Shown here in pieces: positions 1-64,000 of a DNA stretch of 64,000 nucleotides. The stretch is taken from positions 303,105-367,104 of the IMG/VR virus record IMGVR_UViG_3300023174_002543, one strand, 5' to 3'. The notes beneath the pieces were generated by a model, which worked only from the letters and a program-made list of their open reading frames with translations, did not search any database and had not been told where the DNA came from. Made by a program: the position numbers and the translations under genes. Every line of letters starts with the position of its first letter. Within the stretch, counting starts at the first letter, position 1.

Positions 1-46
1 TTTGGTCAATGATTGATACTTGTACGCCTGGTGAATTTAATGCCAT
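1..46 (-). CDS. Tail sheath protein (T4 gp18-like), 5' end only; continues off the window
   Basis: Manual translation MALNSPGVQVSIIDQ..., the typical 'SPGV' N-terminus of sheath proteins; AAGGA RBS and TAAATA late-promoter motif upstream; next to neck genes. Confidence 0.75.
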   Translation of the reverse strand, partial: MALNSPGVQVSIIDQ

Positions 47-163
47 TTTGTTTTCCTTTAAATGTTATGTATAGGGTTCATTCCCGTCATAGTAATATTT
101 AGCATAGGATCGTAAAAATACCCCAATAACCATGCCTTCGAAGGTTATTTGCTAAATAATAGC

Positions 164-505
164 ATGAGACCTATATGCAAGACCTGCAACAAAAATTTTT
201 GTGCTATTAATTATAAACGTGATGATGTTACACACTATCGTAGCGGATGTGATGAGTGTGGTAGAAAGAAGAAAAAGTTAGTAGCTAGGATGCCCGGATG
301 GCAAAAAGCAAATTACAAGAAAAAAACCACATGTGATTTGTGCGGTTTTCATAGTATCTATCCCAGTCAAACATTAGTCTATCACATAGACGGTGATTTG
401 AAAAATGTAAAATTTAACAACCTCAGAACTATATGTTTAAACTGTGTTGAGGTTATTAAACGCAAAGAAGTTACATGGCGTAGGGGTGACTTAGCAGTTG
501 ATTAA
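164..505 (+). CDS. Zn-binding HNH-type endonuclease-like protein
   Basis: Several CxxC pairs and a H-x-DG...N..NLxTxCxNC HNH-like tail; likely ATG at 164, 5 nt after TAAATA. Confidence 0.65.
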   Translation: MRPICKTCNKNFCAINYKRDDVTHYRSGCDECGRKKKKLVARMPGWQKANYKKKTTCDLCGFHSIYPSQTLVYHIDGDLKNVKFNNLRTICLNCVEVIKRKEVTWRRGDLAVD

Positions 506-1126
506 GTGTTCTATTTGACTGTGTAGATTGTCGATAGAGCCATTATTATCAATATAATAGTCATAATTTAACCCCACGCTACTATATTCACTAGCATGAA
601 TTTTAAGTTTATCTAATTTAGATTTGCTCACTGCCCATAATGCATTACCGTCTGGACCTTTATTATAGTTAACTGCGGAATCATACCATTCTGGTCTTTC
701 ACCGCGCTCAACTCGCATAGTTATACCACCTGCATTTTTGATAGCATTAACTTCATTGGCAAAACGACAATCAGTAATTACGATATTATCTTTTGCTTTG
801 CGTAGTTGATTTTCAACGCTTGCTACCCAAATATCATTATGAAACCCGTTACGACAAACTTCTGTTCCCCATTGTTGTAATACCCAGCGCGGGGTAAGTT
901 CAGGCATATTTAAACGCTCACTCCACCATATATCTAGTTGTTCACGCCATTCTCTACTAGACTTTGTAGTACCTTCAAGCAATTCACGATCCCAACCAAA
1001 GACTGCGGCACATGCATCCTTCAATGTACCTGCAAAACTAATACGTTTATATCCGTGAAATGTTGTAAGATAATCTGCAATAGTGTCCTTACCACTACCA
1101 ATAAACCCTGTAATACCTATAATCAT
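491..1126 (-). CDS. Deoxynucleoside monophosphate kinase (T4 gp1-like)
   Basis: IIGITGFIGSGKDT P-loop, PRWVLQQWGTE, ITDCRFANE, HASE motifs; AGGAG RBS supports start at 1126. Confidence 0.9.
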   Translation of the reverse strand: MIIGITGFIGSGKDTIADYLTTFHGYKRISFAGTLKDACAAVFGWDRELLEGTTKSSREWREQLDIWWSERLNMPELTPRWVLQQWGTEVCRNGFHNDIWVASVENQLRKAKDNIVITDCRFANEVNAIKNAGGITMRVERGERPEWYDSAVNYNKGPDGNALWAVSKSKLDKLKIHASEYSSVGLNYDYYIDNNGSIDNLHSQIEHLINC

Positions 1127-1186
1127 AAAACAAAACTCCTGTAATATAATTATACTACAATAGTGTGACAAAAGTAAATGATTAGG

Positions 1187-2026
1187 TTATATTAATTTAG
1201 AAAGATTTGGGTCGGATAAAATAAATTGTTTTGCTTTTTTAATATCCGTTTCACTTACACCTTCCATAGTGTAAACATAACGGGCATCTTCTTCTGATAT
1301 TGGTACTAGTTTGATACTTTCAATCTTATTGTTAAAGTATAAATTTTTAGGCTTTCCACGATGAAGACCATCAACGTCTATCCATTCTATTTGGTCAAAT
1401 GATTTTACACAACAAATATGAGAAATTTCTGTACTGTCTTCTTCTTCAAAATCATCATAATAGTATCCAGTCCATGCACCTAGGGGTAATTTTGTTAGTT
1501 GATGTAGTGCCATAGCAAATGCATCACACATTCCAGACCTATATATTGATTTAGAATCAGATTCATTAACTTGTTTTGGTCTAGTCAACGTGAATCTTAA
1601 TCCATACTCTGGGCTATAATCTTCCTCTGCATCCCAATTTGGTAATAGTCTTTGAACCATTTTTCTATATAGTGCGATACGACTATTCTCTTTTGCGTCA
1701 AATGCAATTTGTTGTACACTATCACCATAGTATTGTAAAAATTCACGCATAATGTCTACTGCGATTGACATTACTTCTGCTGAGTTCCCTGTACCTGTTG
1801 TACCGAATAATTCTAATTTTTCAGGGTCACTTGCTTGTCGCACTAGACGAAATTGTACTTCCCATTTATGTGGTTTATCATCTCTAAAATGGCTAAATGC
1901 TTGCCATACATAGTCTCTATTACCTACAGTAAATTTAGCAATAGCCTCAGTATCAGCCTTGTATTTCCAAGTCCAGTTTTGTTTACCATGTTGGAATAAT
2001 TCAGCAATGAATTCAGTTGCTCTCAT
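1187..2026 (-). CDS. Two-domain putative internal head protein; C-terminal Cys-His-Asp domain
   Basis: Start MRATEFIAE overlaps the upstream stop (TAATG); C-terminal GMCDAFAMALH...H...WIDVDG. Confidence 0.5.
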   Translation of the reverse strand: MRATEFIAELFQHGKQNWTWKYKADTEAIAKFTVGNRDYVWQAFSHFRDDKPHKWEVQFRLVRQASDPEKLELFGTTGTGNSAEVMSIAVDIMREFLQYYGDSVQQIAFDAKENSRIALYRKMVQRLLPNWDAEEDYSPEYGLRFTLTRPKQVNESDSKSIYRSGMCDAFAMALHQLTKLPLGAWTGYYYDDFEEEDSTEISHICCVKSFDQIEWIDVDGLHRGKPKNLYFNNKIESIKLVPISEEDARYVYTMEGVSETDIKKAKQFILSDPNLSKLI

Positions 2027-2787
2027 TAACCTTGAATCCAAGTCAATGGTTGGCTATAGTCTACGTAATTCTTTAAGTCTAATAATAACTGGTCTTGCAT
2101 TGCTTTGGCTTCTGACTTAAGTGCAGTTCCATTTAATGTAGATCCACCACCTGGTCCTGCAATAGTACCAAATTTTTCACGTGCTTCGCCTATAGTTAGT
2201 TTAAGTTGGCTAAGTGTCCAATCTCCAATCCAAACGCCTGCACCCGGGTCTTGTAATAATTCTGACTCAGGTCTTTGAGTATCGGCCCAAACTAATATTT
2301 GTTCACCGGAACCTTTGATGTTTCGTACTAAACGAATTTGTTTTGTTACAGGATTGAATGTGTAAACAATATATCCACCAAACATACGTGCGGCTAGTTC
2401 GATATACCCTGCATAAAAATCATAGGTTGCTAAACCGCCGGCGGCATTATAATTAAGCAAATATGTATTGAGAATAGCACTTGAAAATGGATCAAAACTA
2501 CTAGCAGCTGGTCCTGTTTCTAGACCAATTGTTCTACGAAATACTTGTCTAACATTTATAAATTCAGGAGGCAAGGTATAAGTATCTACCCCTGATTGCA
2601 ACGTCATTAATGTGTATGATTCAACAGTAGCATTTTGAGCACGTTGGCGATATATTTTAACTGAATATCCATACGCAGCCTCAAAGTGCTCAGGACCAAT
2701 TTCTAAATCAATAATACCGTCACCTAAACGATATCGTAAACTTTGATATAATTCTTGTTTAAGTTCTTCTAAACTTTTTGTAGCCAT
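2026..2787 (-). CDS. Neck protein (T4 gp13-like)
   Basis: RYRLGDGIIDLEI N-terminus and KFGTIAGPGG..LNG C-terminal motif typical of gp13. Confidence 0.8.
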   Translation of the reverse strand: MATKSLEELKQELYQSLRYRLGDGIIDLEIGPEHFEAAYGYSVKIYRQRAQNATVESYTLMTLQSGVDTYTLPPEFINVRQVFRRTIGLETGPAASSFDPFSSAILNTYLLNYNAAGGLATYDFYAGYIELAARMFGGYIVYTFNPVTKQIRLVRNIKGSGEQILVWADTQRPESELLQDPGAGVWIGDWTLSQLKLTIGEAREKFGTIAGPGGGSTLNGTALKSEAKAMQDQLLLDLKNYVDYSQPLTWIQG

Positions 2788-2829
2788 GTAAATCTCCAGA
2801 TAATGTATTTATCTGGAGATCCGGGTACA

Positions 2830-3276
2830 TTACAAATCGCCGTCTTTACGATTCTCAGAGTGATATGCATCAAATGAACCACCGGGATAGCGTGATTCTA
2901 GTTTCTTTACATTCTCTGCAATAACTTCATTGGGGTCTAGATTAAGTGCCCTACAAGCATTAATCCAGTACCACATAACATCACCCAACTCTCGTTTCAT
3001 GTGAAACACATTTTCATCAGTTAGTGCTTTACCTTGAAAGAAAATCTTTTTAGGAATCTCAATAAATTCCCCTGACTCAGCAGCAAGTCCTAAACATGCG
3101 GTTAACAATAAAGGAACATTAACGTTAGGTCCATGTTTCATTTGATTATCATTTAAATCTAGTTCATAGTTTGCATCTATGCGATCCAATGTATCTATGA
3201 ATGTAGTTAAATCATTGCTTGCTTGACTTGTCACCGCCTCTACAAAATCCGCGTACTTGTTCAAATCAATATTCAT
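2830..3276 (-). CDS. MazG-like nucleotide pyrophosphohydrolase
   Basis: GLAAESGEF..KK, ELGDVMWY, N..KL..RYP motifs. Confidence 0.85.
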   Translation of the reverse strand: MNIDLNKYADFVEAVTSQASNDLTTFIDTLDRIDANYELDLNDNQMKHGPNVNVPLLLTACLGLAAESGEFIEIPKKIFFQGKALTDENVFHMKRELGDVMWYWINACRALNLDPNEVIAENVKKLESRYPGGSFDAYHSENRKDGDL

Positions 3277-3452
3277 GGCATATTCCAGGCATCAAATACA
3301 ATAACAGTACCTACAAAAATTTGCACAAGACCAGTACTAGGTTGACCATAACCAAGTAAAGACATTATACCACTTAGTATACTAAGTGTACCCAATGAAT
3401 ATCCAATTTTTTTACGGTTTTCAGTAAACCAAAATACAAATTTATCAATCAT
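3273..3452 (-). CDS. Small two-TM membrane protein (59 aa, not in ORF track)
   Basis: MIDKFVFWFTENRKKIGYSLGTLSILSGIM...VFDAWNMP*; ATGA overlaps at both ends; AAGGAG RBS. Confidence 0.7.
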   Translation of the reverse strand: MIDKFVFWFTENRKKIGYSLGTLSILSGIMSLLGYGQPSTGLVQIFVGTVIVFDAWNMP

Positions 3453-3631
3453 TTCAATAACTCCTTAAACATTTGTTTTCTGCCTTGCACACCAATTTGA
3501 TTATCAAATATTTCTTTAACACGTTGCATCATAGCACATGCCAACATTAGCATTTCCTCGTCATTATCAGTTAATTGTATACACTTATTAACTGGTTCCA
3601 TCATTTCTATCATTCGTTTTTCTATATCCAT
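3449..3631 (-). CDS. Hypothetical protein
   Basis: 60-aa ORF translationally coupled to its neighbours. Confidence 0.65.
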   Translation of the reverse strand: MDIEKRMIEMMEPVNKCIQLTDNDEEMLMLACAMMQRVKEIFDNQIGVQGRKQMFKELLK

Positions 3632-4788
3632 TAGAACGCCTTTAAAATAATCATATTTTCATTAAAGCGTCCTGTTGGTACAGTACCTACTGCTTTAATA
3701 TCTTTAAAATATTTACGTGCCGCGGGCTTACTTCCCATAATTTCTTTAATTTGTTCGCCGGGTTTACGTAGTGTTTTAATTTCACTGGTAGTATTATCAA
3801 ATCCAAGAATCGTATTACCTTTTACAGTAAACGCTTTTGAATAATCATCTGCAATATAGTGATGCAATTTACGCCTTGCAGTGTCATAGACCCATGCCTC
3901 GCTTGCACCATGCAACTTAGTTGGATGTACACTAATCAAGTCAAGTTTATTAGCAGGTTCTTTAAACTCTTTCAAGTACTTAAGTTTGCTAACAATCTTT
4001 TCTACAGGCACTGCCTTCTTTTTGCGAGGTGCTTTACTTGCTTTCTTAATGCTAATATAACTATTGAGGTCACTTAGTACCTGTTCAATGAATTTAAGTG
4101 TATTACGTAATTGGACCTTACCTAAATTGCCATAAGCCTCTTTAAGTTCTTTGTCATCAGTTTCGGATACTTCCTCAAATTCTAATTGTTTCTTCTTCCA
4201 TATCTCAACAATCAATGGAATATGTTGTGGCATGACATTAAATTTTGCAACTAAATCAACTGTCTTTTGCGTTACTTTACCTTCAGTAATAAATTCATCA
4301 AAAATGCCTTCAAGTTCACCTGCCGCATCACGTGCTTTTTCACGCATCAATTCCTGAATGTTAGGGCGATTACTAGGTGCTACTTCTTTTTCAATGACTT
4401 CTGGTTTGTTCACTACTTTAACTAGTCGGCTAATTTCATTTTGTAATGTAAGTTCTTCATGCTCGGTTAATTCTAATCCACGCAATGTCATGCGGGCAAG
4501 CCAACACAATGTCATTAAAAATTCTTTTTCATCAACCTTGCGAATAATCTTGGCATCAGACTCACGATTATTGTGGTCTAAATATTGTGCTAGTAGTTCT
4601 TTGGCGTCTTTTTTTCCATAGAAACGATTGTACCATGTAAAACCATATGTAAGTGCGACTGTACGACTTCCGCCCTCAGGTTGAACTGGAAAAAAGGGCT
4701 CGTCACCCATATACTTTGTATCAGCATCACGCGGATTCAATGCTTTGATAAAGTGGTCTGATGTTGCTTTGGGTTTACGTGTTGCCAT
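3631..4788 (-). CDS. Hypothetical protein, probably early
   Basis: Long ORF; start revised to MATRKPK (AGGAG RBS) downstream of a sigma70-type promoter. Confidence 0.75.
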   Translation of the reverse strand: MATRKPKATSDHFIKALNPRDADTKYMGDEPFFPVQPEGGSRTVALTYGFTWYNRFYGKKDAKELLAQYLDHNNRESDAKIIRKVDEKEFLMTLCWLARMTLRGLELTEHEELTLQNEISRLVKVVNKPEVIEKEVAPSNRPNIQELMREKARDAAGELEGIFDEFITEGKVTQKTVDLVAKFNVMPQHIPLIVEIWKKKQLEFEEVSETDDKELKEAYGNLGKVQLRNTLKFIEQVLSDLNSYISIKKASKAPRKKKAVPVEKIVSKLKYLKEFKEPANKLDLISVHPTKLHGASEAWVYDTARRKLHHYIADDYSKAFTVKGNTILGFDNTTSEIKTLRKPGEQIKEIMGSKPAARKYFKDIKAVGTVPTGRFNENMIILKAF

Positions 4789-4813
4789 AAATACTCCTGT
4801 TACGATAAGACAT

Positions 4814-4842
4814 ATTATACGATATATCCTATTTATTGTCAA
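4814..4842 (-). promoter_or_regulatory. sigma70-type early promoter TTGACA(ATAAAT)-17-TATAAT
   Basis: Consensus -35/-10 with 17-bp spacer; member of a 6-copy family. Confidence 0.8.
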
Positions 4843-4908
4843 GCCTAAAAAGGTAATACTTACTTACTACAAATGGGCTGATAAATACTAGATATATCGG
4901 ATACAAAC

Positions 4909-6825
4909 ATGCCTAGACTCTCCTTATACCGTAGTGAAAAATCAAATGATTATAGATTTTTTGACAGAACCATAGCAGAAATGCTAGATGTTGGTGCGAC
5001 TGATTTGTACATTCACAAGTACAAGGGTATCCAAGACAATGGTCCTACTGATAGCTTGAGTACTCCTAGACAAACTAGTACCGATCCAACAAAGATACAA
5101 GACTTATTATTCTTAGAGAATCGTGACCGTGTATATGACAAAGACATTTATAGATTGCGAGGGCACTATAATGTTCAAAACTTGGATTTTGATTTAAGTC
5201 AGTTTGGATTATTCCTCAATAATGATACAATTTTTATCACAGTACATTATAATAAGATGATAGAAATTGTTGGACGTAAATTAATGGTTGGTGACGTTAT
5301 TGAATTACCTCATCTAACAGATTATCATCCATTAAATGAAACAATACCCACTAGTTTACGCAGATATTATCAAATTACAGATGGTAACTTTGCCAGCGAA
5401 GGATTTAGTAATACTTGGTATGCACATTTATGGCGTATTAAATGTGAGCCATTAGTAGATACTCAGGAGTTTAGTAATATTCTTAAGCAACCAACAAGTA
5501 CAGATAATTATCTAGGTGACTGGAATAAGACAGCCACATATGTCCCGGGATATGTAGTTAGTTATGGTAATAAAAATTATATCTCCCAACAAAATGTACC
5601 AGTAGGTACACCTTGTACAAAAATAGATCCATATACAGGGACATACGTAGTTAATTCACCGTTCTGGGCACTAGATACCGCAGACAATTTAAAAGATATA
5701 TTAGGTAGATATAATCAAAACATTGAAGTAAATGACGCACTGGTCGCAGAAGCTACTAGAATTCTTCCTAGTTCAGGGTACGATAGGCGTCAATTATATC
5801 TTGTACCGACTGATCCTAGTACAAGACAGCCGCAATTACCTAAGGGTATATTAACTAGCAAGGGTGCTCCATTAACCGCAACAGTTCAAATGGTTCAAGG
5901 ATCAAGATATAGTCCTAGCCCTGGTATCATTATTGGTGCTGGTGCATTGAAAAACTTTTTAGACCAACCAATCGGCAGTAGTGATTTATTAAAAGCCTTT
6001 ATGAAGATGACATTAGAGGTTGAACAAGTTGAGCCTGATAGATTAGACACTGGTGGTGGCCAAGTGTCAGGTGATTTTGTTATTGCCGCAAGTGCAACTG
6101 CATTAATTGATAGACCATACGGCACAAGTGATAATACATATTCAGTTTCTAGTGATTATCCAAGTAGCATTGTAACCACGGTTGTTGCTCCTGCAGGTGC
6201 TACAGTTATTAATGTATTAGAATCTCCCAAAGATGCACATCCAGGTATTGATTTAACTGCAACCATTACTACATTGAATGGTCAAACCGCTGAAGTATTT
6301 GATACCGGTACAGTAATTGTAAGTAGAGATTTAGTTAATAAAACGTTTACAATAAATAAACCAACATTGTTTGCAATGCCAGTTAACACAACAATTACTA
6401 TTGCGGGTCGTAGTTTTACCGGTACAATAACAGAAGAAATGGATTATCGTGCTGACGCTGATCCAAGATTCAACTATGTTGTAAATTATACTCCAACAGG
6501 ATTTGGTTATTCTGGTGGATACATGACAGGTGACGGGACTGCACCCAATGGATTACCTTTTGAATCAGGAATAACATTTCCTAATAATCCTGCATTAGGT
6601 GATTACTTCTTAAGAACAGATTATCTTCCACAGACTATGTATCGTTATGATGGTAGTTTATGGGTACAAATAAGTAAAAATGTACGTGCTAGTGTTGGAC
6701 CAAATAGTAATCAAACACAAATGGGTTCATTTATTAATAATACTGCAACTACAACGTTGACTGATGGTACTGTAATTCCACAAAGTCAAGCACTATCATC
6801 ACTATTCAAAATAACACCAGATTAA
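4909..6825 (+). CDS. Neck/head-closure protein (T4 gp14-like) with long C-terminal extension
   Basis: LSQFGLF..D.IFITVH, GDVIELPH motifs; upstream of gp15-like gene; ATAAATA upstream. Confidence 0.6.
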   Translation: MPRLSLYRSEKSNDYRFFDRTIAEMLDVGATDLYIHKYKGIQDNGPTDSLSTPRQTSTDPTKIQDLLFLENRDRVYDKDIYRLRGHYNVQNLDFDLSQFGLFLNNDTIFITVHYNKMIEIVGRKLMVGDVIELPHLTDYHPLNETIPTSLRRYYQITDGNFASEGFSNTWYAHLWRIKCEPLVDTQEFSNILKQPTSTDNYLGDWNKTATYVPGYVVSYGNKNYISQQNVPVGTPCTKIDPYTGTYVVNSPFWALDTADNLKDILGRYNQNIEVNDALVAEATRILPSSGYDRRQLYLVPTDPSTRQPQLPKGILTSKGAPLTATVQMVQGSRYSPSPGIIIGAGALKNFLDQPIGSSDLLKAFMKMTLEVEQVEPDRLDTGGGQVSGDFVIAASATALIDRPYGTSDNTYSVSSDYPSSIVTTVVAPAGATVINVLESPKDAHPGIDLTATITTLNGQTAEVFDTGTVIVSRDLVNKTFTINKPTLFAMPVNTTITIAGRSFTGTITEEMDYRADADPRFNYVVNYTPTGFGYSGGYMTGDGTAPNGLPFESGITFPNNPALGDYFLRTDYLPQTMYRYDGSLWVQISKNVRASVGPNSNQTQMGSFINNTATTTLTDGTVIPQSQALSSLFKITPD

Positions 6826-6833
6826 GGTAAACA

Positions 6834-8213
6834 ATGGCACAATATTTTTATGACCAACAGATACGTAGATTTTTGATTCAATTTGCAAGAATCTTTAGTG
6901 ACTGGAATGTAACTAAAGGAAACGATCCTGCAGGAAATCCAATCATTGTGCGTGTACCTATTCAGTATGGTGATCAAAGTCGTCAAACCGCAGTGATTCA
7001 AGCAAACAACAGTTCTAGTACTATGCCAAGCGCACCGATGATTACATATTATATCACCGGTTTAGAATACGACCAAAAGCGTACACAGGATCCATATTTT
7101 ATTGATAAAGTCAGTGTTCGACAGCGCACGTTTAATCAAACAACACAAAGTTATGAACAAACTCAGGGACAAGCATTTACTGTTGAACGTGTTATGCCTG
7201 TGCCATACACACTAAAAGTTACTGTAGATTTTTGGACTAGTAATTATAATCAAAAATTAGAACTCATAGAACAGTTAGGTGTGTTATTTAACCCTGCAAT
7301 GGAAATACAAAGTACAGATAACTTTATTGATTGGACTAGTTTAAGTGTTATATACCAAGATGGATTGACTTTTAGTAGTAGGACTGTGGCACCAACCACA
7401 GGTAATCCAATCGATATTATGACATGGAAGTTCTATATGCCTATATGGTTAAGTACACCTGCTAAAGTTAAGAAACTCGGTGTCATTCATAAAATCATTG
7501 CAAGTATCTTTAAAGGTAATGCACTTACCGATATGCAAGATGACCATTTGTTATTGGGTACAAGACAAAAGATTACACCATACGGATATAAATTATTATT
7601 GATAGGTAATACATTACAGATATTACCAGCTAATCAAACATTCTACCCAGACAATAGCGCAATTGATTTACCACCTAATCCTAATACTGCATTATATTGG
7701 ACTAGTGTATTGAATGTGTATGGCACGGTAAGACCGGGAATCAGCCAAATATGGTTACAGAATCCATATATGGATACTGATATTGTAGGTACTATTAATT
7801 ATAATGCAGACGATGATAGATTATTAATATTCAATATTGATACTGATACATTGCCGTTGAACACCTTAAAATCAGTTGACAGTATTATCAATCCGCAACT
7901 CAAAGGTCCCGGGCATGGTTTGCCTAATGTTGCTTCGGGACAACGGTACCTGATTGTAGAACCTATAGGTAGTACCATTAACGCTAGTGTAGATTATAGT
8001 GTATGGGGTAGTATAGTAGCAAATGCAAATGATATTATTGAGTATAATAGCACAGCTAGTAAGTGGGAAATTAGTTTTGACAGTAGTGCAGAAACTATTG
8101 TCGAATACGTTACTAATCTTACTTCAGGTGTGCAATATAGATTTGCAAATAATACTTGGATGAAATCATTTGAAGGTTGGTATGAAGAAGGTGATTACAA
8201 CATAGTAATTTAA
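6834..8213 (+). CDS. Tail sheath stabiliser/terminator (T4 gp15-like) with C-terminal extension
   Basis: YFYDQQIRRF..QF, RVPIQYG, MPVPY, QKLELIEQ..VLFNP motifs. Confidence 0.75.
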   Translation: MAQYFYDQQIRRFLIQFARIFSDWNVTKGNDPAGNPIIVRVPIQYGDQSRQTAVIQANNSSSTMPSAPMITYYITGLEYDQKRTQDPYFIDKVSVRQRTFNQTTQSYEQTQGQAFTVERVMPVPYTLKVTVDFWTSNYNQKLELIEQLGVLFNPAMEIQSTDNFIDWTSLSVIYQDGLTFSSRTVAPTTGNPIDIMTWKFYMPIWLSTPAKVKKLGVIHKIIASIFKGNALTDMQDDHLLLGTRQKITPYGYKLLLIGNTLQILPANQTFYPDNSAIDLPPNPNTALYWTSVLNVYGTVRPGISQIWLQNPYMDTDIVGTINYNADDDRLLIFNIDTDTLPLNTLKSVDSIINPQLKGPGHGLPNVASGQRYLIVEPIGSTINASVDYSVWGSIVANANDIIEYNSTASKWEISFDSSAETIVEYVTNLTSGVQYRFANNTWMKSFEGWYEEGDYNIVI

Positions 8214-8228
8214 TGGATATATTCATCT

Positions 8229-8660
8229 ATGATAAATCATAGTATGATGAATATTTCAGGTGGTGTTTTCTTTTACGCACAACACACTAAAAGATTTTTA
8301 TACTTGTTACGCAATGATCCTAGGAACGTAGGTAACTGGGGAATTCCAGGTGGAAAAATAGAAGAAGATGAAACATTATTAGATGGTGTTACACGTGAGT
8401 GTATGGAAGAAATAGGTTACTTTCCTAATGACGCTAAACTTGTACCTATACAAAAGTTCATCAATAATAAATTTGTCTATCATACATTTTTCTGCAAGAT
8501 AGAAGAAGAATTTATTCCTATACTTAATAATGAACACAGCGGTTATTGCTGGATAGATTATGAACAGTATCCAAAGCCAATGCATCCGGGATTATTTAAT
8601 ACAATCAACTTTGATGTTGTACAAGATAAATTAAAAGAGTTGGTTAAAAAAGGGTCCTAA
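8229..8660 (+). CDS. NUDIX hydrolase
   Basis: Nudix box GGKIEEDETLLDGVTRECMEEIG. Confidence 0.9.
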   Translation: MINHSMMNISGGVFFYAQHTKRFLYLLRNDPRNVGNWGIPGGKIEEDETLLDGVTRECMEEIGYFPNDAKLVPIQKFINNKFVYHTFFCKIEEEFIPILNNEHSGYCWIDYEQYPKPMHPGLFNTINFDVVQDKLKELVKKGS

Positions 8661-8671
8661 GACCCTTTTTT
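8647..8671. terminator. Bidirectional intrinsic terminator between convergent genes
   Basis: AAAAAGGGTC-CTAA-GACCCTTTTT. Confidence 0.85.
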
Positions 8672-8687
8672 GTTGTGCTTAAATTAA

Positions 8688-9689
8688 TTAAGCGTTGTCA
8701 ATCTTTACAGAAGTATTTAATACTGCAGCATCAAAAGACCACGGTACACTTGAATTAGTAGCAAATTGTGTACCTGTGCCACGTGTTAGTGTACAACGAC
8801 GGGCTCCAATTTTAGTAACAAAATATGTACCGCCTGCGCTATCTGTAGCACCAATAGTCATTTTACCGGTATCTGTTGCTGCAGATGAAGACAATGCGCT
8901 AGACTTTAATTCGCAAATTGCAGTACCCGATGTAGTTTTAACTTTGAAACGTTTGGTGCTACGTTGTTTAATGATATCTGCAGGTTGTGCATTTGTGATA
9001 GCATCAGAAATTTTAGCATAACAGAAAATTGCATTTTCTTGATTAGTACTTGAACCAATTGCACCTGTATCAGCAGTCAACACGATTGTACCTGCTGGCG
9101 GTGTAAAAGCTGCACCGTTAGCTAACGTAACTGTAAATGTTTCACCACCGCCGTAACCAGAACCTTTTTCATTGATAACTGTGTTAACAATTTTTAATTG
9201 AATGTCAACCGTAAATGTGGCTGCTCCGGAACCTGTTCTTCTAGTAAGAGCAACGGTTTGCAAGTCTGTTAACAATGAAGTTGTACTACCCGGGGCTGTT
9301 ACTGTGAATAAAGCATTTGCTGCAGCTAAACTACCAACAGTAACTATTAATCCTGGAATACTAGCATATTCGTATGTTTCACCGGTGACTAGTCCAGCTT
9401 TGCCAGCTCCGGTTGTAACTGCTGCCGCACCAAAGTAGTTTGTCCAAGTTGCTTGGACGCCGCCCGGTAATGTTGGAGCTGGTAATTGTAAGCCTGCTAA
9501 CGGAGCGGCTGCGCCACCTGCTGTTGATAACCATGAACCACGATTAGACCAGTTAATTGATGCAATACCTTCGCCACCGATTTTATCGTCTGCTGGAGTG
9601 ATTTGATTACCATTTTCATCAACAGTTAATTGTTGACCACCGGTACCGATGTTGCGGTTACCGAAATATTTTTGATTGATTTTTGCCAT
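8688..9689 (-). CDS. Virion structural protein (Gly/Ala/Thr-rich)
   Basis: Composition, GSGY motif, late promoter, structured leader, downstream terminator. Confidence 0.6.
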   Translation of the reverse strand: MAKINQKYFGNRNIGTGGQQLTVDENGNQITPADDKIGGEGIASINWSNRGSWLSTAGGAAAPLAGLQLPAPTLPGGVQATWTNYFGAAAVTTGAGKAGLVTGETYEYASIPGLIVTVGSLAAANALFTVTAPGSTTSLLTDLQTVALTRRTGSGAATFTVDIQLKIVNTVINEKGSGYGGGETFTVTLANGAAFTPPAGTIVLTADTGAIGSSTNQENAIFCYAKISDAITNAQPADIIKQRSTKRFKVKTTSGTAICELKSSALSSSAATDTGKMTIGATDSAGGTYFVTKIGARRCTLTRGTGTQFATNSSVPWSFDAAVLNTSVKIDNA

Positions 9690-9782
9690 TTTATTTTTCC
9701 TTTATGTTATGGGCGTTCTAGGCCTACGCAGTGGCGTTCTGCGTAAACTCTCGTTTTAAGAGCGAACTATGTATTTATCTTT

Positions 9783-11408
9783 TTACCCTACAAGCCAATC
9801 AGTGCCGTTACTGAACACTGGCATATTATTTGATCCGGATCCACCCACTTGTGTTCCAAATGTAGTGGTATTAGCATCAGTAATAAATGCTCTAGTGCCC
9901 GCGCCAGCAATTGATGCAGTAGGTAAAACACTAAATATTGTGGGTATAGTTTTGAATGTAGTACCAACGCTAGTGATATTGGGTTGAGCCGCTGTTGTTA
10001 ATACACCAGTAAAATAATTACTAGTTATAAGATTGCCTAAGTTAGCATTGCCTGCACCTATATTTCCTGTTACAGTTAAACTAGTTAATGTACCGACGCT
10101 AGTAATATTAGGTTGTGCAGCATCTGTTACTGCAGCGGCTGAATCAGCAGTAACTGCACTAGTAGCAACAGTGGCTATTGTAGCAGTTCCGGCAGTTCCG
10201 GCACTAGTTGCATATGTAGCATTAGCAACTACACCAGTAATATTAGTACCTGCTATTGATGTTAATCGACTACCATTACCAATAATATAGTTGCCACTGA
10301 TGTTACCGGTAGCAATTACATTACTCGAATTAATATTAGTTGTAACACTTAAATTACCTAAGGTACCAACACTAGTAATATTGGGCTGTGCGGCTGTAGT
10401 AACCGTTCCGGCTATTGTAGCAGAATCAGCGACATTTGCACTATCAACTTGTCCTACTACATTTGATCCATCAATACTATAAGCAGTTTGAGCCTTAGGA
10501 ATTACTCCAGTGAACCCTGGAATATAATTTGCGTTCATAAATGTTTGAACGTCAAGATTACCATATGTAGCAATTCCACCGGCACCTACATCTGATACCC
10601 ATGTAAGATTACCTAAACCATCTGTACGTAACAATTGATTTGGTGTGCCACCACCAATTTTAATATCAGTAATTGAACCTAACACAACGTCACCTGAAAC
10701 TGTTAATTCAGCTAGTGTACCGACAGTTGTGATATTAGGTTGTGCATTTGCAGTTACAGTAATAGCGGTACTTGCTGCAACAGCAGTTAATAAACTACCA
10801 TTACCACTGAAATAATTACTTGTTGTGAGATTACCTAACGTAGCATTACCCGACGTGATGTTACCGGTTACACTCAAACTTACTAATGTACCTACACTAG
10901 TAATGTTAGGTTGTGCATTTGAATTAACAGCAATATTACCAGTAATATTTGTTGCAACTAAATTACCTGTTAAGGTAAGTGTGCTATTTGTTTTATTAAA
11001 CGTTAGGTTACTTACTCCAGTAGCATCACCTGCGTCATTAAATTGAATTTGTGTATTTGAACCACCGGCTAATCCTATGCCGCCACCTGCGCCCACTACC
11101 CAACCTAAATTTCCATTTCCGTCAGTCTGAAGTATATATCCGTTTGTGCCGCCGGCTATCTTAATGTTGCCTACATCTACGTCAATTACACCAGTAAGCT
11201 GACTAGAATTAATATGGCAGTTTGGGCTATCAGTTAATAACTGAGTAAGTGTAGGTTCTATTCCTACAGGAGGATCCAATACAGGATCGTTACCTATATA
11301 AGCATTTCTAGTGTCGGTAGCAAATCCTAATTCACCGATATCTAACTGAGGTAAATCTGATTCTGCGCCCGTGCGAATTTGTATTTTGGAGATTTGTACT
11401 ATTGCCAT
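9783..11408 (-). CDS. Tail fibre protein with repeated AQPNIT(S/T)VGT units
   Basis: N-terminal QISKIQIRTG..LPQLDIGELGFATD fibre-attachment-type domain; five AQPNITxVGT repeats; LQTDGxGNL motifs. Confidence 0.75.
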   Translation of the reverse strand: MAIVQISKIQIRTGAESDLPQLDIGELGFATDTRNAYIGNDPVLDPPVGIEPTLTQLLTDSPNCHINSSQLTGVIDVDVGNIKIAGGTNGYILQTDGNGNLGWVVGAGGGIGLAGGSNTQIQFNDAGDATGVSNLTFNKTNSTLTLTGNLVATNITGNIAVNSNAQPNITSVGTLVSLSVTGNITSGNATLGNLTTSNYFSGNGSLLTAVAASTAITVTANAQPNITTVGTLAELTVSGDVVLGSITDIKIGGGTPNQLLRTDGLGNLTWVSDVGAGGIATYGNLDVQTFMNANYIPGFTGVIPKAQTAYSIDGSNVVGQVDSANVADSATIAGTVTTAAQPNITSVGTLGNLSVTTNINSSNVIATGNISGNYIIGNGSRLTSIAGTNITGVVANATYATSAGTAGTATIATVATSAVTADSAAAVTDAAQPNITSVGTLTSLTVTGNIGAGNANLGNLITSNYFTGVLTTAAQPNITSVGTTFKTIPTIFSVLPTASIAGAGTRAFITDANTTTFGTQVGGSGSNNMPVFSNGTDWLVG

Positions 11409-11416
11409 AATAGTAT

Positions 11417-12103
11417 TTATACAAATTGCGAGTAGTACTGCTCCAATCTAGTAAACCACATATTTGTATATTTGTCGAATTCAGCACCTTCAATGATGAA
11501 TTCCTGATATACAGCATTAGGGTCGCACATAAAAATCACACCCTTACGTATCTTTGTACCGTGAACTTCATTATGTGCATTAGCATAAGCAGCTAATTGC
11601 ACAAAGTAATCATCGATCCATTCACGTTTCTTGGGTTTATTTGTCTGTTTATGATCCATTATTGCTTCGGATCCATCATGCACTCCGCACAAGTCAGTAG
11701 TACCTGCATATATCTTGGGGTAGTATAATGGAACTTCTGTACCCCAGAATTCATCACAGTTCACTAATCCTTGACTAATAATACTCTGTGCCATGCTATG
11801 ACTTTGAATACTATATGGATTACTGCCAGGGTCTCCTGTTTCGCCGTTCTTAATATAGTTCTCAAGCCACTTGTGCATTCGTGTTCCGCGACCTGCAGCT
11901 TCGGTAGTAATTGCTTGTGCTTGAACAGTGCCCACACGTTTGCGCCAGTTTTGTAATGCTTGCTTGCTTTCTTCACTTTTAGTAGCATCAAGTACTGTAG
12001 TGACACTGGGGAGTTTCTCTCCGTCTGGGGTAAGATATCTACGCTTACCTTCTACTTCAACCCTTTGCATGGGTTGATAGATATATTTGTTTGGATTATA
12101 CAT
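11417..12103 (-). CDS. PD-(D/E)xK exonuclease (RecB/Cas4-like)
   Basis: LPSVTTVL, RGTRMH, YAGTTD..DHKQ, QLAAYA. Confidence 0.85.
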   Translation of the reverse strand: MYNPNKYIYQPMQRVEVEGKRRYLTPDGEKLPSVTTVLDATKSEESKQALQNWRKRVGTVQAQAITTEAAGRGTRMHKWLENYIKNGETGDPGSNPYSIQSHSMAQSIISQGLVNCDEFWGTEVPLYYPKIYAGTTDLCGVHDGSEAIMDHKQTNKPKKREWIDDYFVQLAAYANAHNEVHGTKIRKGVIFMCDPNAVYQEFIIEGAEFDKYTNMWFTRLEQYYSQFV

Positions 12104-12114
12104 AATTATAGTCG

Positions 12115-12143
12115 ATTATAGTCAACTATAGACCAACTGTCAA
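12115..12143 (-). promoter_or_regulatory. sigma70-type promoter of the exonuclease gene
   Basis: TTGACA-17-TATAAT, overlapped by three imperfect 10-bp tandem repeats. Confidence 0.65.
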
Positions 12144-12467
12144 CTATATTCGGAAACTCTCGCCGCATCCACAACGATCACGTTCATTTGGATTTTTAAA
12201 GTCAAACCCTTCATTTAATCCATTGCGTGTATAATCTATTGTCATGCCGTTAAGATAGACCATATCTTTAGTAGATATCAATATAATAAAGTCAGGGTAT
12301 GTTATACGTTCATCAAATGGATCAAACTTTACTTCTTTAACATACTCTAACACATATGCTAAACCACTACAACCCGTAGTACGTACACCTATACGTACAC
12401 CTCTATTATGTGTTTTCGTTAATAGTTGTTTGATTTTATCAACTGCAATATCAGTTAAGTAAACCAT
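12144..12467 (-). CDS. iscA: Fe-S cluster A-type carrier (IscA/HesB family)
   Basis: TTGCSGLAY and CGCGESF motifs. Confidence 0.92.
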
Positions 12468-12844
12468 GTTTTTCTTTATAGTTGTTTACAGCTGCTTTGA
12501 TAGCATCTTCTGCAAGTATGCTACAATGTATCTTAACTGGAGGTAATGCTAGTTCTTCGGCGATTTCGGAGTTTTTAATTGATCCGGCTTCATCTAGTGT
12601 TTTACCTTTTACCCATTCTGTGACGAGACTCGAACTTGCGATTGCTGATCCACACCCATATGTTTTAAATCGTGCATCTGTTATTACTCCATCTGTTACT
12701 TTAATTTGTAGTTTCATTACATCGCCGTCAGCCGCATGCCGGAGCACCAACCATCCCGGTGCCGACATGCGCTTCATCCTTGGCGAACGATCCTACATTT
12801 CTTGGGTTTTCATAGTGGTCTATTACTTTATCTGAGTAAGCCAT
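12451..12844 (-). CDS. iscU: Fe-S scaffold IscU, interrupted by a 7-nt stop-containing insert (candidate translational bypass; alternatively a pseudogene or assembly error)
   Basis: True start at 12844 (AGGAG RBS): [18 protein letters not shown]...VGAPACG then TGA (12730-12728). The remainder DVMKLQIKV...[10 protein letters not shown]...LPPVKIHC is in another frame from 12723. Confidence 0.9.
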
Positions 12845-13436
12845 TGTGTTCTCCTAATACTTTGTTTACAATATCTTCTGGTTGGAAGCGATCCCATTTC
12901 GTCCTATTTTCTTCCCCCAGAATCCATTGGAGATTACTTCTACCTCCAATGACTTTTGGATTTATACCTAAATCAAACCCCTGCTTAAAAGGAATAATAT
13001 GATCCAATTGATATTGGTTTTTCATTTTCCCAGTGTCCTTAGGTACTAAACCCTCTTTTTTCATAGCATATCTAGACCTATAGGTTTCTCTCCTACATAA
13101 GTTTCTATATGTTATAAATTCATCATTAATTTCTTTTTTGTGGCGCATGTTGTTGATGCGTCCTTCCCAATTTGGATTATTATGTCCGGTCCACTTGAAT
13201 GATTGAATTGGATTAGACAATCCTTTATTCCAACCTCGGCCCTTTTTTAATCCTTCGGTATTCAATTTAGATTTTTGTTCTTCTGTGAATTTGACACCTT
13301 TATTCCAAGGTTCATATTCTCCTCTGTTCAGGGGATTCTTACATTTTTGTGAGCAGAAATCTAAAAATCTAGGTTTGGTTTCAAACTTTTCATTACAGTA
13401 TCTACAATATTTAATTACACCATACTTGTTTTTCAT
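12828..13436 (-). mobile_element. Free-standing HNH homing endonuclease gene with PWNKG (NUMOD-like) repeats
   Basis: CxxC...FCSxxC, PWNKG/GWNKG, NPNWEG, QLDHIIP...SNLQ...EN HNH motif; own TAAATA promoter; 3' end overlaps the iscU RBS and start. Confidence 0.8.
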
Positions 13437-13466
13437 ACAAGTATTTATCACCTAGGCGTACCCGCA

Positions 13467-13820
13467 TTATCCTAATGGGTTAGGTTTATTTGCTTGTTTA
13501 CTTGCCATTTGTTGCAGGGTCTTTTGATTATCGCCTACTTGCTTTTCTTGGTTACTCATTTGATCCTGCTCTGGCTCTTGACCTTTAAAAATAACTTCGT
13601 TACTATTTAAATCACTAATGATATTACTGAGAGGTTCTTTTTTAACTATGTCAAACAAGTCATCCTTGTCAACAGGAACATCGTGTTTTCTTAATATCTT
13701 TAAAAAAAGTTCTGTTGACAATTTTTGATGCTGGCCCCTATAACGTGATTCTAAATAGCTGGCTACAGCAGTTAGATTGACACGAAGTGGGTCATCATCA
13801 GCAAATTCAAACAATCTCAT
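13467..13820 (-). CDS. Hypothetical protein (MRLFEF N-terminus, possibly head-associated)
   Basis: ORF in late cluster. Confidence 0.6.
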   Translation of the reverse strand: MRLFEFADDDPLRVNLTAVASYLESRYRGQHQKLSTELFLKILRKHDVPVDKDDLFDIVKKEPLSNIISDLNSNEVIFKGQEPEQDQMSNQEKQVGDNQKTLQQMASKQANKPNPLG

Positions 13821-13821
13821 T

Positions 13822-14532
13822 TTAGCGAGTAGGTCTGCCTACGTTTGGCTCTTCTTCTGGTGGCTCTTCTGGAAGCTCTCCGCCACCCATTTCATCACCC
13901 ATTGCAGGTACTTCTTCGTCACTGCCTAATGGTAATTCTTCAGGCATGCCCATGTCACCGCCCATTTCATTACCACCAAAGCCACCACCTTCTCCGGTGA
14001 TAACACCTAATGCTGAACGTAGTCCAGTCTTAGATTGTGCCAATGCAGCTTGTAGTGAGGTCAATGCTTCAGTTACTTGACTTTCAAATTGTTCACTTTC
14101 ATTTGTACCAAATTCTGAACTTACACCTTGAACCACTGCTGGTAATTCTTTTACCAACATATCACTCACACTTTCAATCATCTTTTGCATTTCATCAATC
14201 ATCTCATTAGCTGCCAATACAACTTGTGATTTCTCAACTTCTTCGTTTTCTAATACAATACGTGGATTGTACATTGGAAGAGATTTCAAATCACCATAGT
14301 GATGTGTCAATGCTTGTTCCATGAACATTAGTTTCATGTAACTTGGATTTTGCTCATTTGCAACTCCCTTACTATTTTCTTTCAATTCAGACATTAAACC
14401 CTTGACTTTAGACAACATACGTTTTGTGTCGTAGATGCCCATACCGTCAACATTTAAGTTGGTATTGAAATGCTCTTTCAATGCTTTCTTTGCATTCAAA
14501 GTTGGTTTGTTGTTAAGTTCGTTTAGTTTCAT
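13822..14532 (-). CDS. Hypothetical protein with coiled coil and acidic Gly/Pro tail; possible prohead/scaffold component
   Basis: Composition; TAAATA upstream. Confidence 0.55.
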   Translation of the reverse strand: MKLNELNNKPTLNAKKALKEHFNTNLNVDGMGIYDTKRMLSKVKGLMSELKENSKGVANEQNPSYMKLMFMEQALTHHYGDLKSLPMYNPRIVLENEEVEKSQVVLAANEMIDEMQKMIESVSDMLVKELPAVVQGVSSEFGTNESEQFESQVTEALTSLQAALAQSKTGLRSALGVITGEGGGFGGNEMGGDMGMPEELPLGSDEEVPAMGDEMGGGELPEEPPEEEPNVGRPTR

Positions 14533-14575
14533 AGTTCTTCCTAGAGTGCTAATAATATATTTATCTTTAATTGAA

Positions 14576-15067
14576 TTATTTTGTCAGTTTATCGAATCGT
14601 TGTTCCTGTAGGACTCTGGACAGACCTACAAAATGTTCTAATTCTCTGACAATATTGCTCTTTTTAATCGTTTCTTCATTGAGTTTCGTATATGCTAATG
14701 ACATTGAATCCGTGGTTCTGGTAGATTTTAACAACCGTTTCTGTATTTGGATATGAGAATCTGTACTTGCTAGTAATATATCCAATTCTTCAACTTTCTT
14801 AGCATATAGTATCTTATTGGATTTATCTAATGTAGCCCACATAACTGCATTACGTAAACTGTTAAATCTTTTAGTCGTATATGTATTAAATTTTTCTATT
14901 ATAAAATCACCGGATTTTAGGGTTTTAATTATATATTCATCATACATAATATATCCATTTTCGTCTGGATATATTATGTGCTTTTTAACCTCATTTATAT
15001 TATCTTTATCTAATATACGTTTAAGTATCTTAAACATTCTTTTTTCACTTCTCATGTATAACCTCAA
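14576..15067 (-). CDS. Hypothetical protein
   Basis: ORF fits the minus-strand gene run. Confidence 0.6.
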   Translation of the reverse strand: MRLYMRSEKRMFKILKRILDKDNINEVKKHIIYPDENGYIMYDEYIIKTLKSGDFIIEKFNTYTTKRFNSLRNAVMWATLDKSNKILYAKKVEELDILLASTDSHIQIQKRLLKSTRTTDSMSLAYTKLNEETIKKSNIVRELEHFVGLSRVLQEQRFDKLTK

Positions 15068-15509
15068 AATGTATGTTTTTTAATTCAGGAGTGGTATCTA
15101 AAAAGTTAGGCAGTTTATCCCACTCTGTTCCTACTTTAATCATGGGTACTCCGTCACAATCGTTAAACAAGTTACCCAATTCATTGATCCCATCATCATA
15201 TACTTTATTATGTGGTATAGACATCTCAAAAGACCAACATGTTTGTGCAACATCTTCATTATCAAATAAGAATCCAAATATATCTAACTCACCATCAAAA
15301 ATAATCATGTCTTCTATAGGATCTGTTATATCCTCGGGCTGGCTACGTAACGATAATACTTGTATTATAGTGTCAAAATTAGTCTGTGTATTTCTAGTCT
15401 TTTCCCAACGTTTAGTCTGCTCGGGTGTTCCATTGACGGGAGGTCGTCTGTTCGTGTTACCAGTCTTGGTAATATCAAATAATGTGTAACACTTTAATTT
15501 AAAACTCAT
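15045..15509 (-). CDS. Hypothetical protein
   Basis: ORF with TAAATA 4 nt before the ATG. Confidence 0.7.
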   Translation of the reverse strand: MSFKLKCYTLFDITKTGNTNRRPPVNGTPEQTKRWEKTRNTQTNFDTIIQVLSLRSQPEDITDPIEDMIIFDGELDIFGFLFDNEDVAQTCWSFEMSIPHNKVYDDGINELGNLFNDCDGVPMIKVGTEWDKLPNFLDTTPELKNIHFEVIHEK

Positions 15510-15526
15510 ACAGTATTTATAGAGGT

Positions 15527-15551
15527 AAAAAAACCCGAGAAATTCTCGGGT
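15527..15551 (-). terminator. Intrinsic terminator
   Basis: ACCCGAGA-ATT-TCTCGGGT followed by a U-tract on the minus strand. Confidence 0.8.
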
Positions 15552-15575
15552 CCTTTTATAGTTATTAAACTAAAA

Positions 15576-15992
15576 TTACGCTAATTTGAAACCGTTGTTT
15601 GCAACAGATGCACTTGCTAATGAATAAGAACTGTTAGTGCCGTATGCAGAAACTGTACCTAAGGCCTGAATAGCATCTTCTAAGTCAGAAGCTGTCCATG
15701 CACCAGTTGGGTAAACAGCAATAGACATTGCACCAGAAGCATCTACTTGATAGAAGTGAACAGTAGCCAATTGTGTGATACACTGGATAACTTTTTCTAC
15801 TGCACCGTTTGTGCCTAATTGGTTGTTGTTTGCACTTGTGTACAACTCACCACCTAGGTCCATAGAGAAGAAGTCTAATTTAGGACCAGCGATTTGAACT
15901 GCTGTGCCTAGATTTGCACCACCTGAACCTGCTAATGTGTCGATTGCGAATACTGGTAAAGAATCGCCATGTGTACGTGTTTGAATTGCCAT
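15576..15992 (-). CDS. Probable abundant virion protein (capsid decoration-like)
   Basis: Own late promoter, AAAGGA RBS and own terminator; Ala/Gly-rich 138 aa. Confidence 0.55.
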   Translation of the reverse strand: MAIQTRTHGDSLPVFAIDTLAGSGGANLGTAVQIAGPKLDFFSMDLGGELYTSANNNQLGTNGAVEKVIQCITQLATVHFYQVDASGAMSIAVYPTGAWTASDLEDAIQALGTVSAYGTNSSYSLASASVANNGFKLA

Positions 15993-16070
15993 AATATTTT
16001 TCCTTTAAAAGTTTGAGTCTCATATAGATACTCATACTATTATTTATGCCTAGAAGAAAAAAATGTTGGT

Positions 16071-17255
16071 TTAGCGGCCTAGTAGATTCTGACGGCTGAA
16101 CCCCATTCTGTCTACAAACTTAAACCCATATGCTACATAGCCCTCTTGAGTCTGCGTTCCGTCTTGTAAGTATCCCTTGACTGGACTGTTTTTGCTTGCT
16201 TTGTCTAGTTGTTTAACGACAGGACCTTTTAAGTTATAGATAGCACTCCATATCATAAATGCCCCAATCAACCCTTGCTTATTAATCTCAAAATGTCCGG
16301 GGACTTTCTTGTTAGTAGCTGGATCAACGTATCCAAACATCTTACCCCTAACAGCATCAGTCAATTGCTTACTACTAGCGAACGTCATAAAGTCCTTCAT
16401 TAAATTATTAAAGTTACCCTGTCGTACTTTCTGATTAATAAAACTAGTGAATAAATTGCTGTTTAAGAAACTCTTGCATCCAGCTGGTGCAACTAATAGT
16501 TGGTCTACAGCTTGTCCATATTGTTGAATCAATTGGTCTGCTTTACCTTTCTGTGCTTCACTATATTTTAATTTTGCTTGTATGGGCATTTTACTAGGAA
16601 TAATCGCCACATTTGAACTATTCTGTAACTGTCCTATACTACCATTTAAACTAGTTGCTTCATCTGTGCTAGCGGCATTAGGTTTAATAAATTGATGCAC
16701 TGCGATACCAGCAATTTTACCCTTCATTAATTTACCTACTTCACTATTAACATCTACTGTATAAGTAATTCCGTTTGGATTCGCTTTAAATGTATATAAT
16801 CCGTTATTTTCTTCTAACGGTTGGCTGAACAATAAGTCACCCCAATAATATCCTTGACCCTGGTCTTCTTTACTTAAACCGGGCCATATTTGACTTAGTA
16901 TTTGATGTAATTGTGAGCGGTCAACTCCACGTGCCAAGTCATATTTGCGAAATAATTCAGGAGTATATGCGGTGCGTCCGGATCCGTCACCTTTATTAAA
17001 CATATGCTTATCCATTATTGCAAACTTACCATTGCCACCGCGGCCAAAGATAATTGCAGGATATCCGTCCCATTTAATTGTAACTACATTAGGATTTTGC
17101 ACTGTTGATACAATAGCATTTACTGCTGTTTGTGCATAGCTACTACCACCGATAAAGACTGCATCTTCTGGATGGTCTAAATGCCCCTTAGCTTCTACAA
17201 GCATAGGGGCATTGATGGTTGTTAGGATTTCTAATAATTCACGTATTGAATTCAT
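16071..17255 (-). CDS. Conserved phage protein with KWDG motif (nucleotidyltransferase motif-I-like)
   Basis: HLDHPED, TIKWDGYPAIIFG, WGDLLF, QEGYV, FKFVDR. Confidence 0.55.
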   Translation of the reverse strand: MNSIRELLEILTTINAPMLVEAKGHLDHPEDAVFIGGSSYAQTAVNAIVSTVQNPNVVTIKWDGYPAIIFGRGGNGKFAIMDKHMFNKGDGSGRTAYTPELFRKYDLARGVDRSQLHQILSQIWPGLSKEDQGQGYYWGDLLFSQPLEENNGLYTFKANPNGITYTVDVNSEVGKLMKGKIAGIAVHQFIKPNAASTDEATSLNGSIGQLQNSSNVAIIPSKMPIQAKLKYSEAQKGKADQLIQQYGQAVDQLLVAPAGCKSFLNSNLFTSFINQKVRQGNFNNLMKDFMTFASSKQLTDAVRGKMFGYVDPATNKKVPGHFEINKQGLIGAFMIWSAIYNLKGPVVKQLDKASKNSPVKGYLQDGTQTQEGYVAYGFKFVDRMGFSRQNLLGR

Positions 17256-17974
17256 GGATTAGGTGTATTATTGTATGTTACGTTGCTAGGCGGAGGTGCT
17301 TGTCGTTGTCCACCTGAATAATTAGGAGTAGATTGTGCCGGGGAAGGCGCTGGTGTACTAGACCTACCGCCGTTAGACATTATACTAGAAATAACTTTAG
17401 AATAAGTTTTTGGAGAAATTCTTTGTAATTTCATCAATGACATAGAGATAATATCTGTTAGGTCAATTATATTTTCAGGACTATTTTTCATCCCTCTAAT
17501 TTTACCTAGAATCTGAATAGTCTCAGGATCAAGTTGGGATGAGGCTGCAGGTGCAGTTGGTGCGGCAGCTTGTTGAGTCTGTTGCTGACTGGATCGTTGA
17601 CCACCACTAGGTAGCATCAATGCAATATTATAAACTACACTAGCTAATTGTTGTACTGTTTGTGGACTTGGATTAGCAGTGACCGCTTGTTTAGCATTAT
17701 CTAAACTTTGTTGATATGTTCCAGGTAAATTACTAGCGTCCCAGTTATTTTTTCTAAAATACATATCTAAAAAATCATCTATATTTAAATTAGGATGAAT
17801 TTTATGTTCTCTGTTATATTGTTGTGTGAAAAGTTTGATAAAGTTTTTTTCATGTTCTGGATCAATTCCAGTAGAATTTGAACCGCGCATTTTTTTAAGT
17901 GCATATCCAGCCGCCATTTTCCATGGATCAATTCCTAAAAAGGCTTCATTAACATTAAATTCATTAGATTTCAT
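17252..17974 (-). CDS. Hypothetical protein (MKSNEF..NE N-terminus, Q/P/A-rich linkers)
   Basis: ORF coupled to its neighbours. Confidence 0.65.
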   Translation of the reverse strand: MKSNEFNVNEAFLGIDPWKMAAGYALKKMRGSNSTGIDPEHEKNFIKLFTQQYNREHKIHPNLNIDDFLDMYFRKNNWDASNLPGTYQQSLDNAKQAVTANPSPQTVQQLASVVYNIALMLPSGGQRSSQQQTQQAAAPTAPAASSQLDPETIQILGKIRGMKNSPENIIDLTDIISMSLMKLQRISPKTYSKVISSIMSNGGRSSTPAPSPAQSTPNYSGGQRQAPPPSNVTYNNTPNP

Positions 17975-18209
17975 CGTTTTTCCTTATACTCTTGGAAAAA
18001 CGATCCTGGTCTCTGGATTTAATAGCGTTTAATAATTTGCGTTCAAGTATCGCAGCCTTCTCACTATCATAATGTTTATTAATCATTTCTAATAAATTAA
18101 TAGCACTTGTGATGATGTTGTGGGCACGGCTCTCAATAATGTGCTTAGTGTCACGATTATTACCAATTATTTCTAATTCTTCTAAAAGGCTGCGGGTTTT
18201 CTTTTGCAT
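17964..18209 (-). CDS. Hypothetical protein
   Basis: 81-aa ORF after TAAATA. Confidence 0.65.
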   Translation of the reverse strand: MQKKTRSLLEELEIIGNNRDTKHIIESRAHNIITSAINLLEMINKHYDSEKAAILERKLLNAIKSRDQDRFSKSIRKNDEI

Positions 18210-18232
18210 AATGTAAGATGTCCTACATATAT

Positions 18233-19651
18233 TTATCTTCTATTGTTCTTTAATAATGTATTAATTCTTGCACTAATAGCCGAACCCTCTACTCTTTTCT
18301 CCGGTACATCCACAGTTTCGTGGATTTTCTCATTAACTGACGTAACTGTACTTGAGGGCTTTAATCTACTCATAATGTCATTTCCTGAGGGTTGCGGGGC
18401 AGGACGATAACTATTGCTACCCTCTGGATCCGGATCTGTAATACGCAAAGTGTTCAAATCAAACGCTAATTCAATGTTCTGACCAACCCCTGAACTACTG
18501 CGAGTTTTCATTAATTGCAACTGGTATTGTCCCTTCTCACGCATATGTCTACTTGTGAAAATACCGAACACATTATCCGCGGTATTAATCTTACTAATAC
18601 CACCTGAAATATGACTATGGTCGAACTGAATTTCGTCTACCGCAGTACGATTTAACTGACTGGCCGTTACAAATAATACACGCAATTCTTTTGCTAAATT
18701 ACGCAATTCTTCCGACACATATTTGTCTTTAATAAACAAGTCGCTTGGGCTGACTTTTGCTGAAACTGGCATTAATAAATCCAAATAATCCACACATAAA
18801 AAGTCTAATTTCTTTTTATTTTTAATTTCTAACTCTTTACAATAACTACGCAAGTCATTAACTGTACTTTGTGCCGGTAGATATTTAATTTGCAATCCAC
18901 CTGACTTTTTTGCCAGCATTTTAACTTTCATTTCAACATCGTCAATACTCTTAAAGATATCACGGCTTCCCGTGTCAGTCATCATACCGTCAATACGCAT
19001 AGCACTTAGTTCTTCACTCAATTCTAATGAAATATAAGCACCATTTAATCCTGCTTGACTCCAGTTAACTGATAAGTTTTGCATGAATAATGACTTACCC
19101 GATCCTGAACCACCAGCAAAGATATTCAATTCTCCTCTGTTGAATCCACCATAAAGTTTCGCATCCATGCAGGGCCATCCCGTACTAATTTGTCCGTTAG
19201 AGTTTTTAAGCTGCATAAGCCTCCCCCTCGGGTCAGCAAAGTAATCTGTACCCATGTCTTTTGTTAAACTAATCTGTACCGCATCTTTGATTAGTTTCTC
19301 TACTGGGTTATAATCACCCTTCTCTAATAGGTCAGCACTCTTTAGAATTGCACGTTCCAACTCTTGTCTACGTGTAAACTTCTCAAACTCATCCAAGAAC
19401 CAATCATAGTGACCTTGCTCAAATTCTGTTACTGGTTCTATCTCTACGTTTGTTACTGCAACAACTTGTGCGCTGTCAGGCAACAAGTTATACTTCTCCA
19501 TGTGTTCTTTGAAAAAGCTAGCCACAGGACGTAAACTCTTATCAAAGTTGTCTGGGTTCATTATGTTCATAACCCTTACATACAATTCTGCGTTTGTCAA
19601 CATCATACGCAAGAATAATGTTTGCACATTTACATTATATTCTTCTACCAT
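18233..19651 (-). CDS. Replicative DNA helicase (T4 gp41/DnaB-like)
   Basis: GGSGSGKS Walker A, YISLELSE, VDYLDL, TASQLNR, KTR. Confidence 0.92.
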   Translation of the reverse strand: MVEEYNVNVQTLFLRMMLTNAELYVRVMNIMNPDNFDKSLRPVASFFKEHMEKYNLLPDSAQVVAVTNVEIEPVTEFEQGHYDWFLDEFEKFTRRQELERAILKSADLLEKGDYNPVEKLIKDAVQISLTKDMGTDYFADPRGRLMQLKNSNGQISTGWPCMDAKLYGGFNRGELNIFAGGSGSGKSLFMQNLSVNWSQAGLNGAYISLELSEELSAMRIDGMMTDTGSRDIFKSIDDVEMKVKMLAKKSGGLQIKYLPAQSTVNDLRSYCKELEIKNKKKLDFLCVDYLDLLMPVSAKVSPSDLFIKDKYVSEELRNLAKELRVLFVTASQLNRTAVDEIQFDHSHISGGISKINTADNVFGIFTSRHMREKGQYQLQLMKTRSSSGVGQNIELAFDLNTLRITDPDPEGSNSYRPAPQPSGNDIMSRLKPSSTVTSVNEKIHETVDVPEKRVEGSAISARINTLLKNNRR

Positions 19652-20618
19652 TCATTATCTTTCTTTTTTGCATTTGTATCTTAATCTTACTGTTAGTAGC
19701 ATACTGTAATATGCTTAACAATGTAGGTAGTTTACCATATCTAACCACTGCGTCATTCACATCTTTAACATCATTGTGCCATAACGGTAAACTAACACTA
19801 TACCCTAACTCCAATGCACGGTCAGTCATCTTTAGTCCTGCTTCATCTTGATCTGGAACTACAATGATACGTTTACCTAGACTGTTTAAAATTTCTGCTT
19901 GCCCATCGCTGATATCATCATGCATTACTGCAACACCATCAATACTAATTGCATCGAAAATACCTTCGGTGACTATACACACTTGATAGTCTTGTTTTTG
20001 CTTGTTAGTATTGAACACATAACCAGGTTGCTGGTTATTTAAGTATTTAGGAATCTTATTATCTAAGAATCTACTAGTGTTACCTACGATTCTGTTCTTA
20101 TAATAGTATGGAACTACTATACGATTACTGTTGCGACCTTCGTCATTTGGAGTAACTATAAATCTATAGTTATGTATATCTATCTTGCGTTTTGTTAGAT
20201 AATCTACATATACTTTGTGTTTTGGGTTATTTACATCTAACTCTTCACCTTCAGGTAAAGGTACGTTATTAAATTTACCTGCCACACTATTCTTTTTCTT
20301 TTGTATAGTAAAGTCTAATAAGTCTTTATATTGTAAACTTTCTAAACTCCATCGTTGAATTTCGATTTCATCTACACCCAACCAAGTTAAATATTTTCTA
20401 GTGTTTTGGCTGATCGGTTTACCTAATGTGAAACTACATTTGAAGCCACAATTGAAACAATGCATTACCCAATTCTGACCTTCAAATTTAAGTCCGCCCC
20501 TACTTCTAGTATCGGGTCTATGACCGCCGTGATTAGTACAACAAGTTGCATTAAAACTTGTCCAACCATTATGTGTTTTTTTCTTTTTACTAGGAATTAG
20601 TGATAGGATATCAAACAT
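19635..20618 (-). CDS. DNA primase (T4 gp61-like)
   Basis: Zn finger (..HCFNC), TOPRIM VTEGIFDA, PDQDEAG, KDVND. Confidence 0.88.
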   Translation of the reverse strand: MFDILSLIPSKKKKTHNGWTSFNATCCTNHGGHRPDTRSRGGLKFEGQNWVMHCFNCGFKCSFTLGKPISQNTRKYLTWLGVDEIEIQRWSLESLQYKDLLDFTIQKKKNSVAGKFNNVPLPEGEELDVNNPKHKVYVDYLTKRKIDIHNYRFIVTPNDEGRNSNRIVVPYYYKNRIVGNTSRFLDNKIPKYLNNQQPGYVFNTNKQKQDYQVCIVTEGIFDAISIDGVAVMHDDISDGQAEILNSLGKRIIVVPDQDEAGLKMTDRALELGYSVSLPLWHNDVKDVNDAVVRYGKLPTLLSILQYATNSKIKIQMQKRKIMNGRRI

Positions 20619-20669
20619 ATTACAATTGTAACATAATATCTATCAAAAAGCAATATAGATGGTATAATA

Positions 20670-21419
20670 TTATCTAGCTAAAATAGAAGTCACGTAGCCG
20701 GCTGTTCTATCAAATTGGAATCGTATATATGGATGATATCCAATGGTGTTGTATCCAAGGGTATATGTCACTGGTAAAGCGGGATCCGTAAACGCAATTA
20801 CCTCTATATTATACCAATTTGATATTCCATTGGTAGAACCCTGTATAGTTATTTGACCTACAAATTCTTCGTACCTTACTTGAAAAGTAATCTTAGGGTT
20901 ATAATTGGTAGGAAACACAGAACTATAATATATACCTGTTTGGGCATTTATAGCAGGAACTGTTAATTCCTGTGATAGAACACGTAGAGGATATACGCTA
21001 TTAACAATATCTATTTCACCCCTACCGGTACCGTTTTTATCTATTAGTCCAGGTACGTTTAATCCCAATTCATCAGGTAATTCTAAACTGTAATAGCATT
21101 TTTGTGTGTGTACATTGTTCAAACTATTGGCATTTACTCTGAGTTCAGCAATTCCTGTTACGGCCAATGTGTTTACTAAACTTTGTTGTAACAATATTTC
21201 ATTGTTATCATAACTGATTAATCTAAAGGTTATTTGCTTACCAGTAATGTTGATTGGTTTCTGTTCTTGGTTTAAGAACTGGAATTGTAATCTACTGGCG
21301 CTTCCCTTATGTAGTTTTAATGTTTTAGCGTACACGTTGTCATATCTCCTAGGTGAGGAACCCACTTCAATTACTACTATTTGTCTGGGGACATATTGAT
21401 AAATTTCAGTTGAGTACAA
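20670..21419 (-). CDS. Probable virion/baseplate-associated protein
   Basis: beta-rich 249 aa, TTG start with AGGAG RBS, late promoter. Confidence 0.5.
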   Translation of the reverse strand: MYSTEIYQYVPRQIVVIEVGSSPRRYDNVYAKTLKLHKGSASRLQFQFLNQEQKPINITGKQITFRLISYDNNEILLQQSLVNTLAVTGIAELRVNANSLNNVHTQKCYYSLELPDELGLNVPGLIDKNGTGRGEIDIVNSVYPLRVLSQELTVPAINAQTGIYYSSVFPTNYNPKITFQVRYEEFVGQITIQGSTNGISNWYNIEVIAFTDPALPVTYTLGYNTIGYHPYIRFQFDRTAGYVTSILAR

Positions 21420-21499
21420 TTTCCGGCTCCTGTATAGTATTTATATAAAATAATATATTGGTAAACTACCCAGTATAAATAAAGGGTGCATCTAAAATA

Positions 21500-21880
21500 A
21501 TGATTAATAACGAATTTTTCAAAAAACTCACCGAGAATCACCCCTTTATAACTGTTTGTTCCTATGCTGGTCAAGACTATGTAGGGATAGTTCAAAATAG
21601 GGACGATATTGTCACCACTATCTATGATTATGGTTCTATTATTGATGCAATATTACGTGATAGGTTCTTAGAACTAGGTGATACTTGGTGGTGGGAAAGT
21701 AACAGATTAGTTCCTATTAACATGTTTTTACGACAAGATTGGGATCCCTTTAAACCCTATCTTAGAACATTTAATAACAAAAGCCTTACTGTAGTACATG
21801 GACCAATATGCAGTATGTTAGAATTGAGCAAGCGCAAAAGTAAACGCAAGTCAATAACACTAGTCAAACGAATGTCCTGA
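21500..21880 (+). CDS. Hypothetical protein
   Basis: TATAAATA upstream; 126-aa ORF. Confidence 0.7.
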   Translation: MINNEFFKKLTENHPFITVCSYAGQDYVGIVQNRDDIVTTIYDYGSIIDAILRDRFLELGDTWWWESNRLVPINMFLRQDWDPFKPYLRTFNNKSLTVVHGPICSMLELSKRKSKRKSITLVKRMS

Positions 21881-22441
21881 TTCAAGTAAGTTCATATGAA
21901 CTACTACAAGTTGTGCATAAGCGATAGCATGACTTTTCTTAAAACTATACCCATCACTTCCCTTATCCCATACAGTTTCTGCTACTTCTTTCCAGGATAG
22001 TCCAATCAAATGTTTCTTGCCAGGTCTTAATAGTGCTAAGAACATTGCTAGTCTAGGTATACTATTGATTGGTTCTGGCATCTTTTGTATGCTACTATAA
22101 TGATTACTCAAATGAATAAGTTTTTCTACAAAATTCTTATCATATAGTTTCACCCAATTAGGTTCACGCATCATTTCAATTAGATGATTTTCATCTTTGA
22201 TAGCACTATAAACAAAAACATTCAATAAATCTAACTTGATATATCCTCTATTTTCTGCAACAGTATAATCTATGTTAGCCATATCATTCATGCTATCATA
22301 AGGTATATCAGTTACGTATACACCGGTCGCATGTTTACGAATAGGTTTGACATTACGCATACTTGCAGGTATATGCTGTATATGTTCTAATATACTATCT
22401 CTGTTACCAAAGTCAATATCAATGTCTGAATTGAATTTCAT
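21860..22441 (-). CDS. Minimal DNA polymerase III alpha (DnaE)-like protein, ~193 aa
   Basis: SDIDIDF, KHATGVYV, GYIKLDLL, FLALLRPG, YSFKKSHAIAYA in DnaE order; ATGA-coupled start at 22441. Confidence 0.75.
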   Translation of the reverse strand: MKFNSDIDIDFGNRDSILEHIQHIPASMRNVKPIRKHATGVYVTDIPYDSMNDMANIDYTVAENRGYIKLDLLNVFVYSAIKDENHLIEMMREPNWVKLYDKNFVEKLIHLSNHYSSIQKMPEPINSIPRLAMFLALLRPGKKHLIGLSWKEVAETVWDKGSDGYSFKKSHAIAYAQLVVVHMNLLESGHSFD

Positions 22442-22860
22442 TTGCTTAAGTACTCCGCCGCACGTATACATCTTTCAGCATTATCACCTAAATTACCTAA
22501 ACCTAAATTACACTTGTGGCATAACCATCCTCTAAATTCTTCGGTTTCATGATTATGGTCTGCTACCCACACAGACTTTTTATTTTTACCATACGTAGTT
22601 AGTTCGTCTCCTGTACGTTGGCATACCGGACATTTATGATTAGATTCAACTTTTGGTGCTGACTTTTTAATCTTATTTAGAAGTTTAGTATGTTTTCTTG
22701 CACAATTTCTACATTCGTAACGTAGATATCCTTTACTCCCTTCTTTAGCAAAATATGCAGAATTTGCCGGTAATGTTTGCTTACACATAGTACAAAGTTT
22801 TGTATCCAAAGACCTGTTACTTTGATCCAGCCCGTCGAATAATTCAGTTAACATTTTCAT
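22438..22860 (-). CDS. Endonuclease VII-family HNH nuclease
   Basis: CPVC...DHNH...RGWLCHKCNLGLG. Confidence 0.85.
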   Translation of the reverse strand: MKMLTELFDGLDQSNRSLDTKLCTMCKQTLPANSAYFAKEGSKGYLRYECRNCARKHTKLLNKIKKSAPKVESNHKCPVCQRTGDELTTYGKNKKSVWVADHNHETEEFRGWLCHKCNLGLGNLGDNAERCIRAAEYLSK

Positions 22861-23414
22861 TTTCTAGGTTCTACCAATCCAACTTTAATTAATTTCATAT
22901 ATGCTTGTTGTACAACTATTGCTTGTCGTTCGGCATCTTCTACTGCCTTGTGGCTTGTTACATGACCATCAGATTTAAGTTTAACACCGCATATGTCATA
23001 GATAGTTCTAGTGTCTCTAATATTCCAAAAACTCCATGGTGGCAATTGTTTAAAGTTTCGCCATGCACTTTCCATTACAACAATATCAAAACTAGCGCCA
23101 TTACTCCATACATGACCATTGTTATACTTCCAACACCATTTGTAAAGTGTATCCATGCAATCTTTAAATGACACTCTATCTCTATCACCTAATGCTTCTT
23201 CTTGTGCGGCTTCACTTTGCTCACCCCACCAACGCAATGTATCGTCATTGATAGTACGATTGTACAACTCTGTTTGGTCTTCAATCGTAGGGCGTAACTC
23301 AAGTCTTTCGATAATGCCTTGACCTTTAGGGTCAAACAATACTGCACCGATTGTAAGTATAACACAATCAGGTCCTGTATCTAAACTCTCAATGTCAATC
23401 ATTATATCAGCCAT
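22857..23414 (-). CDS. DEDDh 3'-5' exonuclease (DexA/RNase AS-like)
   Basis: MIDIESL, WSNGASFD, RDTRT, HKAVEDA. Confidence 0.85.
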   Translation of the reverse strand: MADIMIDIESLDTGPDCVILTIGAVLFDPKGQGIIERLELRPTIEDQTELYNRTINDDTLRWWGEQSEAAQEEALGDRDRVSFKDCMDTLYKWCWKYNNGHVWSNGASFDIVVMESAWRNFKQLPPWSFWNIRDTRTIYDICGVKLKSDGHVTSHKAVEDAERQAIVVQQAYMKLIKVGLVEPRK

Positions 23415-23805
23415 TTTGTGTATCCCTTAAATATTTTGCCGCTTTGTCTAATAGTTCGGGGTTGTCTTTGAAATTGCCACATCCCAAATTACATTTTCTA
23501 CACAACCATCCACGAAATGTTTTTTCAATATGATTATGATCCATAACCCACGGTCTACCTTTTTTACGTAATGTTGGATTAATATTTTCATTTAATTGTT
23601 CTTCTGTTTGTTTACATATAGGACAAACATGATTGTCAGGTATAGGTGGTGCAGTTTTTCTTATTTCATTACGTTCTTTAGCTAATGCACTATCACATTC
23701 TCTACAATCAGACCGTAATTTTTTACCCCCACTATCATTGCCAAATTGATTCAATGGTTTGATACATTTGCATCTGTTACAAATCTTTGATATCAATTTT
23801 TCCAT
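23407..23805 (-). CDS. Endonuclease VII-family HNH nuclease (second copy)
   Basis: CPIC...MDHNH...RGWLCRKCNLGCG. Confidence 0.85.
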   Translation of the reverse strand: MEKLISKICNRCKCIKPLNQFGNDSGGKKLRSDCRECDSALAKERNEIRKTAPPIPDNHVCPICKQTEEQLNENINPTLRKKGRPWVMDHNHIEKTFRGWLCRKCNLGCGNFKDNPELLDKAAKYLRDTQNG

Positions 23806-24077
23806 AACTCGTACATAGTTTTAAATTTGTCTTCCCATAGTATGATTGTAACATTTCCTGATACTAAAAGAAAGTCCCAACCTATACCTCTTTCCCCGAA
23901 ATTACGTCTACACCATTTTACAATGATACTTGGGTCTTCTTTTTTACTCTTACAATCATATACATATGATTTTCTGTTTCCCCTACTCATATAAGTACGG
24001 TCAATTATCTCATATTGTATTTCGTCTTCTCTAACTGGTAGTGGTCTGAATGTACCTGTGCTAATTCCTATTGCCAT
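23793..24077 (-). CDS. Small protein, paralogous-array member
   Basis: KWCRRNFG...ILWEDKFKTMYELW. Confidence 0.65.
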   Translation of the reverse strand: MAIGISTGTFRPLPVREDEIQYEIIDRTYMSRGNRKSYVYDCKSKKEDPSIIVKWCRRNFGERGIGWDFLLVSGNVTIILWEDKFKTMYELWKN

Positions 24078-24081
24078 AATT

Positions 24082-24306
24082 TCACCCGTATTTTAATTTA
24101 AACCAAGTACCTAAACTATCTACGTAAAAGGTAAAGATAGAATATCTTTTGCTATCAATCCAATGACCTGACACTGGATCTGTTTTTGGTGGTATATACT
24201 CAAAGTCAAAATGAATTCCTTGAACATATTTCAAATTTCTCAATTCTGACACAATCACCAATGTATCATTAGGTGATTTGTCTACTAATGTAACTACACT
24301 TGTCAT
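24082..24306 (-). CDS. Small protein, paralogous-array member
   Basis: C-terminal FTFYVDSLGTWFKLKYG. Confidence 0.65.
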   Translation of the reverse strand: MTSVVTLVDKSPNDTLVIVSELRNLKYVQGIHFDFEYIPPKTDPVSGHWIDSKRYSIFTFYVDSLGTWFKLKYG

Positions 24307-24539
24307 AAGAATTTTAATGAAAAATAACTTGCTAACTTATCATCTTCAAATGATAGATACCATACTAATGCTACACCGGTTACTGCACGACCGGCTATGC
24401 GTTCTTCTTTACACTTTGCAACCCAACCAACACCACCGATACTTTTCGGTAGATAATGTAATCTAGCCCCGACATTTTTTACTAACCATTGTTCTTCTCT
24501 TGGTCTTAAACTGCGTCCTAATCTTACTGTTGCTACCAT
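24303..24539 (-). CDS. Small protein, paralogous-array member
   Basis: QWLVKNVG...LSFEDDKLASYFSLKF. Confidence 0.65.
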   Translation of the reverse strand: MVATVRLGRSLRPREEQWLVKNVGARLHYLPKSIGGVGWVAKCKEERIAGRAVTGVALVWYLSFEDDKLASYFSLKFL

Positions 24540-24540
24540 G

Positions 24541-24813
24541 TTATTGCCACCTCAGACTAAACCATTCAGCTTCTTTTTTAGATTTGAATATAAATGTTTT
24601 TCCTCTGGATACAAAACCTCTTTTACAATTTTTTGTTACCCAATCTCTAAGTTCAATTGATTTTTCTCTACTTCCCAATGTTAGTAACTCAACTGTGTAC
24701 CAACCGGAGCCAATCAATAATTCTTTCATAATACCAAAGTCCATCTCCTCAGCCATTTCTTTAGCCAAGTCTTCAGTGATTTGTTCTTCTAGTGATGTTG
24801 TTTTTATAGCCAT
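24541..24813 (-). CDS. Small protein, paralogous-array member
   Basis: DWVTKN...FIFKSKKEAEWFSLRW. Confidence 0.65.
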   Translation of the reverse strand: MAIKTTSLEEQITEDLAKEMAEEMDFGIMKELLIGSGWYTVELLTLGSREKSIELRDWVTKNCKRGFVSRGKTFIFKSKKEAEWFSLRWQ

Positions 24814-25040
24814 CTCAAGTTAAAATGAATTGCATCACGCTCGTCTTGAAAATAAAAATCCATATATCCTTCAGTAGGATGTGTGGAATATTTACCTCCA
24901 GGTAAGCCATAGTGTTCAATTGCCCAAGCACATGTTTCGTTCCACTTGGTAATAGTATCCCCTTCTTTCCAAGGTATACGTACCCTAGTAGCCTGCGATA
25001 CGGAGAGTGTCGGTGATTTGTTTTTTAAGTTCTGGTTCAC
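24804..25040 (-). CDS. Small protein, paralogous-array member (start uncertain)
   Basis: WAIEHYG...FYFQDERDAIHFNLRW. Confidence 0.65.
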   Translation of the reverse strand: MNQNLKNKSPTLSVSQATRVRIPWKEGDTITKWNETCAWAIEHYGLPGGKYSTHPTEGYMDFYFQDERDAIHFNLRWL

Positions 25041-25692
25041 GATGAAATTTTAATGCCCACTGTTCTGGATTTATGTAATCAATTACTATTTTAGCATGGT
25101 CTGTGTTTAATGTCTCTAAGAAACGGCTACCGCTATCACTACAATACAACATCCAGGGACTTATTTTACCTGTTGTAATAGCATGACATATCTTGTTTGG
25201 ATTAGCATAGCGTAACACATCATTGGCTTGTATGTGAGCATCTTCAGCCAATATTGCACTATACTCTACACTTCTAGCAAGTGCATCAAACGCATCCTCT
25301 ACTCTTAGATATTCACATAGATATTTTGTATAGTTGTTATCACTAACCCAATTATCTATTTTGATATTGTCTTTTAGTAACCAGTCGATATATCTACTAG
25401 GATTTAGTACATTTACATCTACACAATAGCTACCAAATTTTGCAAACAATGCATAGTAAGGATTACGAATGAATTCCTCATACGTTTTGTTTTTAGTTTT
25501 ACTTGCGCTATGCTTACTGTAGAATTGCAACCATGATTGAAAACCTAAACGATTTCCTGCATGGTCACGATGAAGCCATCGTTGTTTGTATTCGCAAATA
25601 TGACTGAATAATGTTTTTTCACGGACAAACTCTCGCTTACAAAATTCACAACCATACTTAACCGGTTGTTCAATTACCGCTTTCTTTTTCAT
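24985..25692 (-). CDS. Hypothetical protein with N-terminal Zn finger
   Basis: CEFC...SHIC. Confidence 0.65.
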   Translation of the reverse strand: MKKKAVIEQPVKYGCEFCKREFVREKTLFSHICEYKQRWLHRDHAGNRLGFQSWLQFYSKHSASKTKNKTYEEFIRNPYYALFAKFGSYCVDVNVLNPSRYIDWLLKDNIKIDNWVSDNNYTKYLCEYLRVEDAFDALARSVEYSAILAEDAHIQANDVLRYANPNKICHAITTGKISPWMLYCSDSGSRFLETLNTDHAKIVIDYINPEQWALKFHREPELKKQITDTLRIAGY

Positions 25693-26257
25693 ATTTCTTT
25701 ATATCTTCTTCAGTAATTAAGTTAGCCAGTGTTTTGATATCACTGTATTTTAGATTAGGATAAGTCTTTGCTAAAAAATGCATCTTTTTGTGTTCCAAGA
25801 CATATGCCTCGCTTATTGCCATGATATCATCAGAACTATATTTAGGATATATCTTAGTAAAGTAATCAATGATATCACTAATCTTTGCATTGTCACGCAA
25901 ACTAGTAACACCTATTTTAAGATGGGGTATCCACTGGTGATATTGTTTGCCTGCACCTAGACTTGCAGCACAAAACATTAACCACTGTAGTTTAGGATGA
26001 CGTTGTACGTGTTCATTAAACAAATGTTTGTTTACTGCACCATCAGTAGACATTACATAAAATCCTTGCACATCACTTGAACTTTTTACTGTGCTTACCC
26101 AATGTGTCATCATATAGGGTACAAACTTTTTCTTTTGTTCTTCACTTAGTCTGTCATAGTAGCCATAGTCTTTTTTATCAATAGCCAACAATGTTTCAAA
26201 CAAGTCTAAGTCTTGCTTTTGAAACTTTTCATCAACTGATACTTTTTCTTTTGCCAT
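25670..26257 (-). CDS. Probable clamp-loader small subunit (T4 gp62-like)
   Basis: FVPYMMTHW, LQW, QYHQWI pattern, size and replication-gene context. Confidence 0.55.
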   Translation of the reverse strand: MAKEKVSVDEKFQKQDLDLFETLLAIDKKDYGYYDRLSEEQKKKFVPYMMTHWVSTVKSSSDVQGFYVMSTDGAVNKHLFNEHVQRHPKLQWLMFCAASLGAGKQYHQWIPHLKIGVTSLRDNAKISDIIDYFTKIYPKYSSDDIMAISEAYVLEHKKMHFLAKTYPNLKYSDIKTLANLITEEDIKKYEKESGN

Positions 26258-26760
26258 TAGAATGCCTGATTATAATCTACAATTTCACAATTACGACTAA
26301 TCTCTTTTACAAAATAAACACATCTAGGTTTAGGACCATCATCAAGTGGAATACATAAGAATTGACCATTCTTCAATCTAGGTGCATACCAAGTTACATC
26401 ATGGTATATGTTTACAATCTCAATATCTAAGAAACTGGGTCTAAATGCACTAAGTGGATTAAACTCAAATACTTTAAATCCCCTATCATTGATACTAGTA
26501 AGAGGCAATGTTTCTAAGTCACCTATTTCAGGTTCTCCGATTAACACTTGCCAATCAATTGGCATCTTAATTGTTCTATCACCAATCTTCAATACTAGGG
26601 CCGGACTATTAAAACTCTCTAAGAAGATTAACGGTATGTAATGGTAATCAACGTTAGTAGGATTACTGTTATCAAGTATTGCAAATCGTAAATCATCTAT
26701 TTCCTCTGGCAAGGTTTCTAGGTTGTAAAATTCGTTGTTTTCTAAATTCAATATACGCAT
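26257..26760 (-). CDS. Hypothetical protein
   Basis: 167-aa ORF coupled to the downstream gene. Confidence 0.7.
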   Translation of the reverse strand: MRILNLENNEFYNLETLPEEIDDLRFAILDNSNPTNVDYHYIPLIFLESFNSPALVLKIGDRTIKMPIDWQVLIGEPEIGDLETLPLTSINDRGFKVFEFNPLSAFRPSFLDIEIVNIYHDVTWYAPRLKNGQFLCIPLDDGPKPRCVYFVKEISRNCEIVDYNQAF

Positions 26761-26780
26761 GTTGCTATTATAACACTTTC

Positions 26781-28238
26781 TTATTTGTATGTCAATTTTT
26801 CTACGTCAAACGGGTAGTTTGCTTCTTTGTAGAATGCTTTGCGCTGGGTCAAATGACGTTTAGCAAACTTGCATGTACTCGTCATATCCCAGATTTGGAC
26901 AAAGTCTTTGTCTTCCGCTTTCCTAATACCTCGCCCAATAGATTGTATAACCCTAACAAAACTCTTTCCGGGCTCAACAAGAACAAGATTGAAGATCCTA
27001 GGAATATTAATACCCACAGCGGCCACACCATAAGTCGCCACAATAATCTTCCCAGTACTTGTAGCAATTTCGTCATATTCTTCTTTCCTTTCTGTTAATT
27101 TTGTCTCACCTGATATGAACACACTATCGGGTAATCTGTTTACTAATTCTCTACCTGCATTAACTCTGTCAACTAGAATCAATGTATTACCTGTTTCTTT
27201 AATCTCTAAAATCTTTTGTGCAATAGCATCTAATCTATAAGTATCTTCCAATAAATGTTTTAATTCACTTTGGTAATTAGTAAATTCTACATCGTCTTTA
27301 AGTTGCAATATCTTAACATGACACTGTGCTAACACACCCTTTTCTTGCAATTCACTTGCACTTAACTTGCTGATTACAGGACCAAGCGAAACATACAATG
27401 ATTGTGCTTCAAAAATTGCTTTAGGTATTGTCCCAGTCAGTCCCCAACGAATTGGAATATGACTCATCACACCAGTCAATAGTTCTTTCAATACGTCAGC
27501 CTTAGCCATATGCACTTCATCAACCATGATACAAACAACACCTTCAATAAATTCACCTATTGATACTTCAGCGTTACCTGACTTAGTATTCTTCAACATG
27601 TTACCTAGGCTTTGCCATGTACATATTGTATGTGTTTTGCCATACTCTTTTCTATCACCAAAGTATACACCAACGTCTAAACCTAGATTAATATAATCGG
27701 CTTCAGTTTGTACAACTAAACTTTTGTTTGGTACAATAACAATACTACGACCATAATCTTGTACGCTATAACTCAATGCCGCAGTCATCAATGTCTTACC
27801 TGCACCAGTAGCAATTTCTTGTATAGACTGTGGATTAGCCAAGAACTCGTTAACTACCGTTAGTTGATAGTCACGAAACATAACAGGATCACCTGCTTTA
27901 GGATGACCTATAGGCCAACTATGTTTACTGAATGTATCTTCTTCAATTTGCTTAAAGTTGAAAACTGTACTGTATGTTCTTAGGTCGTCTAATTCGATAT
28001 CGTATCCTGCATTCTCGAGGAGGGGCAGAATTTCAGGAAGTAAATTTACATAAGTTGAACCACCTAGACTGAAATAACTGATTTTACCGTTCCAACGACC
28101 GAGTCGGACACTTGGCAGATATCTTGCCCCCGGCTTCTCATATTCGAATTTTTTCATCAATGCTTTGCGTTCAGGTAACTCTAATCCCTCAATCTTTACA
28201 TTGACTTCATCTTTGATAATTAATCTACACTGTTTCAT
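26781..28238 (-). CDS. uvsW: SF2 DNA helicase UvsW-like
   Basis: ATGAGKT, DEVH, TGT, QSIGRGIR, HLTQRKAFY. Confidence 0.88.
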   Translation of the reverse strand: MKQCRLIIKDEVNVKIEGLELPERKALMKKFEYEKPGARYLPSVRLGRWNGKISYFSLGGSTYVNLLPEILPLLENAGYDIELDDLRTYSTVFNFKQIEEDTFSKHSWPIGHPKAGDPVMFRDYQLTVVNEFLANPQSIQEIATGAGKTLMTAALSYSVQDYGRSIVIVPNKSLVVQTEADYINLGLDVGVYFGDRKEYGKTHTICTWQSLGNMLKNTKSGNAEVSIGEFIEGVVCIMVDEVHMAKADVLKELLTGVMSHIPIRWGLTGTIPKAIFEAQSLYVSLGPVISKLSASELQEKGVLAQCHVKILQLKDDVEFTNYQSELKHLLEDTYRLDAIAQKILEIKETGNTLILVDRVNAGRELVNRLPDSVFISGETKLTERKEEYDEIATSTGKIIVATYGVAAVGINIPRIFNLVLVEPGKSFVRVIQSIGRGIRKAEDKDFVQIWDMTSTCKFAKRHLTQRKAFYKEANYPFDVEKLTYK

Positions 28239-29274
28239 ACATTGATTTTACTTTTTGTGGTGCTTCACTGTTTACTAAATGCAGTATCTTATCAGTGAAG
28301 ATAATCGGTGTTGAATTTGTTCTCATATTGTTAGTTAGAAACACACTACACTTAGATTTTTTTATTTCGTCTATATCATACGATTGATACCTATCAACAA
28401 TCATTAAATTTATATGACTGTCCTTTAGGATATTGGTTAATTCAACTGTTATAAATTTATTAAAGTAAGCTGAATTGTACACTACAATTAATTCACATTC
28501 AATTTTCTGCAAGTATTCCACTAACTGTAGCATGTTATCCGATTCTAATGTCGGTTGCACTTCTATTGCAAAATTTATTATTTCTTTACTATAGGATAAA
28601 CTATTCACAACACTATCATCTATCACGATACCATATCTTACTAATTTAGTAAGTGAATATAATGTGATATCATCTAACAAATGATTGACTGCATTATACA
28701 AATGCTCATTTACTGCTATAAGATAGTACATTCCATTTATACAAACTAACGTAGGATTCCAATACTTGTATTTTTCGTAATCACACAAATAGTTAATAGT
28801 TTCCTGAATATCTTTGCTATAGTTAACTACACTAAAATTATTTTCGGTATGTTCTATAACATACTTTAATGTTTCCGCACAATACTCAGTATACCACAAT
28901 CTAGATTCTCTGTTCCATGTGATCGGAAACCTAGACTCCTTTAACCTTAGGATATAGTCCTTTTTATAGGGTGTTCTAATATTAATAATATCGTCATTAG
29001 TTGATATGTGCGCCTCTGTAAATTCCGGGCTACTGATAACAAGAGGACGTGTCCATGGAAGGTTGATTAGGTCCGTTGAAATTAATTCTTTTTTTGCAAA
29101 TTGTCTACTGTAACGTAGGATAATCTTGTCTAATAATTCATTCTGGTTAGTAGTTAACGGTTTGTTTATTTCGTAGATATTATTTAAAAACTTTTTATCG
29201 TAGGTTCCTAAACTAATATGATGTACTAGGTAATGTATTAATTGTTCTTTAGTTGTAGGCTTAGGCGCTTGCAT
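28225..29274 (-). CDS. Hypothetical protein
   Basis: 349-aa ORF. Confidence 0.7.
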   Translation of the reverse strand: MQAPKPTTKEQLIHYLVHHISLGTYDKKFLNNIYEINKPLTTNQNELLDKIILRYSRQFAKKELISTDLINLPWTRPLVISSPEFTEAHISTNDDIINIRTPYKKDYILRLKESRFPITWNRESRLWYTEYCAETLKYVIEHTENNFSVVNYSKDIQETINYLCDYEKYKYWNPTLVCINGMYYLIAVNEHLYNAVNHLLDDITLYSLTKLVRYGIVIDDSVVNSLSYSKEIINFAIEVQPTLESDNMLQLVEYLQKIECELIVVYNSAYFNKFITVELTNILKDSHINLMIVDRYQSYDIDEIKKSKCSVFLTNNMRTNSTPIIFTDKILHLVNSEAPQKVKSMYETV

Positions 29275-29319
29275 ACTATTATTATATACTTATCAAGTTC
29301 AAAATACAAGCAGATAGGT

Positions 29320-29344
29320 AAAAAAAGGGGACACGAAGTCCCCT
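29320..29344 (-). terminator. Intrinsic terminator
   Basis: AGGGGAC-TTCGT-GTCCCCT followed by a U-tract. Confidence 0.8.
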
Positions 29345-29364
29345 GAAAGTTCTATTAGAAGCCA

Positions 29365-30384
29365 TTACGTAGGCTTCACACACGTTGCTTTCGCAAACTC
29401 TCTCCAATTAGTTGGACTAATCTTAACCAAATCTGCAATTTTCAAACACATACGCAAACTGATTTCACGCAAGTTTGTTTTGTGTTCCCACATAAAATCA
29501 AAAATAGAATCAGCAACACCTTGCTCAAACTCATAACGTGCAAACAAATCACTATCACGGTGTACTTGTTTAATACGCAACATTTTGTCACGTTCGCTAT
29601 TGACTGTCAGGTCAAGATAGTGACAACGACTTTGCAATGCATCCAAGTGAGCCTTGATTTTATTACTACGCTTGTCGTTGAAATTCAAGTTTGTAATAAA
29701 GATTACAGAGCCGTTGAAATTGAAAGTATTAGGGATACCTTCTTCACGCAAAATACGTGAATCTTTGTTCCAACTAATACGACGGGTCTTACCTGAATCA
29801 AGCGCACCCTTGAGTACGTTCAATGCATCAGGGTCTTCCCACACATCACAATCGTCAAACACTAAAACATTTTTAGCATCAGAGTATTTGTACAATGTTG
29901 CAAACAAGCCAATACCTGACATAGCACCTTTTACGATATTGAATCGTGTTTTCTTGCCTGCAATTTTGTCAAACAAACTTGCCTTTTCCATTTGTTGTTC
30001 GACACCATAACTCTTACCTACACCCGGAGGGCCTGAAACAATCATAGCACGAATATCAGTATTGATACATGCCTTAGACATTTCATCTAAAATTGCAAAA
30101 CGTGATGCGATACGGTCCATTGCTTGTTCATCAGTTTCTACAGGTGTAGTAACTGGTGCTTGTGCTACTGTAGGTGTAGCATCACCTTCTACAAATTCGA
30201 TTTTATTCATATCTTCTACTAGCACACGCACCTCTCCAATGTTAATGTTAAACTGACCCTCATTCTTTACTGTCACAAACCCACCCTTAGCACCAACTTG
30301 GTAACCCTTGACAAGTGTAAACACTTGATTGTTTACTGCTTGTTTACGATACGAACCTGACACAATGCGAACTTTGCTAGACAT
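29365..30384 (-). CDS. AAA+ ATPase (early)
   Basis: GPPGVGKS Walker A, VFDDCD Walker B, ITN, ALQSR. Confidence 0.8.
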   Translation of the reverse strand: MSSKVRIVSGSYRKQAVNNQVFTLVKGYQVGAKGGFVTVKNEGQFNINIGEVRVLVEDMNKIEFVEGDATPTVAQAPVTTPVETDEQAMDRIASRFAILDEMSKACINTDIRAMIVSGPPGVGKSYGVEQQMEKASLFDKIAGKKTRFNIVKGAMSGIGLFATLYKYSDAKNVLVFDDCDVWEDPDALNVLKGALDSGKTRRISWNKDSRILREEGIPNTFNFNGSVIFITNLNFNDKRSNKIKAHLDALQSRCHYLDLTVNSERDKMLRIKQVHRDSDLFARYEFEQGVADSIFDFMWEHKTNLREISLRMCLKIADLVKISPTNWREFAKATCVKPT

Positions 30385-30414
30385 TTAGACTCCTGTTAAT
30401 TAATCAATACAAGT

Positions 30415-30443
30415 ATTATACAACAATTTGGATTTATTGTCAA
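30415..30443 (-). promoter_or_regulatory. sigma70-type early promoter
   Basis: TTGACAATAAAT...TATAAT, 17-bp spacer. Confidence 0.8.
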
Positions 30444-30643
30444 ATATCGAATGCGTATTCACCCTGAATAGGACCACTGATACCAACCGTACCAAGACCA
30501 AATTCTTTGCTTAGTGTGTGATACACTTTGCGGGCTTCATTTTCATCACAGGCAACAAACAAGCAACCTGATGTAAAACTAGCAATGTTGTTTTTCTGCA
30601 ACACTTTAGCAACTAGTTTTAAAATCTCTTTTTCAGTAAGCAT
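30440..30643 (-). CDS. Small early hypothetical protein
   Basis: Start revised to MLTEKEIL, downstream of the promoter. Confidence 0.6.
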   Translation of the reverse strand: MLTEKEILKLVAKVLQKNNIASFTSGCLFVACDENEARKVYHTLSKEFGLGTVGISGPIQGEYAFDI

Positions 30644-30672
30644 TTGAACCCCTTTAATCAATCTATAAACAT

Positions 30673-30701
30673 AGTATAGCACAATGTCCATTTATTGTCA
30701 A
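30673..30701 (-). promoter_or_regulatory. sigma70-type early promoter
   Basis: TTGACAATAAAT...TATACT, 17-bp spacer. Confidence 0.8.
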
Positions 30702-31567
30702 ATTTTGGCTAGTTTAAAATTCTTAATATTTAAGTATTCAAAATCATCCATGTGTTTGATAAAGGGGAATCCTGAAATTTGTAATACTTTTTTACTATTA
30801 AAAATATCATCCCATACATGCAATAGTGGATTCTTTGGTTCAAGTTGAATTAAAACAGGAGTACTACTTTTTCCCTCAAACCAATACTCCATAACTTTTA
30901 GTCTTTTATTATGTTTTTTTACGATAGTGATTGGTGACAACTCAAATACCGTTTGCTTTCCGTGAAGTTTTTCTAACTTAGCACCTTTAGGTCTATCCTC
31001 TAGTGATAATTTAATTTCTTCAATTTTCATATCATATTCATAAAACTCAGGTAGTCTATAAATGAGAGGTAATAATTCATCGGTAGCTTTATTAGTGTCA
31101 CCATGAATGTATGTGTTTAGGTCTTTTCTAAATGATGTTAACTTGTGACCCTTCAATGTTAGCACCATTATTTTTTTACTATAATAATCACGAATTACTC
31201 TTGCCAATTCTCTGTCATCATTATTAACACTATCAAACAATTTCTTATCTGTTAATTTAGAATATATAAACTCGGCAGGTGTAGTATCTCGTTGTCTTTT
31301 CCAAGCACAACTAACTGCCAATATGTCATCTTCAAATTCATATATTTCATATTTCTTATAGTGATTGTTATACAATAAATCATCTAATGATTGTGCATGG
31401 ATGCCACCGTATCCTGCACCACCGAGAGTGACATTATTCATTGTAACACTGGATTGAGACCAAGTACTTGGATTGGTATTACTAATTGATAGTGATGGAA
31501 TAGGTTGTATGTTCATTTGTTTACCTGTTATTTGAACCATGCCTCGACCTTTATACTTATAGGTCAT
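30698..31567 (-). CDS. Hypothetical protein
   Basis: Likely start MTYKYK at an ATGA overlap with the uvsY stop. Confidence 0.65.
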   Translation of the reverse strand: MTYKYKGRGMVQITGKQMNIQPIPSLSISNTNPSTWSQSSVTMNNVTLGGAGYGGIHAQSLDDLLYNNHYKKYEIYEFEDDILAVSCAWKRQRDTTPAEFIYSKLTDKKLFDSVNNDDRELARVIRDYYSKKIMVLTLKGHKLTSFRKDLNTYIHGDTNKATDELLPLIYRLPEFYEYDMKIEEIKLSLEDRPKGAKLEKLHGKQTVFELSPITIVKKHNKRLKVMEYWFEGKSSTPVLIQLEPKNPLLHVWDDIFNSKKVLQISGFPFIKHMDDFEYLNIKNFKLAKI

Positions 31568-32022
31568 AATGTTACATCTTCCATACCAGCAGTTCTTAAT
31601 CTGACGATATGGCCCATTTGCCATTGCTTGGCTTCAAGACCTTTCATAATGCCTAACCAACGATTACGTAGTAATGCAACTTCATTTATGATAGTCTCAA
31701 AGTCAACAACTTCTTGCTCACCGTCTACATACTTTTCAGCATCACGGCTAGTCAATACTCTATTATACGCTTCTAAATACTTTTGAAAATGCTTTCGGCG
31801 AATTTTCCGTAATTGAATATTAAGGTAATTTAATACCGCTTCAATTTCTTGTAGTTGGTTAAAACGATGTTCGGTGACACCCGGAATCCCTGCAATAAGT
31901 TTTTCAACATTGCCTGAAATCTTTACATCACTTTTGGCAGAAATTAATTCTGCCTCATAGTATGACATAAAATCGGGTATTACACTTAAGTCGTTACTTA
32001 CACGTGTATACCAATTAGTCAT
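31564..32022 (-). CDS. uvsY: Recombination mediator UvsY-like
   Basis: Helical ~150 aa, AEKYVDGE, GLEAKQWQMGHIVRLRTAG; near uvsX. Confidence 0.75.
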   Translation of the reverse strand: MTNWYTRVSNDLSVIPDFMSYYEAELISAKSDVKISGNVEKLIAGIPGVTEHRFNQLQEIEAVLNYLNIQLRKIRRKHFQKYLEAYNRVLTSRDAEKYVDGEQEVVDFETIINEVALLRNRWLGIMKGLEAKQWQMGHIVRLRTAGMEDVTL

Positions 32023-32025
32023 TGA

Positions 32026-32280
32026 TTACCAATCCGAATCTTCGTCCGAATATTCGTCTTCTTCGTCTTCTTCGTAGTCTTCTTCTTGGAAATGTTGTTC
32101 GGCGTAGCCTTTCAAAGCCTTAGTGATATCTTTGTCTTTGAAGGCATCTTTGATATCATCAACTTCATAGTTACTATCCATTAGATAGTTGACCAATGTA
32201 TCTGCGGCCTCACTACGTTCATTCATATCGATATAGTCACGCAATGCATCCCAAACTTCTGTAATTACTAATAAACTCAT
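32026..32280 (-). CDS. Acidic hypothetical protein
   Basis: 84 aa with D/E-rich tail. Confidence 0.65.
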   Translation of the reverse strand: MSLLVITEVWDALRDYIDMNERSEAADTLVNYLMDSNYEVDDIKDAFKDKDITKALKGYAEQHFQEEDYEEDEEDEYSDEDSDW

Positions 32281-33341
32281 TCTGCAGGTTCTCCTTCTGA
32301 AGATGTACTTATCGTTGATTTTGATTTTGAAGTATACTCACTCATTACCTTGTCTAAACAACCGTCTTCATTAGACTCCCATGCTTTGCGAAATAATTTA
32401 ATAATCTCACCGTCATCGGTTGTATAACTTAAACGATTACCCTCTTTGGTTAGTATGCCTGCTTTTTCATACATATCAAGCAAACCACTGTATGGATTCA
32501 TACCTGTTGCATATGGAATCTTAATCTGTAGTGTTTCAAAAGGTTTAGCATAACGTGTTTTCATAATCTTACATGCGGCACGAATACCATTTACTTCTGA
32601 AACTTTATTACCATCCTCATCCTCTTTGAGTTTGAGTTTCTTCATAGCAACTACGATAGAACTTGCATAAACGAAACCTTGACCACCACTGATTTTATCA
32701 TCTGGATCAAACATATCTTGGCTTGCATACGTATGATTAGTAGCAACTAAACCTACATTCAAGCTGCCAAACATATTTACACAATTACGAACAAGTGCAG
32801 TAAGTGCTTTAGGCTTACGACCCATATCACCTTTCAAATCACCTGCATCAAACTGATTAACGTCTGTTGGGGTTAACAACATACCTAAACTATCTAATAC
32901 AAATAATACTTTAGGTCTTTCACCTTCTGCTAATGTTTTATAATCAGCGACAAATTTACTGATTGTCTTAGCTACATCATCAATCATAGCCATATTGAGT
33001 TTCAATAGTTTACTTTCGTCAGTATCTACACCCAATGCTTTTAGCCAGTCTTCATCCAAGGCATTTTCTGTATCAACCAAGATAACAAAGATTCCTTGTT
33101 GCTGTGCATGTCGGACAAGATTGCCTGAACATATATAACTTTTGCCTGAACCACTTTCACCAGCAAATACAGTGACCTTGCCCAAAGGAACGCCTTTGTT
33201 AAAATCACCACTGATAAGATAATTGAGTGCATAATTTCCTGTACTAACCCAGTCCGTAGGATCGTTATATCCGATACTGAGTCCCTCTATTGATTTTGTT
33301 ATTTCTTTTCTAAACTTACTAACGTCAAATGGTTTAACCAA
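32277..33341 (-). CDS. uvsX: RecA-like recombinase UvsX
   Basis: AGESGSGKS, VDTENA, LDSLG, ISGG. Confidence 0.9.
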   Translation of the reverse strand: MVKPFDVSKFRKEITKSIEGLSIGYNDPTDWVSTGNYALNYLISGDFNKGVPLGKVTVFAGESGSGKSYICSGNLVRHAQQQGIFVILVDTENALDEDWLKALGVDTDESKLLKLNMAMIDDVAKTISKFVADYKTLAEGERPKVLFVLDSLGMLLTPTDVNQFDAGDLKGDMGRKPKALTALVRNCVNMFGSLNVGLVATNHTYASQDMFDPDDKISGGQGFVYASSIVVAMKKLKLKEDEDGNKVSEVNGIRAACKIMKTRYAKPFETLQIKIPYATGMNPYSGLLDMYEKAGILTKEGNRLSYTTDDGEIIKLFRKAWESNEDGCLDKVMSEYTSKSKSTISTSSEGEPAE

Positions 33342-33579
33342 TTTTATCCCCTAAATGTTTTCCTGTATGATACGTACTAAATGATTGTTTGTCAAGTAAG
33401 TCGGGGCATTTGTCTGCCAATGAATCCAATTCATAATCATTTGGATAGTGGCGTAATGCACCTCTTGCTCGGTCTCGAACTATACTCGGTACCCTTGGTG
33501 TCTTACCAGGGTCACATAGTTCCTCTAATAGTTTTTTACCTTGCTTGATGGCGCGGTATCTTTCGTCTGGTAGTGTCAT
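33334..33579 (-). CDS. Small protein resembling the BPSL0761 family
   Basis: MTLPDERYRA...RDRARGALRHYP; AAGGAG RBS supports start at 33579. Confidence 0.6.
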   Translation of the reverse strand: MTLPDERYRAIKQGKKLLEELCDPGKTPRVPSIVRDRARGALRHYPNDYELDSLADKCPDLLDKQSFSTYHTGKHLGDKIG

Positions 33580-33626
33580 ATTATACTCCTTAAAGAAGGG
33601 AACTGTTGTTCCCTTCAACCTAGATA

Positions 33627-34619
33627 TTAGGCACTTGCGTTTTGCTTACGAGCACGAATCATTGCTAGAATGTCTTGTGTCTTGTCGCTAGACGCGGCTT
33701 GTGGTACTACTACTGGAGTTGATACTGCTTCTGGTTCATCTTCAGGAATAGACTCTGCTATGGGTGCTTTTGCGGGTGCGCTAGTTTCAGTAGTCGCTGT
33801 TGGTTGTGCCGCGGTTGCTCCTGCAGGTGCCTCTAATCCATAAGGACGATAGTATGCGCCCCAACGTTCATTGTCGTATGGGCGACCATCTACACTTGCT
33901 TCAAACATTTCTTTGATAATACGTAGTTCTGCCTCAGTTGGTTTCTTTGGCAAGAATTCAGTTAGGTTGAATAAACCATGACTATCAATAGCTGCTTGTT
34001 CTAATTCGGTCAATGCAGTTTCTTTACGTGCCCAGTTACTGGTCGAGTAATCTGCATAGCCACCTTTACTTGTTTTCTTAACGTTGAAGTCAAGACCACG
34101 TGTATAGTGTGTTGGAATTTCTTCCATCTCTGGATCCATGATACTTGCTTTGATAATAGCAAAGATTTGTGGACTGATTACAAATCTACGAATTGGATTC
34201 GAAGGAACTTTATCATCACCAATTGGGTTTTGACGAACAAAACCTTGGAATAGATAACTGCGTTTCTTCCAATACTTATTAGCCATTTCTTTTAATGACT
34301 CATCTTTGTACCAAGGACGAACCTCAGCAAGTACTGGACAATTCTCACCATACATTTCCATACATGGAACTTGTACTTGAACTTGTTTTACGTTTGGATC
34401 ACCCTTGACTCCATTGAATGGCAGTTTGATGATTTGACGTTCTACCCAAAAGAAAGTATTTGTACTGTTCGCATCTGGTAGGAAACGAATAGTAGCAGTC
34501 GTGCCTTCGTCCATATTCCAGTGTGGGTAAATTGAGTTGTCAGATTGCTGGCTGCTTGAACCAGTTGACTTGTTTTCTTGCGCTTGAATTCTAGCGCGGA
34601 TTTCTGCTAATGATGCCAT
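33627..34619 (-). CDS. Single-stranded DNA-binding protein (T4 gp32-like)
   Basis: ATIRFLPD, PC...CPV, KYWKKRSY, GYADYSTS. Confidence 0.85.
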   Translation of the reverse strand: MASLAEIRARIQAQENKSTGSSSQQSDNSIYPHWNMDEGTTATIRFLPDANSTNTFFWVERQIIKLPFNGVKGDPNVKQVQVQVPCMEMYGENCPVLAEVRPWYKDESLKEMANKYWKKRSYLFQGFVRQNPIGDDKVPSNPIRRFVISPQIFAIIKASIMDPEMEEIPTHYTRGLDFNVKKTSKGGYADYSTSNWARKETALTELEQAAIDSHGLFNLTEFLPKKPTEAELRIIKEMFEASVDGRPYDNERWGAYYRPYGLEAPAGATAAQPTATTETSAPAKAPIAESIPEDEPEAVSTPVVVPQAASSDKTQDILAMIRARKQNASA

Positions 34620-34773
34620 AATGTTTATATCCTTTTTTCATTAAGTTGGTCTTTGTTTTAATTGTCGCCACACATAATTATGTGACTAACATGTGATAGA
34701 GTATAACATACTTTTCTCTCATGTCAATAGTATTTATCACCGTATAGGGCAAATATATGATGATTTATTGCGT

Positions 34774-36258
34774 TTAGTAACGTATTTGGGAAATATTGTT
34801 TAATGCAGTTTCATATGCATAGATTAGGGATTCATTGAATAATGTCCCTTGTTCTGTGTTTCGATTTCTATATGCATTGAGTAAACGTCTATGGGTAATA
34901 TCAAATTTTTCTCTCACTACCTTGTTTGAAATAACTGCATGGTATTGGTACATTAAATGCATGTCATCCTCAACCATTTGATATAAACCCTCTTCATCAA
35001 TTATAGTACCCATATCATTTGGATATAATTTCTGATATAGATAAACAAATTTTGGTAAGTATGTTTCCAACCATTCCTTTTCTTCTAACGAATAATTATT
35101 TTTTGAGACCCTAGTATCTTCACGCAGGTTTAATGCAGGAATGTTTTCATCTGGGATAGTTTCATCAGGTATATCTAAAGGTAAGTCTGGATTAAATGAG
35201 TTCGGCTCTTGGTTTAATTCTTGATCCAGTTCACTATCAAACTGGGGCGGTTGTTGTCTGGAAGTAGATTGTGCTTTGGATATAACATCAGCAGTTGCAT
35301 CTTGTTTACCTATACTACGCACCAATTCTAATGTATGATTGATTTCATTTTTAGCATCTTCAATTGCGTTAATACTATTGTCCAAGTATGTTTCGTAGTT
35401 ATCAAATTTTTCTAATTTACTTTTGAAACGTTTTAACATTTCGGTTGATTCTTGGTCTACCGTATTAATTTTTTCTTCCATGCCAGCCGCTTGCTGTCCA
35501 AAATCGGTGAATAGTTTTTCAGTAACGTTTTTTGTGTTCTCAATTTCTCTATTCAATTCAGCAAATTTATTGCCCCATGACTGTTGTACATCTTTATTCT
35601 TTGCGATACTTTTTTGGAATCTAAGTTCTTTGGCATCTAATTCACTTTGTGTAGCAGATAATTGATACATAGCCTTATTAAACATTTGGTCACTAACACC
35701 TTGTTTATTTGCTAATAAATTCAATGTACCTTGCATCTTATCAATGCCACTGTCATCTGCTACAAGTTTCATTTGTTGCACTTTGGTTTCTAATTCTTTG
35801 AATTTTTTATCATCAATACTAGGATTATTACGAACTTTTTCTAAATCGGCAAGCATTTGTTCAACTTTATCTGCACTTGCTTTTGCAGCACCTTGTTGTA
35901 TTTCGCCTGCTGGTTTTAGTTTAGCACTTAGGTCTTTTAGTCGTTGCACTTCAATATCAGTTTGTTGTGCTTGAAGTTCATGGTCACGTAGTTCATTACC
36001 TAAATCTTGTAGTGACCTACGTAATTTTTCATTTTCACGTTTTTGTGCGTTGATGACTTTATTTTGGTCGTAATCTAATTTTTCTTGCTTAGATAATTTA
36101 TCTGCAACAAACATAGTCATAGCTTGTTCGGGACTACGATCTGGGAATTTTAATTGTGCTTGTCGTTGGATATCAGTATCTAATGTTAATGGGCGGTCTT
36201 TACCCGCTTCATTAAGCATACTATTAGCCCATGATTCGAACTCACGTATCTCACGCAT
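34774..36258 (-). CDS. Long coiled-coil protein, probably virion-associated
   Basis: Heptad-rich 494 aa. Confidence 0.6.
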   Translation of the reverse strand: MREIREFESWANSMLNEAGKDRPLTLDTDIQRQAQLKFPDRSPEQAMTMFVADKLSKQEKLDYDQNKVINAQKRENEKLRRSLQDLGNELRDHELQAQQTDIEVQRLKDLSAKLKPAGEIQQGAAKASADKVEQMLADLEKVRNNPSIDDKKFKELETKVQQMKLVADDSGIDKMQGTLNLLANKQGVSDQMFNKAMYQLSATQSELDAKELRFQKSIAKNKDVQQSWGNKFAELNREIENTKNVTEKLFTDFGQQAAGMEEKINTVDQESTEMLKRFKSKLEKFDNYETYLDNSINAIEDAKNEINHTLELVRSIGKQDATADVISKAQSTSRQQPPQFDSELDQELNQEPNSFNPDLPLDIPDETIPDENIPALNLREDTRVSKNNYSLEEKEWLETYLPKFVYLYQKLYPNDMGTIIDEEGLYQMVEDDMHLMYQYHAVISNKVVREKFDITHRRLLNAYRNRNTEQGTLFNESLIYAYETALNNISQIRY

Positions 36259-37856
36259 TATTTTAAGCCTGATAATTTTTTGATCCTAGATAATACTGGA
36301 TCAATACTTTCACTTGTACCTACTAATTTACCACGTAGGCCTTTTTGACTACGTTCTGGATTACCTAATATTGTACCACCTGCATTAACTTTAGCAGTCG
36401 CACCTAGTTGACCAACTGCGGCTTGTTGTGGTCCGATATCTTCATTTTGTGGTTGTTGCTGTGGTTGTGTAGCAGGCATGCTACGTTGTGTGGTAGAATC
36501 CCATTGACGATTTGTATTTTTTAAATACTGGTCTCTATCTAATGGATTCATATTTTTAAGACTTGTTCCTTTGCCTTGTTGCTGTTGTTGTCTCATTTTG
36601 GCAAAAACGTCTGCTTCGTGTTTTGCATCAGCAGCCGGATCGTTTGCAAAAGGATCATAAGAACCAGGTTCGCCTTCTACCACACCCTTTTGTTTATCCC
36701 ACTCTTTATCAGTTTTAACGTTGTGTTCTTTGCCACCTTTACCGATATCAGCAACTCTAGTACCAATTGGTTTGTTAGTTTTAACTACTGCTGGATGTGA
36801 CTTTACACCTGGCGCTTTACCATTTGGGAATGCTCTTTCAACATCATGTGAATATACACCCTCTGTAACATCATCAGCCCATGCTTCTAATGCAACTACT
36901 TGTTTAATCTCTTGGTTCTCACTAATAGTTTTGTTCAATCTGTTAAGAATTGGTATAACACTTTCAATGCGTGGATCTAGGCTACTGTTCATAAACATTT
37001 CGCTTAAGTCTTCATCACCTTCGCTCTCCATTAATGGGGGTGCCCAACTCTCAAAGTAATTATTATAACCACGCTTACCAGCTAACTTATGTAATGACTC
37101 ACGCAAACTGATATAGTGTTCGGTACCTGCAGTCACTAAACGTTGTGTATCTTCATTGAATTGTCCATTGCGAGTAGCACGAATGAATCCTGCCATCTTT
37201 GAATATTCTTCACATAGTCCTGTAATATGATTCCACTTGTCATCATTAACTTTGCCACCTTCAGCAATATGTCTTGCATATACTCTTGCCAATCCTGGTT
37301 TAGTAGTAGGTGCTAAAAATCTCTCACCTAGTTGATTTTCAATAAAGATTTGATGAATGTTACGATAACGTTGTTCACCTTCTTCGATTGTACGATTATG
37401 TTTAATGATAATCTTACACTCAGGGATGTTATCACTATAACTGGCTTTCTTACCCATTGGGTGATAGCCTTCTTCTAATTTTTTACTATGTTCTCTTTTA
37501 GCCATATCGTATTCCAAGTTATCCATATCATCTAATTCAAAACTCTTTGTTTTACCAAAGGTCATTTGTCTCAGAGTGGGTATTAAATCATTCCACGTTG
37601 TCTCACCGTGTTCGCTGGTATTAGGGCTGTTCTCTATCTTATCGCTATAGAATACTTTAAGTTGGCCCTCATTATCTAAACTCAATGCGGCTGTACCGTA
37701 GTTTACGTCATCTACTTTAAACTGGAATTCAATAACTTCAGCTTCGTTAGGAACGCTTACTTCTTTACCATTTGTAGATTTAAGTACAGGTTCATAACCA
37801 TTACTCTTAAAGTAATTGTATATGTCGTTTTTAGTTTTGTCTTGGTTTTTTGCCAT
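36258..37856 (-). CDS. Hypothetical protein, probably head-associated
   Basis: 532 aa, late promoter, RIKKLSGL C-terminus, many xxE sites. Confidence 0.6.
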   Translation of the reverse strand: MAKNQDKTKNDIYNYFKSNGYEPVLKSTNGKEVSVPNEAEVIEFQFKVDDVNYGTAALSLDNEGQLKVFYSDKIENSPNTSEHGETTWNDLIPTLRQMTFGKTKSFELDDMDNLEYDMAKREHSKKLEEGYHPMGKKASYSDNIPECKIIIKHNRTIEEGEQRYRNIHQIFIENQLGERFLAPTTKPGLARVYARHIAEGGKVNDDKWNHITGLCEEYSKMAGFIRATRNGQFNEDTQRLVTAGTEHYISLRESLHKLAGKRGYNNYFESWAPPLMESEGDEDLSEMFMNSSLDPRIESVIPILNRLNKTISENQEIKQVVALEAWADDVTEGVYSHDVERAFPNGKAPGVKSHPAVVKTNKPIGTRVADIGKGGKEHNVKTDKEWDKQKGVVEGEPGSYDPFANDPAADAKHEADVFAKMRQQQQQGKGTSLKNMNPLDRDQYLKNTNRQWDSTTQRSMPATQPQQQPQNEDIGPQQAAVGQLGATAKVNAGGTILGNPERSQKGLRGKLVGTSESIDPVLSRIKKLSGLK

Positions 37857-37878
37857 AATTTAAGTCTCAATAAGATAT

Positions 37879-39426
37879 TTATGCGAATACTGCAAAGAAG
37901 GGTAAGGGCATGATAATTTCCTGATGGTCGCGGATATGATTCTCTAAATCCACGTTAAAATCGCTTAATTGTTGCATAACTCTAACTGATAATAATGCGG
38001 CCATAATCAAATCGTCAGTTTCACCTAATTTTGCCTCATAACTAGCACCTTTTGCAACAAAGGTCTTTAATTCTGATATTAGGCTTTTGCTATGTACTTT
38101 AAGTTTCTTACTTTCTAGTAATGACTTGAACTTTGCACAAGCAGTTAATTTACTCTTATTAGTTGTAGTAAATCCCTTGCGTTTCTTTCCGGGCTCACTG
38201 ATAAAGTTACCTACAATGTTTTGCTCACCGTACTCATTTAATGATACTAATGCTGCTTCTCCAACAGAGTTATTCTCAATACTATAATAGATATTTTTTG
38301 GTTCTGTTGTACAGTCAACAATGTACTTGTTAATCTGTGCTATCAATTTAATTTGATTAGGGATATCAGTTTTATTATGCTTCCATTCACCAACTTGAGT
38401 AGTAGTGTTTGCTTCAAATATTTGTATACCTGCTGGATCACCGCCTGTACCAATACTAGGATCTAATGTAACAACATATATGTTGCCCTTTTTAGGTGTC
38501 TTATACCAACGTATTTGTCCTTGACGTAATATAGGCTCAGTACCATCTAATTCAATTAGTGTACTAGGATTGATTAATGTTTCATCAGCGATAATGAATT
38601 CGCAATTCATTTCTCGACGGAATCTATCTTCACCTAGTTGTGAACGCATTTCATCAGCCCACTTTTCATCACGTTCTGGATGTGCATGCCATGTTGCTTT
38701 ATATGCTTTGAATCCGTTTACACCCAAATCAGTTGTATTGCCAAACTCATCTTCGCACTTGTTAGCGCCCTTCCAGATTAAAGCAAATTGGTCTTCGTCA
38801 GAGTTAGGGGTTGATGTGATAATAGCTTTACCACCAGTACTTAATGTTGGTGTAATAGATGTCCAGAATTCTTGTGCGATAGTAGGTCTTACGAATGCAA
38901 ACTCGTCAAGGTATAGTAATGAAATAGATAGACCACGACCTGTATTTTCTGTAGTTGTTGCACTAACAATACGACTACCGTTATCAAATGTTAAACTACC
39001 TTTGTTATAATCAACTGCACCTGCTTTAATATGATCGGGGCAATTTTCGTATGCATAACGAACACGTTGCATAATCTCTTGTGCACCAGCATACTTGTGT
39101 GCTGCAATTAGTACTGTGCTGTCTGGTACAAACATTGCATACCATAGTAAGTAACCTGCGGCACTAGTTGACTTACCTGTTTGTCGAGCCATCAAGTTGA
39201 TACTGAATCTATACTTATGATATGTTTCAATTAATTCACGTTGAAAGTCCCATGGGTGATAGTGCATACTACCGCGTGTTGGGTGCTGTATCATAAAGAA
39301 GTTATCCATGAAGTATAGATAACCTGTATCCGGGTCACAGCATTTGATATAGTCTTCTAAGTCTTTATCAGTCTTAAACTTTGTTTTCTTATAAGGAGTC
39401 TTAACTAGTGTTGGGGTATCTGCCAT
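37879..39426 (-). CDS. Terminase large subunit (T4 gp17-like)
   Basis: ARQTGKS, LLYLDEFAF, TSTPN, TLDPS, IENNSVG, TDDLIMA. Confidence 0.93.
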   Translation of the reverse strand: MADTPTLVKTPYKKTKFKTDKDLEDYIKCCDPDTGYLYFMDNFFMIQHPTRGSMHYHPWDFQRELIETYHKYRFSINLMARQTGKSTSAAGYLLWYAMFVPDSTVLIAAHKYAGAQEIMQRVRYAYENCPDHIKAGAVDYNKGSLTFDNGSRIVSATTTENTGRGLSISLLYLDEFAFVRPTIAQEFWTSITPTLSTGGKAIITSTPNSDEDQFALIWKGANKCEDEFGNTTDLGVNGFKAYKATWHAHPERDEKWADEMRSQLGEDRFRREMNCEFIIADETLINPSTLIELDGTEPILRQGQIRWYKTPKKGNIYVVTLDPSIGTGGDPAGIQIFEANTTTQVGEWKHNKTDIPNQIKLIAQINKYIVDCTTEPKNIYYSIENNSVGEAALVSLNEYGEQNIVGNFISEPGKKRKGFTTTNKSKLTACAKFKSLLESKKLKVHSKSLISELKTFVAKGASYEAKLGETDDLIMAALLSVRVMQQLSDFNVDLENHIRDHQEIIMPLPFFAVFA

Positions 39427-39457
39427 AATAGTATTTAGTAAACACAGGGAACTGTAT

Positions 39458-40921
39458 TTATATTCCGTATTTACTCCGTAGTGCGTTGAAGTTTTGTTGA
39501 ATCTGACTTGCGTTTAATGCTTCTCCGTAGATAGCAACTGCGCCAATATCGCCACGCCAATAGTTGTCTGACCGTGCTACTGCTTCAATTCCACTGTTTA
39601 TAAATTGATAAAATGTTACGCTAGTATTTGGTGTGCCTATCTGGCGTCCGTTGACATAATAAGTTACTACCCCACCGGTGGTTTGTGTTGCAGCTACGAC
39701 TATCCACTGGTTATCTGTCACCGTGAAAGATGCAGATACAGATGGCGCCCATGGAGACGTAGGACCGGTGCTGAAATGCAGTCGCCAAGTAGTTCCTGAT
39801 ATATGATACATGTAGGTATTGAAGTTACGAACATTGGTGCTACCACCAAACAAGTTACGATAAGTAGCATCGGCGGTGTTAGCATTGACAGTTCTAATTG
39901 CAAACATTGCGGTCTTGCCGGTGAGGGCCACATTCATTTTAGATGTGGTTACAGGAGCAAATTGATTAGTACCATTAAAACTAAAATAACTTGCTGTACT
40001 AGCACTAGTAAAAGATGGACCGTTAGTCAAAGTGGCATTGTTTTGATAAGTGCTAAGGTCCGTCCAGGTTGTTCCTGATCCCGAATAGCTTGTAGGATTA
40101 CCTGCATCTAATTGTAGTAGTAATCCTGAAGTAACCATAGAGTATATCCAAGGACGACCTTCAATCAATCCATCAGGATTTGGATTGTCAACTATATCAT
40201 TGTCAGAATACTGTGTTGGCAATTGTGTGATATCATATGTTGCTCTAGGGTTGCCTAATGCGGCTCTATTTGTTTCGGCCAAATCAAGTTTGGCAATCTG
40301 TCTAGCCTCTTTGTCTGCTAGGCCGCCGGTGGCTGGTGTTATAGTCCATTGTGTTGTGGTTGTTTTAGCAACTCTCTGCCAAACACCAGTAGCGTAGATG
40401 CGCCAGTCTTGTTCAACATACGCAGGAAAGGCGCCGCTGGTTCCAGTAACTGTTGTATCGTAAGCATCACCTTCTGTGCCAATACCATCAGTCAGTGTAG
40501 GAGTGTTAGTAAAAGCGTTCCACGTGCCTTTGTATGTTGCGACATTTATTACTGTTTCAATTAGTGGATTAGTGACTGCCCCACAAACGGCCGCGGCTTT
40601 GGCCATATAATTGTCTATTGTAGTATTGCCCTTTATGATGCCAATGCTAGTTCCATACTCATCATACAAGAAGTTGCCTGCTGTTACTGCATAATCACCG
40701 GTCTGATGACTGGTCAATGTGACGGCAGAGCCTATCCCCAACGATGTTACATATAATTTGTATGAGACATCATTTGTTGCCCCCAATGCACCTGCATAAT
40801 TTAAACTCCAAATAGCTGAGTAAGGAGGAACAATCTCAGTATTAGTATGTGGCGGACTAACATTTTTTGTGAGAGTAGTCCCACTTGCTATCATCAGGGT
40901 TGATATTCCGTTTAGTGCCAT
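39458..40921 (-). CDS. Virion fibre/receptor-binding protein with C-terminal LamG/ConA-like domain
   Basis: GLLLQLDAGNPTSYSGSGTTWTDLS...YVNG...IQQNFNALRSKYG. Confidence 0.75.
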   Translation of the reverse strand: MALNGISTLMIASGTTLTKNVSPPHTNTEIVPPYSAIWSLNYAGALGATNDVSYKLYVTSLGIGSAVTLTSHQTGDYAVTAGNFLYDEYGTSIGIIKGNTTIDNYMAKAAAVCGAVTNPLIETVINVATYKGTWNAFTNTPTLTDGIGTEGDAYDTTVTGTSGAFPAYVEQDWRIYATGVWQRVAKTTTTQWTITPATGGLADKEARQIAKLDLAETNRAALGNPRATYDITQLPTQYSDNDIVDNPNPDGLIEGRPWIYSMVTSGLLLQLDAGNPTSYSGSGTTWTDLSTYQNNATLTNGPSFTSASTASYFSFNGTNQFAPVTTSKMNVALTGKTAMFAIRTVNANTADATYRNLFGGSTNVRNFNTYMYHISGTTWRLHFSTGPTSPWAPSVSASFTVTDNQWIVVAATQTTGGVVTYYVNGRQIGTPNTSVTFYQFINSGIEAVARSDNYWRGDIGAVAIYGEALNASQIQQNFNALRSKYGI

Positions 40922-40939
40922 GTTATTTTCCTAATTTAA

Positions 40940-41680
40940 TTATAAACCAAACGCAGTTTTAGCTTCGTTGTAGTTTGTAGTTACAGCAGTTTGGTCTAAC
41001 ACACTATCATATACTCTTACCATAAAATATTTGCCATGTGCAGCATCATTTATTGTGTTTATTGTACCAACGTTGGGGTGTCTGGCACCAATCTGTAAGC
41101 TATTAGTTGATACACCACCTGAAGGTTGAGCAAATGTACCTGAAGATTTTGTTTGTAATGTACCATTTAAATAGAATTTCAATGTTGATCCGGTGACAGT
41201 AATTAGATAGTGATTTCTATTTGCTTTTGCGCCGGATGACAAGGTATAATTCTCAAAAGAACCGGATGGTGATCCAATTGCTAGTATTGTGTCACTGCCA
41301 AAATATGCAAGAAATCCTTTATTAAAGCTATATGCCTCATTACCAAACAAAGTGTTCCAATAACTTGTAGCACTAATACTTGCTACTATTTCAATAGTAA
41401 ATGTTGATGGTAAATTATACGGAATATCAATCATTGCACCGTTAAGACCCGTAGTACCGGTTGTGACTATGCCACCGCCATTAGCTGAGTTATAAGCATA
41501 ATTACCTGTACCTGACTTGCGTAGAGTACCATCGTAACCATTACCTGAAGTGTCTGTCCATGTTGTTCCACTTGATGGAGCTGATTGTAGGTATACTTTT
41601 AGTCCTCCGCCGCCTCCTCCAGAGCTAGCCCCAAATGTGATTCCTGAACCTATTGTTACTCCTGAATATATTATTGTCAT
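40940..41680 (-). CDS. LamG/ConA-like lectin-domain virion protein
   Basis: SGTTWTDTSGNG, KFYLNG, LQIG, VRVYDSVL. Confidence 0.75.
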   Translation of the reverse strand: MTIIYSGVTIGSGITFGASSGGGGGGLKVYLQSAPSSGTTWTDTSGNGYDGTLRKSGTGNYAYNSANGGGIVTTGTTGLNGAMIDIPYNLPSTFTIEIVASISATSYWNTLFGNEAYSFNKGFLAYFGSDTILAIGSPSGSFENYTLSSGAKANRNHYLITVTGSTLKFYLNGTLQTKSSGTFAQPSGGVSTNSLQIGARHPNVGTINTINDAAHGKYFMVRVYDSVLDQTAVTTNYNEAKTAFGL

Positions 41681-41681
41681 G

Positions 41682-41963
41682 TTATTTTCCTATAGGCTTT
41701 TCGCCGGTTAAATATGGTCTACTAAACCATAACTGGAACCATTCTTTAGTTCCAGGTTGTATATTATGTTTTTTCATTAGCTGACCTTTTTCGTTTCCAG
41801 TAATACTAATATTACTTTCTTCTCCTATAACTTGAGGGGTTATTCCGCTTAGTTTTTTAAGGTCTTCTAGTGTTGTGTCAACGTTTTCCTGATGTGACGG
41901 AATGGACTTGAGTTTGTCAAATCCATTCATTAACTGTTTTTGTTTCCATACATCAAAGGACAT
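41682..41963 (-). CDS. Hypothetical protein
   Basis: IQPGTKEWFQLWFS; TAAATA 4 nt before the ATG. Confidence 0.7.
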   Translation of the reverse strand: MSFDVWKQKQLMNGFDKLKSIPSHQENVDTTLEDLKKLSGITPQVIGEESNISITGNEKGQLMKKHNIQPGTKEWFQLWFSRPYLTGEKPIGK

Positions 41964-41980
41964 GATGTATTTAGCTAGAT

Positions 41981-42670
41981 TTACTTGATATCGATAGGTC
42001 TTGTCTTGGTGACAACAACCGCGTAATAGACTTCTGGAATAGTTGCGGCCTCATCATTCTGTGGATTTTTTACAGTTAAATCAAACTTCATGTCGTTGAA
42101 TTTATCGATTCTAAATCCCGTACGTTCTAATAAAGCGGCCAGTTGCACGTGACCCATAACACTATAATGCTCTGTATTGAATTCGTGTTTTCTTTCAGAA
42201 TTAGGGGCAGGTACTTCAATATACATTTTTGCACCCAATTTCATTATTCTATTATACTCAACTAATGTGAAAATAGGATATGGACTACATTGTAACATTT
42301 GTCGCATAAACACGAAATCAATAGTTTCATCATTAAAACCATCTTTTTGTGGTAAAAAGGTCATATCATAATTTCTTACGTTGTGACCTTTTGTTTTACA
42401 TATTTCGGTATCTTTTTCATTTAGTGTGATACCCAACATGTTAGTATAACCCTTGTCTTTCATGTTGTCCATAAAGTAACCCTGACCACAGCCTATATCT
42501 AATATAGCTGCATTTTTAGGAATATCCAATGGATCAATATGCATTTCAATTGATTTATTAGTTACATCTTTGTGGAATTCACTAGTTGGGTCACTTGACA
42601 TGACGGTATAAATCCATTCATTAAAGAATTTAAACTTTACCAAGTCAAGAGTTTTATTTATATCAATCAT
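41981..42670 (-). CDS. Class I SAM-dependent methyltransferase
   Basis: ILDIGCGQG motif I; YIEVP. Confidence 0.8.
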   Translation of the reverse strand: MIDINKTLDLVKFKFFNEWIYTVMSSDPTSEFHKDVTNKSIEMHIDPLDIPKNAAILDIGCGQGYFMDNMKDKGYTNMLGITLNEKDTEICKTKGHNVRNYDMTFLPQKDGFNDETIDFVFMRQMLQCSPYPIFTLVEYNRIMKLGAKMYIEVPAPNSERKHEFNTEHYSVMGHVQLAALLERTGFRIDKFNDMKFDLTVKNPQNDEAATIPEVYYAVVVTKTRPIDIK

Positions 42671-42722
42671 TTATTATCCTATAAGTTAATAATATTACTT
42701 ATCAGGATAACGTGTTATGATT

Positions 42723-43127
42723 TTATTTTTTCTTTATGGCTTTTTTGTCTGACTTTTCAGAACTAAAGCCCTTAAAGCCTAACACAGGACTAACTTTATG
42801 AGTATCATCAAGTTCTTTACTTTTCATGTCACCGTGATTGAGGTCTTTATATGATGCACCAACAGCCTTATATGCTTGCTTTAGCATATCTTGTTCTTCT
42901 TTTGTATAAGGGTGAGCTGTTTTCTTTTTACCAATCCAACTTTTTGCTTTCATGTCTATTGGATCTTTTCCGTTTGCACCAGCAACTGCCATACCTAAAC
43001 GATAAGAAGTATAGTCTGCGGACATAAGTTCTGCATCACCGTACGTGTTTAAACCAGCCGTTGATTGTGATTGTCTTTTAGAAATTTTCTTTTGACTTGA
43101 CTCTGATATGAATTCATTGGCTCTCAT
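42723..43127 (-). CDS. Putative internal head protein (MRANEFISE)
   Basis: N-terminal motif shared with other late ORFs. Confidence 0.55.
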   Translation of the reverse strand: MRANEFISESSQKKISKRQSQSTAGLNTYGDAELMSADYTSYRLGMAVAGANGKDPIDMKAKSWIGKKKTAHPYTKEEQDMLKQAYKAVGASYKDLNHGDMKSKELDDTHKVSPVLGFKGFSSEKSDKKAIKKK

Positions 43128-43128
43128 A

Positions 43129-43941
43129 TTAATTGTTTATTTCGTATGATATTAAATGAACAATAGGGTCTGCAAACTGCGGACTTACCATTATTCTAAC
43201 GTTACTAAAATGAAGGTCAACGTTGTATTTTGTAACTGGGAGACTAGAAAACACAGTACTATGTGCTGTATATCGTAGTACACCTTTATCCCCGGTTACC
43301 ACAATATTAAGTTCTACTGACTGAGTATAATTGGTACTGATATTTCTACTAGAAGCAATTTTGAATTTGCCAGTAGTAAATGTTGCCGCCGGAGTTTCAT
43401 AAATCACTTGATTTATTGTTGCGTCTGGAGTTGTTACTTTAGCTGATCCAATAATAACGTTACCATATGCTAGACTATTACCCAATGCAACATTACCTGA
43501 AGTAATAATATTACCACTGACTTGAATATCATTTAAGCCGGCTAAACTAATCTTAGCACCAGGAGTACCTACAATAGAGAACGTAATAGTGTTACCGGTT
43601 TCAGCAATATTTACATTTCCTACATCAAGTCCTACATTACTTAGATATAATTTATGTATTGGGGAAGGACGTGATCCTATGTTTACATTGGCGCCAGTTA
43701 TTACACCTACATTTGAACCAATTCTAATTGAATTATTACTGAATAATAAATTAGGACTGCCAGTATAAGAATTACCAATTTTGTACTGCAATGAGCCCTC
43801 AATACCCCCCGGGGCTGGGAAGCTAATCGCTGAAAGAGTGCTAAAATTATTGTTAATTTTATCAAAGGCTACACGTAACGGGTCACCTGTACCATCATTT
43901 GCTAATGCACCAATATCAATTAATTCAACTTGTACTGCCAT
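43129..43941 (-). CDS. Baseplate wedge/fibre connector (T4 gp9/gp10-like N-terminus)
   Basis: IDIGALANDGTGDPLRVAFDKINNNF. Confidence 0.7.
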   Translation of the reverse strand: MAVQVELIDIGALANDGTGDPLRVAFDKINNNFSTLSAISFPAPGGIEGSLQYKIGNSYTGSPNLLFSNNSIRIGSNVGVITGANVNIGSRPSPIHKLYLSNVGLDVGNVNIAETGNTITFSIVGTPGAKISLAGLNDIQVSGNIITSGNVALGNSLAYGNVIIGSAKVTTPDATINQVIYETPAATFTTGKFKIASSRNISTNYTQSVELNIVVTGDKGVLRYTAHSTVFSSLPVTKYNVDLHFSNVRIMVSPQFADPIVHLISYEINN

Positions 43942-44024
43942 GTTTTTATTCCATTAATAATATATTTATCTTTTATTGTATGGGCACGATATTCCACTAA
44001 ATATATGACTTTAAAGGAGCTTTT

Positions 44025-44846
44025 ATGCGTAAAATTATGTTGTCATTGGCACTATTAGTAGTAAGTTCAATGACGTTTGCTTGGACACAACGTCCTCCCC
44101 TGGATCCACAATCATGTAAAATACACGCCCCGTATGGATTCCCCCAAGCAATCGGCGTTAATCCTATATGCCGTCAGGCATACTTAGTTGGATACGATGC
44201 TCCGGCAAAACTACCAAGATTTGTTACTTATGAATTAATACCTCAAAATGCATTGGGATGTGTTGCACGTACTAACGCATTTGTTGCAGACCAATCGGTA
44301 GCCGGTGGTGCTAGACCAGATGACTATGCCGGTACAGGATATGATAAAGGTCACATGGTTCCTGATGGTGACTTAAGTTGGGATCAACAAGTAGAATATG
44401 AAAGTTTCTTAATGACTAATATGAGTCCTCAAGCAGGTTCATTAAATCGTGGAATTTGGAAATTATTAGAAACTAGTGTGCGTGGTTGGGCAGTTCAGCG
44501 TAATCAAAGCTATACAATTTATGTTGGTGGAATATACAATGCACAAGACAAAAAAATCGGTCAGGGTGTTGTAGTTCCGCATCAATTTTATAAGATTGTA
44601 ATTAATAATCAAACTAAAGAAGTTGCTGGATGGTTATTCCCACACGTACCGCCCTATCCTAATTTAGGTAATGACTTAACTAAATTTCGTATTCCTATTA
44701 CTGATATTATGAAACAAGCAAGCGTTACGTATGCTTTCCCTCAAGGTGCTATTGAATTATCTCCTGGTAAAGAATGGCCAGTTGACTATGGCGCATTAAC
44801 AAATGCTAAACGTAAAAAATGCGGTAATAATGCATCAAGCGAATAA
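44025..44846 (+). CDS. Secreted sugar-non-specific DNA/RNA endonuclease (NucA/EndoG family)
   Basis: Signal peptide; YDKGHMVP, TNMSPQ...LNRGIW..LE, VPHQFYK. Confidence 0.9.
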   Translation: MRKIMLSLALLVVSSMTFAWTQRPPLDPQSCKIHAPYGFPQAIGVNPICRQAYLVGYDAPAKLPRFVTYELIPQNALGCVARTNAFVADQSVAGGARPDDYAGTGYDKGHMVPDGDLSWDQQVEYESFLMTNMSPQAGSLNRGIWKLLETSVRGWAVQRNQSYTIYVGGIYNAQDKKIGQGVVVPHQFYKIVINNQTKEVAGWLFPHVPPYPNLGNDLTKFRIPITDIMKQASVTYAFPQGAIELSPGKEWPVDYGALTNAKRKKCGNNASSE

Positions 44847-45004
44847 GAGGATATAGTCTACTTTATGTAGGCTCTACTCAATTCTAAATATATGAATGAG
44901 TAGAGAATATACATTGCTTGATTGGATAAGTGATTTGCCACCAAGAGTTTTCTTTTGGGGAGTAGTTGCTATTGTTTTAGGATCGTGGACATTTGCAATG
45001 GCTA

Positions 45005-45835
45005 TTATTTTGATTTATCTTCGTTTTTTCTAAATTCTTCCTCTTCACGCTCTCGTCTTTCTTGGTTAGCTCTTGACCAATTTAAATGTTCTTGTTTTCG
45101 TTCTTGTCGTTTTTTAGCCAATACATCAGGTTCTAATTCAGGCCATCTTACTTTTCTATCGTGTGATATGTAGGCAAACAATGCAACCATTGCAAGCCCT
45201 ACTATTAGTACTGCGCCGGCCCACAATAAATCTTCCATCATGGCTTTCATTTTTTGTCTTTTTCGTTCGGCAATTATTTGGTCAGCACGAACTTTCTTAG
45301 TAAAAAGAACTTTTTGTTCCTTACTAAGTTGTGTCATCATCTCATTGACCTCAGTATATAATGCCCCGAGTTCCGGTGGACTCTGATAAATCATAATCTC
45401 ACGTAATTCAACACCCATTTGGTCTAATTGTTTTTTCATTAAGACACGTTGCAATGCCCTTTTACCTAGACTATCATCACCGGTGTATAATTCTTCACGA
45501 CTTCTACGTTCTTCTTCATCAAGCAATATCATGCACTTATAGTAATTGTCGTAATAGGTACCTAGATGTTCACCTAATTCAGTATAGATACTAGTGGTCT
45601 CACCTTGCTTTTTGTTTAATTCAATTACACGATTTTTTTCTTCTATATATGCATTTTTTTGTGCAGTACTAGCAGGCTTATCCGGTGGGTGTAGTTTATG
45701 AAATTGGTCGTCAAGGTCCTTGAGGACGCCCTTAACATCCCCAGCTGCACTTTTAATATCTTTGTATAGCTGGCACCCCTTCTTAACGGCGGCTACCGCC
45801 CCGTTGGCAAGGGCGAAGAGGGTTAGAGGATCCAC
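45005..45835 (-). CDS. Coiled-coil protein with a C-terminal TM segment
   Basis: GTG start; one hydrophobic segment near the C-terminus. Confidence 0.65.
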   Translation of the reverse strand: MDPLTLFALANGAVAAVKKGCQLYKDIKSAAGDVKGVLKDLDDQFHKLHPPDKPASTAQKNAYIEEKNRVIELNKKQGETTSIYTELGEHLGTYYDNYYKCMILLDEEERRSREELYTGDDSLGKRALQRVLMKKQLDQMGVELREIMIYQSPPELGALYTEVNEMMTQLSKEQKVLFTKKVRADQIIAERKRQKMKAMMEDLLWAGAVLIVGLAMVALFAYISHDRKVRWPELEPDVLAKKRQERKQEHLNWSRANQERREREEEEFRKNEDKSK

Positions 45836-45847
45836 CTTAGTGGCTCT

Positions 45848-46438
45848 TTAAAAGAATAGAAATATACCCTGTGCTGAAAGTAATAATCCTAGACCGGCAA
45901 CAAAGAAACTGCCCCAGAACATTGACATACTAACTGCAAGGATACTTGCTGATAACACAACAATACTTAGTTGGTACATAGTACTTGCATAACCAATCCA
46001 TGGGCTGCGCTTTTTGGCTTCGTCACGTTCAGCTTCTAACTTACGTGCTTTTTCCATTAATTCAACTTTACCTTCACCGGTCTTTGGATCAGATTCATAA
46101 CGGTCGATCTTAGCTTTTAATTTTTCAATTTTATCTACTTGCTTGCGTTCTATAGCATTTTCTAGTGATATTTCAGCTAGTGTTTGTTTGATACTCTTTG
46201 CTTGATAAAACGCCCATACGTTATTTGCTTTGATTGTATTGTTTAATGTTAAACTACTCAATGTACCACCGTACCAGCTATTTACTGCTAATAACAATGC
46301 AAATATAGAAATAACCATACCGGCTTTATCTTTTAGTTTAGCCTCACGTTCGCTACGTGAACCGACCGGCGGCTTAGGTGCATTTGGATCTTTTGGTTGT
46401 TTGTTTACTAAATTCAATACGCTATCTATTAATGCCAT
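45848..46438 (-). CDS. Membrane protein resembling DUF4337
   Basis: TM segment, WAFYQAKSIK, QLSIVVLSAS, TM segments. Confidence 0.65.
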   Translation of the reverse strand: MALIDSVLNLVNKQPKDPNAPKPPVGSRSEREAKLKDKAGMVISIFALLLAVNSWYGGTLSSLTLNNTIKANNVWAFYQAKSIKQTLAEISLENAIERKQVDKIEKLKAKIDRYESDPKTGEGKVELMEKARKLEAERDEAKKRSPWIGYASTMYQLSIVVLSASILAVSMSMFWGSFFVAGLGLLLSAQGIFLFF

Positions 46439-46463
46439 TTTTGACTCCTTTATATATTTTTTA

Positions 46464-46721
46464 TTATGCTAAACTTGCTAAACTAATTAAACCATTTATT
46501 GCGGTATTCATTAATATCAAGTTGTCCTGCTCTACCATATGTTGGTTGATATTTAATTCTCTTTGGATATCTTTAATCAACTCTATATATTCTTCTCTAC
46601 TAATCTCACCCTTCATACACATCTCTGTGTATTCATGTACCTTAGCGGCAGCATCAGTTACATCTGGGTTTCTACTATTTACACTTGCTAATTCTTCTTG
46701 GTGTTGCTGTACTGTGCTCAT
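46464..46721 (-). CDS. Hypothetical protein
   Basis: 85-aa coupled ORF. Confidence 0.6.
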   Translation of the reverse strand: MSTVQQHQEELASVNSRNPDVTDAAAKVHEYTEMCMKGEISREEYIELIKDIQRELNINQHMVEQDNLILMNTAINGLISLASLA

Positions 46722-47125
46722 CTTGGTTTACTCCCCTCACTTTTTTGCATAGTATTTGCGGATTCTTCTATGTTCTTAAATTTAATTTTACAAAACACAG
46801 GACTTACTGTTCCGCTATCATATTTGTCAGATAATCCCTTTACCATATCATTTAGTTCAACTGTTGCCTTTTGCATTGGTTTATTATGTGGTAAGTGTTC
46901 TGCATAGTGCATTAAAAATGAACTAGTGTACGCTAATTCTTTTGCTACCCTTTTAGATTCTACTACGTCACTGCATTTATCTTTAGCAACGCCGGCTTTA
47001 GTTCTAATTTCAGTGATTAATTTATATTCATTACTGTCATACTTCATTAAGTATGCATCTATTGCATCATTAAATGTAGCACATCCCGTTAATAATATTA
47101 CTGCTATTAATAGTAACTTTTTCAT
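46718..47125 (-). CDS. Lipoprotein
   Basis: MKK + hydrophobic stretch + LTGC lipobox. Confidence 0.75.
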   Translation of the reverse strand: MKKLLLIAVILLTGCATFNDAIDAYLMKYDSNEYKLITEIRTKAGVAKDKCSDVVESKRVAKELAYTSSFLMHYAEHLPHNKPMQKATVELNDMVKGLSDKYDSGTVSPVFCKIKFKNIEESANTMQKSEGSKPR

Positions 47126-47409
47126 TTAACGCTTTCAAATATATTTTTCTGTAGTTGGTACCATTCAATCCAGGTATCAAGTTTAACTGCACACTCATAA
47201 TAAGTTGAATAGTTGATTGAAATTGTATTTGATATATCACTTAATTTTGCATCCTCTTTTAGTTTTTGTAAATTAGGACAATTCTCCATTGCTATTTTAC
47301 TAGGACTATCCGGGAAGTTTTGCTTTACAGGAACGGTGGTACTGCATCCTGTGGCTAAGAATGCAAGCACAATAAAAATTAATAATACAAACCATTTAAT
47401 TAAGTTCAT
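47122..47409 (-). CDS. o-spanin (Rz1-like) lipoprotein
   Basis: LATGC lipobox, VPV..FP..P...CP.L, YYECA...WIEW. Confidence 0.7.
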   Translation of the reverse strand: MNLIKWFVLLIFIVLAFLATGCSTTVPVKQNFPDSPSKIAMENCPNLQKLKEDAKLSDISNTISINYSTYYECAVKLDTWIEWYQLQKNIFESVK

Positions 47410-47813
47410 TATTTTCCTTGCTGAGCCATATAATCTGCACCTGATATCGTAGTAACAGGACTGCTTAATTTACGCATTTTTTGCTTTTCTTTTTGATATT
47501 GTTGCCCTGGTTGCATAAAACTCTTACGGTCACTCTTTAATCTATCCATTATGGCACGGACTTGTTCTCTATAGATATCTAATTTACTTTGTAATGGTAA
47601 ACTATCTTGTGGATCTGTTGCCACACCCTTACCAACTAGGTCAGGGCTAATACCGCGTTGTTCTAATTTCTGTAGTAATTCTTCTTTGTATTGTTTTAAT
47701 AATCCCAATTCTTTAGCATCTAAATTACTGCGAACTACTGCCAATTGGTCAGCACTATAGCCACTGTATGGGTTAGAACCACGACCTTCATTAATTATTT
47801 CATTTATTTTCAT
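47409..47813 (-). CDS. Putative internal head protein (MKINEIINE) between the spanin genes
   Basis: N-terminal motif; coupled at both ends. Confidence 0.55.
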   Translation of the reverse strand: MKINEIINEGRGSNPYSGYSADQLAVVRSNLDAKELGLLKQYKEELLQKLEQRGISPDLVGKGVATDPQDSLPLQSKLDIYREQVRAIMDRLKSDRKSFMQPGQQYQKEKQKMRKLSSPVTTISGADYMAQQGK

Positions 47814-48271
47814 TTTTTTGGAGCCTCTGCTGAATCATTGTGTGCTTTAATAAATTCGCTAGGAATTGGACACTCACCGCCGGGTGCGAATTTAGTATCA
47901 TATTTTGTGACTTCACGGTCTATGTACTGTTTAATAACTATCCCTTTTTCTCGGATAATCTTAACTTTTTGTTGTGCTTTATTATCCAGTTTTACATTGG
48001 CCTGTTTAGATTGTTCCTCTGCTATTGCTATTTTAGCCTGCATATCGGCAACACGCTTACGCCATTCCATTTCAGTTCCATATCCACCGGCAAAATATAC
48101 CCCTAATAATATGAACAATAGTGATATGATGCGTATTATTTGCTGATAAGGGACTAAAACTGGGAATAATTTTAGTAAAAAACTAGCCATGTACAGGACT
48201 ATCCCAGTTGCTATAATAGCAAAGATAGTCATGTGTAAATAAAGATCGGGTATAAAGTTGAGTATCCACAT
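47810..48271 (-). CDS. i-spanin (Rz-like)
   Basis: N-terminal TM segments, coiled coil, IKQYIDREV...CPIP.EFIKAHN. Confidence 0.7.
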   Translation of the reverse strand: MWILNFIPDLYLHMTIFAIIATGIVLYMASFLLKLFPVLVPYQQIIRIISLLFILLGVYFAGGYGTEMEWRKRVADMQAKIAIAEEQSKQANVKLDNKAQQKVKIIREKGIVIKQYIDREVTKYDTKFAPGGECPIPSEFIKAHNDSAEAPKK

Positions 48272-48277
48272 ATACTA

Positions 48278-49237
48278 CTATTTAGTATAGAATGTGGAAC
48301 TCCTTATCCAATCGTAGTATAATTTAAATCCGGTTTCTATATCAATTTTGGGAGCAAAATCAAAATCTCTTTGGGCTTTATTAATAGATAATTGGTTTCG
48401 ACTAGGATAAGCAACATCCTTGTCATTTACCTGTAACATTCCACCATTGGCAGTCCCTAGTACTATTTGGGCGGCTTCTAATAATGTACGGCCGTTGCCC
48501 CTAGAAATGTTATATGTCTGATTATCTGTATTTTTACTTAGTGTAGCACTAACGATACCCTCTATAGTATCATCAATGTATGTAAAATCAAGTAATTCAT
48601 TTTGACCATTAACCTGTAATGTTTCCCCTCGTATCGCTGACAAAATAAACTTGCTGACAACTCTGTCTTCCACGTCACATGGGCCATATACAGCAGAAGG
48701 ACGTATAATGGTGTAATCAAAACAGCCACGGCGATGATAGTCTTTAACCAGTTGTTCTCCTGCAAGTTTAAGAATCCCATATTGGCCTTCTGGACGACAG
48801 TTCCAACTTTCATCAGCAGTAGTATTAAATGTGCCATATACCATTGAACTACTTAGATATACAAACTTCTTAACAGTATGCTTTTTTGATAGTTCCAGCA
48901 AGTTGAGTAACCCTTCACTCATTACACGACTTCCCTGCATTGGATTCGTGTTTACTATTTTCTGTCTTGGGAAACTAGCAGTATGCACTACTATGTCAAA
49001 TTTATATGTCTCAAATAGTGCATCAATATTTGGCATACAAATATCCATTGAATGCAAGAATACATTTTCACTTAATTTATTCTTACGTTCATTCATAACG
49101 TAATCTAGTTCTTGTTTAGGAATGACTCCGTAATTAGTTCTGTTATCTGTTATCACCACTGTACACCCTAGCTTGTCAAAACTATTTGCTAAGTTGTGTC
49201 CTATAAAACCCAAACCACCGGTAATTAAAATATTCAT
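48278..49237 (-). CDS. NAD-dependent nucleotide-sugar epimerase/dehydratase
   Basis: ILITGGLGFIG, YLSSSMVYG, YGILK (YxxxK), RPSAVYGP. Confidence 0.88.
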   Translation of the reverse strand: MNILITGGLGFIGHNLANSFDKLGCTVVITDNRTNYGVIPKQELDYVMNERKNKLSENVFLHSMDICMPNIDALFETYKFDIVVHTASFPRQKIVNTNPMQGSRVMSEGLLNLLELSKKHTVKKFVYLSSSMVYGTFNTTADESWNCRPEGQYGILKLAGEQLVKDYHRRGCFDYTIIRPSAVYGPCDVEDRVVSKFILSAIRGETLQVNGQNELLDFTYIDDTIEGIVSATLSKNTDNQTYNISRGNGRTLLEAAQIVLGTANGGMLQVNDKDVAYPSRNQLSINKAQRDFDFAPKIDIETGFKLYYDWIRSSTFYTK

Positions 49238-49476
49238 TCAAACCTCAGTTTATAATAAGTTAATTGATGAGGAGTGAAGTATGCTGTTATGGTATAAAGA
49301 TGCCCATAACCATGAATCAGTCTATGCCACATTGGAGTGGGTGAACTATTTTCCATTACGTATTTACCTGCGGGAGTTTGTTGCCAATCATATATAGGAC
49401 TAGCGACCATTAAGTCCGGATCTTCTACATCACCCATTGGAATTTTATGAACAACATATTCTATTGATTCACTCAT
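49234..49476 (-). CDS. Hypothetical protein
   Basis: MGDVEDPDL...LTYYKLRF. Confidence 0.65.
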   Translation of the reverse strand: MSESIEYVVHKIPMGDVEDPDLMVASPIYDWQQTPAGKYVMENSSPTPMWHRLIHGYGHLYTITAYFTPHQLTYYKLRFE

Positions 49477-50387
49477 ACCGCCATTTGGGCCTTAATTGAA
49501 TCATAAGACTTATAGTCTTCCAACTGAATATCGTTCATGGTAAACTTGTCTATATCTTTAACATTACTATTAAGAAATAATGTAGGCAACGGTAATGGTG
49601 CACGTGTTAATTGTTCACGTACTTGTTCAACATGATTTTGATAGATATGTGTATCACCGGTACTAATGATAAGTTCACCTACTTTTAAATCACATACCTG
49701 TGCAATTAAGTGTGTAAGTAATGCATAACTAGCAATATTGAACGGTAGACCCAAGAATACATCTACACTACGTTGATACATATGACAAGATAATTCTTTA
49801 TTCTTGTTAACATAGAATTGGCTCATAACGTGACAAGGTGGTAATGCCATCTGTTCTAACTCGCCCACGTTCCAAGCACTAAGAATATGCCTGCGCCCAT
49901 TAGGATCTCGTTTAAGTCCTTCTATGAGATTTGCCAATTGGTCAACTGGTTCTGTTGTTAATTTAGCATCAAAATGAGTAACAGCATTATTCTCATGTTC
50001 CACGGTATCAACAGACCGTTTAAGTGTATACTTGTTCCAACTACGCCATTGTACTCCGTATACTCTTCCCAGATCACCTTCAAAGTTTGATTTACCTTGC
50101 CAATATGGTGCAAGTGCATTTGGTGTCCATATAGTCACAGTACCATCTTTAGTGCCATGTGTTATTTCTGCCAGTCTACGCTCATCCCCTGAACCTTCAA
50201 TAAACCAAAGTAGTTCACCTTTACAGGCTCGCCATGCTAATTTTTTGGTAGTGACGGCTGGAAAGCCCCTACGCAAATCAAAGCGAATATTACGTCCAAA
50301 CACACTAATAGTGCCAATGCCAGTTCTGTCATCTTTTGTTTCTCCGTTATCTAAAATGTCTTGTAATAAATCTAAATACTGTTTCAT
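49473..50387 (-). CDS. thyA: Thymidylate synthase
   Basis: DDRTGIGT, GRVYGVQWR, MALPPCH, YQRSVDVFLGLPFN, DTHIY. Confidence 0.96.
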   Translation of the reverse strand: MKQYLDLLQDILDNGETKDDRTGIGTISVFGRNIRFDLRRGFPAVTTKKLAWRACKGELLWFIEGSGDERRLAEITHGTKDGTVTIWTPNALAPYWQGKSNFEGDLGRVYGVQWRSWNKYTLKRSVDTVEHENNAVTHFDAKLTTEPVDQLANLIEGLKRDPNGRRHILSAWNVGELEQMALPPCHVMSQFYVNKNKELSCHMYQRSVDVFLGLPFNIASYALLTHLIAQVCDLKVGELIISTGDTHIYQNHVEQVREQLTRAPLPLPTLFLNSNVKDIDKFTMNDIQLEDYKSYDSIKAQMAV

Positions 50388-50680
50388 AATTTGCCAAGTA
50401 ATCTATCTGTTTCTGGCTGTACTGTTTCAGCAATACTTTCTAAATTCAATACGAATTCAAAGCTGTTGATAAGAGGATCTAACTCATTTAGTTTACGTGA
50501 GATGACCTCTTCAACTTCGTCAGGACTTAATCCTTGTTTAAAAAGTGCTTGTATATTAATAGTATGTTGTTTCTTACCTACCATTCGTACTACAATCTTT
50601 TTAACAAATTGTACAGGAACTCTACTCTTTTCAACATCCTCAAGAATATGTTCCCATTTACTCAAAAAATCGGGTGACAT
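50384..50680 (-). CDS. Hypothetical protein
   Basis: 98-aa coupled ORF. Confidence 0.65.
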   Translation of the reverse strand: MSPDFLSKWEHILEDVEKSRVPVQFVKKIVVRMVGKKQHTINIQALFKQGLSPDEVEEVISRKLNELDPLINSFEFVLNLESIAETVQPETDRLLGKL

Positions 50681-50687
50681 TATTACC

Positions 50688-51377
50688 TTAAGCAGTTACA
50701 GCTGCCTTTGCAGGACGACCACGCTTTTTAGCAACTGGTGCAGTAGTTTGTGTTGCAGTAGTGATACCTAACATATCGTTGGCTTCTTGCTGAAGTCTTG
50801 CACTTTCTGCTAGTAGTCCTTTCGCTTCAGCTTCCATACGTGCCGCTTGTGAACGTAGATTATTTGCTAATGCACTATCACCTAATACACCGTCTGCATT
50901 AGGAATATTAACTGGAGGTGTAGTTTTTGCCGCCTCTTTGTTTCTCATTCTTTGTGCAACTTGTTTAGAACTTTGCAATCCTAAACTTTGATCCATTTCA
51001 GCTAAACGTTGAACTGCTTCTTCACCTTGTTTCATCTCATCTAAGATTTTATTCAACTCATCTAACTTGATGTTAGTAGTTGGACTTGGTGTCATTACAA
51101 CTTGATTGGTTTGTACTTTCTTCAACAATCCTTCTTTATGAAGAACTTGTAAAATAATTTTACCATCATTAGTATGAGTGCGGTTCAATGCATCTGCTAG
51201 GTTTTCACTGTTTTGACCAATATCACTTTCGATACACTTCATTAATGGGTCATGTATATGTCTGTTTAATGATTCAGTATACACTACTAATGCCATGTGG
51301 TCTTCACCTGGTACTTCTCTGAATACGATTGCAACCTTACGGTCACTGATTTTTCCTACGTGTCTTAAAAAACTCAT
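50688..51377 (-). CDS. Hypothetical protein with C-terminal AT-hook-like KKRGRP
   Basis: AAGGAG RBS; coiled coil. Confidence 0.7.
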   Translation of the reverse strand: MSFLRHVGKISDRKVAIVFREVPGEDHMALVVYTESLNRHIHDPLMKCIESDIGQNSENLADALNRTHTNDGKIILQVLHKEGLLKKVQTNQVVMTPSPTTNIKLDELNKILDEMKQGEEAVQRLAEMDQSLGLQSSKQVAQRMRNKEAAKTTPPVNIPNADGVLGDSALANNLRSQAARMEAEAKGLLAESARLQQEANDMLGITTATQTTAPVAKKRGRPAKAAVTA

Positions 51378-51439
51378 AACGTTCTCCTTATGCTTATAAG
51401 CTATGTTGATATTTAATATGATTTTTACTAGTTGTAAAA

Positions 51440-51694
51440 TTAATTACCACCAGACCAACGCAATTCATATATCATTGCTTCTTTTGGGTCTTCAAAATAT
51501 ACGTATGTGTCTTCTATTATAGATAATAGATTAGATGCATCCATAGATGTTCCAAAACGCCCAGCCAATTTCTTTACTACCCAAATATAGGATTCTTCAC
51601 TCATAGGAGTATTAGATTTGATAAAATGTTTTGGTATATTACTTTTTATCTCTCTAATACCAAACCAACTTTGTGGGTCAATTTCTCTTTTCAT
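51440..51694 (-). CDS. Small protein related to the 23.8-25.0 kb array
   Basis: IWVVKKLAGRF...YFEDPKEAMIYELRW. Confidence 0.65.
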   Translation of the reverse strand: MKREIDPQSWFGIREIKSNIPKHFIKSNTPMSEESYIWVVKKLAGRFGTSMDASNLLSIIEDTYVYFEDPKEAMIYELRWSGGN

Positions 51695-51914
51695 CTTTAA
51701 TTAAATTATAAACCATGATTGCTTGATTGAGTATATCACGTAATGCTACGTTTGTCTTAGCCTTTCGGCGAATATTACCCCACAGTTTATCTTCCATTAG
51801 TTGTTCATGTATTGATTTTTTCTTTTCAGAAATGGAAACAAGTTCACGGTCAAGTGAACCTGATTCTCTTTTATAAATAGTTTCTCCTTTATCGGGAGAT
51901 TCAAATATACTCAT
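51678..51914 (-). CDS. Hypothetical protein
   Basis: IFESPDKGETIYKR. Confidence 0.65.
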   Translation of the reverse strand: MSIFESPDKGETIYKRESGSLDRELVSISEKKKSIHEQLMEDKLWGNIRRKAKTNVALRDILNQAIMVYNLIKDEKRN

Positions 51915-52321
51915 CTAGTCAATATGTCTAACATCTTGTATTTTTCGTAGGCGTCTACTGCAGCAGGATTACTATTAGTATTAGTAGGTACTACTTGCCA
52001 CCATAATTGGTCACCACCGTTAAACGGATGTTGGTAACCCATTGCACCAACAAAGGATCTAGGTTGATGAATCTTACCCTTGTACCAAAGTGTTTCTGCT
52101 AACTTTAACACATCTTCTAATTCATAATCACCTAGTTCATAGTTACCGGGCCGTGATGCAAATGGATTACCCTGAGCATGATATGCCTTTACAACATTAA
52201 TAAATTTTTCATAGTCAGGTGCGTCGGTACGTGTTACGATAAACATAACTTCCTTTTCGGACACTTCGTTTGCCATCATACTTTGCAAACAGCCACCCAA
52301 ACTTGTTCCAATGTACATCAT
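51911..52321 (-). CDS. Hypothetical protein
   Basis: Coupled ORF, GKIHQPR motif. Confidence 0.65.
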   Translation of the reverse strand: MMYIGTSLGGCLQSMMANEVSEKEVMFIVTRTDAPDYEKFINVVKAYHAQGNPFASRPGNYELGDYELEDVLKLAETLWYKGKIHQPRSFVGAMGYQHPFNGGDQLWWQVVPTNTNSNPAAVDAYEKYKMLDILTR

Positions 52322-52641
52322 GTTATTACTGCTTTCTTTTCTGCACGGTCGCTATAAATTTTTTTACCATTAACCCGAATAAAATCTACTATACCTTGAG
52401 GTGCAGTTTCAAATGCTAACTTGATTGATTCCTCAGTCAAGTCATCATCTGCATTGAATGAATAAATTTCATAACAACGCTGACTATTAGCCTTAGCCCG
52501 TAGTATCATCATTTGAATGCTAGGAGTGTCAGGTTTTTTCTTTTCGGAAAGAATACTCCACATGTATTCTTTCTCCCACTTATCCGTGTCAAACAAAAAC
52601 TCAAGACCGTACATATCCCACATTGCAAGGTATCGTTTCAT
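52318..52641 (-). CDS. Hypothetical protein
   Basis: MWDMYGLE...LRAKANSQRCYEIY. Confidence 0.65.
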   Translation of the reverse strand: MKRYLAMWDMYGLEFLFDTDKWEKEYMWSILSEKKKPDTPSIQMMILRAKANSQRCYEIYSFNADDDLTEESIKLAFETAPQGIVDFIRVNGKKIYSDRAEKKAVIT

Positions 52642-53801
52642 TTACTTTTCTCTTTTAGTTTTTCTAGTTTATCATATAAATTCAAACCAGTCAAGTTTAT
52701 TTTGTAACTTAGTGCAAGTAATACACCAAAATTTGGTTGTACTTGCATAGCCTCACCCGGATGTTCATTCTTTGACATATCATATATAAAATTAAATTTT
52801 TTATTCTTCATTAATTGCTTTGAACATTTCTCTCCACGGTCTTTTGCAAAATCCCAAAAAGGTGTGTTGAACTTAGAACCAGCATAGTAATGTAACATTA
52901 TCATACTTTCAATTTCACGTAGTATTTCTAAATAAGAAGCATTATAATCTCTGTATGAGGTCTTACCTGACCATATGTCAATAGCTCCTCGATTAATAAA
53001 ATCCATTACTACAATAGATGTTGCTTCCATTGGTTCTAGAAAAAATGACGCATTACCGTTATATATTACCCTCTTAGAAAAATTCTCTTTTCTAATATAG
53101 TTTTTGAAAGTAAATGCATTAGTAACTTCACTCGGAATTAGGTCTAACTCTGCAAATACATTTTTAACATCTTCTTTGACTTCTTCTAATGTATTGATAG
53201 TATGGTTATACATGTAACCAATCGAACATCTGTTTCTTAGAGGAATAGCAAATATCCAACCATATGGTCTGGCTATTGCAAGTGTGTTATTAAACTTTAC
53301 ATTGTCCCAATAGCATTGTGTAACGTAAACTGCATTTACTGAAATGTAGTCTGACATATAAAAGTCATCATAGTTGTCAGGTTTACCGGAACAATCCATA
53401 ATAAAATCGGCATCAATGTCACTATGTGTTACATTTTTATCAATGATTTTAATATCATCTTTCAGGGCATCTATAACATAAGTTTGAAACTTACCAGCAT
53501 TAAAATGATATCCTACATTAGGCGGGTAAAAGGGGTGAATGAAATCTTTACCGCCCCAATTACGTTTATCTATTCCATATTTTATAGTACCATCTAGTTT
53601 TTCTAAATGGTCAAATGTGAAATTTAAATTATGCCATAATGCATTAGGAAAAGTATTAGTTGATCCTTCACCTACCGGTTGTGGTTTTATGGCGGAATCA
53701 AAATATAGTTCTACCTCGCAGTCTTTCATCCATCTATTAAAATGAGAGACTGCGAGAACCCCTGCAGTACCTGCACCTATTACTGCAATCTTTTTAGCCA
53801 T
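52638..53801 (-). CDS. Tryptophan-halogenase-like flavin-dependent enzyme
   Basis: IGAGTAG, VGEGS, TIKYG, DCSG, GWIFAIPL, FLEPMEATS. Confidence 0.75.
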   Translation of the reverse strand: MAKKIAVIGAGTAGVLAVSHFNRWMKDCEVELYFDSAIKPQPVGEGSTNTFPNALWHNLNFTFDHLEKLDGTIKYGIDKRNWGGKDFIHPFYPPNVGYHFNAGKFQTYVIDALKDDIKIIDKNVTHSDIDADFIMDCSGKPDNYDDFYMSDYISVNAVYVTQCYWDNVKFNNTLAIARPYGWIFAIPLRNRCSIGYMYNHTINTLEEVKEDVKNVFAELDLIPSEVTNAFTFKNYIRKENFSKRVIYNGNASFFLEPMEATSIVVMDFINRGAIDIWSGKTSYRDYNASYLEILREIESMIMLHYYAGSKFNTPFWDFAKDRGEKCSKQLMKNKKFNFIYDMSKNEHPGEAMQVQPNFGVLLALSYKINLTGLNLYDKLEKLKEKSK

Positions 53802-55087
53802 TAATTTTCATCATACAATGCGAATGTACCGAATGGGGGATTCGGATTCTTGTCACCATGAATGATCCAAGTAGTATCGCAATAGTCAGGGTCACCCCAA
53901 GAGCCACAGGGATATCCATCAGTAAACACAATCAAACGTTTTGGTTCAATAGCATTTTTCTTCAAGTAATCAAAGATACAATCAAAGTCAGTGCCACCGC
54001 CACCTTGTGGTTCGTAGTTTTCAATACTTTCCATGTTCTCGCTAGAGAAGTCTTGTGGGTTATATGTATCAGTATCAAAACAGAATACGTGAACCTTGTA
54101 GCCATCAAATGCATCCATCATGCCTGCAATTTCACCCAAGAATGCTTGTGCTTGTTTATTACTAATACTACCTGACATATCAAGTGATACAACAACATCA
54201 ATCTCTTCACCCGGTGTCATACCGGGCATGATAGCATCACTATGCCAACCTCTACGTGAGGGGCGCATCCAACTAAAGTCTGTGCGAATAGCACTAGTCA
54301 AATTAGTTTGAATCAGTTCACGCCAGGGCATGACTGGATTAGTATGTTGTTGAATCAATCGTTCAACACCTTTGGGCATTGTACCTGCCTCTGCACTTTG
54401 TGCGGCACTGATAATTGCTTGTTTGATTTCTTGACGGGTACGTTCACGTTCTTCAGGTGTCATTGGTTTCGGGCGTTTACCTTTACCTTTTTTGTCACCA
54501 TCACCTTCGCTATCGCCCTCACCCTCACCATCTTCACCATCCATGTGGTCATCAAGCAATTGGTCAATCAATGAATCAATGTTGATTTTTTGAACATTCT
54601 TCATCAAGTCATCATAGATTTCTTCAGCAGGTTTACCATCATACTTAGTTTCGTACAAGCAAGGGACTGTGGTAATGAATTGACCAACATTGTGTCGTTT
54701 CAAATCTGCATTAACTGCATAGTCATCAGCAATATTCCAGATTTGAGGATCACGTTCATTTCTACGACCCATGTGGTCATATACAACGTGCAATACTTCG
54801 TGACCAAACAAGAATTCAATTTCTTTTGGTTTCAACATTTTGATAAAACGACTATTGTAATAGAATGTAATGCCATCAGTTGCAGCAGTAGCGCACCATT
54901 CATCAGCATTAACCAATTTCATTCGTGTAGCAAGATTACCAAAGAATGAATGACGCAACAATAGACCAATACGTGCGCCTACTAATAGTTCACGTGCTTG
55001 TGCATCAATCTTAGGATCCATTGGACCGATTAGATTATCAAATTTACTACTACGTTTCTTTTTAGTTGGGGCAATTACATCACTCAT
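53801..55087 (-). CDS. vWA-domain protein with N-terminal HExxH metallopeptidase-like domain (DUF2201-type)
   Basis: TAATDG, HEVLH, DMSGSIS MIDAS, GGGGTDF, FTDG. Confidence 0.85.
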   Translation of the reverse strand: MSDVIAPTKKKRSSKFDNLIGPMDPKIDAQARELLVGARIGLLLRHSFFGNLATRMKLVNADEWCATAATDGITFYYNSRFIKMLKPKEIEFLFGHEVLHVVYDHMGRRNERDPQIWNIADDYAVNADLKRHNVGQFITTVPCLYETKYDGKPAEEIYDDLMKNVQKINIDSLIDQLLDDHMDGEDGEGEGDSEGDGDKKGKGKRPKPMTPEERERTRQEIKQAIISAAQSAEAGTMPKGVERLIQQHTNPVMPWRELIQTNLTSAIRTDFSWMRPSRRGWHSDAIMPGMTPGEEIDVVVSLDMSGSISNKQAQAFLGEIAGMMDAFDGYKVHVFCFDTDTYNPQDFSSENMESIENYEPQGGGGTDFDCIFDYLKKNAIEPKRLIVFTDGYPCGSWGDPDYCDTTWIIHGDKNPNPPFGTFALYDEN

Positions 55088-55113
55088 ATAGACTCCTTTA
55101 TTACAATAACTAT

Positions 55114-55142
55114 ATTATACACTATTATTTAATTATTGTCAA
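55114..55142 (-). promoter_or_regulatory. sigma70-type early promoter
   Basis: TTGACAATAATT...TATAAT, 17-bp spacer. Confidence 0.75.
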
Positions 55143-55309
55143 TTCAATCGCAAGCCACGAAATCCAGCATCATATGCAATTCTAGCATAATCGGGTGCGG
55201 AATCAATCTTATAAAATTCCATACCTTGGTCCTTTGTAAGTCCTTTTGCACGGACACGTTGGCCAATTGCGTAAAAATATTTCTTACCTGATAAAGCGGG
55301 GTTTCTCAT
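55139..55309 (-). CDS. Small hypothetical protein (56 aa, not in ORF track)
   Basis: MRNPALSGKKYFYAIGQRVRAKG...DAGFRGLRLN*; AAAGGA RBS. Confidence 0.6.
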   Translation of the reverse strand: MRNPALSGKKYFYAIGQRVRAKGLTKDQGMEFYKIDSAPDYARIAYDAGFRGLRLN

Positions 55310-55321
55310 TTTAAATCCTTT

Positions 55322-55357
55322 AAAAAAAGGGCGGGAACATTCACACTATCCCCGCCC
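55322..55357 (-). terminator. Intrinsic terminator
   Basis: GGGCGGG...CCCGCCC followed by U7. Confidence 0.7.
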
Positions 55358-55391
55358 GTTAAACGGTGTTTGCACACCGGGAGTCTGTGGA

Positions 55392-56492
55392 TCAGTTACC
55401 TGCTTCCACAATATATTTTCCATACTTCTTATGGAATTCGTCAAAGTTTTTCAATTGAGTTGGTTCAATTGGCAACTCATAAGTCTTCAATGCAATCTTA
55501 GCACCCATAACAGTCAACTCTGTTTCAAAGTTGTTCATCATGTAAGTGAAAAAGTTTTCAGCCATAGAGTGGAACTCTTTACTGTTTACTTTCTTATTGT
55601 CTACTGAATCTTTCAATTCATAGCACATTGCAATGGTCAATGCATACATAGCACTAATCTCTTTGATTGCCAAGTCTTTTACTTTACCTGACAAAATATC
55701 GCTAGGCTCGGGCATACGACCTGCAACTTTGCGGTGTGCTGCAAACTTAACTGCAAGACCTTCACCAACTGCACCTGCAATCAAATTGAATTGAGTATCA
55801 ACATCCATGTTAGCCTCGTCATTCAACAAGTCACTAACGAAACACCAACTACGGGGTGTCGCAAATGCACGGCTTGATGATTTAGCATCAAAGTCATACA
55901 TATCATTTTTTGCAAATGACAAATAACCAACAACGTCTTTATGAACATTGTTATTAACAGCCCAAGTCTGCCATGACGTAAAGTCAGGGCGCATTTCTAA
56001 GTGAATAAAACGATTAGCAAGGGGCATCGGCATACGATAAGTAACACCTTTGTCACTATCACGATTACCTGCCGCAACGATAACGACATTATCGGGCAGT
56101 TTGTATTTACCTACTCGACGGTTAAGAACCAATTGATAACCTGCCGCTTGTACAGCAGGGGGTGCTGAGTTCATTTCATCTAAGAATAGGACAATAACAG
56201 GATATTGCTTTGCAAATTCCTCATCAGGCAAGTCTACTGGGGGTGCCCAATCCATCTTACCATTCTCACGATTAAAGAATGGAATACCTCGAATGTCAGT
56301 AGGTTCCATTTGCGCCATACGCAAATCAATGACATGACCTTTTAGTTCTGCAGCAATCTCTGCAACAACATCACTCTTGCCGATTCCGGGAGGGCCCCAA
56401 AGAAAAACGGGACGTTTAGTTTTGAAGGCACTAAGAATTGCTTTTCGGGTTTGCACACTAGTGATTGTGTGATTGTCGCTAACTGATGCCAT
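55392..56492 (-). CDS. MoxR-like AAA+ ATPase
   Basis: WGPPGIGKS, LFLDEMN, AAGN, PLANRF, ATPRSW. Confidence 0.88.
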   Translation of the reverse strand: MASVSDNHTITSVQTRKAILSAFKTKRPVFLWGPPGIGKSDVVAEIAAELKGHVIDLRMAQMEPTDIRGIPFFNRENGKMDWAPPVDLPDEEFAKQYPVIVLFLDEMNSAPPAVQAAGYQLVLNRRVGKYKLPDNVVIVAAGNRDSDKGVTYRMPMPLANRFIHLEMRPDFTSWQTWAVNNNVHKDVVGYLSFAKNDMYDFDAKSSSRAFATPRSWCFVSDLLNDEANMDVDTQFNLIAGAVGEGLAVKFAAHRKVAGRMPEPSDILSGKVKDLAIKEISAMYALTIAMCYELKDSVDNKKVNSKEFHSMAENFFTYMMNNFETELTVMGAKIALKTYELPIEPTQLKNFDEFHKKYGKYIVEAGN

Positions 56493-56534
56493 TTATGACT
56501 CCTTTAAAAATGACTTGTTGACTTAAGAAACTCT

Positions 56535-56563
56535 ATTGTATAGTAAACTTGATTTATTGTCAA
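56535..56563 (-). promoter_or_regulatory. sigma70-type early promoter
   Basis: TTGACAATAAAT...TACAAT, 17-bp spacer. Confidence 0.75.
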
Positions 56564-57015
56564 GCCCTACTCGCTTTTTGGGCAACTGAATTAATCAGTG
56601 CCTCAACCAATTCACCTTCTCTACGAAAGGCTTCACGTTCCCATGGACGTTTCATATATGAAACTGAGTATTGTTTACCTAACCAAAAACGCTTGTGTTT
56701 ACCGTTACGTGAAGGTGTTGCTTTATATTGACCACGCATGTATTGTTTAGCATGAACCATTTCATGTGCCAATGTCATTAGCATTTGTGGCAATTGTAGT
56801 TGACTGTCAACTGCAATAGTAATTTCTTTATCATCCGTTTTGCTTGCAACGCCGTTATTACCGTCACGTTTCCGCAAATTAGGTGCGCTACAAATATAAA
56901 TTGTATATTTAAAATTTGTAAGGTTCAAGTACTTTGCATAAAACTTTGCAGTCTTATAAAGTAATAGAACCTTTTCAGGGTTTGTGTTACCGTGTGCTAA
57001 TACTTCAACTTTCAT
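56560..57015 (-). CDS. Zn metallopeptidase-like protein
   Basis: TLAHEMVHAKQ, PWEREA. Confidence 0.75.
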   Translation of the reverse strand: MKVEVLAHGNTNPEKVLLLYKTAKFYAKYLNLTNFKYTIYICSAPNLRKRDGNNGVASKTDDKEITIAVDSQLQLPQMLMTLAHEMVHAKQYMRGQYKATPSRNGKHKRFWLGKQYSVSYMKRPWEREAFRREGELVEALINSVAQKASRA

Positions 57016-57017
57016 AA

Positions 57018-57293
57018 TTAACCTCGGTTATCACAATATTCAAACAAAATCCATTTAGCACGATTCAGTGCTTGGCGAACATCTTCAATGACCATGAAAT
57101 CATAAGAGCCGCCGTTGTCGTAAGCAATCATTTCCTGACAATCAGACATGAGGCTAGCTGCCATCATAGCAGGACCTGAATGACGAAAAGTAATACTTTG
57201 CTCTACAGCCTCTTTCATCTCGGCTTCAGTAACGCCATACATGCGAATCTCACGTTTTTGTTTGTCTGTCAGTGCATCGTAAACTGCGGTCAT
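57018..57293 (-). CDS. Early hypothetical protein
   Basis: AAGGAG RBS, directly after an early promoter. Confidence 0.7.
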   Translation of the reverse strand: MTAVYDALTDKQKREIRMYGVTEAEMKEAVEQSITFRHSGPAMMAASLMSDCQEMIAYDNGGSYDFMVIEDVRQALNRAKWILFEYCDNRG

Positions 57294-57323
57294 TGCAAGC
57301 TCCTTTAATTAATCAATACATGT

Positions 57324-57352
57324 ATTATAGACTATAATGGATTTATTGTCAA
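57324..57352 (-). promoter_or_regulatory. sigma70-type early promoter
   Basis: TTGACAATAAAT...TATAAT, 17-bp spacer. Confidence 0.8.
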
Positions 57353-57496
57353 ATTATGGGTGGCTACTAGAGCGAAAGTTGTGTTGTATTATTACAACAA
57401 AAAGGTAATACTTCTGTTTGAAAATGGGTATAAATATAATACTAAATGCTAATGCAAATGTATAATTAATCTATATTACAAGGATTGATGTAGGAT

Positions 57497-57751
57497 TTAG
57501 TACATCAACTTAGCCATCAATAACAACTTCTCTAAGTGGTCAATGGCTTTGTTGATTTTATCTTTTTGACTATCACTATATGTAGTCTTGCGGGTGCGTC
57601 TTGCTTCAACTTCCAACTTGCTGAATTCAACGACCATACTGTCAATATTTTTTAACATCTTACGAAGGTCGGGATTATACCCTATACTTTCTAACTGGTT
57701 ACCAAGTGAGTTTTTAACCTCTTCCCAATCTAATGATGTTTCTACTTTCAC
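57497..57751 (-). CDS. Hypothetical protein
   Basis: 84-aa ORF. Confidence 0.6.
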   Translation of the reverse strand: MKVETSLDWEEVKNSLGNQLESIGYNPDLRKMLKNIDSMVVEFSKLEVEARRTRKTTYSDSQKDKINKAIDHLEKLLLMAKLMY

Positions 57752-57760
57752 AAAACATAT

Positions 57761-58759
57761 TTATGTCTTAGACACTAGGTTATCACGAAATATTTTCCAA
57801 GCATTTTCCCAAGACCAACGATAACTACCCTCTAACACTTTGTGTCTAGGTAAAAATAAACAATCAGTTACTGCTTGTTTTAAGTCTTCGTTCATGCACC
57901 CAGTAACACCCTCATCTATTACATCTTCTGGTCCTTGTACTGGATATGCGGCTACTGGTGTACCGCAAGCCATTGCTTCAATCATAACAATACCAAACGT
58001 TTCCCATTTGCTAGGGAATACAAATACGTCTGCGTTTGCATAATATTGCGCTAATTCTACTCCGGTCTTAAACCCAGTAAAGTGTACGTCAGGATATTGT
58101 TTTTTGTAGGTTTCTAACATTGGCCCATCACCTACCATAACTTTGAGATATTTAGGATAATCCATTTCTAAAAATGCTTCTAAATTTTTCTCTTTACTGA
58201 CCCTACTAACACATACTATATATTTGCTGGTTGTTTCTACTCTATGACTTATATTAAATATTGTTCGGTCAACACCACGTGTCCAGGGAATTATTTCGCC
58301 ATCAAATCCATGTGCTTTTAATTCTGCCACCATACTGTCCGTAGTAGTTAAAACTTTTCCACTGTGCTTGTGAAACCATCTTACTAATGGCCAAGTGATA
58401 AACTCAGGAATGCCAAATAATTTTTTTAACCCCTCAGGAAACTTAGTATGATAAGCGGTATTGTGGCGAATACTACCCAATGAAAGATATGTTCTAGCCC
58501 ACAAACCAAGAGGACCCTCTGTGGCGATATGGATATAATCCGGAGATATCTCCTCAATCTTCTTGCCCAAGTTCCTCGGATAGGCAATCTTGACTTCGTT
58601 GTAGCCAGGGCAATCAATGTAGCGGAACCACCCGGGATCCAACACCACAACGTTATAACCGTCACGAACAGCACACGCCTCAATATTTTTGTAGGTCGTA
58701 ACAACACCATTTATTTGCTCCGGTAAATTATCTGTTATAATTAAGATTGTTTTTGACAT
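57761..58759 (-). CDS. GT4 glycosyltransferase, Agt-like diacylglycerol glycosyltransferase
   Basis: PEQINGVVTT, IHIATEGPLG, TAYHTKFPE, RVSKEKN, ETFGIVMIEAMACGTPV. Confidence 0.85.
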   Translation of the reverse strand: MSKTILIITDNLPEQINGVVTTYKNIEACAVRDGYNVVVLDPGWFRYIDCPGYNEVKIAYPRNLGKKIEEISPDYIHIATEGPLGLWARTYLSLGSIRHNTAYHTKFPEGLKKLFGIPEFITWPLVRWFHKHSGKVLTTTDSMVAELKAHGFDGEIIPWTRGVDRTIFNISHRVETTSKYIVCVSRVSKEKNLEAFLEMDYPKYLKVMVGDGPMLETYKKQYPDVHFTGFKTGVELAQYYANADVFVFPSKWETFGIVMIEAMACGTPVAAYPVQGPEDVIDEGVTGCMNEDLKQAVTDCLFLPRHKVLEGSYRWSWENAWKIFRDNLVSKT

Positions 58760-58914
58760 GAACCCTCTACTTTAAAACTTTTAAATTTTAATTCATATTT
58801 CATTGTTGACAATGTTTGTTCGCAACTCTTTTGGTCGTTGAACAATAGTTCTATTCTTCCTGGTCGATCTTGCGGGTTGTTCATGTGTACTGCTATCAAT
58901 ATCATTAACCACAT
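58741..58914 (-). CDS. Small protein (57 aa) overlapping the plcP 3' end; not in ORF track
   Basis: MWLMILIAVHMNNPQDRPGRIEL...CEQ...EGSCQKQS*; AAGGAG 7 nt upstream. Confidence 0.65.
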   Translation of the reverse strand: MWLMILIAVHMNNPQDRPGRIELLFNDQKSCEQTLSTMKYELKFKSFKVEGSCQKQS

Positions 58915-59668
58915 TATCACGCTCCTTAGTCCAAGTTACTATTTCCCAACGACCATCATGGTGTTCTACTAGTGCTGTGCAACTTTCTACCCAGTCACCA
59001 TCATTCATATATGTAATACCATCTATATCTTTTATCTCAGCATGATGAATGTGTCCACAGATAACCCCATCAAAGCCTCTCTTGCGACAATAGCCAGCAA
59101 GATTATGCTCAAACTGAAACATAAAATCCACGGCTTTTTTAACACGATGCTTAAGATACTTAGACAAACTCCAGTAACCAAAACCCATGCGATGACGAAT
59201 CCAATTAAACTTACTATTAAGAGTGAGTATAAAATCATACAACCTATCTCCCAAGAATCCTAACCAAGGAGCTAGGCGTGTTATACCATCAAACAAATCC
59301 CCATGTACAACTAGATAGTGTTTACCATCTGCTCCTATGTGTTCTATTTGATTGTGTATTTCTATTAAGCCAAAACTAAAACCATATGGTATCATTGGTC
59401 TTAAGAATTCATCGTGATTGCCTGCAATGAATATTACTTTTGTACCACGCTTGGCATGACCTAATACTCTGCGTACTACGTTGGTGTGACTTTGTTTCCA
59501 ACGCCATTTGTTTTGTTGAATCTTCCATGCATCAATTATATCTCCTACAAGATATAATGTTTCGCAAGTATTATGTTTAAGAAAGTTGTTAAGGGATTCG
59601 GCTTTACAATCTTTTGTGCCAAGATGTACATCACTAATAAAAATAGCACGATATGTTCTCTGTGTCAT
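58793..59668 (-). CDS. PlcP-like phospholipase C (LpxH-like metallophosphoesterase)
   Basis: ISDVHLG, YLVGDIID, GNHD, HGD, CGHIH, NDGDWVESCTALVEH; adjacent Agt-like gene and Pho box. Confidence 0.8.
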   Translation of the reverse strand: MTQRTYRAIFISDVHLGTKDCKAESLNNFLKHNTCETLYLVGDIIDAWKIQQNKWRWKQSHTNVVRRVLGHAKRGTKVIFIAGNHDEFLRPMIPYGFSFGLIEIHNQIEHIGADGKHYLVVHGDLFDGITRLAPWLGFLGDRLYDFILTLNSKFNWIRHRMGFGYWSLSKYLKHRVKKAVDFMFQFEHNLAGYCRKRGFDGVICGHIHHAEIKDIDGITYMNDGDWVESCTALVEHHDGRWEIVTWTKERDNVVNDIDSSTHEQPARSTRKNRTIVQRPKELRTNIVNNEI

Positions 59669-59701
59669 GTACATATTTATCGGAAAAATCCGTTATAATG
59701 T

Positions 59702-59719
59702 ATGACAATTCTGTGACAC
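59702..59719 (-). promoter_or_regulatory. Pho box (PhoB site) upstream of plcP-agt
   Basis: GTGTCAC-AGAA-TTGTCAT, two half-sites with 11-bp period. Confidence 0.7.
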
Positions 59720-59727
59720 ACGTAGGT

Positions 59728-59747
59728 AGTCCCGGCTAGCCGGGACT
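59728..59747. terminator. GC-rich perfect inverted repeat (probable terminator or processing hairpin)
   Basis: AGTCCCGG-CTAG-CCGGGACT just after the 59757-59981 ORF; no U-tract. Confidence 0.5.
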
Positions 59748-59756
59748 TGGTTAAAA

Positions 59757-59981
59757 TTACTTTCTAGTTCTAGTATTATCTATACTTGGTTCAATCTTGG
59801 GTTCATCTATGGTGTGTACAGGAGGGTTAACATGCCAGCTGTCTAAAGTAAATATACGTATTGGTTTCCAATATTTACTTAGTAAATTATTAATTACAAC
59901 CGCCGCCCCAATTACTACAATAAAACCTAGTGCAGTTAAAATACTACCTGCCAAAAATACTGCTGATTGATCCATGTTCAT
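59757..59981 (-). CDS. Small single-TM membrane protein
   Basis: Hydrophobic N-terminal helix, KYWKP. Confidence 0.65.
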   Translation of the reverse strand: MNMDQSAVFLAGSILTALGFIVVIGAAVVINNLLSKYWKPIRIFTLDSWHVNPPVHTIDEPKIEPSIDNTRTRK

Positions 59982-59992
59982 GATAATGTTCC

Positions 59993-60121
59993 TTAAATAG
60001 TTTCGTAATCTTCTTTACCTACACCGCATTCCGGGCATAGAAAATCTGCAGGCAAATCTTCCCATTTACCTTCTATTTCTTCATCGTGGATATGTCCACA
60101 TACTACGCATACGTGTTCCAT
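59993..60121 (-). CDS. Rubredoxin (42 aa, not in ORF track)
   Basis: MEHVCVVCGHIHDEEIEGKWEDLPADFLCPECGVGKEDYETI*; CxxCG...CPxCG; TAATG-coupled to rubrerythrin. Confidence 0.9.
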   Translation of the reverse strand: MEHVCVVCGHIHDEEIEGKWEDLPADFLCPECGVGKEDYETI

Positions 60122-60585
60122 TATTGAACCTCCTGTAACATTTTTTGATAAGCAGTAGCATGACGTTCTTCAACTCGTTTTAGTGCAGAGAAACGTTTTT
60201 GTGCTTTGTCTAATACTGCCTTAAATTGTTCAGCGTGTTCTTTGCTTTCTGCAATTTGACCACGCATTTCTTGTGCTACTTCATTAGCACCTTCCATCAT
60301 AGCATCTGCTTCCATGTTAGGATACATAACAGTGAATTCTTGTGTTTCACCTTCAATAGCCTTTTCTAAACATTGCACTGTTGTTGGTTTGCCGATTAGT
60401 AATTCTAAATGCCCCCATGCATGTAGGATTTCTTGGTCTGCGGTATGTTCAAAGTGTTTTGCAACATCCTCGAACCCCTCTTCCCTTGCTATTTTTGCAA
60501 AATAACGATACTTGATATGAGCCATACTCTCACCTGCAAGTGCGTATTCTAAGTTTTTTAGTGTCGCTGATTGATTTTGTGACAT
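60121..60585 (-). CDS. Rubrerythrin (short, di-iron domain only)
   Basis: ALAGESMA, EILHA, EGETQE.TVMYP, ESKEHA, VEERHA. Confidence 0.88.
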   Translation of the reverse strand: MSQNQSATLKNLEYALAGESMAHIKYRYFAKIAREEGFEDVAKHFEHTADQEILHAWGHLELLIGKPTTVQCLEKAIEGETQEFTVMYPNMEADAMMEGANEVAQEMRGQIAESKEHAEQFKAVLDKAQKRFSALKRVEERHATAYQKMLQEVQ

Positions 60586-60698
60586 AGTTTTCCTTTATTC
60601 GAACTGAATTCTACTTTATATTGATAGATAAGTCAACAAGTTTTGGATATATTCCCATTTGTATTAATTGTGTCATATTATACGTCATAAATATCATA

Positions 60699-61358
60699 AT
60701 GAGACCCACAATAGCCCTATTCATTGCTGATCCAAAATGCTCAGTTCAGAGCGGAAATGGTATTATAAAAGCATTGGGAGAACACTATAACTTCAAATTA
60801 TTCTCAAAAAATGCATTAGAAGATAATTTCTTCGAGGGAGTAGATATAGTAGCAGTTCCCGGAGGACTCGGAGATAGTGACAGCTACAATACTCTATTGA
60901 AACATAGTGCAAATCGTATCCGTAAATTTGTTAGTAACGGTGGACGATATCTTGGGATATGTATGGGGGCATATTGGGCTGATAGTCACTACTTCAATAT
61001 ACTAGATGATGTTAGGGTAGTTCAATATATCAAACAACCAAATACTTGTACTAGACGACCACATGCTAAAAACATGCCTGTCATGTGGAAGGATCGATAT
61101 GGTATGGTAGAACCATACAAGATGTTTTTTTATGATGGATGTGCATTAGTAGGTGATAATACTAAATTTGAAACCGTTGCGACTTATAGTAACGGTGATG
61201 CGATGGCTATTATACAAAATCGTATAGGATTAATAGGGTGTCATCCAGAAAGTGAACAGTTTTGGTATGATAGTTACAGTTGGATGCGAGGTTACTATCA
61301 CCGCGGCCAACATCATACACTATTATTAGATTTTGTTAATTCTTTGATGAAGAGGTAA
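60699..61358 (+). CDS. Class I glutamine amidotransferase-like (BPL-N-type) protein
   Basis: VPGG, YLGICMGAY nucleophile elbow, GCHPE; start revised to 60699. Confidence 0.8.
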   Translation: MRPTIALFIADPKCSVQSGNGIIKALGEHYNFKLFSKNALEDNFFEGVDIVAVPGGLGDSDSYNTLLKHSANRIRKFVSNGGRYLGICMGAYWADSHYFNILDDVRVVQYIKQPNTCTRRPHAKNMPVMWKDRYGMVEPYKMFFYDGCALVGDNTKFETVATYSNGDAMAIIQNRIGLIGCHPESEQFWYDSYSWMRGYYHRGQHHTLLLDFVNSLMKR

Positions 61359-61479
61359 CTTCCTCTTTCTTCTTTTCCTTGACTACTGGTTCAGGTAAGT
61401 GAGGAGCAATTACATAATAGTTGGCGCCCCACCAACCTAATGCTGACAAAAATCCTATCACAATATATTCTGCTATCAT
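61336..61479 (-). CDS. Small single-TM protein (47 aa, not in ORF track)
   Basis: MIAEYIVIGFLSALGWWGANYYVIAP...; AAAGGA RBS. Confidence 0.6.
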   Translation of the reverse strand: MIAEYIVIGFLSALGWWGANYYVIAPHLPEPVVKEKKKEEVTSSSKN

Positions 61480-61495
61480 ATTAATCCTTTAAATT

Positions 61496-61519
61496 AAAAA
61501 AGGCTCCTAAGAGCCTTTT
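61496..61519 (-). terminator. Intrinsic terminator
   Basis: AAAAGGCTC-TTAG-GAGCC followed by a U-tract. Confidence 0.85.
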
Positions 61520-61536
61520 ATTAGCATGTTCCTAAA

Positions 61537-62088
61537 TTAGAAACTACGTGTGTACTGTAGACGCCATGCATCTTTTTCTTCATCACCATAGCTACGGCTC
61601 CAACGAACTGCAACTGCATCTTGTTTAGTAAGCGCATAACCTACTGCAACGTGACCGCGTGTGGTTCTGAAACTATTACCAGACTCAAACGCATTGCGAT
61701 AACGAGCACCAACATCACCGGTGAAACCAGCTCCAAGAGGAATCTTAACACCACCATCAACTGCATAATGACTAAAGTGGGTACTGCTAGTTACTTTTTC
61801 ACCCAAACGTCCACCTAAATAGAACATATCGAAAGTTCTTTTGACACGTACTTCTAGTCCTTGAGAAATAGAACCACTGCCATATGCAGTTTGACTATTT
61901 TCCATTTTGATGCTGTAATCCATTGCGCCATCCTTAGTGCCGACAACGATTGCTTCTTTAATATTGTTTGCACCAGTTGTACGATTATTTTCATCAGAAT
62001 ATTCCAATGATGCATAGCCACCTGAGGCCATTGCGGAACCTGCAATCAATAAAGTTGCGAATGTTGTTGCTAGTTTTGTAAATCTCAT
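61537..62088 (-). CDS. Outer-membrane beta-barrel (porin-like) protein
   Basis: Signal peptide ending AMA, alternating beta-strand pattern, C-terminal QYTRSF beta-signal. Confidence 0.75.
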   Translation of the reverse strand: MRFTKLATTFATLLIAGSAMASGGYASLEYSDENNRTTGANNIKEAIVVGTKDGAMDYSIKMENSQTAYGSGSISQGLEVRVKRTFDMFYLGGRLGEKVTSSTHFSHYAVDGGVKIPLGAGFTGDVGARYRNAFESGNSFRTTRGHVAVGYALTKQDAVAVRWSRSYGDEEKDAWRLQYTRSF

Positions 62089-62154
62089 TTTATCTCCTTG
62101 TGTGTTAAATGATTATATATTTATAGTTCGAAATATGACAGAAATAATATTGTC

Positions 62155-62463
62155 TTATTCATTACTATTTGGCAGACCGTTGCTATGGCGATCTCGAACT
62201 TCATCCAAATCTTGAAACAATCTATGTTCCTGTACCGTCAACTTATCCTTATGTGTTTTACGCGGATTACCGCATATATAACATTCTGAATTACCACAAT
62301 CCATTGCATGATGTTTTGATAAACGATGTGGTTCTTTTATGACTTTAGGAGTTATGTCACCCGGGATGTGCGATGCTTTAGCAATTTTAACTTGCTTTTT
62401 AATAGCATTCTCATCCTTGAGTAAACGCTTAGAATGTTTGAATTTATCATGTTCGGTGCTCAT
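62155..62463 (-). CDS. Basic hypothetical protein with Cys cluster
   Basis: DCGNSECYICGNPR. Confidence 0.65.
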   Translation of the reverse strand: MSTEHDKFKHSKRLLKDENAIKKQVKIAKASHIPGDITPKVIKEPHRLSKHHAMDCGNSECYICGNPRKTHKDKLTVQEHRLFQDLDEVRDRHSNGLPNSNE

Positions 62464-62483
62464 AGTTCGTATGATATACTAAA

Positions 62484-63194
62484 CTATGTGATTTGTCTAG
62501 CATTAGCTAACCCAAACAACGTGAATATGGTCAACCACATATAACCCACATCAAATTCATACCACTTCTTGCTTAGGCGAGGACTTGCTGGGTTTAAGTG
62601 GTGATTGTTGTGTAATTCTTCACCGCCAATAATAATACCCCAAGGACTAATGTTTCTGCTATCATCTTTAGTTTCACCATTACGATATCCAATCCAATGT
62701 CCAATGCCGTTAATGACGCCAGCTGCCCAGAATGGTATCCATATCATTTGTATGCCCCATATTAATATTCCCCAATATCCAAAGACTACCGTGTTGAACA
62801 AAAAGAGAATGCTAATGCCAGATCTGGAGTAAGGAGTGTATATGTTGTGCTCCATCCAATCAGAAGGAGTACCAACACCATATGTATCAACCATATCTTT
62901 ATCTTTTGATGCTTCATGGTATAATAATGCTCCTTTAAAAAATACTTGTTTAATTCCGTACACATGCGGGCTGTGTGGATCACCCTCTGTATCACTATAT
63001 CTATGATGCTTACGATGTATTGCTACCCATTGCTTGGTGACCATACCTGTGGTTAACCATAACCAAAAGCGCATGAAGTGACTTAGTATAGGGTGAAAGA
63101 TTATTCCTTTGTGTGCCTGACCTCTATGTAAGAATAGGGTGACACAAATGATAGTAATATGTGTTACTATCAATGTATAGATTATATATGTCAT
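62484..63194 (-). CDS. Delta-9-type fatty acid desaturase
   Basis: Three His boxes HRGQAH, HRKHH, HNNHH; GDPHSP. Confidence 0.92.
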   Translation of the reverse strand: MTYIIYTLIVTHITIICVTLFLHRGQAHKGIIFHPILSHFMRFWLWLTTGMVTKQWVAIHRKHHRYSDTEGDPHSPHVYGIKQVFFKGALLYHEASKDKDMVDTYGVGTPSDWMEHNIYTPYSRSGISILFLFNTVVFGYWGILIWGIQMIWIPFWAAGVINGIGHWIGYRNGETKDDSRNISPWGIIIGGEELHNNHHLNPASPRLSKKWYEFDVGYMWLTIFTLFGLANARQIT

Positions 63195-63225
63195 ACTCTA
63201 TTTAGTTAAAAGAGTATGATTTTGG

Positions 63226-63387
63226 TCATTTTTTTAGTTTATTAATTTTAGGATTTTTACAAGCAGTTGTTCGTTTTTTATCAGAATCCAAAAAGGTGTT
63301 GTTGGTTGACCATCGATATTCACCTGATACTTGCTCATATTTACTCGGTTTACCCAAATTGCTATAACATATTGCACGTTCTTGCAT
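63226..63387 (-). CDS. Small hypothetical protein
   Basis: AGGAG RBS before MQERAIC... Confidence 0.4.
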   Translation of the reverse strand: MQERAICYSNLGKPSKYEQVSGEYRWSTNNTFLDSDKKRTTACKNPKINKLKK

Positions 63388-63436
63388 AAGAATTCTCCTA
63401 TACATATATAACGCCGTAACCATGCTTTCCGTTGAC

Positions 63437-63462
63437 AAAATAAAAGGGCAACTAGTGCCCTT
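63437..63462 (-). terminator. Terminator after pqqA
   Basis: AAGGGCA-CTAGT-TGCCCTT followed by TTATTTT. Confidence 0.75.
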
Positions 63463-63469
63463 CCCCATG

Positions 63470-63541
63470 TTATCGGTTAGCGATATACATAGTGATTTCG
63501 AAACCGAAGCGCATATCGCTTGCTGTAGGTTTTGTCCACAT
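63470..63541 (-). CDS. pqqA: Pyrroloquinoline quinone precursor peptide PqqA (23 aa, not in ORF track)
   Basis: MWTKPTASDMRFGFEITMYIANR*, with W-x-x-P, RFGFE and the E-x3-Y core; AAAGGAG RBS; own terminator. Confidence 0.93.
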   Translation of the reverse strand: MWTKPTASDMRFGFEITMYIANR

Positions 63542-63603
63542 AATTTTCTCCTTTTAAGTTATGCACCGTAGTGCATGACTAGTATAACAGATAACTAAAA
63601 TAT

Positions 63604-63649
63604 TGATATAGAGAAAATCATTAATCTGATATAGAGAAAATCATTAATC
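63604..63649. repeat. Perfect 23-bp tandem duplication upstream of pqqA
   Basis: TGATATAGAGAAAATCATTAATC x2 (63604-63626, 63627-63649). Confidence 0.9.
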
Positions 63650-63672
63650 TATGTTAGTGTTTACACTTAGAG

Positions 63673-63695
63673 AAAAAGGCTCCTAAGAGCCTTTT
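63673..63695 (-). terminator. Terminator after tmRNA, same sequence as the one at 61.5 kb
   Basis: AAAAGGCTC-TTAG-GAGCCTTTTT. Confidence 0.85.
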
Positions 63696-64000
63696 CTGAT
63701 TTTCTGTTACGAGGTATGTCTTACCCTAGGATGCTTTTATCAAGCAGCCAATGCGAACTGTGAGTCGTTTGCGTTTACTTTTTTCGCTTCTTCGGCCGGG
63801 CCTAACGTCTTTCTATGCTATGAGCATAGCGACTATTACTTTTCCCCCAACCCTACGGTTTTCACATTACCGTGCTGTCCACTCTGTTACTACTTGCCCT
63901 GTCGAAACTATGCAGGCCCATCATAAACATACTGTTTGGACTTTTATTATGAGCATTGTTATCTCATTCACCAGTAGACATTATGTTTATGGTGGACCTG
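63696..64000 (-). ncRNA. ssrA: Two-piece (circularly permuted) tmRNA gene; acceptor piece truncated by the window edge
   Basis: ...CAGGTCCACCA (64000-63990), 70-nt spacer, GGGCCTG-CATAGTTTCGAC (from 63919), tag ORF ANDSQFALAA** (63772-63737); G3.U acceptor pair. The 3' end of the coding piece is approximate. Confidence 0.9.

What the first reader, a model, noticed from the sequence alone, without database searches (positions are those of the whole stretch)
12721..12790. Candidate programmed translational bypass (stop-hop) in the phage iscU gene
Seen in sequence: iscU starts at 12844 with a good RBS and reads [40 protein letters not shown](12733-31)-TGA(12730-28)-C-GGC(12726-24)-GAT GTA ATG... 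An identical Gly codon flanks the stop. If peptidyl-tRNA-Gly slides 7 nt from GGC to GGC, the product is the canonical APACGDVM and a 128-aa IscU with all three Cys and LPPVK intact. Immediately 5', ending in the take-off codon, is a ~16-bp hairpin CGCATGTCGGCACCGG-gatgg-TTGGTG(ct)CCGGCATGCG (12771-12733). TCGCC (12786-82) can also pair with GGCGA over the landing site, and GTCGGC can alternatively pair with GCTGAC over the stop. The 70-nt patch is 45/70 G+C in an AT-rich genome, and both gene halves look undecayed. Established: matched take-off/landing codons, an adjacent stop and upstream stem-loops define T4 gene 60 bypassing. Inference: a compact bypass element gating an Fe-S scaffold, one codon after an Fe-S ligand Cys, possibly regulatory. 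I know of no description of this in iscU.
Basis: partly seen in the sequence, partly recalled or inferred. Interest (0 to 1): 0.9.

Follow-up and report, generated by a model that had tools for sequence, protein, structure and literature searches.

The report
Short ribosome hop in phage iscU
A phage iron-sulfur scaffold gene (iscU) is broken by a 7-base insert carrying a stop codon, and the same kind of 6-10-base insert recurs in over 100 related phage genes with conserved RNA signals and a neighbouring homing-endonuclease gene, which points to ribosomes hopping over the insert: a second natural family of the rare T4 gene 60 type of translational bypass.

Summary
iscU (minus strand) reads ..GAPAC-GGC-TGA-C-GGC-GAT.., and a 16-bp hairpin ends in the first GGC.

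It is not an error or a dead gene. I found 125 viral contigs (112 unique alleles once metagenome copies are added) interrupted at exactly this codon. Gaps are 6, 7, 8, 9 or 10 nt, nearly always Gly codon, stop, 0-4 nt, Gly codon, Asp codon. Only a Gly-to-Gly hop restores the canonical APACGDVM in every class.

All interrupted alleles carry a covarying hairpin and a Shine-Dalgarno-like motif 3-6 nt 5' of it (mostly 3-4). Intact viral and bacterial iscU lack both. Both gene halves are under purifying selection.

Endonuclease-linked alleles without a gap instead carry substitutions in the same motif and lack the hairpin and SD motif. The gap therefore most likely protects the endonuclease's own genome from cleavage, as in T4 mobA/gene 60.

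Some relatives have a second site of the same design at LPPVK. No publication was found. There is no experimental proof yet.

The parts
12828..13451 (-). HNH-like free-standing endonuclease ORF (207 aa from GTG; the conserved start is probably the ATG at 13436, MKNKYG..). Its 3' end overlaps the iscU start.
   Evidence: ORF. It is a clean ~610-nt insertion relative to intact locus L004. Homologues occur in 56/82 gap loci and 0/74 intact loci. Invariant Cys4, DH and N..N pattern. Pfam HNH hits are weak, and the top Foldseek hits are HNH domains at non-significant E-values.
12851..12855 (-). Ribosome-binding site (AGGAG) of iscU
   Evidence: Read from the sequence, 6 nt 5' of the ATG at 12844.
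12728..12844 (-). iscU ORF1: codons 1-38 (MAYS..GAPACG) plus the TGA stop
   Evidence: Pfam NifU_N positions 1-35, E = 8e-11.
12776..12781 (-). Shine-Dalgarno-like motif inside the coding sequence (AAGGAT here; AAGGAG(G) or GAGGAG in relatives), 4 nt 5' of the hairpin base
   Evidence: Present in 82/82 unique interrupted contexts, ending 3-6 nt (mostly 3-4) before the stem. A 5-mer or longer core occurs in 29/30 interrupted contexts, against 0/71 intact viral, 1/78 bacterial and 1/23 HNH-linked ungapped alleles.
12733..12771 (-). RNA hairpin: 10-bp lower stem (12771-12762 with 12742-12733), a 2-nt bulge, a 6-bp upper stem and a 5-nt loop. Its last base pair uses G1 of the take-off codon.
   Evidence: Fold. 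The lower stem is paired 10/10 in 232/232 interrupted loci, against 3-8 of 10 in intact viral and 4-9 in bacterial genes. Covarying pairs. Free energy -25.3 against about -13.5 kcal/mol.
12731..12733 (-). Take-off codon GGC (Gly38)
   Evidence: It is GGN in all relatives.
12724..12730 (-). 7-nt coding gap: stop TGA (12730-12728), spacer C (12727) and landing codon GGC (12726-12724)
   Evidence: Relatives have 6-10-nt gaps of the same design.
12451..12726 (-). iscU ORF2: from the landing Gly codon, GDVMK.. to the stop (Asp39, Cys63, LPPVK, Cys106)
   Evidence: Pfam NifU_N positions 35-124, E = 4e-36. pN 0.159 against pS 0.810 among 112 alleles.
12144..12467 (-). A-type Fe-S carrier gene (iscA/HesB-like) overlapping the iscU stop; part of the same auxiliary Fe-S module
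   Evidence: Pfam Fe-S_biosyn, E = 9e-19. Conserved next to iscU in both gap and intact loci.

Best explanation
The 7 nt TGA-C-GGC in the window's iscU are a coding gap that ribosomes skip.

Proposed mechanism (inferred):
1. With Gly38 (GGC) in the P site and a stop codon in the A site, the ribosome pauses.
2. The 3' arm of a strong hairpin is still inside the mRNA channel, while its 5' arm and an SD-like motif are already outside.
3. Zipping of the 10-bp lower stem at the exit side, perhaps anchored by SD/anti-SD pairing, pulls the mRNA forward by a few nucleotides.
4. Peptidyl-tRNA-Gly lets go and re-pairs through its two G:C pairs with the next GGN.
5. Decoding resumes at Asp39, giving canonical full-length IscU.

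The gap exists because of a mobile element. A free-standing HNH-like homing endonuclease gene sits directly upstream of iscU, and its target most likely lies in the highly conserved DNA encoding [14 protein letters not shown]. The insert breaks that site and so protects the element's own genome, while the hop keeps the protein unchanged. This is the logic of T4 mobA plus the gene 60 bypass.

Shown: the anatomy, its recurrence, covariation, selection, and the linkage with the endonuclease gene.
Inferred: the hop itself, its efficiency, the pulling mechanism, the endonuclease activity and its target.
For: (1) Recurrence. 5 of the 80 closest viral iscU loci (the window's own contig among them) are broken at this codon. 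Pattern scans then found 57 contigs with a 7-nt gap and 35 with an 8-nt gap, without requiring the hairpin. A scan that left the landing and Asp codons free added 6-, 9- and 10-nt gaps. In total there are 125 viral contigs: 120 have a stop right after the take-off codon, 124 have a GGN landing codon and 125 have GAY next. All three stops and all three frame offsets occur, so only a hop gives APACGDVM in every class.

(2) RNA signals. The lower stem is 100% paired. Pair 21-51 occurs as AU, CG and UA; pair 24-48 as UA, CG, GC, UG and GU; pair 18-54 as GC and AU, with no breaks in 50 sequences. Stem free energy is -25.3 +/- 1.7 against about -13.5 kcal/mol in intact genes (p = 2e-22). The SD-like motif is present in 82/82 contexts.

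(3) The signals go with the gap, not with the endonuclease. 23 HNH-linked ungapped alleles lack the hairpin (-10.5 kcal/mol), and only 1 of 23 has a 5-mer SD core.

(4) Selection. pN/pS is 0.142/0.598 for ORF1 and 0.159/0.810 for ORF2. The landing Gly and Asp codons vary synonymously.

(5) Endonuclease link. 56/82 against 0/74, Fisher p = 1.5e-22. The gene is a clean insertion, and all three states occur among close relatives: intact, gap plus HNH, and gap only. Remnants and GIY-YIG replacements occupy the same slot. Every HNH-linked ungapped allele has a changed motif (GAPSCGDVL, TGSPACGDVM or GDLM). L446-449 keep a resident iscU stump ending at codon ~31.

(6) There were no hits in 185,579 cellular genomes.

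(7) A second site with the same SD/hairpin/stop design lies at LPPVK.

(8) Precedent. Pairing of exiting mRNA is proposed to drive forward bypassing in gene 60, and the gene 60 bypass protects against MobA (bioRxiv 10.1101/2022.08.31.505936 and 10.1101/2024.12.09.627546).
Against: - There are no protein, reporter or ribosome-profiling data, so the hop and its efficiency are inferred.
- About a third of unique alleles (26/81) would land with a wobble mismatch, for example GGT to GGA.
- In 15/112 alleles (8-nt GGA-TGA type) an in-frame ATG overlaps the stop, so coupled re-initiation is possible there.
- Four contigs have a 7-nt gap without a stop (GGT-TGTT-GGA) and one lacks a landing Gly.
- The HNH assignment rests on motifs and weak matches: Pfam below cut-off and Foldseek E = 0.6-5.
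- The endonuclease target is inferred, not mapped.
- 26 of 82 gap loci have no endonuclease gene. I read this as loss.
- The window's own SD-like motif (AAGGAT) is weaker than in most relatives.
Confidence: 0.75

Rival explanations
1. Split gene. ORF1 (a 38-aa peptide carrying Cys37) and ORF2 are made as two polypeptides, by termination followed by re-initiation or by independent initiation. The SD-like motif plus hairpin would act as a 'split' ribosome-binding site, like those of T4 genes 38 and 25, and the two pieces would assemble non-covalently.
For: An SD-like motif 3-6 nt (mostly 3-4) 5' of a hairpin whose base abuts the junction would bring the SD close to the junction. In 15/112 unique alleles (8-nt gap, GGA-TGA) an ATG in the ORF2 frame overlaps the stop as ATGA, at a suitable distance. 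T4-type endonuclease insertions are known to split genes into working halves.
Against: In 82/112 alleles the only start codon after the hairpin is at or after Val40/Met41, which would drop the conserved Gly-Asp codons. In 12 the only starts lie inside or upstream of the hairpin, and 3 have none at all. Alleles with Leu (CTT, CTA, TTA) at position 41 have no start near the junction. Yet the landing GGN and the GAY codon are kept, with synonymous variation, in 124-125 of 125 contigs in a scan that did not require them. A single mechanism should serve gaps of 6-10 nt.
Confidence: 0.1
2. Frameshift or readthrough rather than a hop. This would be a +1 shift (7 and 10 nt), a +2 or -1 shift (8 nt), or stop readthrough (6 and 9 nt), giving IscU variants with one to three extra residues between Gly38 and Asp39.
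For: UGA-C after the shift codon and an upstream SD-like element recall the prfB +1 site. TGAC is the commonest stop context (26 of 80 unique contexts).
Against: It needs three or four different mechanisms for one conserved design. The P-site tRNA-Gly cannot re-pair at +1 or +2 (GGC-U to GCU). The residues that would be inserted are unconstrained (D, R, N, E, T, I, L, P ..), and they would sit between two cluster-ligand residues of an otherwise invariant motif. No spacer contains a GG dinucleotide, as expected if an earlier landing site must be avoided.
Confidence: 0.06
3. A non-functional allele or an artefact: a recent null mutation, an assembly error or a chimera.
For: A 7-nt insert with a 4-nt direct repeat (CGGC) could arise by replication slippage. 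Only one assembly represents the window's own contig.
Against: There are 112 unique interrupted alleles from many different metagenome datasets, with divergent sequences. A contig from another dataset (L100) has the same junction, and its HNH protein is 96.6% identical. Purifying selection acts on both halves. ORF2 is complete (80-100 codons) in 187 of the 209 loci where it ends inside the contig. Covarying signals are specific to the gap.
Confidence: 0.02
4. The gap is tolerated and used for regulation. Hop efficiency would tune IscU dosage in response to release-factor level, temperature or Fe-S status, independently of any mobile element.
For: Gap alleles persist after the endonuclease gene is lost (26/82). 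IscU dosage is known to feed back on tRNA thiolation and frameshifting in E. coli/lambda (PMC3296357, abstract seen).
Against: The association with the endonuclease gene is very strong (p = 1.5e-22). Endonuclease-linked alleles without a gap change the same motif by substitution instead, which fits target-site immunity and not dosage control. Most phage iscU genes of the same lineage are uninterrupted (75 of the 80 closest). This reading is compatible with the main explanation as a secondary role.
Confidence: 0.07

Closest known systems
Phage T4 gene 60 50-nt translational bypass with the mobA homing-endonuclease cassette (Bonocora et al. 2011, as cited in Manning & Atkins, bioRxiv 10.1101/2022.08.31.505936)
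   Same: Gly (GGN) take-off and landing codons. A stop codon directly after take-off. An upstream stem-loop proposed to drive forward movement as it re-forms at the mRNA exit. An SD-like element among the signals. The gap lies in a highly conserved stretch of a gene next to a free-standing HNH-type endonuclease gene, about 115 nt from its insertion point. The bypass is retained after the endonuclease decays or is replaced by a GIY-YIG type.
   Different: The gap is 6-10 nt, not ~50. No take-off stem-loop can form in the A site. The hairpin lies wholly 5' and ends in the take-off codon. The SD-like motif is 5' of the hairpin, not inside the gap. There is no forward-slippage barrier. The gene is different (iscU, not topoisomerase) and is not split by the endonuclease insertion. 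There is no sequence homology to the gene 60 element. The landing codon often differs in its third base.
Low-efficiency tRNA 'hopping' over a stop or slow codon in E. coli test constructs (Weiss et al. 1987; O'Connor et al. 1989; cited)
   Same: A short hop of a few nucleotides from a codon to a matching codon across a stop, independent of frame.
   Different: Those cases are synthetic or adventitious, with low efficiency and no dedicated stimulators. Here the hop sits in a natural, conserved gene with covarying stimulatory signals, and some alleles require two such hops.
prfB (RF2) programmed +1 frameshift (from my own knowledge)
   Same: An in-frame UGA-C stop in the A site plus an SD-like sequence a few nucleotides upstream. 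With the hairpin folded, the SD-like motif here would be only 3-6 nt (mostly 3-4) from the take-off codon, as in prfB.
   Different: prfB shifts by one nucleotide with overlapping re-pairing (CUU to UUU) and has no hairpin. Here the move is 6-10 nt to a non-overlapping codon.
Mitochondrial 'byps' of Magnusiomyces capitatus (cited)
   Same: Mobile short inserts in essential conserved genes, removed at translation by bypassing. Take-off and landing need not match perfectly.
   Different: Byps are 27-55 nt, occur in a mitochondrial translation system, are followed by an unassigned sense codon rather than a stop, and have no endonuclease linkage.
Phage-encoded IscU and A-type carrier auxiliary genes (Nishimura et al. 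2017, PMC5332604)
   Same: iscU plus an A-type carrier gene carried by large tailed phages, clustering with proteobacterial homologues.
   Different: No interruption, recoding or endonuclease linkage is described there.

Membership tests
IscU / NifU_N Fe-S scaffold | Match to Pfam NifU_N above the gathering score | tested here: met
   Piece 1 scores 42.6 bits (profile 1-35) and piece 2 scores 124.6 bits (profile 35-124), against a cut-off of 22.
IscU / NifU_N Fe-S scaffold | Ligand and partner motifs: Cys37, Asp39, Cys63, His105-Cys106, LPPVK | tested here: met
   Cys37 is in ORF1. GD....YGCGS.., LPPVKIHC are in ORF2. All lie in one chain only if the gap is hopped.
Programmed translational bypassing (general) | Two ORFs that encode one protein, separated by a non-coding gap with non-overlapping take-off and landing codons for the same tRNA | tested here: met
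   GGN .. GGN flank gaps of 6-10 nt in 124/125 viral contigs. The two pieces abut on the same Pfam column.
Programmed translational bypassing (general) | A single polypeptide spanning the junction is actually made | not testable with these tools
   Needs mass spectrometry or a reporter. Purifying selection on ORF2 and on the Gly-Asp codons is indirect support.
T4 gene 60 / MobA bypass element | Slow-to-decode (stop or hungry) codon right after take-off | tested here: met
   A stop follows in 120/125 contigs.
T4 gene 60 / MobA bypass element | Take-off stem-loop with the take-off codon in its 5' side, forming in the A site | tested here: not met
   The gap is only 6-10 nt, there is no conserved structure 3' of take-off, and the take-off codon sits at the 3' end of the hairpin.
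T4 gene 60 / MobA bypass element | 5' stem-loop that re-forms behind the ribosome | tested here: met
   Covarying 16-bp hairpin directly 5' of take-off. Its role is inferred.
T4 gene 60 / MobA bypass element | SD-like sequence inside the gap, about 6 nt 5' of the landing codon | tested here: not met
   Spacers are 0-4 nt and not SD-like. The SD-like motif lies 5' of the hairpin.
T4 gene 60 / MobA bypass element | Nascent-peptide signal acting in the exit tunnel | not tested
   The 38 N-terminal residues are ordinary IscU sequence. No specific test was made.
T4 gene 60 / MobA bypass element | About 50-nt gap in the topoisomerase large-subunit gene; homology to the MobA cassette | tested here: not met
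   Different gene and a 6-10-nt gap. The published homologues are all in topoisomerase genes. So this works like that element but is not a member.
Free-standing homing endonuclease cassette | Presence/absence polymorphism of the endonuclease gene at a fixed intergenic site among related genomes | tested here: met
   A clean ~610-625-nt insertion between the upstream gene and the iscU ATG. Full, remnant and absent states all occur.
Free-standing homing endonuclease cassette | Recognisable nuclease domain (HNH beta-beta-alpha-metal motif) | tested here: inconclusive
   Invariant DH, N, N and a Cys4 cluster. Pfam HNH or HNH_4 at E = 0.01-0.07, below cut-off. The top Foldseek hits are Cas9 and pyocin HNH domains but at E = 0.6-5, and the model's pLDDT is 72.9. 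A relative (L157) carries NUMOD3.
Free-standing homing endonuclease cassette | The target site in the endonuclease-bearing genome is altered (self-immunity) | tested here: met
   Of 80 HNH loci, 51 have the gap and 23 have motif substitutions. None keeps the canonical VGAPACGDVM, whereas all 75 HNH-less loci do.
Free-standing homing endonuclease cassette | Site-specific cleavage of endonuclease-less alleles, and homing in mixed infection | not testable with these tools
   Indirect only: the N-piece tree shows 1 state change and the C-piece tree 30; N-pieces are unusually homogeneous among gap alleles; a resident iscU stump ends at codon ~31 in L446-449.

The most novel reading that the evidence does not exclude
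Phage homing endonucleases use a portable 'short-hop module' made of three parts: an SD-like motif, an exit-side hairpin that ends in the take-off codon, and a stop codon followed by 0-4 nt. With it they can plant a few extra bases in the most conserved part of a neighbouring essential gene. This destroys their own cleavage site while ribosomes skip the insert efficiently and make an unchanged protein. The module arose at least twice in iscU: at Gly38 with an HNH gene upstream, and at LPPVK with a Vsr/DUF559-like gene downstream. It is probably present next to other free-standing endonuclease genes, where current gene callers would annotate the gene as a pseudogene.
Probability: 0.55. Interest if true: 0.92.

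Novelty: new variant of a known kind. Interest (0 to 1): 0.9.

Why it matters
Efficient programmed bypassing in bacteria and phages has rested on a single case, T4 gene 60 and its homologues. All of those lie in one gene, and the latest survey describes the cassette as still unique.

A second, unrelated family would bring several gains:
- It has over 100 natural alleles, five gap lengths, all three stops, matched and mismatched landing codons, and covariation-defined signals.
- It provides a minimal system for asking what is really needed for a ribosome to let go and re-pair. The element is under 60 nt, with no take-off stem-loop and no long gap.
- It would test the idea that folding of exiting mRNA pulls the message forward.
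- It would show that 'bypass as endonuclease immunity' is a general evolutionary strategy rather than a one-off.
- It warns annotators that short stop-containing inserts next to homing-endonuclease genes are not necessarily pseudogenes.

For phage ecology, it means these auxiliary iscU genes are probably functional.

Tried and rejected
- Megablast of the locus against sequenced phages found no near relative. A tblastn search found only distant intact iscU genes, and one 'phage' record that is really an Acinetobacter isc operon.
- tRNA search of the window found none, so a phage tRNA-Gly cannot be invoked from this window.
- Rfam has no family at the locus.
- I looked for a dependence of hairpin strength or SD spacing on gap length and found none.
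- The profile search of the HNH alignment against PDB sequences was not significant, and the structure search was only suggestive.
- Pseudogene or artefact was rejected on recurrence and selection. A suppressor tRNA or stop reassignment was rejected because all three stops and three frames occur. Transcriptional slippage was rejected because there is no homopolymer run.
- The tree contrast between N and C pieces is only suggestive. The pieces are short, synonymous sites are saturated, and the hairpin columns themselves group the gap alleles. The test restricted to the first 20 codons gave a modest effect.
All searches used the pieces apart.
Full report
**1. What is in the window**

On the minus strand, iscU starts at 12844 behind an AGGAG. 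It reads 38 codons to ..GAPAC-GGC, then TGA, one C, then GGC-GAT-GTA-ATG, and stays open in the +1 frame to 12451. Pfam NifU_N matches the first piece to profile positions 1-35 and the second to 35-124, so the two Gly codons occupy the same position of the family profile. The 16-bp hairpin at 12771-12733 is in the minimum-free-energy fold; the region folds 3.9 standard deviations better than shuffles. The patch is 45/70 G+C against 36.4% elsewhere.

The window belongs to a 367-kb viral contig with tail sheath, large terminase and DnaB helicase genes. It is a large tailed phage. The nearest cellular IscU proteins are from Burkholderiales.

**2. It is recurrent, with variable gap length**

Five of the 80 viral loci most similar to ORF2 (the window's own contig among them) lose the frame at exactly this codon. 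Their DNA differs: GGT-TAG-A-GGA, GGT-TAA-C-GGA, and GGA-TGA-CT-GGA, which is 8 nt.

- Pattern scans that fixed only the protein-determined flanks found 57 viral contigs with a 7-nt gap and 35 with an 8-nt gap.
- A scan that left the gap (1-31 nt), the landing codon and the Asp codon free added gaps of 6, 9 and 10 nt.
- The census is 125 viral contigs: 2, 62, 35, 21 and 5 contigs for gaps of 6, 7, 8, 9 and 10 nt.
- Of these, 120 have a stop directly after the take-off codon, 124 have a GGN landing codon and 125 have GAY next.
- Metagenome contigs add more copies, giving 112 unique alleles.
- There were no hits in one genome each of 185,579 cellular species.

All three stop codons and all three frame offsets occur. 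No suppressor, readthrough or single type of frameshift can serve every class. Skipping from GGN to the next GGN gives the canonical APACGDVM in all of them.

**3. Conserved RNA signals specific to the gap**

In an alignment of 50 unique junctions, the 10-bp lower stem is paired in every sequence. Three of its pairs change on both sides:
- CAA, CAC and CAT pair with GCT, GCG and GCA.
- GTC, GTG and GTT pair with CCG, CCC and CCA.
- CCA pairs with TGT.

Several of these changes are at synonymous sites, while others recode the residue before VGTG to Gln or His.

The stem is 10/10 paired in 232/232 interrupted loci, against 3-8 of 10 in intact viral genes and 4-9 in bacterial genes. The 48 nt ending in the take-off codon fold at -25.3 +/- 1.7 kcal/mol, against about -13.5 in intact viral genes.

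A Shine-Dalgarno-like motif, AAGGAG(G) or GAGGAG (AAGGAT in the window), ends 3-6 nt (mostly 3-4) 5' of the stem in 82/82 unique contexts. It is essentially absent from intact viral, bacterial and endonuclease-linked ungapped alleles.

**4. The gene is alive**

Among the 112 unique interrupted alleles, pN/pS is 0.142/0.598 for ORF1 and 0.159/0.810 for ORF2. ORF2 has normal length in 187 of the 209 loci where it ends inside the contig, and the exceptions are informative (see section 7).

The landing Gly and Asp codons vary synonymously, so they are translated. A start codon that would include them in a separately initiated ORF2 exists in only 15/112 alleles (the 8-nt GGA-TGA type, where ATG overlaps TGA). 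In 82 alleles the only start lies at or after Val40/Met41. In 12 the only starts are buried in or upstream of the hairpin, and 3 have none. A split gene is therefore possible for a minority but not as the general solution.

**5. Why the gap is there: a homing-endonuclease cassette**

The ORF directly upstream of iscU (12828-13451) has homologues in 56 of 82 gap loci with enough flank: 47 full-length and 9 remnants. It has none in 74 intact loci that share the same flanking genes (Fisher p = 1.5e-22).

- It is a clean insertion of about 610-625 nt between the upstream gene and the iscU ATG (window against L004; L186 against L056).
- L304 has the 9-nt gap but no endonuclease gene, and is otherwise collinear with the intact L056.
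- The protein has an invariant Cys4 cluster and a DH..N..N pattern. Its matches to HNH models and folds are weak. A divergent relative carries NUMOD3, and one locus has a GIY-YIG/NUMOD3 gene in the same slot.

Searching outward from the endonuclease gave 51 of 80 loci with the gap and 23 without. All 23 ungapped alleles have a changed motif: LVGAPSCGDVL, LTGSPACGDVM, LVGAPACGDLM or LTGAPACGDVM. All 75 endonuclease-less genes read VGAPACGDVM. These 23 alleles lack the hairpin (mean -10.5 kcal/mol), and only 1 of 23 has a 5-mer SD core. The hairpin and SD motif therefore belong to the gap, not to the endonuclease.

L446-449 retain a stump of a resident iscU that ends at codon ~31, upstream of the endonuclease gene. 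This suggests a break about 20 nt 5' of the gap.

The picture matches T4 mobA and gene 60, where the bypass insert protects the element's own genome from nicking and outlives the endonuclease.

**6. Proposed mechanism (inferred)**

When GGN is in the P site and a stop is in the A site, the last ~12 nt of the hairpin's 3' arm are inside the mRNA channel. The upper stem, the 5' arm and the SD-like motif are outside. Zipping of the 10-bp lower stem can proceed only if the mRNA moves forward through the ribosome. SD/anti-SD pairing 3-6 nt from the stem base could hold the 5' arm at the exit; once folded, the geometry resembles the strained 3-nt SD spacing of prfB.

Peptidyl-tRNA-Gly then re-pairs with the next GGN. 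GGN codons give two G:C pairs, which may explain why Gly is used, as in gene 60, and why third-base mismatches are tolerated (26 of 81 unique alleles).

The absence of GG in spacers fits avoidance of premature landing. Pairing of exiting mRNA as the driver of forward bypassing has been proposed for gene 60.

**7. Seen on the way**

Some alleles have a second interruption inside LPPVK..CTC-CCN-CCN | TAA or TAG, CTN | GTN-AAR.. (6 nt), or TGA-CG (5 nt). It is again preceded by GAGGAG, 3 nt, and a strong hairpin (GGGGAGA/TCTCCCC, -21 to -27 kcal/mol, against -9.0 +/- 3.6 in canonical genes). The hairpin's 3' arm abuts the take-off Pro codon.

This second site occurs with or without the Gly38 gap. 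It usually has a 253-aa ORF with a weak Vsr-like DUF559 match inserted between iscU and iscA. Its landing triplet is only near-cognate. Four alleles also carry an intein at Cys63. This small gene is a hot spot for mobile elements.

**8. Comparison and novelty**

Full-text searches found no paper linking iscU or NifU to bypassing or recoding. The 2022 survey of gene 60 homologues found them only in topoisomerase genes.

The iscU element works like gene 60 but fails several of its defining features. It has no take-off stem-loop and no SD inside the gap. Its gap is 6-10 nt rather than ~50, it lies in a different gene, and it shows no homology to the gene 60 element. I file it as a new variant of programmed bypassing linked to a homing endonuclease.

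**9. Caveats**

- Everything about translation is inferred from sequence.
- The endonuclease's activity and target are not shown.
- Part of the census used a pattern that required the 5' arm of the hairpin, although the 92 loci found without that requirement all carry it.
- The subscription literature could not be searched.

Noticed in passing
L098:742-770, L099:3464-3492, L475:1661-1689, L478:1465-1492 and 12 more loci (not in the window, which has the canonical CCT CCA GTT AAG): A second bypass-like site in iscU at the LPPVK motif. A Pro codon is followed by a stop and then CTN (6-nt gap) or CG (5-nt gap) before GTN AAR. It is preceded by GAGGAG, 3 nt and a strong hairpin. It occurs independently of the Gly38 gap, and the landing triplet is only near-cognate.
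   Followed up: partly
L475:1769-2527 (and L476, L478, L482, L483, L098): A 253-aa ORF inserted between iscU and iscA in most loci with the LPPVK gap. It has a weak Pfam DUF559 (Vsr-like endonuclease) match at 19.9 bits against a cut-off of 20.6, and is probably a second homing endonuclease.
   Followed up: partly
L162:2248-3528, L167:6591-7877, L282, L193: An intein-like insertion of about 340 aa at IscU Cys63 (KTYG | C...SHN | CGSAIASS), in alleles that also carry the Gly38 gap. L193 has a different insert sequence at the same site.
   Followed up: no
L446-L449, about 1346-1435 of each locus: A truncated resident iscU 5' fragment (ending ..GIGT, then a stop) lies upstream of the HNH gene, followed by a complete iscU with the GAPSC motif. 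It looks like the scar of a one-sided homing event near codon 31.
   Followed up: partly
L176, L185, L187, L190; L202: Variant 7-nt gaps without an adjacent stop (GGT TGTT GGA GAT, found in four contigs), and one allele with no landing Gly (GGT TGTTGAC GAT). These may be decayed alleles, sequencing errors or a different pausing signal.
   Followed up: no
L242, L250: A one-base difference in GTA AAA (A)TC shifts the frame between LPPVK and IHCS. It could be a homopolymer error or another recoding site.
   Followed up: no
window 53801-55087 (-): A 428-aa ORF that matches phrog_1314 'HNH endonuclease' (E = 9e-110). This is another endonuclease gene in the window; its neighbours were not checked for short gaps.
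   Followed up: no
window 9783-11408 (-): A 541-aa ORF with about five copies of a repeat containing AQPNITSVGTL, which looks like a fibre or other repeat-bearing structural protein.
   Followed up: no
window 11417-12103 (-): A 228-aa exonuclease (phrog_298, E = 2e-56) directly downstream of iscA. It is conserved next to the Fe-S genes in both gap and intact loci.
   Followed up: partly

Follow-up and report, generated by a model that had tools for sequence, protein, structure and literature searches.

A 367-kb freshwater jumbo phage carries homologues of the two bacterial genes that exchange phosphorus-containing membrane lipids for sugar lipids, a plcP-like metallophosphoesterase gene followed by an agt-like GT4 glycosyltransferase gene. 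They lie behind a conserved direct repeat that is likely a binding site for the host's phosphate-starvation regulator, PhoB. The arrangement suggests that the phage frees membrane phosphorus when its host is starved. That the genes are plcP-agt homologues is very likely, that the repeat is a PhoB operator is likely, and that the purpose is phosphorus mining is about as likely as not. In the absence of activity, binding or expression data for this phage, the enzyme activities, PhoB binding, induction by low phosphate and the benefit to the phage are inferences from the bacterial pathway. Taken as a whole, this explanation is nevertheless the most probable of those considered. The stretch analysed (the window) is 64,000 nucleotides from IMGVR_UViG_3300023174_002543:303105-367104, and the complete genome is 367,104 bp. 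The original prediction of a Pho-box-controlled PlcP plus Agt-like operon with an upstream TAAATA late motif was confirmed as to its elements, all on the minus strand where they had been placed, and each part of its interpretation that could be tested by computation was supported, except that the spacing of the box from the promoter core and its match to Pho boxes of the actual host are not settled.

The metallophosphoesterase ORF extends from 58793 to 59674 (293 aa), though the likely true start is the second ATG at 59668 (291 aa). This ATG lies 5 nt after an ATAAATA motif, as in 13 other genes of the phage, and gene callers on other assemblies chose the 291-aa form. The product matches Pfam Metallophos. 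Its metal-binding motifs are intact, with SDVHLG beginning at residue 14, VGDIID at 43, GNHDE at 85, VHGD at 123 and CGHIHH at 206, and residues D15, H17, D45, N86, H87, H124, H208 and H210 are invariant in a 51-sequence alignment.

Phage homologues are annotated as LpxH, automatic database names being ‘UDP-2,3-diacylglucosamine pyrophosphatase LpxH’, and viral ‘lpxH’ is listed under LPS biosynthesis in tables of AMGs (PMC9611531, PMC10653327). A true LpxH acting with a glycosyltransferase would alter lipid A or LPS synthesis. The predicted fold is indeed LpxH-like: the AF2 model has a mean pLDDT of 86.4 and its top 25 PDB matches are all LpxH, with TM 0.47-0.64. However, identity to these solved structures is only 17-22%, and as PlcP shares the fold it does not discriminate between the two families. 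The scores do. The protein reaches 46.4 bits against a cut-off of 134 for the LpxH model NF003743, and 36.8 bits against a cut-off of 190.35 for TIGR01854. On TIGR01854 the phage proteins score 32-37 bits and the PlcP paralogues of Burkholderia, Pseudomonas and Caulobacter 35-45 bits, while the true LpxH of Burkholderia, Pseudomonas and Limnohabitans genomes scores 182-336 bits. Genomes that hold a close homologue also hold a separate, high-scoring LpxH. The ML tree separates all PlcP-like proteins from LpxH (98/84*), with the phage clade inside them (99/98*), next to Pseudomonas and other Gammaproteobacteria. The grouping with true LpxH that would have refuted the original prediction was not seen, and LpxH identity is very unlikely. 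[Membership of the PlcP and Agt families rests on orthologues from the same genera as the experimentally characterised proteins and not on direct identity to the latter; the 14 control genomes gave no loci. As a proxy, tblastn gave E values of 1e-85 to 1e-94 against 80 proteobacterial homologues, including Pseudomonas and Burkholderia cepacia-complex members.]

The GT4 ORF (57761-58759, 332 aa) starts 33 nt downstream. In the gap, 3 nt before its start codon, is a Shine-Dalgarno-like AGAGGG (58763-58768), which indicates one transcript for both genes; AAGGAG-type words are the most enriched words upstream of genes in this genome. The protein matches Pfam Glycos_transf_1, Glyco_trans_1_4 and Glyco_transf_4, and has an EX7E motif, ETFGIVMIE, at residues 253-261. 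The 80 closest named bacterial loci are 47-59% identical in the esterase, and in about 57 of them a GT4 that is 38-44% identical over the full length of the phage GT4 is immediately downstream. What follows plcP in the bacterial loci that lack a GT4 could not be resolved because of high-GC ORF noise. In five bacterial genomes the best hit of the phage GT4 is always the plcP-adjacent gene (235-269 bits, 42-44% identity), the next-best paralogue scoring 82 bits or less. These loci include Burkholderia latens, and Burkholderia cepacia-complex genomes carry the plcP-agt-dagK operon characterised in B. cenocepacia (PMC13691135). The phage GT4 is thus the orthologue of the plcP-linked Agt gene. A further ATAAATA (57758-57764) overlaps the GT4 stop codon and lies 6 nt before the GTG start of the next ORF (57497-57751); it marks the likely downstream boundary of the two-gene unit.

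Though the downstream partner of plcP is the GT4 in this phage, related phages repeatedly have an unrelated 239-aa GT2 in its place, with at least 8-11 switches between GT4 and GT2 on the esterase tree. No bacterial counterpart of the GT2 was found at E 1e-5. Such exchange is more typical of surface-diversifying genes than of a housekeeping salvage route. It raises the possibility that the genes, while still plcP-agt homologues, serve to re-surface the host envelope, to block superinfection by other phages or to change sensitivity to grazers or antimicrobials, with the choice of glycosyltransferase setting which glycolipid is displayed. Lipid remodelling changes predator-prey and phage-attachment outcomes in bacteria (PMC9457565, PMC9938194), and a DesA-family lipid desaturase nearby, at 62484-63194, points to broader membrane tailoring. 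However, the conserved, phased Pho-box-type operator described below is hard to explain if phosphate status were irrelevant, the known bacterial glycolipids are made as membrane surrogates for phospholipids under phosphate stress (PMC4796936), and in Pelagibacter phage Mosig, an independent lineage, the esterase homologue is divergently paired with pstS. Re-surfacing as the main purpose is unlikely, though the two purposes are not mutually exclusive.

The putative Pho box, GTGTCACAGAATTGTCAT (59702-59719), comprises two direct half-sites, TGTCAC (59713-59718) and TGTCAT (59702-59707), with an 11-bp period (TGTCACAGAATTGTCAT at 59702-59718), in sense orientation 22 nt upstream of TAAATA. The strict form, TGTCA-N6-TGTCA, occurs exactly once on both strands of the whole genome, at this site. 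The relaxed form, TGT[AC]A[CT]-N5-TGT[AC]A[CT], occurs twice against about 1.9 expected in shuffles, so the count alone is unremarkable and it is position and conservation that carry the argument. [The second relaxed copy, at 48421-48437 (+), lies inside an epimerase gene on the other strand and was set aside as chance.] In 42 of 65 distinct related phage loci the relaxed repeat lies within 80 nt upstream of the esterase gene on the sense strand, that is 42 sites in 5,200 nt against 22 sites in 822,028 nt elsewhere, about 300-fold denser. Its distance to the TAAAT core takes only the values 11 nt (28 loci) or 21-22 nt (14 loci, including the window). The locus, site included, is base-for-base identical in three independent assemblies. 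A possible degenerate third half-site, TATAAC (59692-59697; 5 of 6 matches to TGTAAC), 10 nt after the second, would fill the extra helical turn between the box and the promoter core. The evidence for it is weak, being sequence only, though one related phage locus, L064, has a clear third half-site, TGCAAC, in phase. Further upstream, between a 74-aa ORF and the box, is a hairpin, GTCCCGG-CTAG-CCGGGAC (59729-59746), that may insulate the operon from upstream transcription. It has no T-run and was not called by a terminator scan, but several related loci (L039, L064, L065, L076) have a canonical GC hairpin plus T-run at the same place.

The box matches 15 of 17 positions of the repeat upstream of pstS in one Burkholderiales genome (locus L186, TGTCACGGAATTGTCAC). 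Upstream of pstS, the hallmark Pho-regulon gene, 28 of 34 Burkholderiales loci carry the same repeat (at least 11 of 12 core positions), in both TGTCAY and TGTAAY forms, A and C being equally common at position 4 (29 vs 27). In the loci read in detail it is followed by 10 nt and a TANNAT-like, −10-like hexamer. The pstS comparison replaced an uninformative one, in which the strict pattern was found upstream of only 1 of 80 bacterial plcP genes; by eye, Pseudomonas (TGTCAT-type), Chromobacterium and Deefgea loci have looser TGTCA-type repeats, and several Burkholderiales plcP genes sit behind another gene. Bacterial plcP operons are Pho-regulated (PMC4796936, PMC8528852), and host PhoBR control of phage genes has precedent in cyanophages, though in one cyanophage EMSA showed predicted Pho boxes to be unreliable predictors of PhoB binding (PMC10976474). 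No OmpR/PhoB-type DNA-binding domain was found encoded by the phage, so the binder would be a host protein. It remains possible, though improbable, that the repeat is a real operator for another OmpR-family response regulator, or for an unrecognised phage protein, that sets timing or responds to a different environmental input. Most relatives carry TGTAAY and not the textbook TGTCAY, many OmpR-family regulators probably bind direct repeats of 10-11-bp period, and the operator is fused to a phage-type −10 motif. The window's own site, however, is the canonical TGTCAY form. The host is unidentified, and a Burkholderiales-type freshwater host is inferred only: the esterase tree places the phage clade next to Gammaproteobacteria in the strict sense, the terminase points only to jumbo phages of Proteobacteria (PA5oct, Phosso, Atu_ph07), there are no tRNAs in the window, and cluster names carry no organism.

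The ATAAATA ahead of plcP (59674-59680) is the phage's general promoter-like motif. It lies within 60 nt upstream of 55 of 376 crudely called genes, a 15-fold enrichment, including those for the terminase and a tail-fibre-like protein, and in 24 cases it ends 4-7 nt before the ATG. Here it ends 5 nt before the second ATG, so the plcP mRNA would have little or no leader. That it is a ‘late’ promoter is inferred, and if a phage late sigma factor reads it, the canonical PhoB-sigma70 contact would not apply. A sigma-70 scan gave only background-level hits and no canonical promoter, and no terminator was called. Moreover, the box in the window is 22 nt from the −10-like core, not the 10-11 nt of bacterial pstS promoters and 28 related loci, and PhoB would sit one helical turn further upstream than at a textbook PhoB promoter. 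RNA evidence is weak. No RNA run holds this phage, and while lake metatranscriptome assemblies hold 80-95% similar fragments of relatives' plcP and GT4 genes, contigs give no 5′ ends and DNA carry-over cannot be excluded.

The proposed mechanism, inferred from the bacterial pathway, is that in a phosphate-starved host phosphorylated PhoB binds the two TGTCAY half-sites and helps RNA polymerase start at the −10-like TAAATA element. PlcP, an LpxH-fold Mn-phosphoesterase, would then cut phospholipids into diacylglycerol and a phospho-head group, from which host phosphatases can release phosphate for nucleotide and phage DNA synthesis. The GT4, translated from its own Shine-Dalgarno site, would glycosylate the diacylglycerol with a UDP-sugar to phosphorus-free glycolipids, and the membrane would therefore stay functional until lysis. 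No phage-encoded phosphatase or PstS was found to complete a salvage route; the phage does encode PhoH, which has no box.

The module is not rare. All 8,000 scored candidates in the protein database matched, the best being 80-100% identical, and it lies on contigs of 170-513 kb from lakes, though a megablast of the locus against isolated phages found nothing. Phosphorus often limits freshwater and marine microbes, and a phage genome is phosphorus-dense. A broader reading, which can only be tentative, is that a widespread clade of freshwater jumbo phages carries a self-contained, host-PhoB-gated salvage module. In it, a hybrid promoter fuses a host Pho box, at a fixed helical phase, to the phage's own −10 element, phosphate stripped from host phospholipids helps to pay the 734,000-phosphorus cost of each 367-kb genome, and a swappable glycosyltransferase cassette (GT4 or GT2) decides which phosphorus-free lipid replaces them. 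This would be the first viral lipid-renovation pathway and a new class of auxiliary metabolic gene, and viral ‘lpxH’ genes in AMG catalogues would be mis-assigned to LPS synthesis. It could also affect lipid-based readings of phosphorus stress in lakes. No published report of a phage plcP-agt operon was found.

Several known systems bear comparison. With LpxH, the esterase shares the calcineurin-like metallophosphoesterase fold with a helical lid (predicted here) and the metal-binding motifs, but it falls below the LpxH model cut-offs and in a separate clade. The ‘putative UDP-2,3-diacylglucosamine hydrolase’ of Pelagibacter phage Mosig EXVC030M and the homologue in Synechococcus phage S-SRM01 are homologous esterases in isolated phages, 49% and 36.5% identical, respectively, and that of Mosig groups with the jumbo-phage clade (91/60). 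No glycosyltransferase follows in those phages, neither esterase was interpreted as PlcP, and the intergenic repeats in Mosig are of TTAACA type. The ATAAATA motif resembles T4-type late promoters, which appear to be −10-only (TATAAATA; NATAAATA in marine T4-like phages), in lying upstream of many genes, including structural ones. Here, however, it is coupled to an upstream putative response-regulator box at a fixed helical phase.

The cyanophage pstS/phoA and other genes under host PhoBR control (P-SSM2; S-PM2d, PMC10976474) are similar in that a phage gene for coping with phosphorus scarcity is placed behind a binding site for the host's PhoB, which in the present case is inferred. The host phylum and box type differ (proteobacterial TGTCAY/TGTAAY against cyanobacterial PyTTAAPyPy), as does the strategy, here an inferred internal salvage from membrane lipids in place of uptake from water. 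The bacterial lipid renovation operon (Sinorhizobium meliloti SMc00171; Phaeobacter MED193_17359; SAR11 HTCC7211 PB7211_983/960; P. aeruginosa PA3219/PA3218; B. cenocepacia BCAL2364-2366) has the same two protein families in the same order, and a Pho box is reported upstream (PMC4796936, PMC8528852). Identity of the phage esterase and GT4 to proteobacterial members is 47-59% and 38-44%, respectively, while characterised PlcPs are only about 46-47% identical to each other (PMC8528852). The phage version differs in being encoded by a 367-kb virus without a dagK partner, in having the phage's own ATAAATA motif as promoter core with apparently little or no mRNA leader, and in the exchange of its GT4 for a GT2 in related phages.

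The window is the last 64 kb of a 367,104-bp IMG/VR virus record with 36.5% G+C that is rated complete by CheckV. It encodes a T4-type large terminase, a DnaB-like helicase, thymidylate synthase and a tail-fibre-like protein. The terminase is closest, at 50-53% identity, to those of jumbo phages of Proteobacteria, namely PA5oct, Sinorhizobium phage Phosso and Agrobacterium phage Atu_ph07, and the same DNA occurs in freshwater and lake metagenomes. Reading 5' to 3' on the minus strand, a 74-aa ORF (59757-59981) is followed by a hairpin (59729-59746), the 18-bp site GTGTCACAGAATTGTCAT (59702-59719), 22 nt of spacer, ATAAATA (59674-59680), a metallophosphoesterase ORF (first ATG 59674, second ATG 59668, stop at 58793), a 33-nt gap holding AGAGGG, a GT4 ORF (58759-57761) and a second ATAAATA that overlaps the GT4 stop just before the next ORF. 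The original prediction had placed the adjacent metallophosphoesterase and GT4 genes, with a two-half-site Pho box and a TAAATA motif upstream, at 57761-59719, and its coordinates are correct. The locus, site included, is identical in three independent assemblies, on contigs of 513 kb, 188 kb and 3.4 kb. [In the largest of these, an ENA contig of 513,110 bp, a locus identical in its gene order and in the promoter region compared lies at 189-202 kb, and the true genome may therefore be larger than the record rated complete, or that contig may be a concatemer or chimera.]

The operon's neighbours are rubrerythrin plus rubredoxin (59993-60585, minus strand), a BPL_N/GATase-like protein (60621-61358, plus strand) and a 183-aa protein (61537-62088, minus strand) with a signal peptide and a C-terminal aromatic residue that looks like a small outer-membrane beta-barrel. 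Relatives carry Fe-SOD, NifU and IscA-type genes nearby, and together these suggest an oxidative-stress and iron-sulfur theme. Within 52638-56492 on the minus strand, a tryptophan-halogenase-like flavoprotein (52638-53801), unusual for a phage, lies next to a DUF2201/VWA-type protein (53801-55087) and an AAA ATPase (55392-56492), the latter two looking like a CobT/CobS-type pair.

Though phage homologues of the esterase are annotated as LpxH, the protein is PlcP-like. Pfam sees only the general Metallophos family, and the two NCBIfam LpxH equivalog models give 46.4 and 36.8 bits against cut-offs of 134 and 190. A search with TIGR01854 of bacterial genomes that hold a close homologue shows two separate genes. 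One is a true LpxH, at 336 bits in Pseudomonas, 231 in Burkholderia and 182 in Limnohabitans, and the other is the homologue of the phage protein, at 35-45 bits in Burkholderia, Pseudomonas and Caulobacter. In a maximum-likelihood tree of 49 proteins the four LpxH sequences are separated from all PlcP-like proteins (98/84*), though one LpxH row had a very long branch because its ORF was over-extended, and the LpxH rows are long in general. The 13 jumbo-phage proteins form one clade (100/99*) that lies inside the bacterial PlcP-like group, in a starred set with Pseudomonas, Nevskia, Thiomicrorhabdus and an Azotimanducaceae MAG (99/98*). All metal-binding residues are invariant across 51 diverse family members. 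An AlphaFold model (mean pLDDT 86) finds LpxH as its 25 best PDB matches, at only 17-22% identity. The protein therefore works on the predicted LpxH scaffold but belongs to a different subfamily, and true LpxH is excluded. Viral 'lpxH' (K03269) is counted under LPS biosynthesis in AMG tables from Lake Baikal viral metatranscriptomes and from surface waters of the Eastern Mediterranean (PMC9611531, PMC10653327), and in the light of this locus some of those genes may be of the PlcP lipid-remodelling type.

The GT4 is the Agt partner, and the pair corresponds to the bacterial operon. The 80 best named bacterial loci come from Beta-, Alpha- and Gammaproteobacteria, with the esterase 47-59% identical to them, and in about 57 of these loci a GT4 that is 38-44% identical to the phage GT4 over its full length follows immediately. 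One such locus is in Burkholderia latens. Burkholderia cepacia-complex genomes carry the plcP-agt-dagK operon, whose B. cenocepacia version was shown genetically and by lipidomics to make glycolipids under phosphate stress (PMC13691135). In five bacterial genomes the best match of the phage GT4 is always the plcP-adjacent gene (235-269 bits), while other GT4 paralogues score 82 bits or less. The EX7E motif is present at E253-E261. This is the 'type 2' plcP-agt arrangement of Sebastian et al. (PMC4796936). Characterised PlcPs are themselves only about 46-47% identical to each other (PMC8528852), so the phage protein is well within the range of the family.

The partner is not constant among relatives. 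Downstream of the conserved plcP, related jumbo phages carry either the GT4 (28 loci) or an unrelated 239-aa GT2 (37 loci, e.g. 5907-6626 of the related locus L003) whose best, weak, NCBIfam hit is the TIGR04283 glycosyltransferase, and two distinct loci lack a GT. The type switches at least 8-11 times on the esterase tree, so this is a recurrent cassette exchange, and no bacterial plcP-linked counterpart of the GT2 was found at E 1e-5. The exchange hints that the identity of the surrogate lipid is under diversifying selection, and it keeps an envelope re-surfacing role alive as a partial rival to the phosphorus-salvage interpretation. A second membrane-lipid-modifying gene, 3 kb from the operon (62484-63194, minus strand), encodes a 236-aa DesA-family fatty-acid desaturase with HRKHH and HNNHH histidine boxes (391 bits against a cut-off of 400, covering model positions 9-242 of 385).

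The repeat upstream of plcP is conserved and probably an operator of Pho-box type. The strict form TGTCA-N6-TGTCA occurs once in the genome, at this position. The relaxed form occurs twice, about the chance number, and its other occurrence (TGTCATTTACCTGTAAC, 48421-48437, plus strand) lies inside the NAD-dependent sugar epimerase/dehydratase gene (48278-49237, minus strand), on the opposite strand, and is probably chance. Eighty IMG/VR loci with 77-88% identical esterases were compared. Among their 65 distinct upstream regions, 42 carry TGT[AC]A[CT]-N5-TGT[AC]A[CT] on the sense strand within 80 nt of the start, which is 300 times the density elsewhere in the same loci, even though the flanking sequence and the upstream gene differ. 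Many of the others have a one-mismatch version or lack the promoter motif altogether. The number of nucleotides between the repeat and the TAAAT core is 11 in 28 loci and 21-22 in 14, and never anything else.

No OmpR/PhoB-type DNA-binding domain is encoded by the phage. As most relatives have TGTAAY rather than TGTCAY, pstS, the hallmark Pho-regulon gene, was examined in 34 Burkholderiales loci. Of these, 28 carry the same direct repeat at 11 or more of 12 core positions, with A and C equally common at position 4 (29 vs 27), and in the loci read in detail, 10 nt and a TANNAT-like hexamer follow. In one pstS locus (L209) the arrangement is TGTAATAATTCTGTAAT + 10 nt + TATGAT, and in another (L186) it is TGTCACGGAATTGTCAC + 10 nt + TAATCT, the window's site matching the latter repeat at 15 of 17 positions. 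Both phage variants therefore have the form of ordinary Pho boxes of that bacterial order, though a cyanophage study found Pho-box prediction unreliable without EMSA (PMC10976474). A non-PhoB regulator is possible but is disfavoured by the pstS comparison. The match also makes a freshwater Burkholderiales-type host plausible, though this is not shown.

ATAAATA is the most enriched non-Shine-Dalgarno word upstream of genes in this genome, being present before 55 of 376 crudely called genes, a 15-fold enrichment (in the window e.g. 9783-11408, 12828-13451, 15045-15509, 60699 (+)). It ends 4-7 nt before the ATG in 24 cases, or 16-29 nt before it with a Shine-Dalgarno-like word in between. The former implies many transcripts with little or no leader in a phage that otherwise uses strong AAGGAG ribosome-binding sites. 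Genes carrying the motif include the terminase and a tail-fibre-like gene, and outside the window it precedes a single open reading frame of about 8,150 codons (113949-138410 of the record, plus strand). It appears to resemble the T4-family late promoter TATAAATA/NATAAATA, though 'late' is an inference. For plcP the motif ends 5 nt before the second ATG. The real start is therefore probably 59668, the start also chosen by gene callers on other assemblies, and the mRNA would have little or no leader. In 28 relatives the layout is box, 11 nt, TAAATA and then 0-8 nt to the first ATG found, which mirrors the bacterial pstS promoters apart from one extra base. In the window the box sits one helical turn further upstream, and a TATAAC (5 of 6 matches) may act as a weak third half-site. 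The promoter may be read by host sigma-70 with PhoB, by a phage late factor, or by both.

The mechanism proposed, which does not rest on any measurement of activity, binding or regulation for this phage, is that under phosphate starvation host PhoB-P activates the two-gene transcript. PlcP would convert phospholipids into diacylglycerol plus phospho-head groups, and Agt would then cap the diacylglycerol with glucose or glucuronate, as shown for the bacterial enzymes (PMC4796936, PMC8528852, PMC13691135). By rough estimate, each genome copy needs about 734,000 phosphorus atoms; an E. coli-sized cell holds roughly 2 x 10^7 phospholipids, and small lake bacteria perhaps a tenth of that. The membrane would therefore be worth from a few to a few tens of genome copies. 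Independent support for a phosphate link comes from Pelagibacter phage Mosig EXVC030M, where the homologue (49% identical) is divergently paired with pstS. [The intergenic region between the two genes (5842-5991 of locus L001) holds TTAACA-N5-TTAACA direct repeats with an 11-bp period, which may be a SAR11-type Pho box shared by both.]

Full-text searches found no paper linking plcP to phage genes. Host-PhoB control of phage genes is known from cyanophages, and Pho-controlled phage auxiliary genes are a known theme. What the present locus would add to it is a new pathway, membrane-lipid renovation, together with an unusual operator-promoter fusion and a swappable glycosyltransferase.

What the first reader, a model, noticed from the sequence alone, without database searches (positions are those of the whole stretch)
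63437..63560. Stand-alone pqqA (PQQ precursor peptide) as a phage auxiliary gene
Seen: a 23-codon ORF MWTKPTASDMRFGFEITMYIANR with a strong RBS and its own terminator, below the ORF-caller threshold; no pqqB-E genes in the window. Established: the Glu and Tyr of E-x3-Y are cross-linked by PqqE/PqqD and excised, so PqqA is consumed stoichiometrically for each PQQ made. Inference: the phage boosts host PQQ supply, and thus periplasmic alcohol/methanol/sugar dehydrogenase energy flux, by supplying only the RiPP substrate. It could alternatively act as a decoy.
Basis: partly seen in the sequence, partly recalled or inferred. Interest (0 to 1): 0.75.

Follow-up and report, generated by a model that had tools for sequence, protein, structure and literature searches.

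The report
Orphan pqqA gene in jumbo phage
The same orphan gene lies unannotated in the nine cultured methylotroph-phage records I checked, so this is a sound but not first example of a kind reported in 2020.

Summary
Window 63470-63541 (- strand) is a 23-codon ORF that passes the curated cut-offs of both PqqA models (Pfam 40.2 bits, NCBIfam 40.4 bits). It has an AAGGAG ribosome-binding site and its own terminator.

The window is the last 64 kb of a 367-kb jumbo myophage (IMG/VR record, CheckV 100%, 33 tRNAs). No pqqB-E and no PQQ dehydrogenase were found anywhere in that genome.

The contig end is not host DNA. An independent lake metagenome tiles 60001-63692 exactly at even depth. Related phage contigs carry pqqA internally, beside the same genes and complete phage tmRNAs.

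The gene is not rare. At least 120 IMG/VR contigs carry an orphan pqqA, as do Venkman, MEP301, MEP401/402, four Melnitz isolates and P19250A; it is unannotated in all of those. Viral copies are under purifying selection (dN/dS about 0.1-0.2). P19250A's peptide is identical to the three orphan copies in 1.3-Mb methylotroph-like genomes.

Precursor supply to the host PQQ pathway is the best reading, but it is inferred: the RNA libraries examined gave no reads on pqqA. Phage PqqA was already reported from Lake Baikal in 2020, so this is a new member of a known kind.

The parts
63470..63541 (-). pqqA coding sequence: 23 codons plus TAA stop. Glu15 and Tyr19 are the residues that PqqE cross-links.
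   Evidence: ORF list. Pfam PF08042 40.2 bits. NCBIfam TIGR02107 40.4 bits. Only match in the 367-kb genome.
63548..63553 (-). Ribosome-binding site AAGGAG, 6 nt upstream of the ATG.
   Evidence: Read directly from the - strand sequence. AGGA-type sites stand at the same place before pqqA in six other phages and in the bacterial orphan copies.
63433..63464 (-). Intrinsic-terminator-like hairpin (9 bp, 5-nt loop) followed by a T-run, starting 5 nt after the stop codon.
   Evidence: Terminator scan. RNA fold -13.2 kcal/mol, z -2.1. The bacterial orphan pqqA copies end in the same kind of hairpin.
63561..63576 (-). Small 6-bp hairpin in the 5' leader just upstream of the RBS. Role unknown.
   Evidence: RNA fold of 63545-63600: -12.8 kcal/mol, z -2.5.
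63581..63589 (-). Possible extended -10 element (TGT TATACT) that could drive pqqA. Inference only.
   Evidence: Read from the sequence. Not reported by the consensus promoter scan, which needs a -35 match.
63604..63649 (+). Two exact tandem copies of a 23-bp unit between the tmRNA terminator and pqqA. They occur nowhere else in the genome.
   Evidence: Fuzzy search of the whole genome. Sequence.
63671..64000 (-). 3' two-thirds of a phage-borne beta-type two-piece tmRNA (tag ANDSQFALAA) with its own terminator hairpin at 63674-63695. Its 5' part is cut off by the contig end. It lies directly upstream of pqqA on the same strand.
   Evidence: Rfam RF04321 52.1 bits, over its gathering score. RF01850 55 bits, truncated. 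Complete homologues lie inside related viral contigs. Terminator.

Best explanation
This is a genuine phage-encoded orphan pqqA mini-gene, built from its own RBS, 23 codons and a terminator. It lies in the accessory-gene, tRNA and tmRNA part of a 367-kb freshwater jumbo myophage.

Proposed mechanism:
1. During infection the peptide is translated.
2. The host's own PQQ machinery takes it up: PqqD binds it, PqqE cross-links Glu15 to Tyr19, and host proteases, PqqB and PqqC finish the cofactor.
3. One PqqA is destroyed for every PQQ made, and the host mRNA for such a short peptide would fade once the phage takes over. The phage copy therefore keeps up, or raises, the flow of the one consumable in the pathway.
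4. That sustains the PQQ-dependent periplasmic dehydrogenases (XoxF-type methanol or other alcohol dehydrogenases) that feed the cell's energy budget while virions are made.

Shown: gene identity, phage location, absence of the pathway enzymes from the phage, recurrence across unrelated phages, purifying selection, and identity of one phage's peptide with bacterial orphan copies.

Inferred: expression during infection, acceptance by the host's PqqD/E, and any effect on PQQ level or phage yield.
For: Identity:
- Both curated PqqA models are passed about two-fold over their cut-offs.

Phage location:
- TerL, tail sheath, DnaB and virion proteins are in the window.
- The record is a 367-kb single contig, CheckV 100%, with 33 clustered tRNAs.
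- No tyrosine integrase was found.

The contig end is not host DNA:
- An independent lake metagenome (X2) gives zero-difference contigs of 17-19x that tile 60001-63692 across pqqA, apart from short gaps between contigs, and stop only where tmRNA depth jumps to 300-4000x.
- Related viral contigs L112, L120/L247 and L246 hold pqqA next to the same glycosyltransferase, metallophosphatase, rubrerythrin and 102-aa genes.
- A 356-kb relative (TerL 55% identical) has pqqA 5.9 kb inside its contig.
- Complete two-piece tmRNAs lie inside these contigs near pqqA. In L083 and L077 the order and strand match the window.

Stand-alone:
- No PqqB, C, D or E in the genome or in 120 viral pqqA loci, against 67 of 120 bacterial loci.
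- No XoxF or PQQ-domain protein.

Recurrence:
All 119 parsed are intact PqqA ORFs.
- Nine cultured methylotroph-phage records of four unlike genome sizes carry it, each with an RBS.

Selection:
- 100 distinct nucleotide versions encode 43 peptides.
- dN/dS is 0.11 overall and 0.21 in codons the search pattern did not fix.

Host logic:
- Two 1.3-Mb, roughly 36-39% GC genomes each keep three dispersed orphan pqqA copies of the same mini-gene design, plus PqqE and a PQQ alcohol/methanol dehydrogenase.
- Their peptide is identical to that of phage P19250A.
- Methylophilaceae carry 3-12 pqqA copies but single copies of pqqB-G (PMC4109929).
- Purified PqqA added to cell extract is converted to PQQ (cited in PMC9851590).
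Against: - No expression evidence. In three RNA libraries the bin holding pqqA had depth 0; only tmRNA fragments matched exactly, and DNA carry-over cannot be excluded.
- The host of this phage is not identified. The window peptide matches no bacterial peptide in my samples over its full length. Its last 19 residues equal those of Albidiferax/Rhodoferax, but its N-terminus does not. Recognition by a host PqqD is therefore assumed.
- Candidate hosts already have several pqqA copies, and PQQ is a reusable cofactor, so the need for extra precursor within one infection cycle is not obvious.
- Engineering work summarised in PMC9851590 found that overexpressing one or a few pqq genes gives little extra PQQ.
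- The core motif in the IMG/VR set was fixed by my search pattern, so conservation there is partly by construction.
Confidence: 0.6

Rival explanations
1. The last kilobase of the contig is host chromosome or a chimeric join, for example a prophage-host junction at the tmRNA gene. On this reading pqqA belongs to the bacterium, not the phage.
For: pqqA is only about 460 bp from the contig end. It sits next to a tmRNA, a classic prophage integration site, and that tmRNA is cut by the contig end. The GC content of pelagic methylotroph-like genomes (36-39%) would not differ from the phage's 36.5%.
Against: - Exact, even-depth contigs from an independent study run from the phage's rubrerythrin gene through pqqA.
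- pqqA is internal and syntenic with phage genes in several related viral contigs.
- Complete two-piece tmRNAs lie inside those contigs.
- None of 120 bacterial pqqA loci has a tmRNA nearby.
- None of five candidate host genomes has a beta-type two-piece tmRNA over the cut-off.
- No integrase in the 367 kb.
- Cultured, purified phages carry the same gene.
Confidence: 0.03
2. The peptide is made but does not feed PQQ synthesis. It might act as a decoy that ties up PqqD/E and lowers host PQQ. It might be modified into something else, or serve as a signal.
For: Nothing positive. It remains open because no biochemical test exists, and because the window peptide's N-terminal leader differs from every bacterial peptide sampled. 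The genome also holds an unassigned 476-aa radical-SAM protein.
Against: - Glu and Tyr are kept in every phage copy, including the ten phage records found by tblastn without a motif filter.
- P19250A's peptide is identical to three orphan copies in each of two 1.3-Mb methylotroph-like genomes, and a decoy identical to the substrate is a substrate.
- The phage radical-SAM protein has no SPASM or PqqD domain, lies about 360 kb away, and sits beside a desaturase.
Confidence: 0.12
3. The gene is a neutral passenger or recombination relic. It could be a short host mini-gene picked up together with tRNA and tmRNA cargo, or the remains of an attachment site in host pqqA. On this reading it has no role in infection.
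For: - Bacterial orphan copies are self-contained cassettes of about 150 bp that would be easy to capture.
- In large phages pqqA tends to lie near tRNA or tmRNA genes: 8 of 119 viral loci within 2 kb, against 0 of 120 bacterial loci.
- In small phages it lies in recombination modules.
Against: - It is kept intact with an RBS in phages as unlike as 35-kb siphoviruses, 43-kb Zobellviridae, a 141-kb T4-like myovirus and 350-kb jumbo phages.
- dN/dS is 0.1-0.2 while synonymous sites are near saturation.
- Nucleotide identity between phage copies is only 65-86%, which is not what an att core shared with the host would show.
- No integrase in this genome.
Confidence: 0.15

Closest known systems
Bacterial PqqA (Pfam PF08042, NCBIfam TIGR02107), especially the orphan extra copies of Methylophilaceae
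   Same: - Same length and the same W-x-x-P leader.
- Same R-F-G-F-E-[VI]-T-M-Y core with the cross-linked Glu and Tyr.
- Same mini-gene design: RBS, about 23 codons, then a terminator.
- Bacterial orphan copies also lie far from pqqB-E. Methylophilaceae carry 3-12 such copies (PMC4109929).
   Different: It is encoded by a virus that has none of the pathway enzymes. The window's peptide is not identical over its full length to any bacterial copy I sampled.
PqqA reported in Lake Baikal viral population VP_266 (Coutinho et al. 2020, PMC7678222)
   Same: A freshwater, roughly 35% GC, T4-like or large phage predicted to infect Methylophilaceae. It was annotated with PqqA and interpreted as a metabolic gene that boosts PQQ supply.
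   Different: VP_266 also carries a methanol dehydrogenase; this genome carries none. That paper treated PqqA as a single case and stated that the cultured phage P19250A lacks these genes, whereas P19250A does carry an unannotated pqqA. I could not compare the sequences directly.
Unannotated pqqA of cultured methylotroph phages (Venkman, MEP301, MEP401/402, Melnitz, P19250A)
   Same: An orphan 23-24-codon pqqA with an RBS and no pqqB-E. These peptides are 65-73% identical to the window's. In Melnitz the gene abuts a tRNA, echoing the tmRNA neighbour here.
   Different: Their peptides are of the pelagic Methylophilaceae type (…TEMRFGFEVTMYVMNK). The window's is of the …SDMRFGFEITMYIANR type seen in Comamonadaceae, Rhodocyclaceae and Burkholderiaceae. 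The genomes are unrelated in size and architecture.
Cyanophage psbA (D1 protein), as a functional analogy from established knowledge and not tested here
   Same: The phage carries only the fastest-consumed part of the host's energy-harvesting machinery and leaves the rest to the host.
   Different: psbA encodes a structural and catalytic protein of the complex. pqqA encodes a sacrificial substrate peptide for cofactor synthesis. There is no sequence or structural relation.

Membership tests
PqqA precursor peptide (PF08042 / TIGR02107) | Scores above the curated cut-off of the family models | tested here: met
   Pfam 40.2 bits against 21.1. NCBIfam equivalog 40.4 bits against 20.
PqqA precursor peptide (PF08042 / TIGR02107) | Short peptide (about 20-30 aa) with a conserved Glu-x3-Tyr pair that becomes the PQQ skeleton | tested here: met
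   23 aa, with Glu15 and Tyr19 in …GFEITMY…. Both residues are invariant in 100 distinct viral sequences, though the search pattern required them. They are also present in all phage hits found by tblastn.
PqqA precursor peptide (PF08042 / TIGR02107) | Translatable gene with its own start signals | tested here: met
   ATG start, AAGGAG 6 nt upstream, and a terminator after the stop.
PqqA precursor peptide (PF08042 / TIGR02107) | Lies at the head of a pqqABCDE operon (the classical context) | tested here: not met
   No pqqB-E in the 367-kb genome. This context is not obligatory: 53 of 120 bacterial pqqA loci showed no neighbouring pqqB-E, and two 1.3-Mb genomes have three orphan copies each.
PqqA precursor peptide (PF08042 / TIGR02107) | Bound by PqqD, cross-linked by PqqE and converted to PQQ | not testable with these tools
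   This needs biochemistry or genetics.
Phage auxiliary metabolic gene | Encoded within a bona fide viral genome, not in flanking host DNA | tested here: met
   Phage hallmark genes. Even-depth exact tiling in an independent metagenome. Synteny in related viral contigs. Presence in cultured phages.
Phage auxiliary metabolic gene | Homologue of a host metabolic gene, with the host carrying the rest of the pathway | tested here: inconclusive
   The homology is clear. Candidate host lineages carry PqqE and PQQ dehydrogenases. The host of this particular phage is not identified.
Phage auxiliary metabolic gene | Expressed during infection and altering host metabolism | tested here: inconclusive
   Three RNA libraries gave no reads on pqqA, but the phage is barely present in them. 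No infection data exist.

The most novel reading that the evidence does not exclude
Orphan pqqA is a near-universal, host-tracking hallmark of phages that infect PQQ-dependent betaproteobacteria. At 23 codons it would be the smallest auxiliary metabolic gene, and the only one I know of that encodes a sacrificial substrate rather than an enzyme or structural protein. Its repeated capture by unrelated phages would mean that, once host gene expression is taken over, the precursor peptide is the limiting consumable for PQQ-dependent energy metabolism. It could also serve as a marker for assigning uncultured phages to methylotroph or other PQQ-using hosts.
Probability: 0.4. Interest if true: 0.65.

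Novelty: new member of a known kind. Interest (0 to 1): 0.45.

Why it matters
- Methanol oxidation by OM43 and LD28-type bacteria is a sizeable carbon flux in coastal seas and lakes. XoxF, which needs PQQ, is their most expressed gene (PMC5120137).
- If phages sustain PQQ synthesis with nothing more than the precursor peptide, that shows which step of cofactor supply fails first in an infected cell.
- It would add a new class of auxiliary gene: a consumable substrate.
- It also exposes a blind spot. The gene is too short for gene callers, so it has gone unannotated in all nine cultured methylotroph-phage records found here and in at least a hundred IMG/VR contigs.
- Because cultured phage-host pairs already exist, the hypothesis can be tested directly.

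Tried and rejected
Tools that could not take the peptide:
I used degenerate DNA patterns instead.
- Exact look-up of the window and MEP301 peptides in the 15-billion-protein collection found neither, presumably because such short ORFs are not called.

Contig end:
- ARAGORN on the contig end joined to the contig start found no tmRNA. BLAST found no 5' tmRNA piece at the start. The record does not simply close on itself there.

Host assignment (all inconclusive):
- BLAST of the tmRNA against 401 Burkholderiales genomes gave only 20-46-nt matches and nothing in five named candidates.
- RF01850 is not over its cut-off in five candidate hosts. That argues against a host origin of the tmRNA but does not name a host.
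- By peptide type the host looks Comamonadaceae- or Rhodocyclaceae-like. By GC content, habitat and analogy it looks Methylophilaceae-like.

Expression:
- Laying three RNA libraries gave exact pieces only of the tmRNA and none on pqqA. This is uninformative because the phage is nearly absent from those runs.

Other checks:
- The TIGR02111 (PqqC) search rang in no control genome, so its blank is worthless. tblastn with a verified PqqC replaced it.
- The weak PqqE-model hit in the genome is a generic radical-SAM protein without SPASM or PqqD domains.
- The two 'Acinetobacter phage MD-2021a' hits are bacterial contigs with a full pqqABCDE operon, not phage.
- No complex or structure prediction was run.

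Full report
THE OBSERVATION

Window 63470-63541 (- strand) is a 23-codon ORF reading MWTKPTASDMRFGFEITMYIANR.
- It matches Pfam PqqA (PF08042) over the whole profile at 40.2 bits (cut-off 21.1, E 3e-10).
- It matches the NCBIfam equivalog TIGR02107 at 40.4 bits (cut-off 20).
- tblastn of the peptide on the whole genome finds this one site at E 8e-13 and nothing else below E 2.
- AAGGAG lies 6 nt before the ATG.
- A 9-bp hairpin plus T-run begins 5 nt after the stop codon. It folds at -13.2 kcal/mol.

WHAT THE WINDOW IS

The window is the last 64 kb of a single 367,104-bp IMG/VR virus record, classed linear, with a CheckV completeness of 100%. The record has 36.5% GC and 33 tRNA genes clustered at 155-170 kb.

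The window itself encodes a large terminase, a tail sheath, virion structural proteins, a DnaB-type helicase and another helicase. It is a jumbo myophage. No tyrosine integrase was found in the genome.

STAND-ALONE STATUS

The whole genome has no PqqD domain. Its only match to the PqqE model is a 16.7-bit generic radical-SAM hit. That protein has Radical_SAM and Fer4_12 domains only and sits beside a second fatty-acid desaturase.

I took PqqB, PqqC and a PqqD-E fusion from an Albidiferax pqqABC(D)E operon and confirmed them with NCBIfam. tblastn with them finds nothing in the phage genome and nothing in 120 viral pqqA loci. It does hit 67 of 120 bacterial pqqA loci.

No PQQ-domain dehydrogenase is present either.

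IS THE CONTIG END HOST DNA?

pqqA lies about 460 bp from the end. Directly upstream on the same strand is a beta-type two-piece tmRNA (tag ANDSQFALAA) whose 5' part is cut off by the contig end. A tmRNA is a classic prophage integration site, so the worry is fair. Five results answer it.

1. In an independent lake metagenome (run X2, another study), zero-difference contigs of even 17-19x depth tile 60001-63692, apart from short gaps between contigs. That stretch runs from the rubrerythrin gene through pqqA. The contigs stop exactly where depth jumps to 300-4000x, because conserved tmRNA segments are shared with abundant organisms. The contig end is therefore an assembly break in a conserved RNA gene.
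2. Related viral contigs carry pqqA internally beside the same genes:
   - L112 and L120/L247: GT4 glycosyltransferase, metallophosphatase, rubrerythrin.
   - L246: the 102-aa ORF and the MoxR/VWA pair.
   - A 356-kb relative (TerL 55% identical, CheckV 96%): pqqA lies 5.9 kb inside its contig.
3. Complete two-piece tmRNAs lie inside these viral contigs. In L083 and L077 the tmRNA is followed by pqqA on the same strand, as in the window.
4. None of 120 bacterial pqqA loci has a tmRNA nearby. None of five candidate host genomes has a beta-type two-piece tmRNA over the cut-off.
5. Cultured phages carry the same gene (see the next section).

HOW COMMON IT IS

All 119 that I parsed are intact 23-25-residue PqqA ORFs.

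tblastn of the window peptide against 50,697 phage records gave twelve hits.
- Nine are cultured Methylophilales or Methylophilaceae phages: Venkman, MEP301, MEP401, MEP402, four Melnitz isolates, and the freshwater LD28 phage P19250A.
- One is an uncultured podovirus.
- Two are mislabelled bacterial contigs with a full pqqABCDE operon.

In every real phage record the ORF is either unannotated or overlapped by a 'hypothetical protein' call; in Melnitz and the podovirus that call is on the opposite strand. Each copy has an AGGA-type RBS.

The papers describing MEP301, MEP401/402 and Melnitz never mention pqqA. I did not check whether the collection holds other methylotroph phages that lack the gene.

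SELECTION

Among 109 viral 23-codon copies there are 100 distinct nucleotide sequences but only 43 peptides. Pooled dN/dS is 0.11. For the codons that my search pattern did not constrain it is 0.21. Synonymous differences are near saturation (pS 0.54-0.70). The peptide is being kept, not the DNA.

HOSTS

In a sample of 401 Burkholderiales genomes, 76 carry the M-R-F-G-F-E-[VI]-T-M-Y motif, many in several copies.

- Each has three dispersed orphan pqqA genes.
- Every copy is an RBS, 23 codons and a terminator.
- Each genome also has one PqqE elsewhere and a PQQ-dependent alcohol/methanol dehydrogenase over its cut-off.
- Their peptide, MWTTPAATEMRFGFEVTMYVMNK, is identical to that of phage P19250A and is among the commonest IMG/VR types.

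Published work notes that Methylophilaceae carry 3-12 pqqA copies but single copies of the other pqq genes (PMC4109929).

The window's peptide differs from that type at 8 of 23 positions. Its last 19 residues are identical to those of Albidiferax/Rhodoferax, and the last 17 to many Comamonadaceae, Limnobacter and Rhodocyclaceae.

The host of this jumbo phage is thus a PQQ-making betaproteobacterium (GTDB Burkholiderales in the broad sense), but I cannot say which family. The peptide type points to Comamonadaceae or Rhodocyclaceae. GC content, habitat and analogy with cultured phages point to Methylophilaceae. The 33 tRNAs would fit a host of different base composition.

MECHANISM

Established knowledge (Barr et al. 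2016 and Zhu and Klinman 2020, as cited) is that PqqD presents PqqA to the radical-SAM enzyme PqqE. PqqE links the Glu and Tyr, and one peptide is consumed for each PQQ made.

The best-supported reading is that the phage supplies this consumable so that host enzymes keep producing PQQ for XoxF-type or other quinoprotein dehydrogenases during infection. Four lines of evidence favour it:
- Repeated independent retention in unrelated phages.
- Purifying selection.
- Identity of one phage's peptide with bacterial orphan copies.
- The hosts' own habit of amplifying only pqqA.

Three points count against certainty:
- No RNA evidence. Depth was 0 on pqqA in three RNA libraries in which the phage is almost absent.
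- The host is unknown.
- Overexpressing single pqq genes has raised PQQ only modestly in engineering studies.

A decoy role is unlikely, because a peptide identical to the substrate is a substrate. An att-site relic is unlikely given 65-86% nucleotide identity among phage copies, lytic T4-like carriers, and the absence of an integrase.

COMPARISON AND NOVELTY

Coutinho et al. 2020 (PMC7678222) annotated PqqA in the Lake Baikal population VP_266, together with a methanol dehydrogenase, and proposed that it boosts PQQ supply. A 2026 reservoir study lists viral pqqA, pqqD and pqqE among phosphorus-cycling genes. The idea is therefore in print, and this window is a new member of a known kind.

What my searches add:
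- The gene is widespread, in at least 120 IMG/VR contigs.
- It is present but unannotated in the nine cultured methylotroph-phage records, including P19250A, which the Baikal paper said lacked such genes.
- Phage peptides track host peptide types.
- In large phages the gene tends to sit among tRNA and tmRNA genes: 8 of 119 viral loci within 2 kb, against 0 of 120 bacterial loci.

VERDICT

The novelty is modest for the gene itself. Interest is moderate because the hypothesis can be tested directly in existing phage-host cultures.

Noticed in passing
window 63671-64000 (-): A phage-borne beta-type two-piece (permuted) tmRNA with tag ANDSQFALAA, cut by the contig end. Complete relatives lie inside other large freshwater viral contigs (L083, L077, L040, L247, L248). 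Five candidate host genomes have no tmRNA of this type over the cut-off, echoing the mismatch reported for phage Melnitz.
   Followed up: partly
window 63604-63649 (+): Two exact tandem copies of a 23-bp unit between the tmRNA terminator and pqqA. They are found nowhere else in the 367-kb genome. They could be an operator or promoter element.
   Followed up: partly
window 9687-9763 (-): A match to the Rfam 'freshwater-2' cis-regulatory RNA motif (53.8 bits, over its gathering score). It lies just upstream of the 333-aa ORF at 8688-9689 on the same strand.
   Followed up: no
window 62484-63194 (-) and genome 5243-6103 (L002 2010-2870, -): Two fatty-acid desaturase genes in one phage. One is the immediate neighbour of pqqA (DesA-family, 390.8 bits, just under the 400-bit cut-off). 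The other sits beside a 476-aa radical-SAM protein at the opposite end of the contig.
   Followed up: partly
window 53801-61358: A run of host-like accessory genes: a DUF2201 metallopeptidase-VWA protein with a MoxR-type AAA ATPase, a GT4 glycosyltransferase, a metallophosphatase, a rubrerythrin and a class-I glutamine-amidotransferase-like protein. It is partly syntenic in related viral contigs (L112, L120, L246).
   Followed up: partly
genome 155234-170028 (outside the window): 33 tRNA genes in a 15-kb cluster. This suggests the phage's codon usage differs from its host's. Related contigs (L040, L246, L248) have similar arrays, with pqqA at their edge.
   Followed up: no
L255 (Melnitz MZ577097) 4995-5069; L256 (P19250A KX815270) 4001-4072; L257 (Venkman MT375522) 4001-4072; L001 (MEP301) 3313-3384; L264 (MEP402) 621-692: Intact pqqA ORFs with an RBS in cultured methylotroph phages, unannotated in the records. 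In Melnitz a 'hypothetical protein' is called on the opposite strand over it, and the gene abuts tRNA-Leu. The Lake Baikal paper's statement that P19250A has none of these metabolic genes does not hold for pqqA.
   Followed up: yes
L262 (CAKLQF020000010.1, 'Acinetobacter phage MD-2021a'): This record in the phage collection is a bacterial chromosomal contig carrying fur, ppk and pqqABCDE. It is not a phage.
   Followed up: yes
L295-L300 (genomes G187 and G383): Two streamlined 1.3-Mb genomes each keep three dispersed, identical-peptide orphan pqqA mini-genes far from pqqE. That is striking redundancy for genomes of this size.
   Followed up: partly
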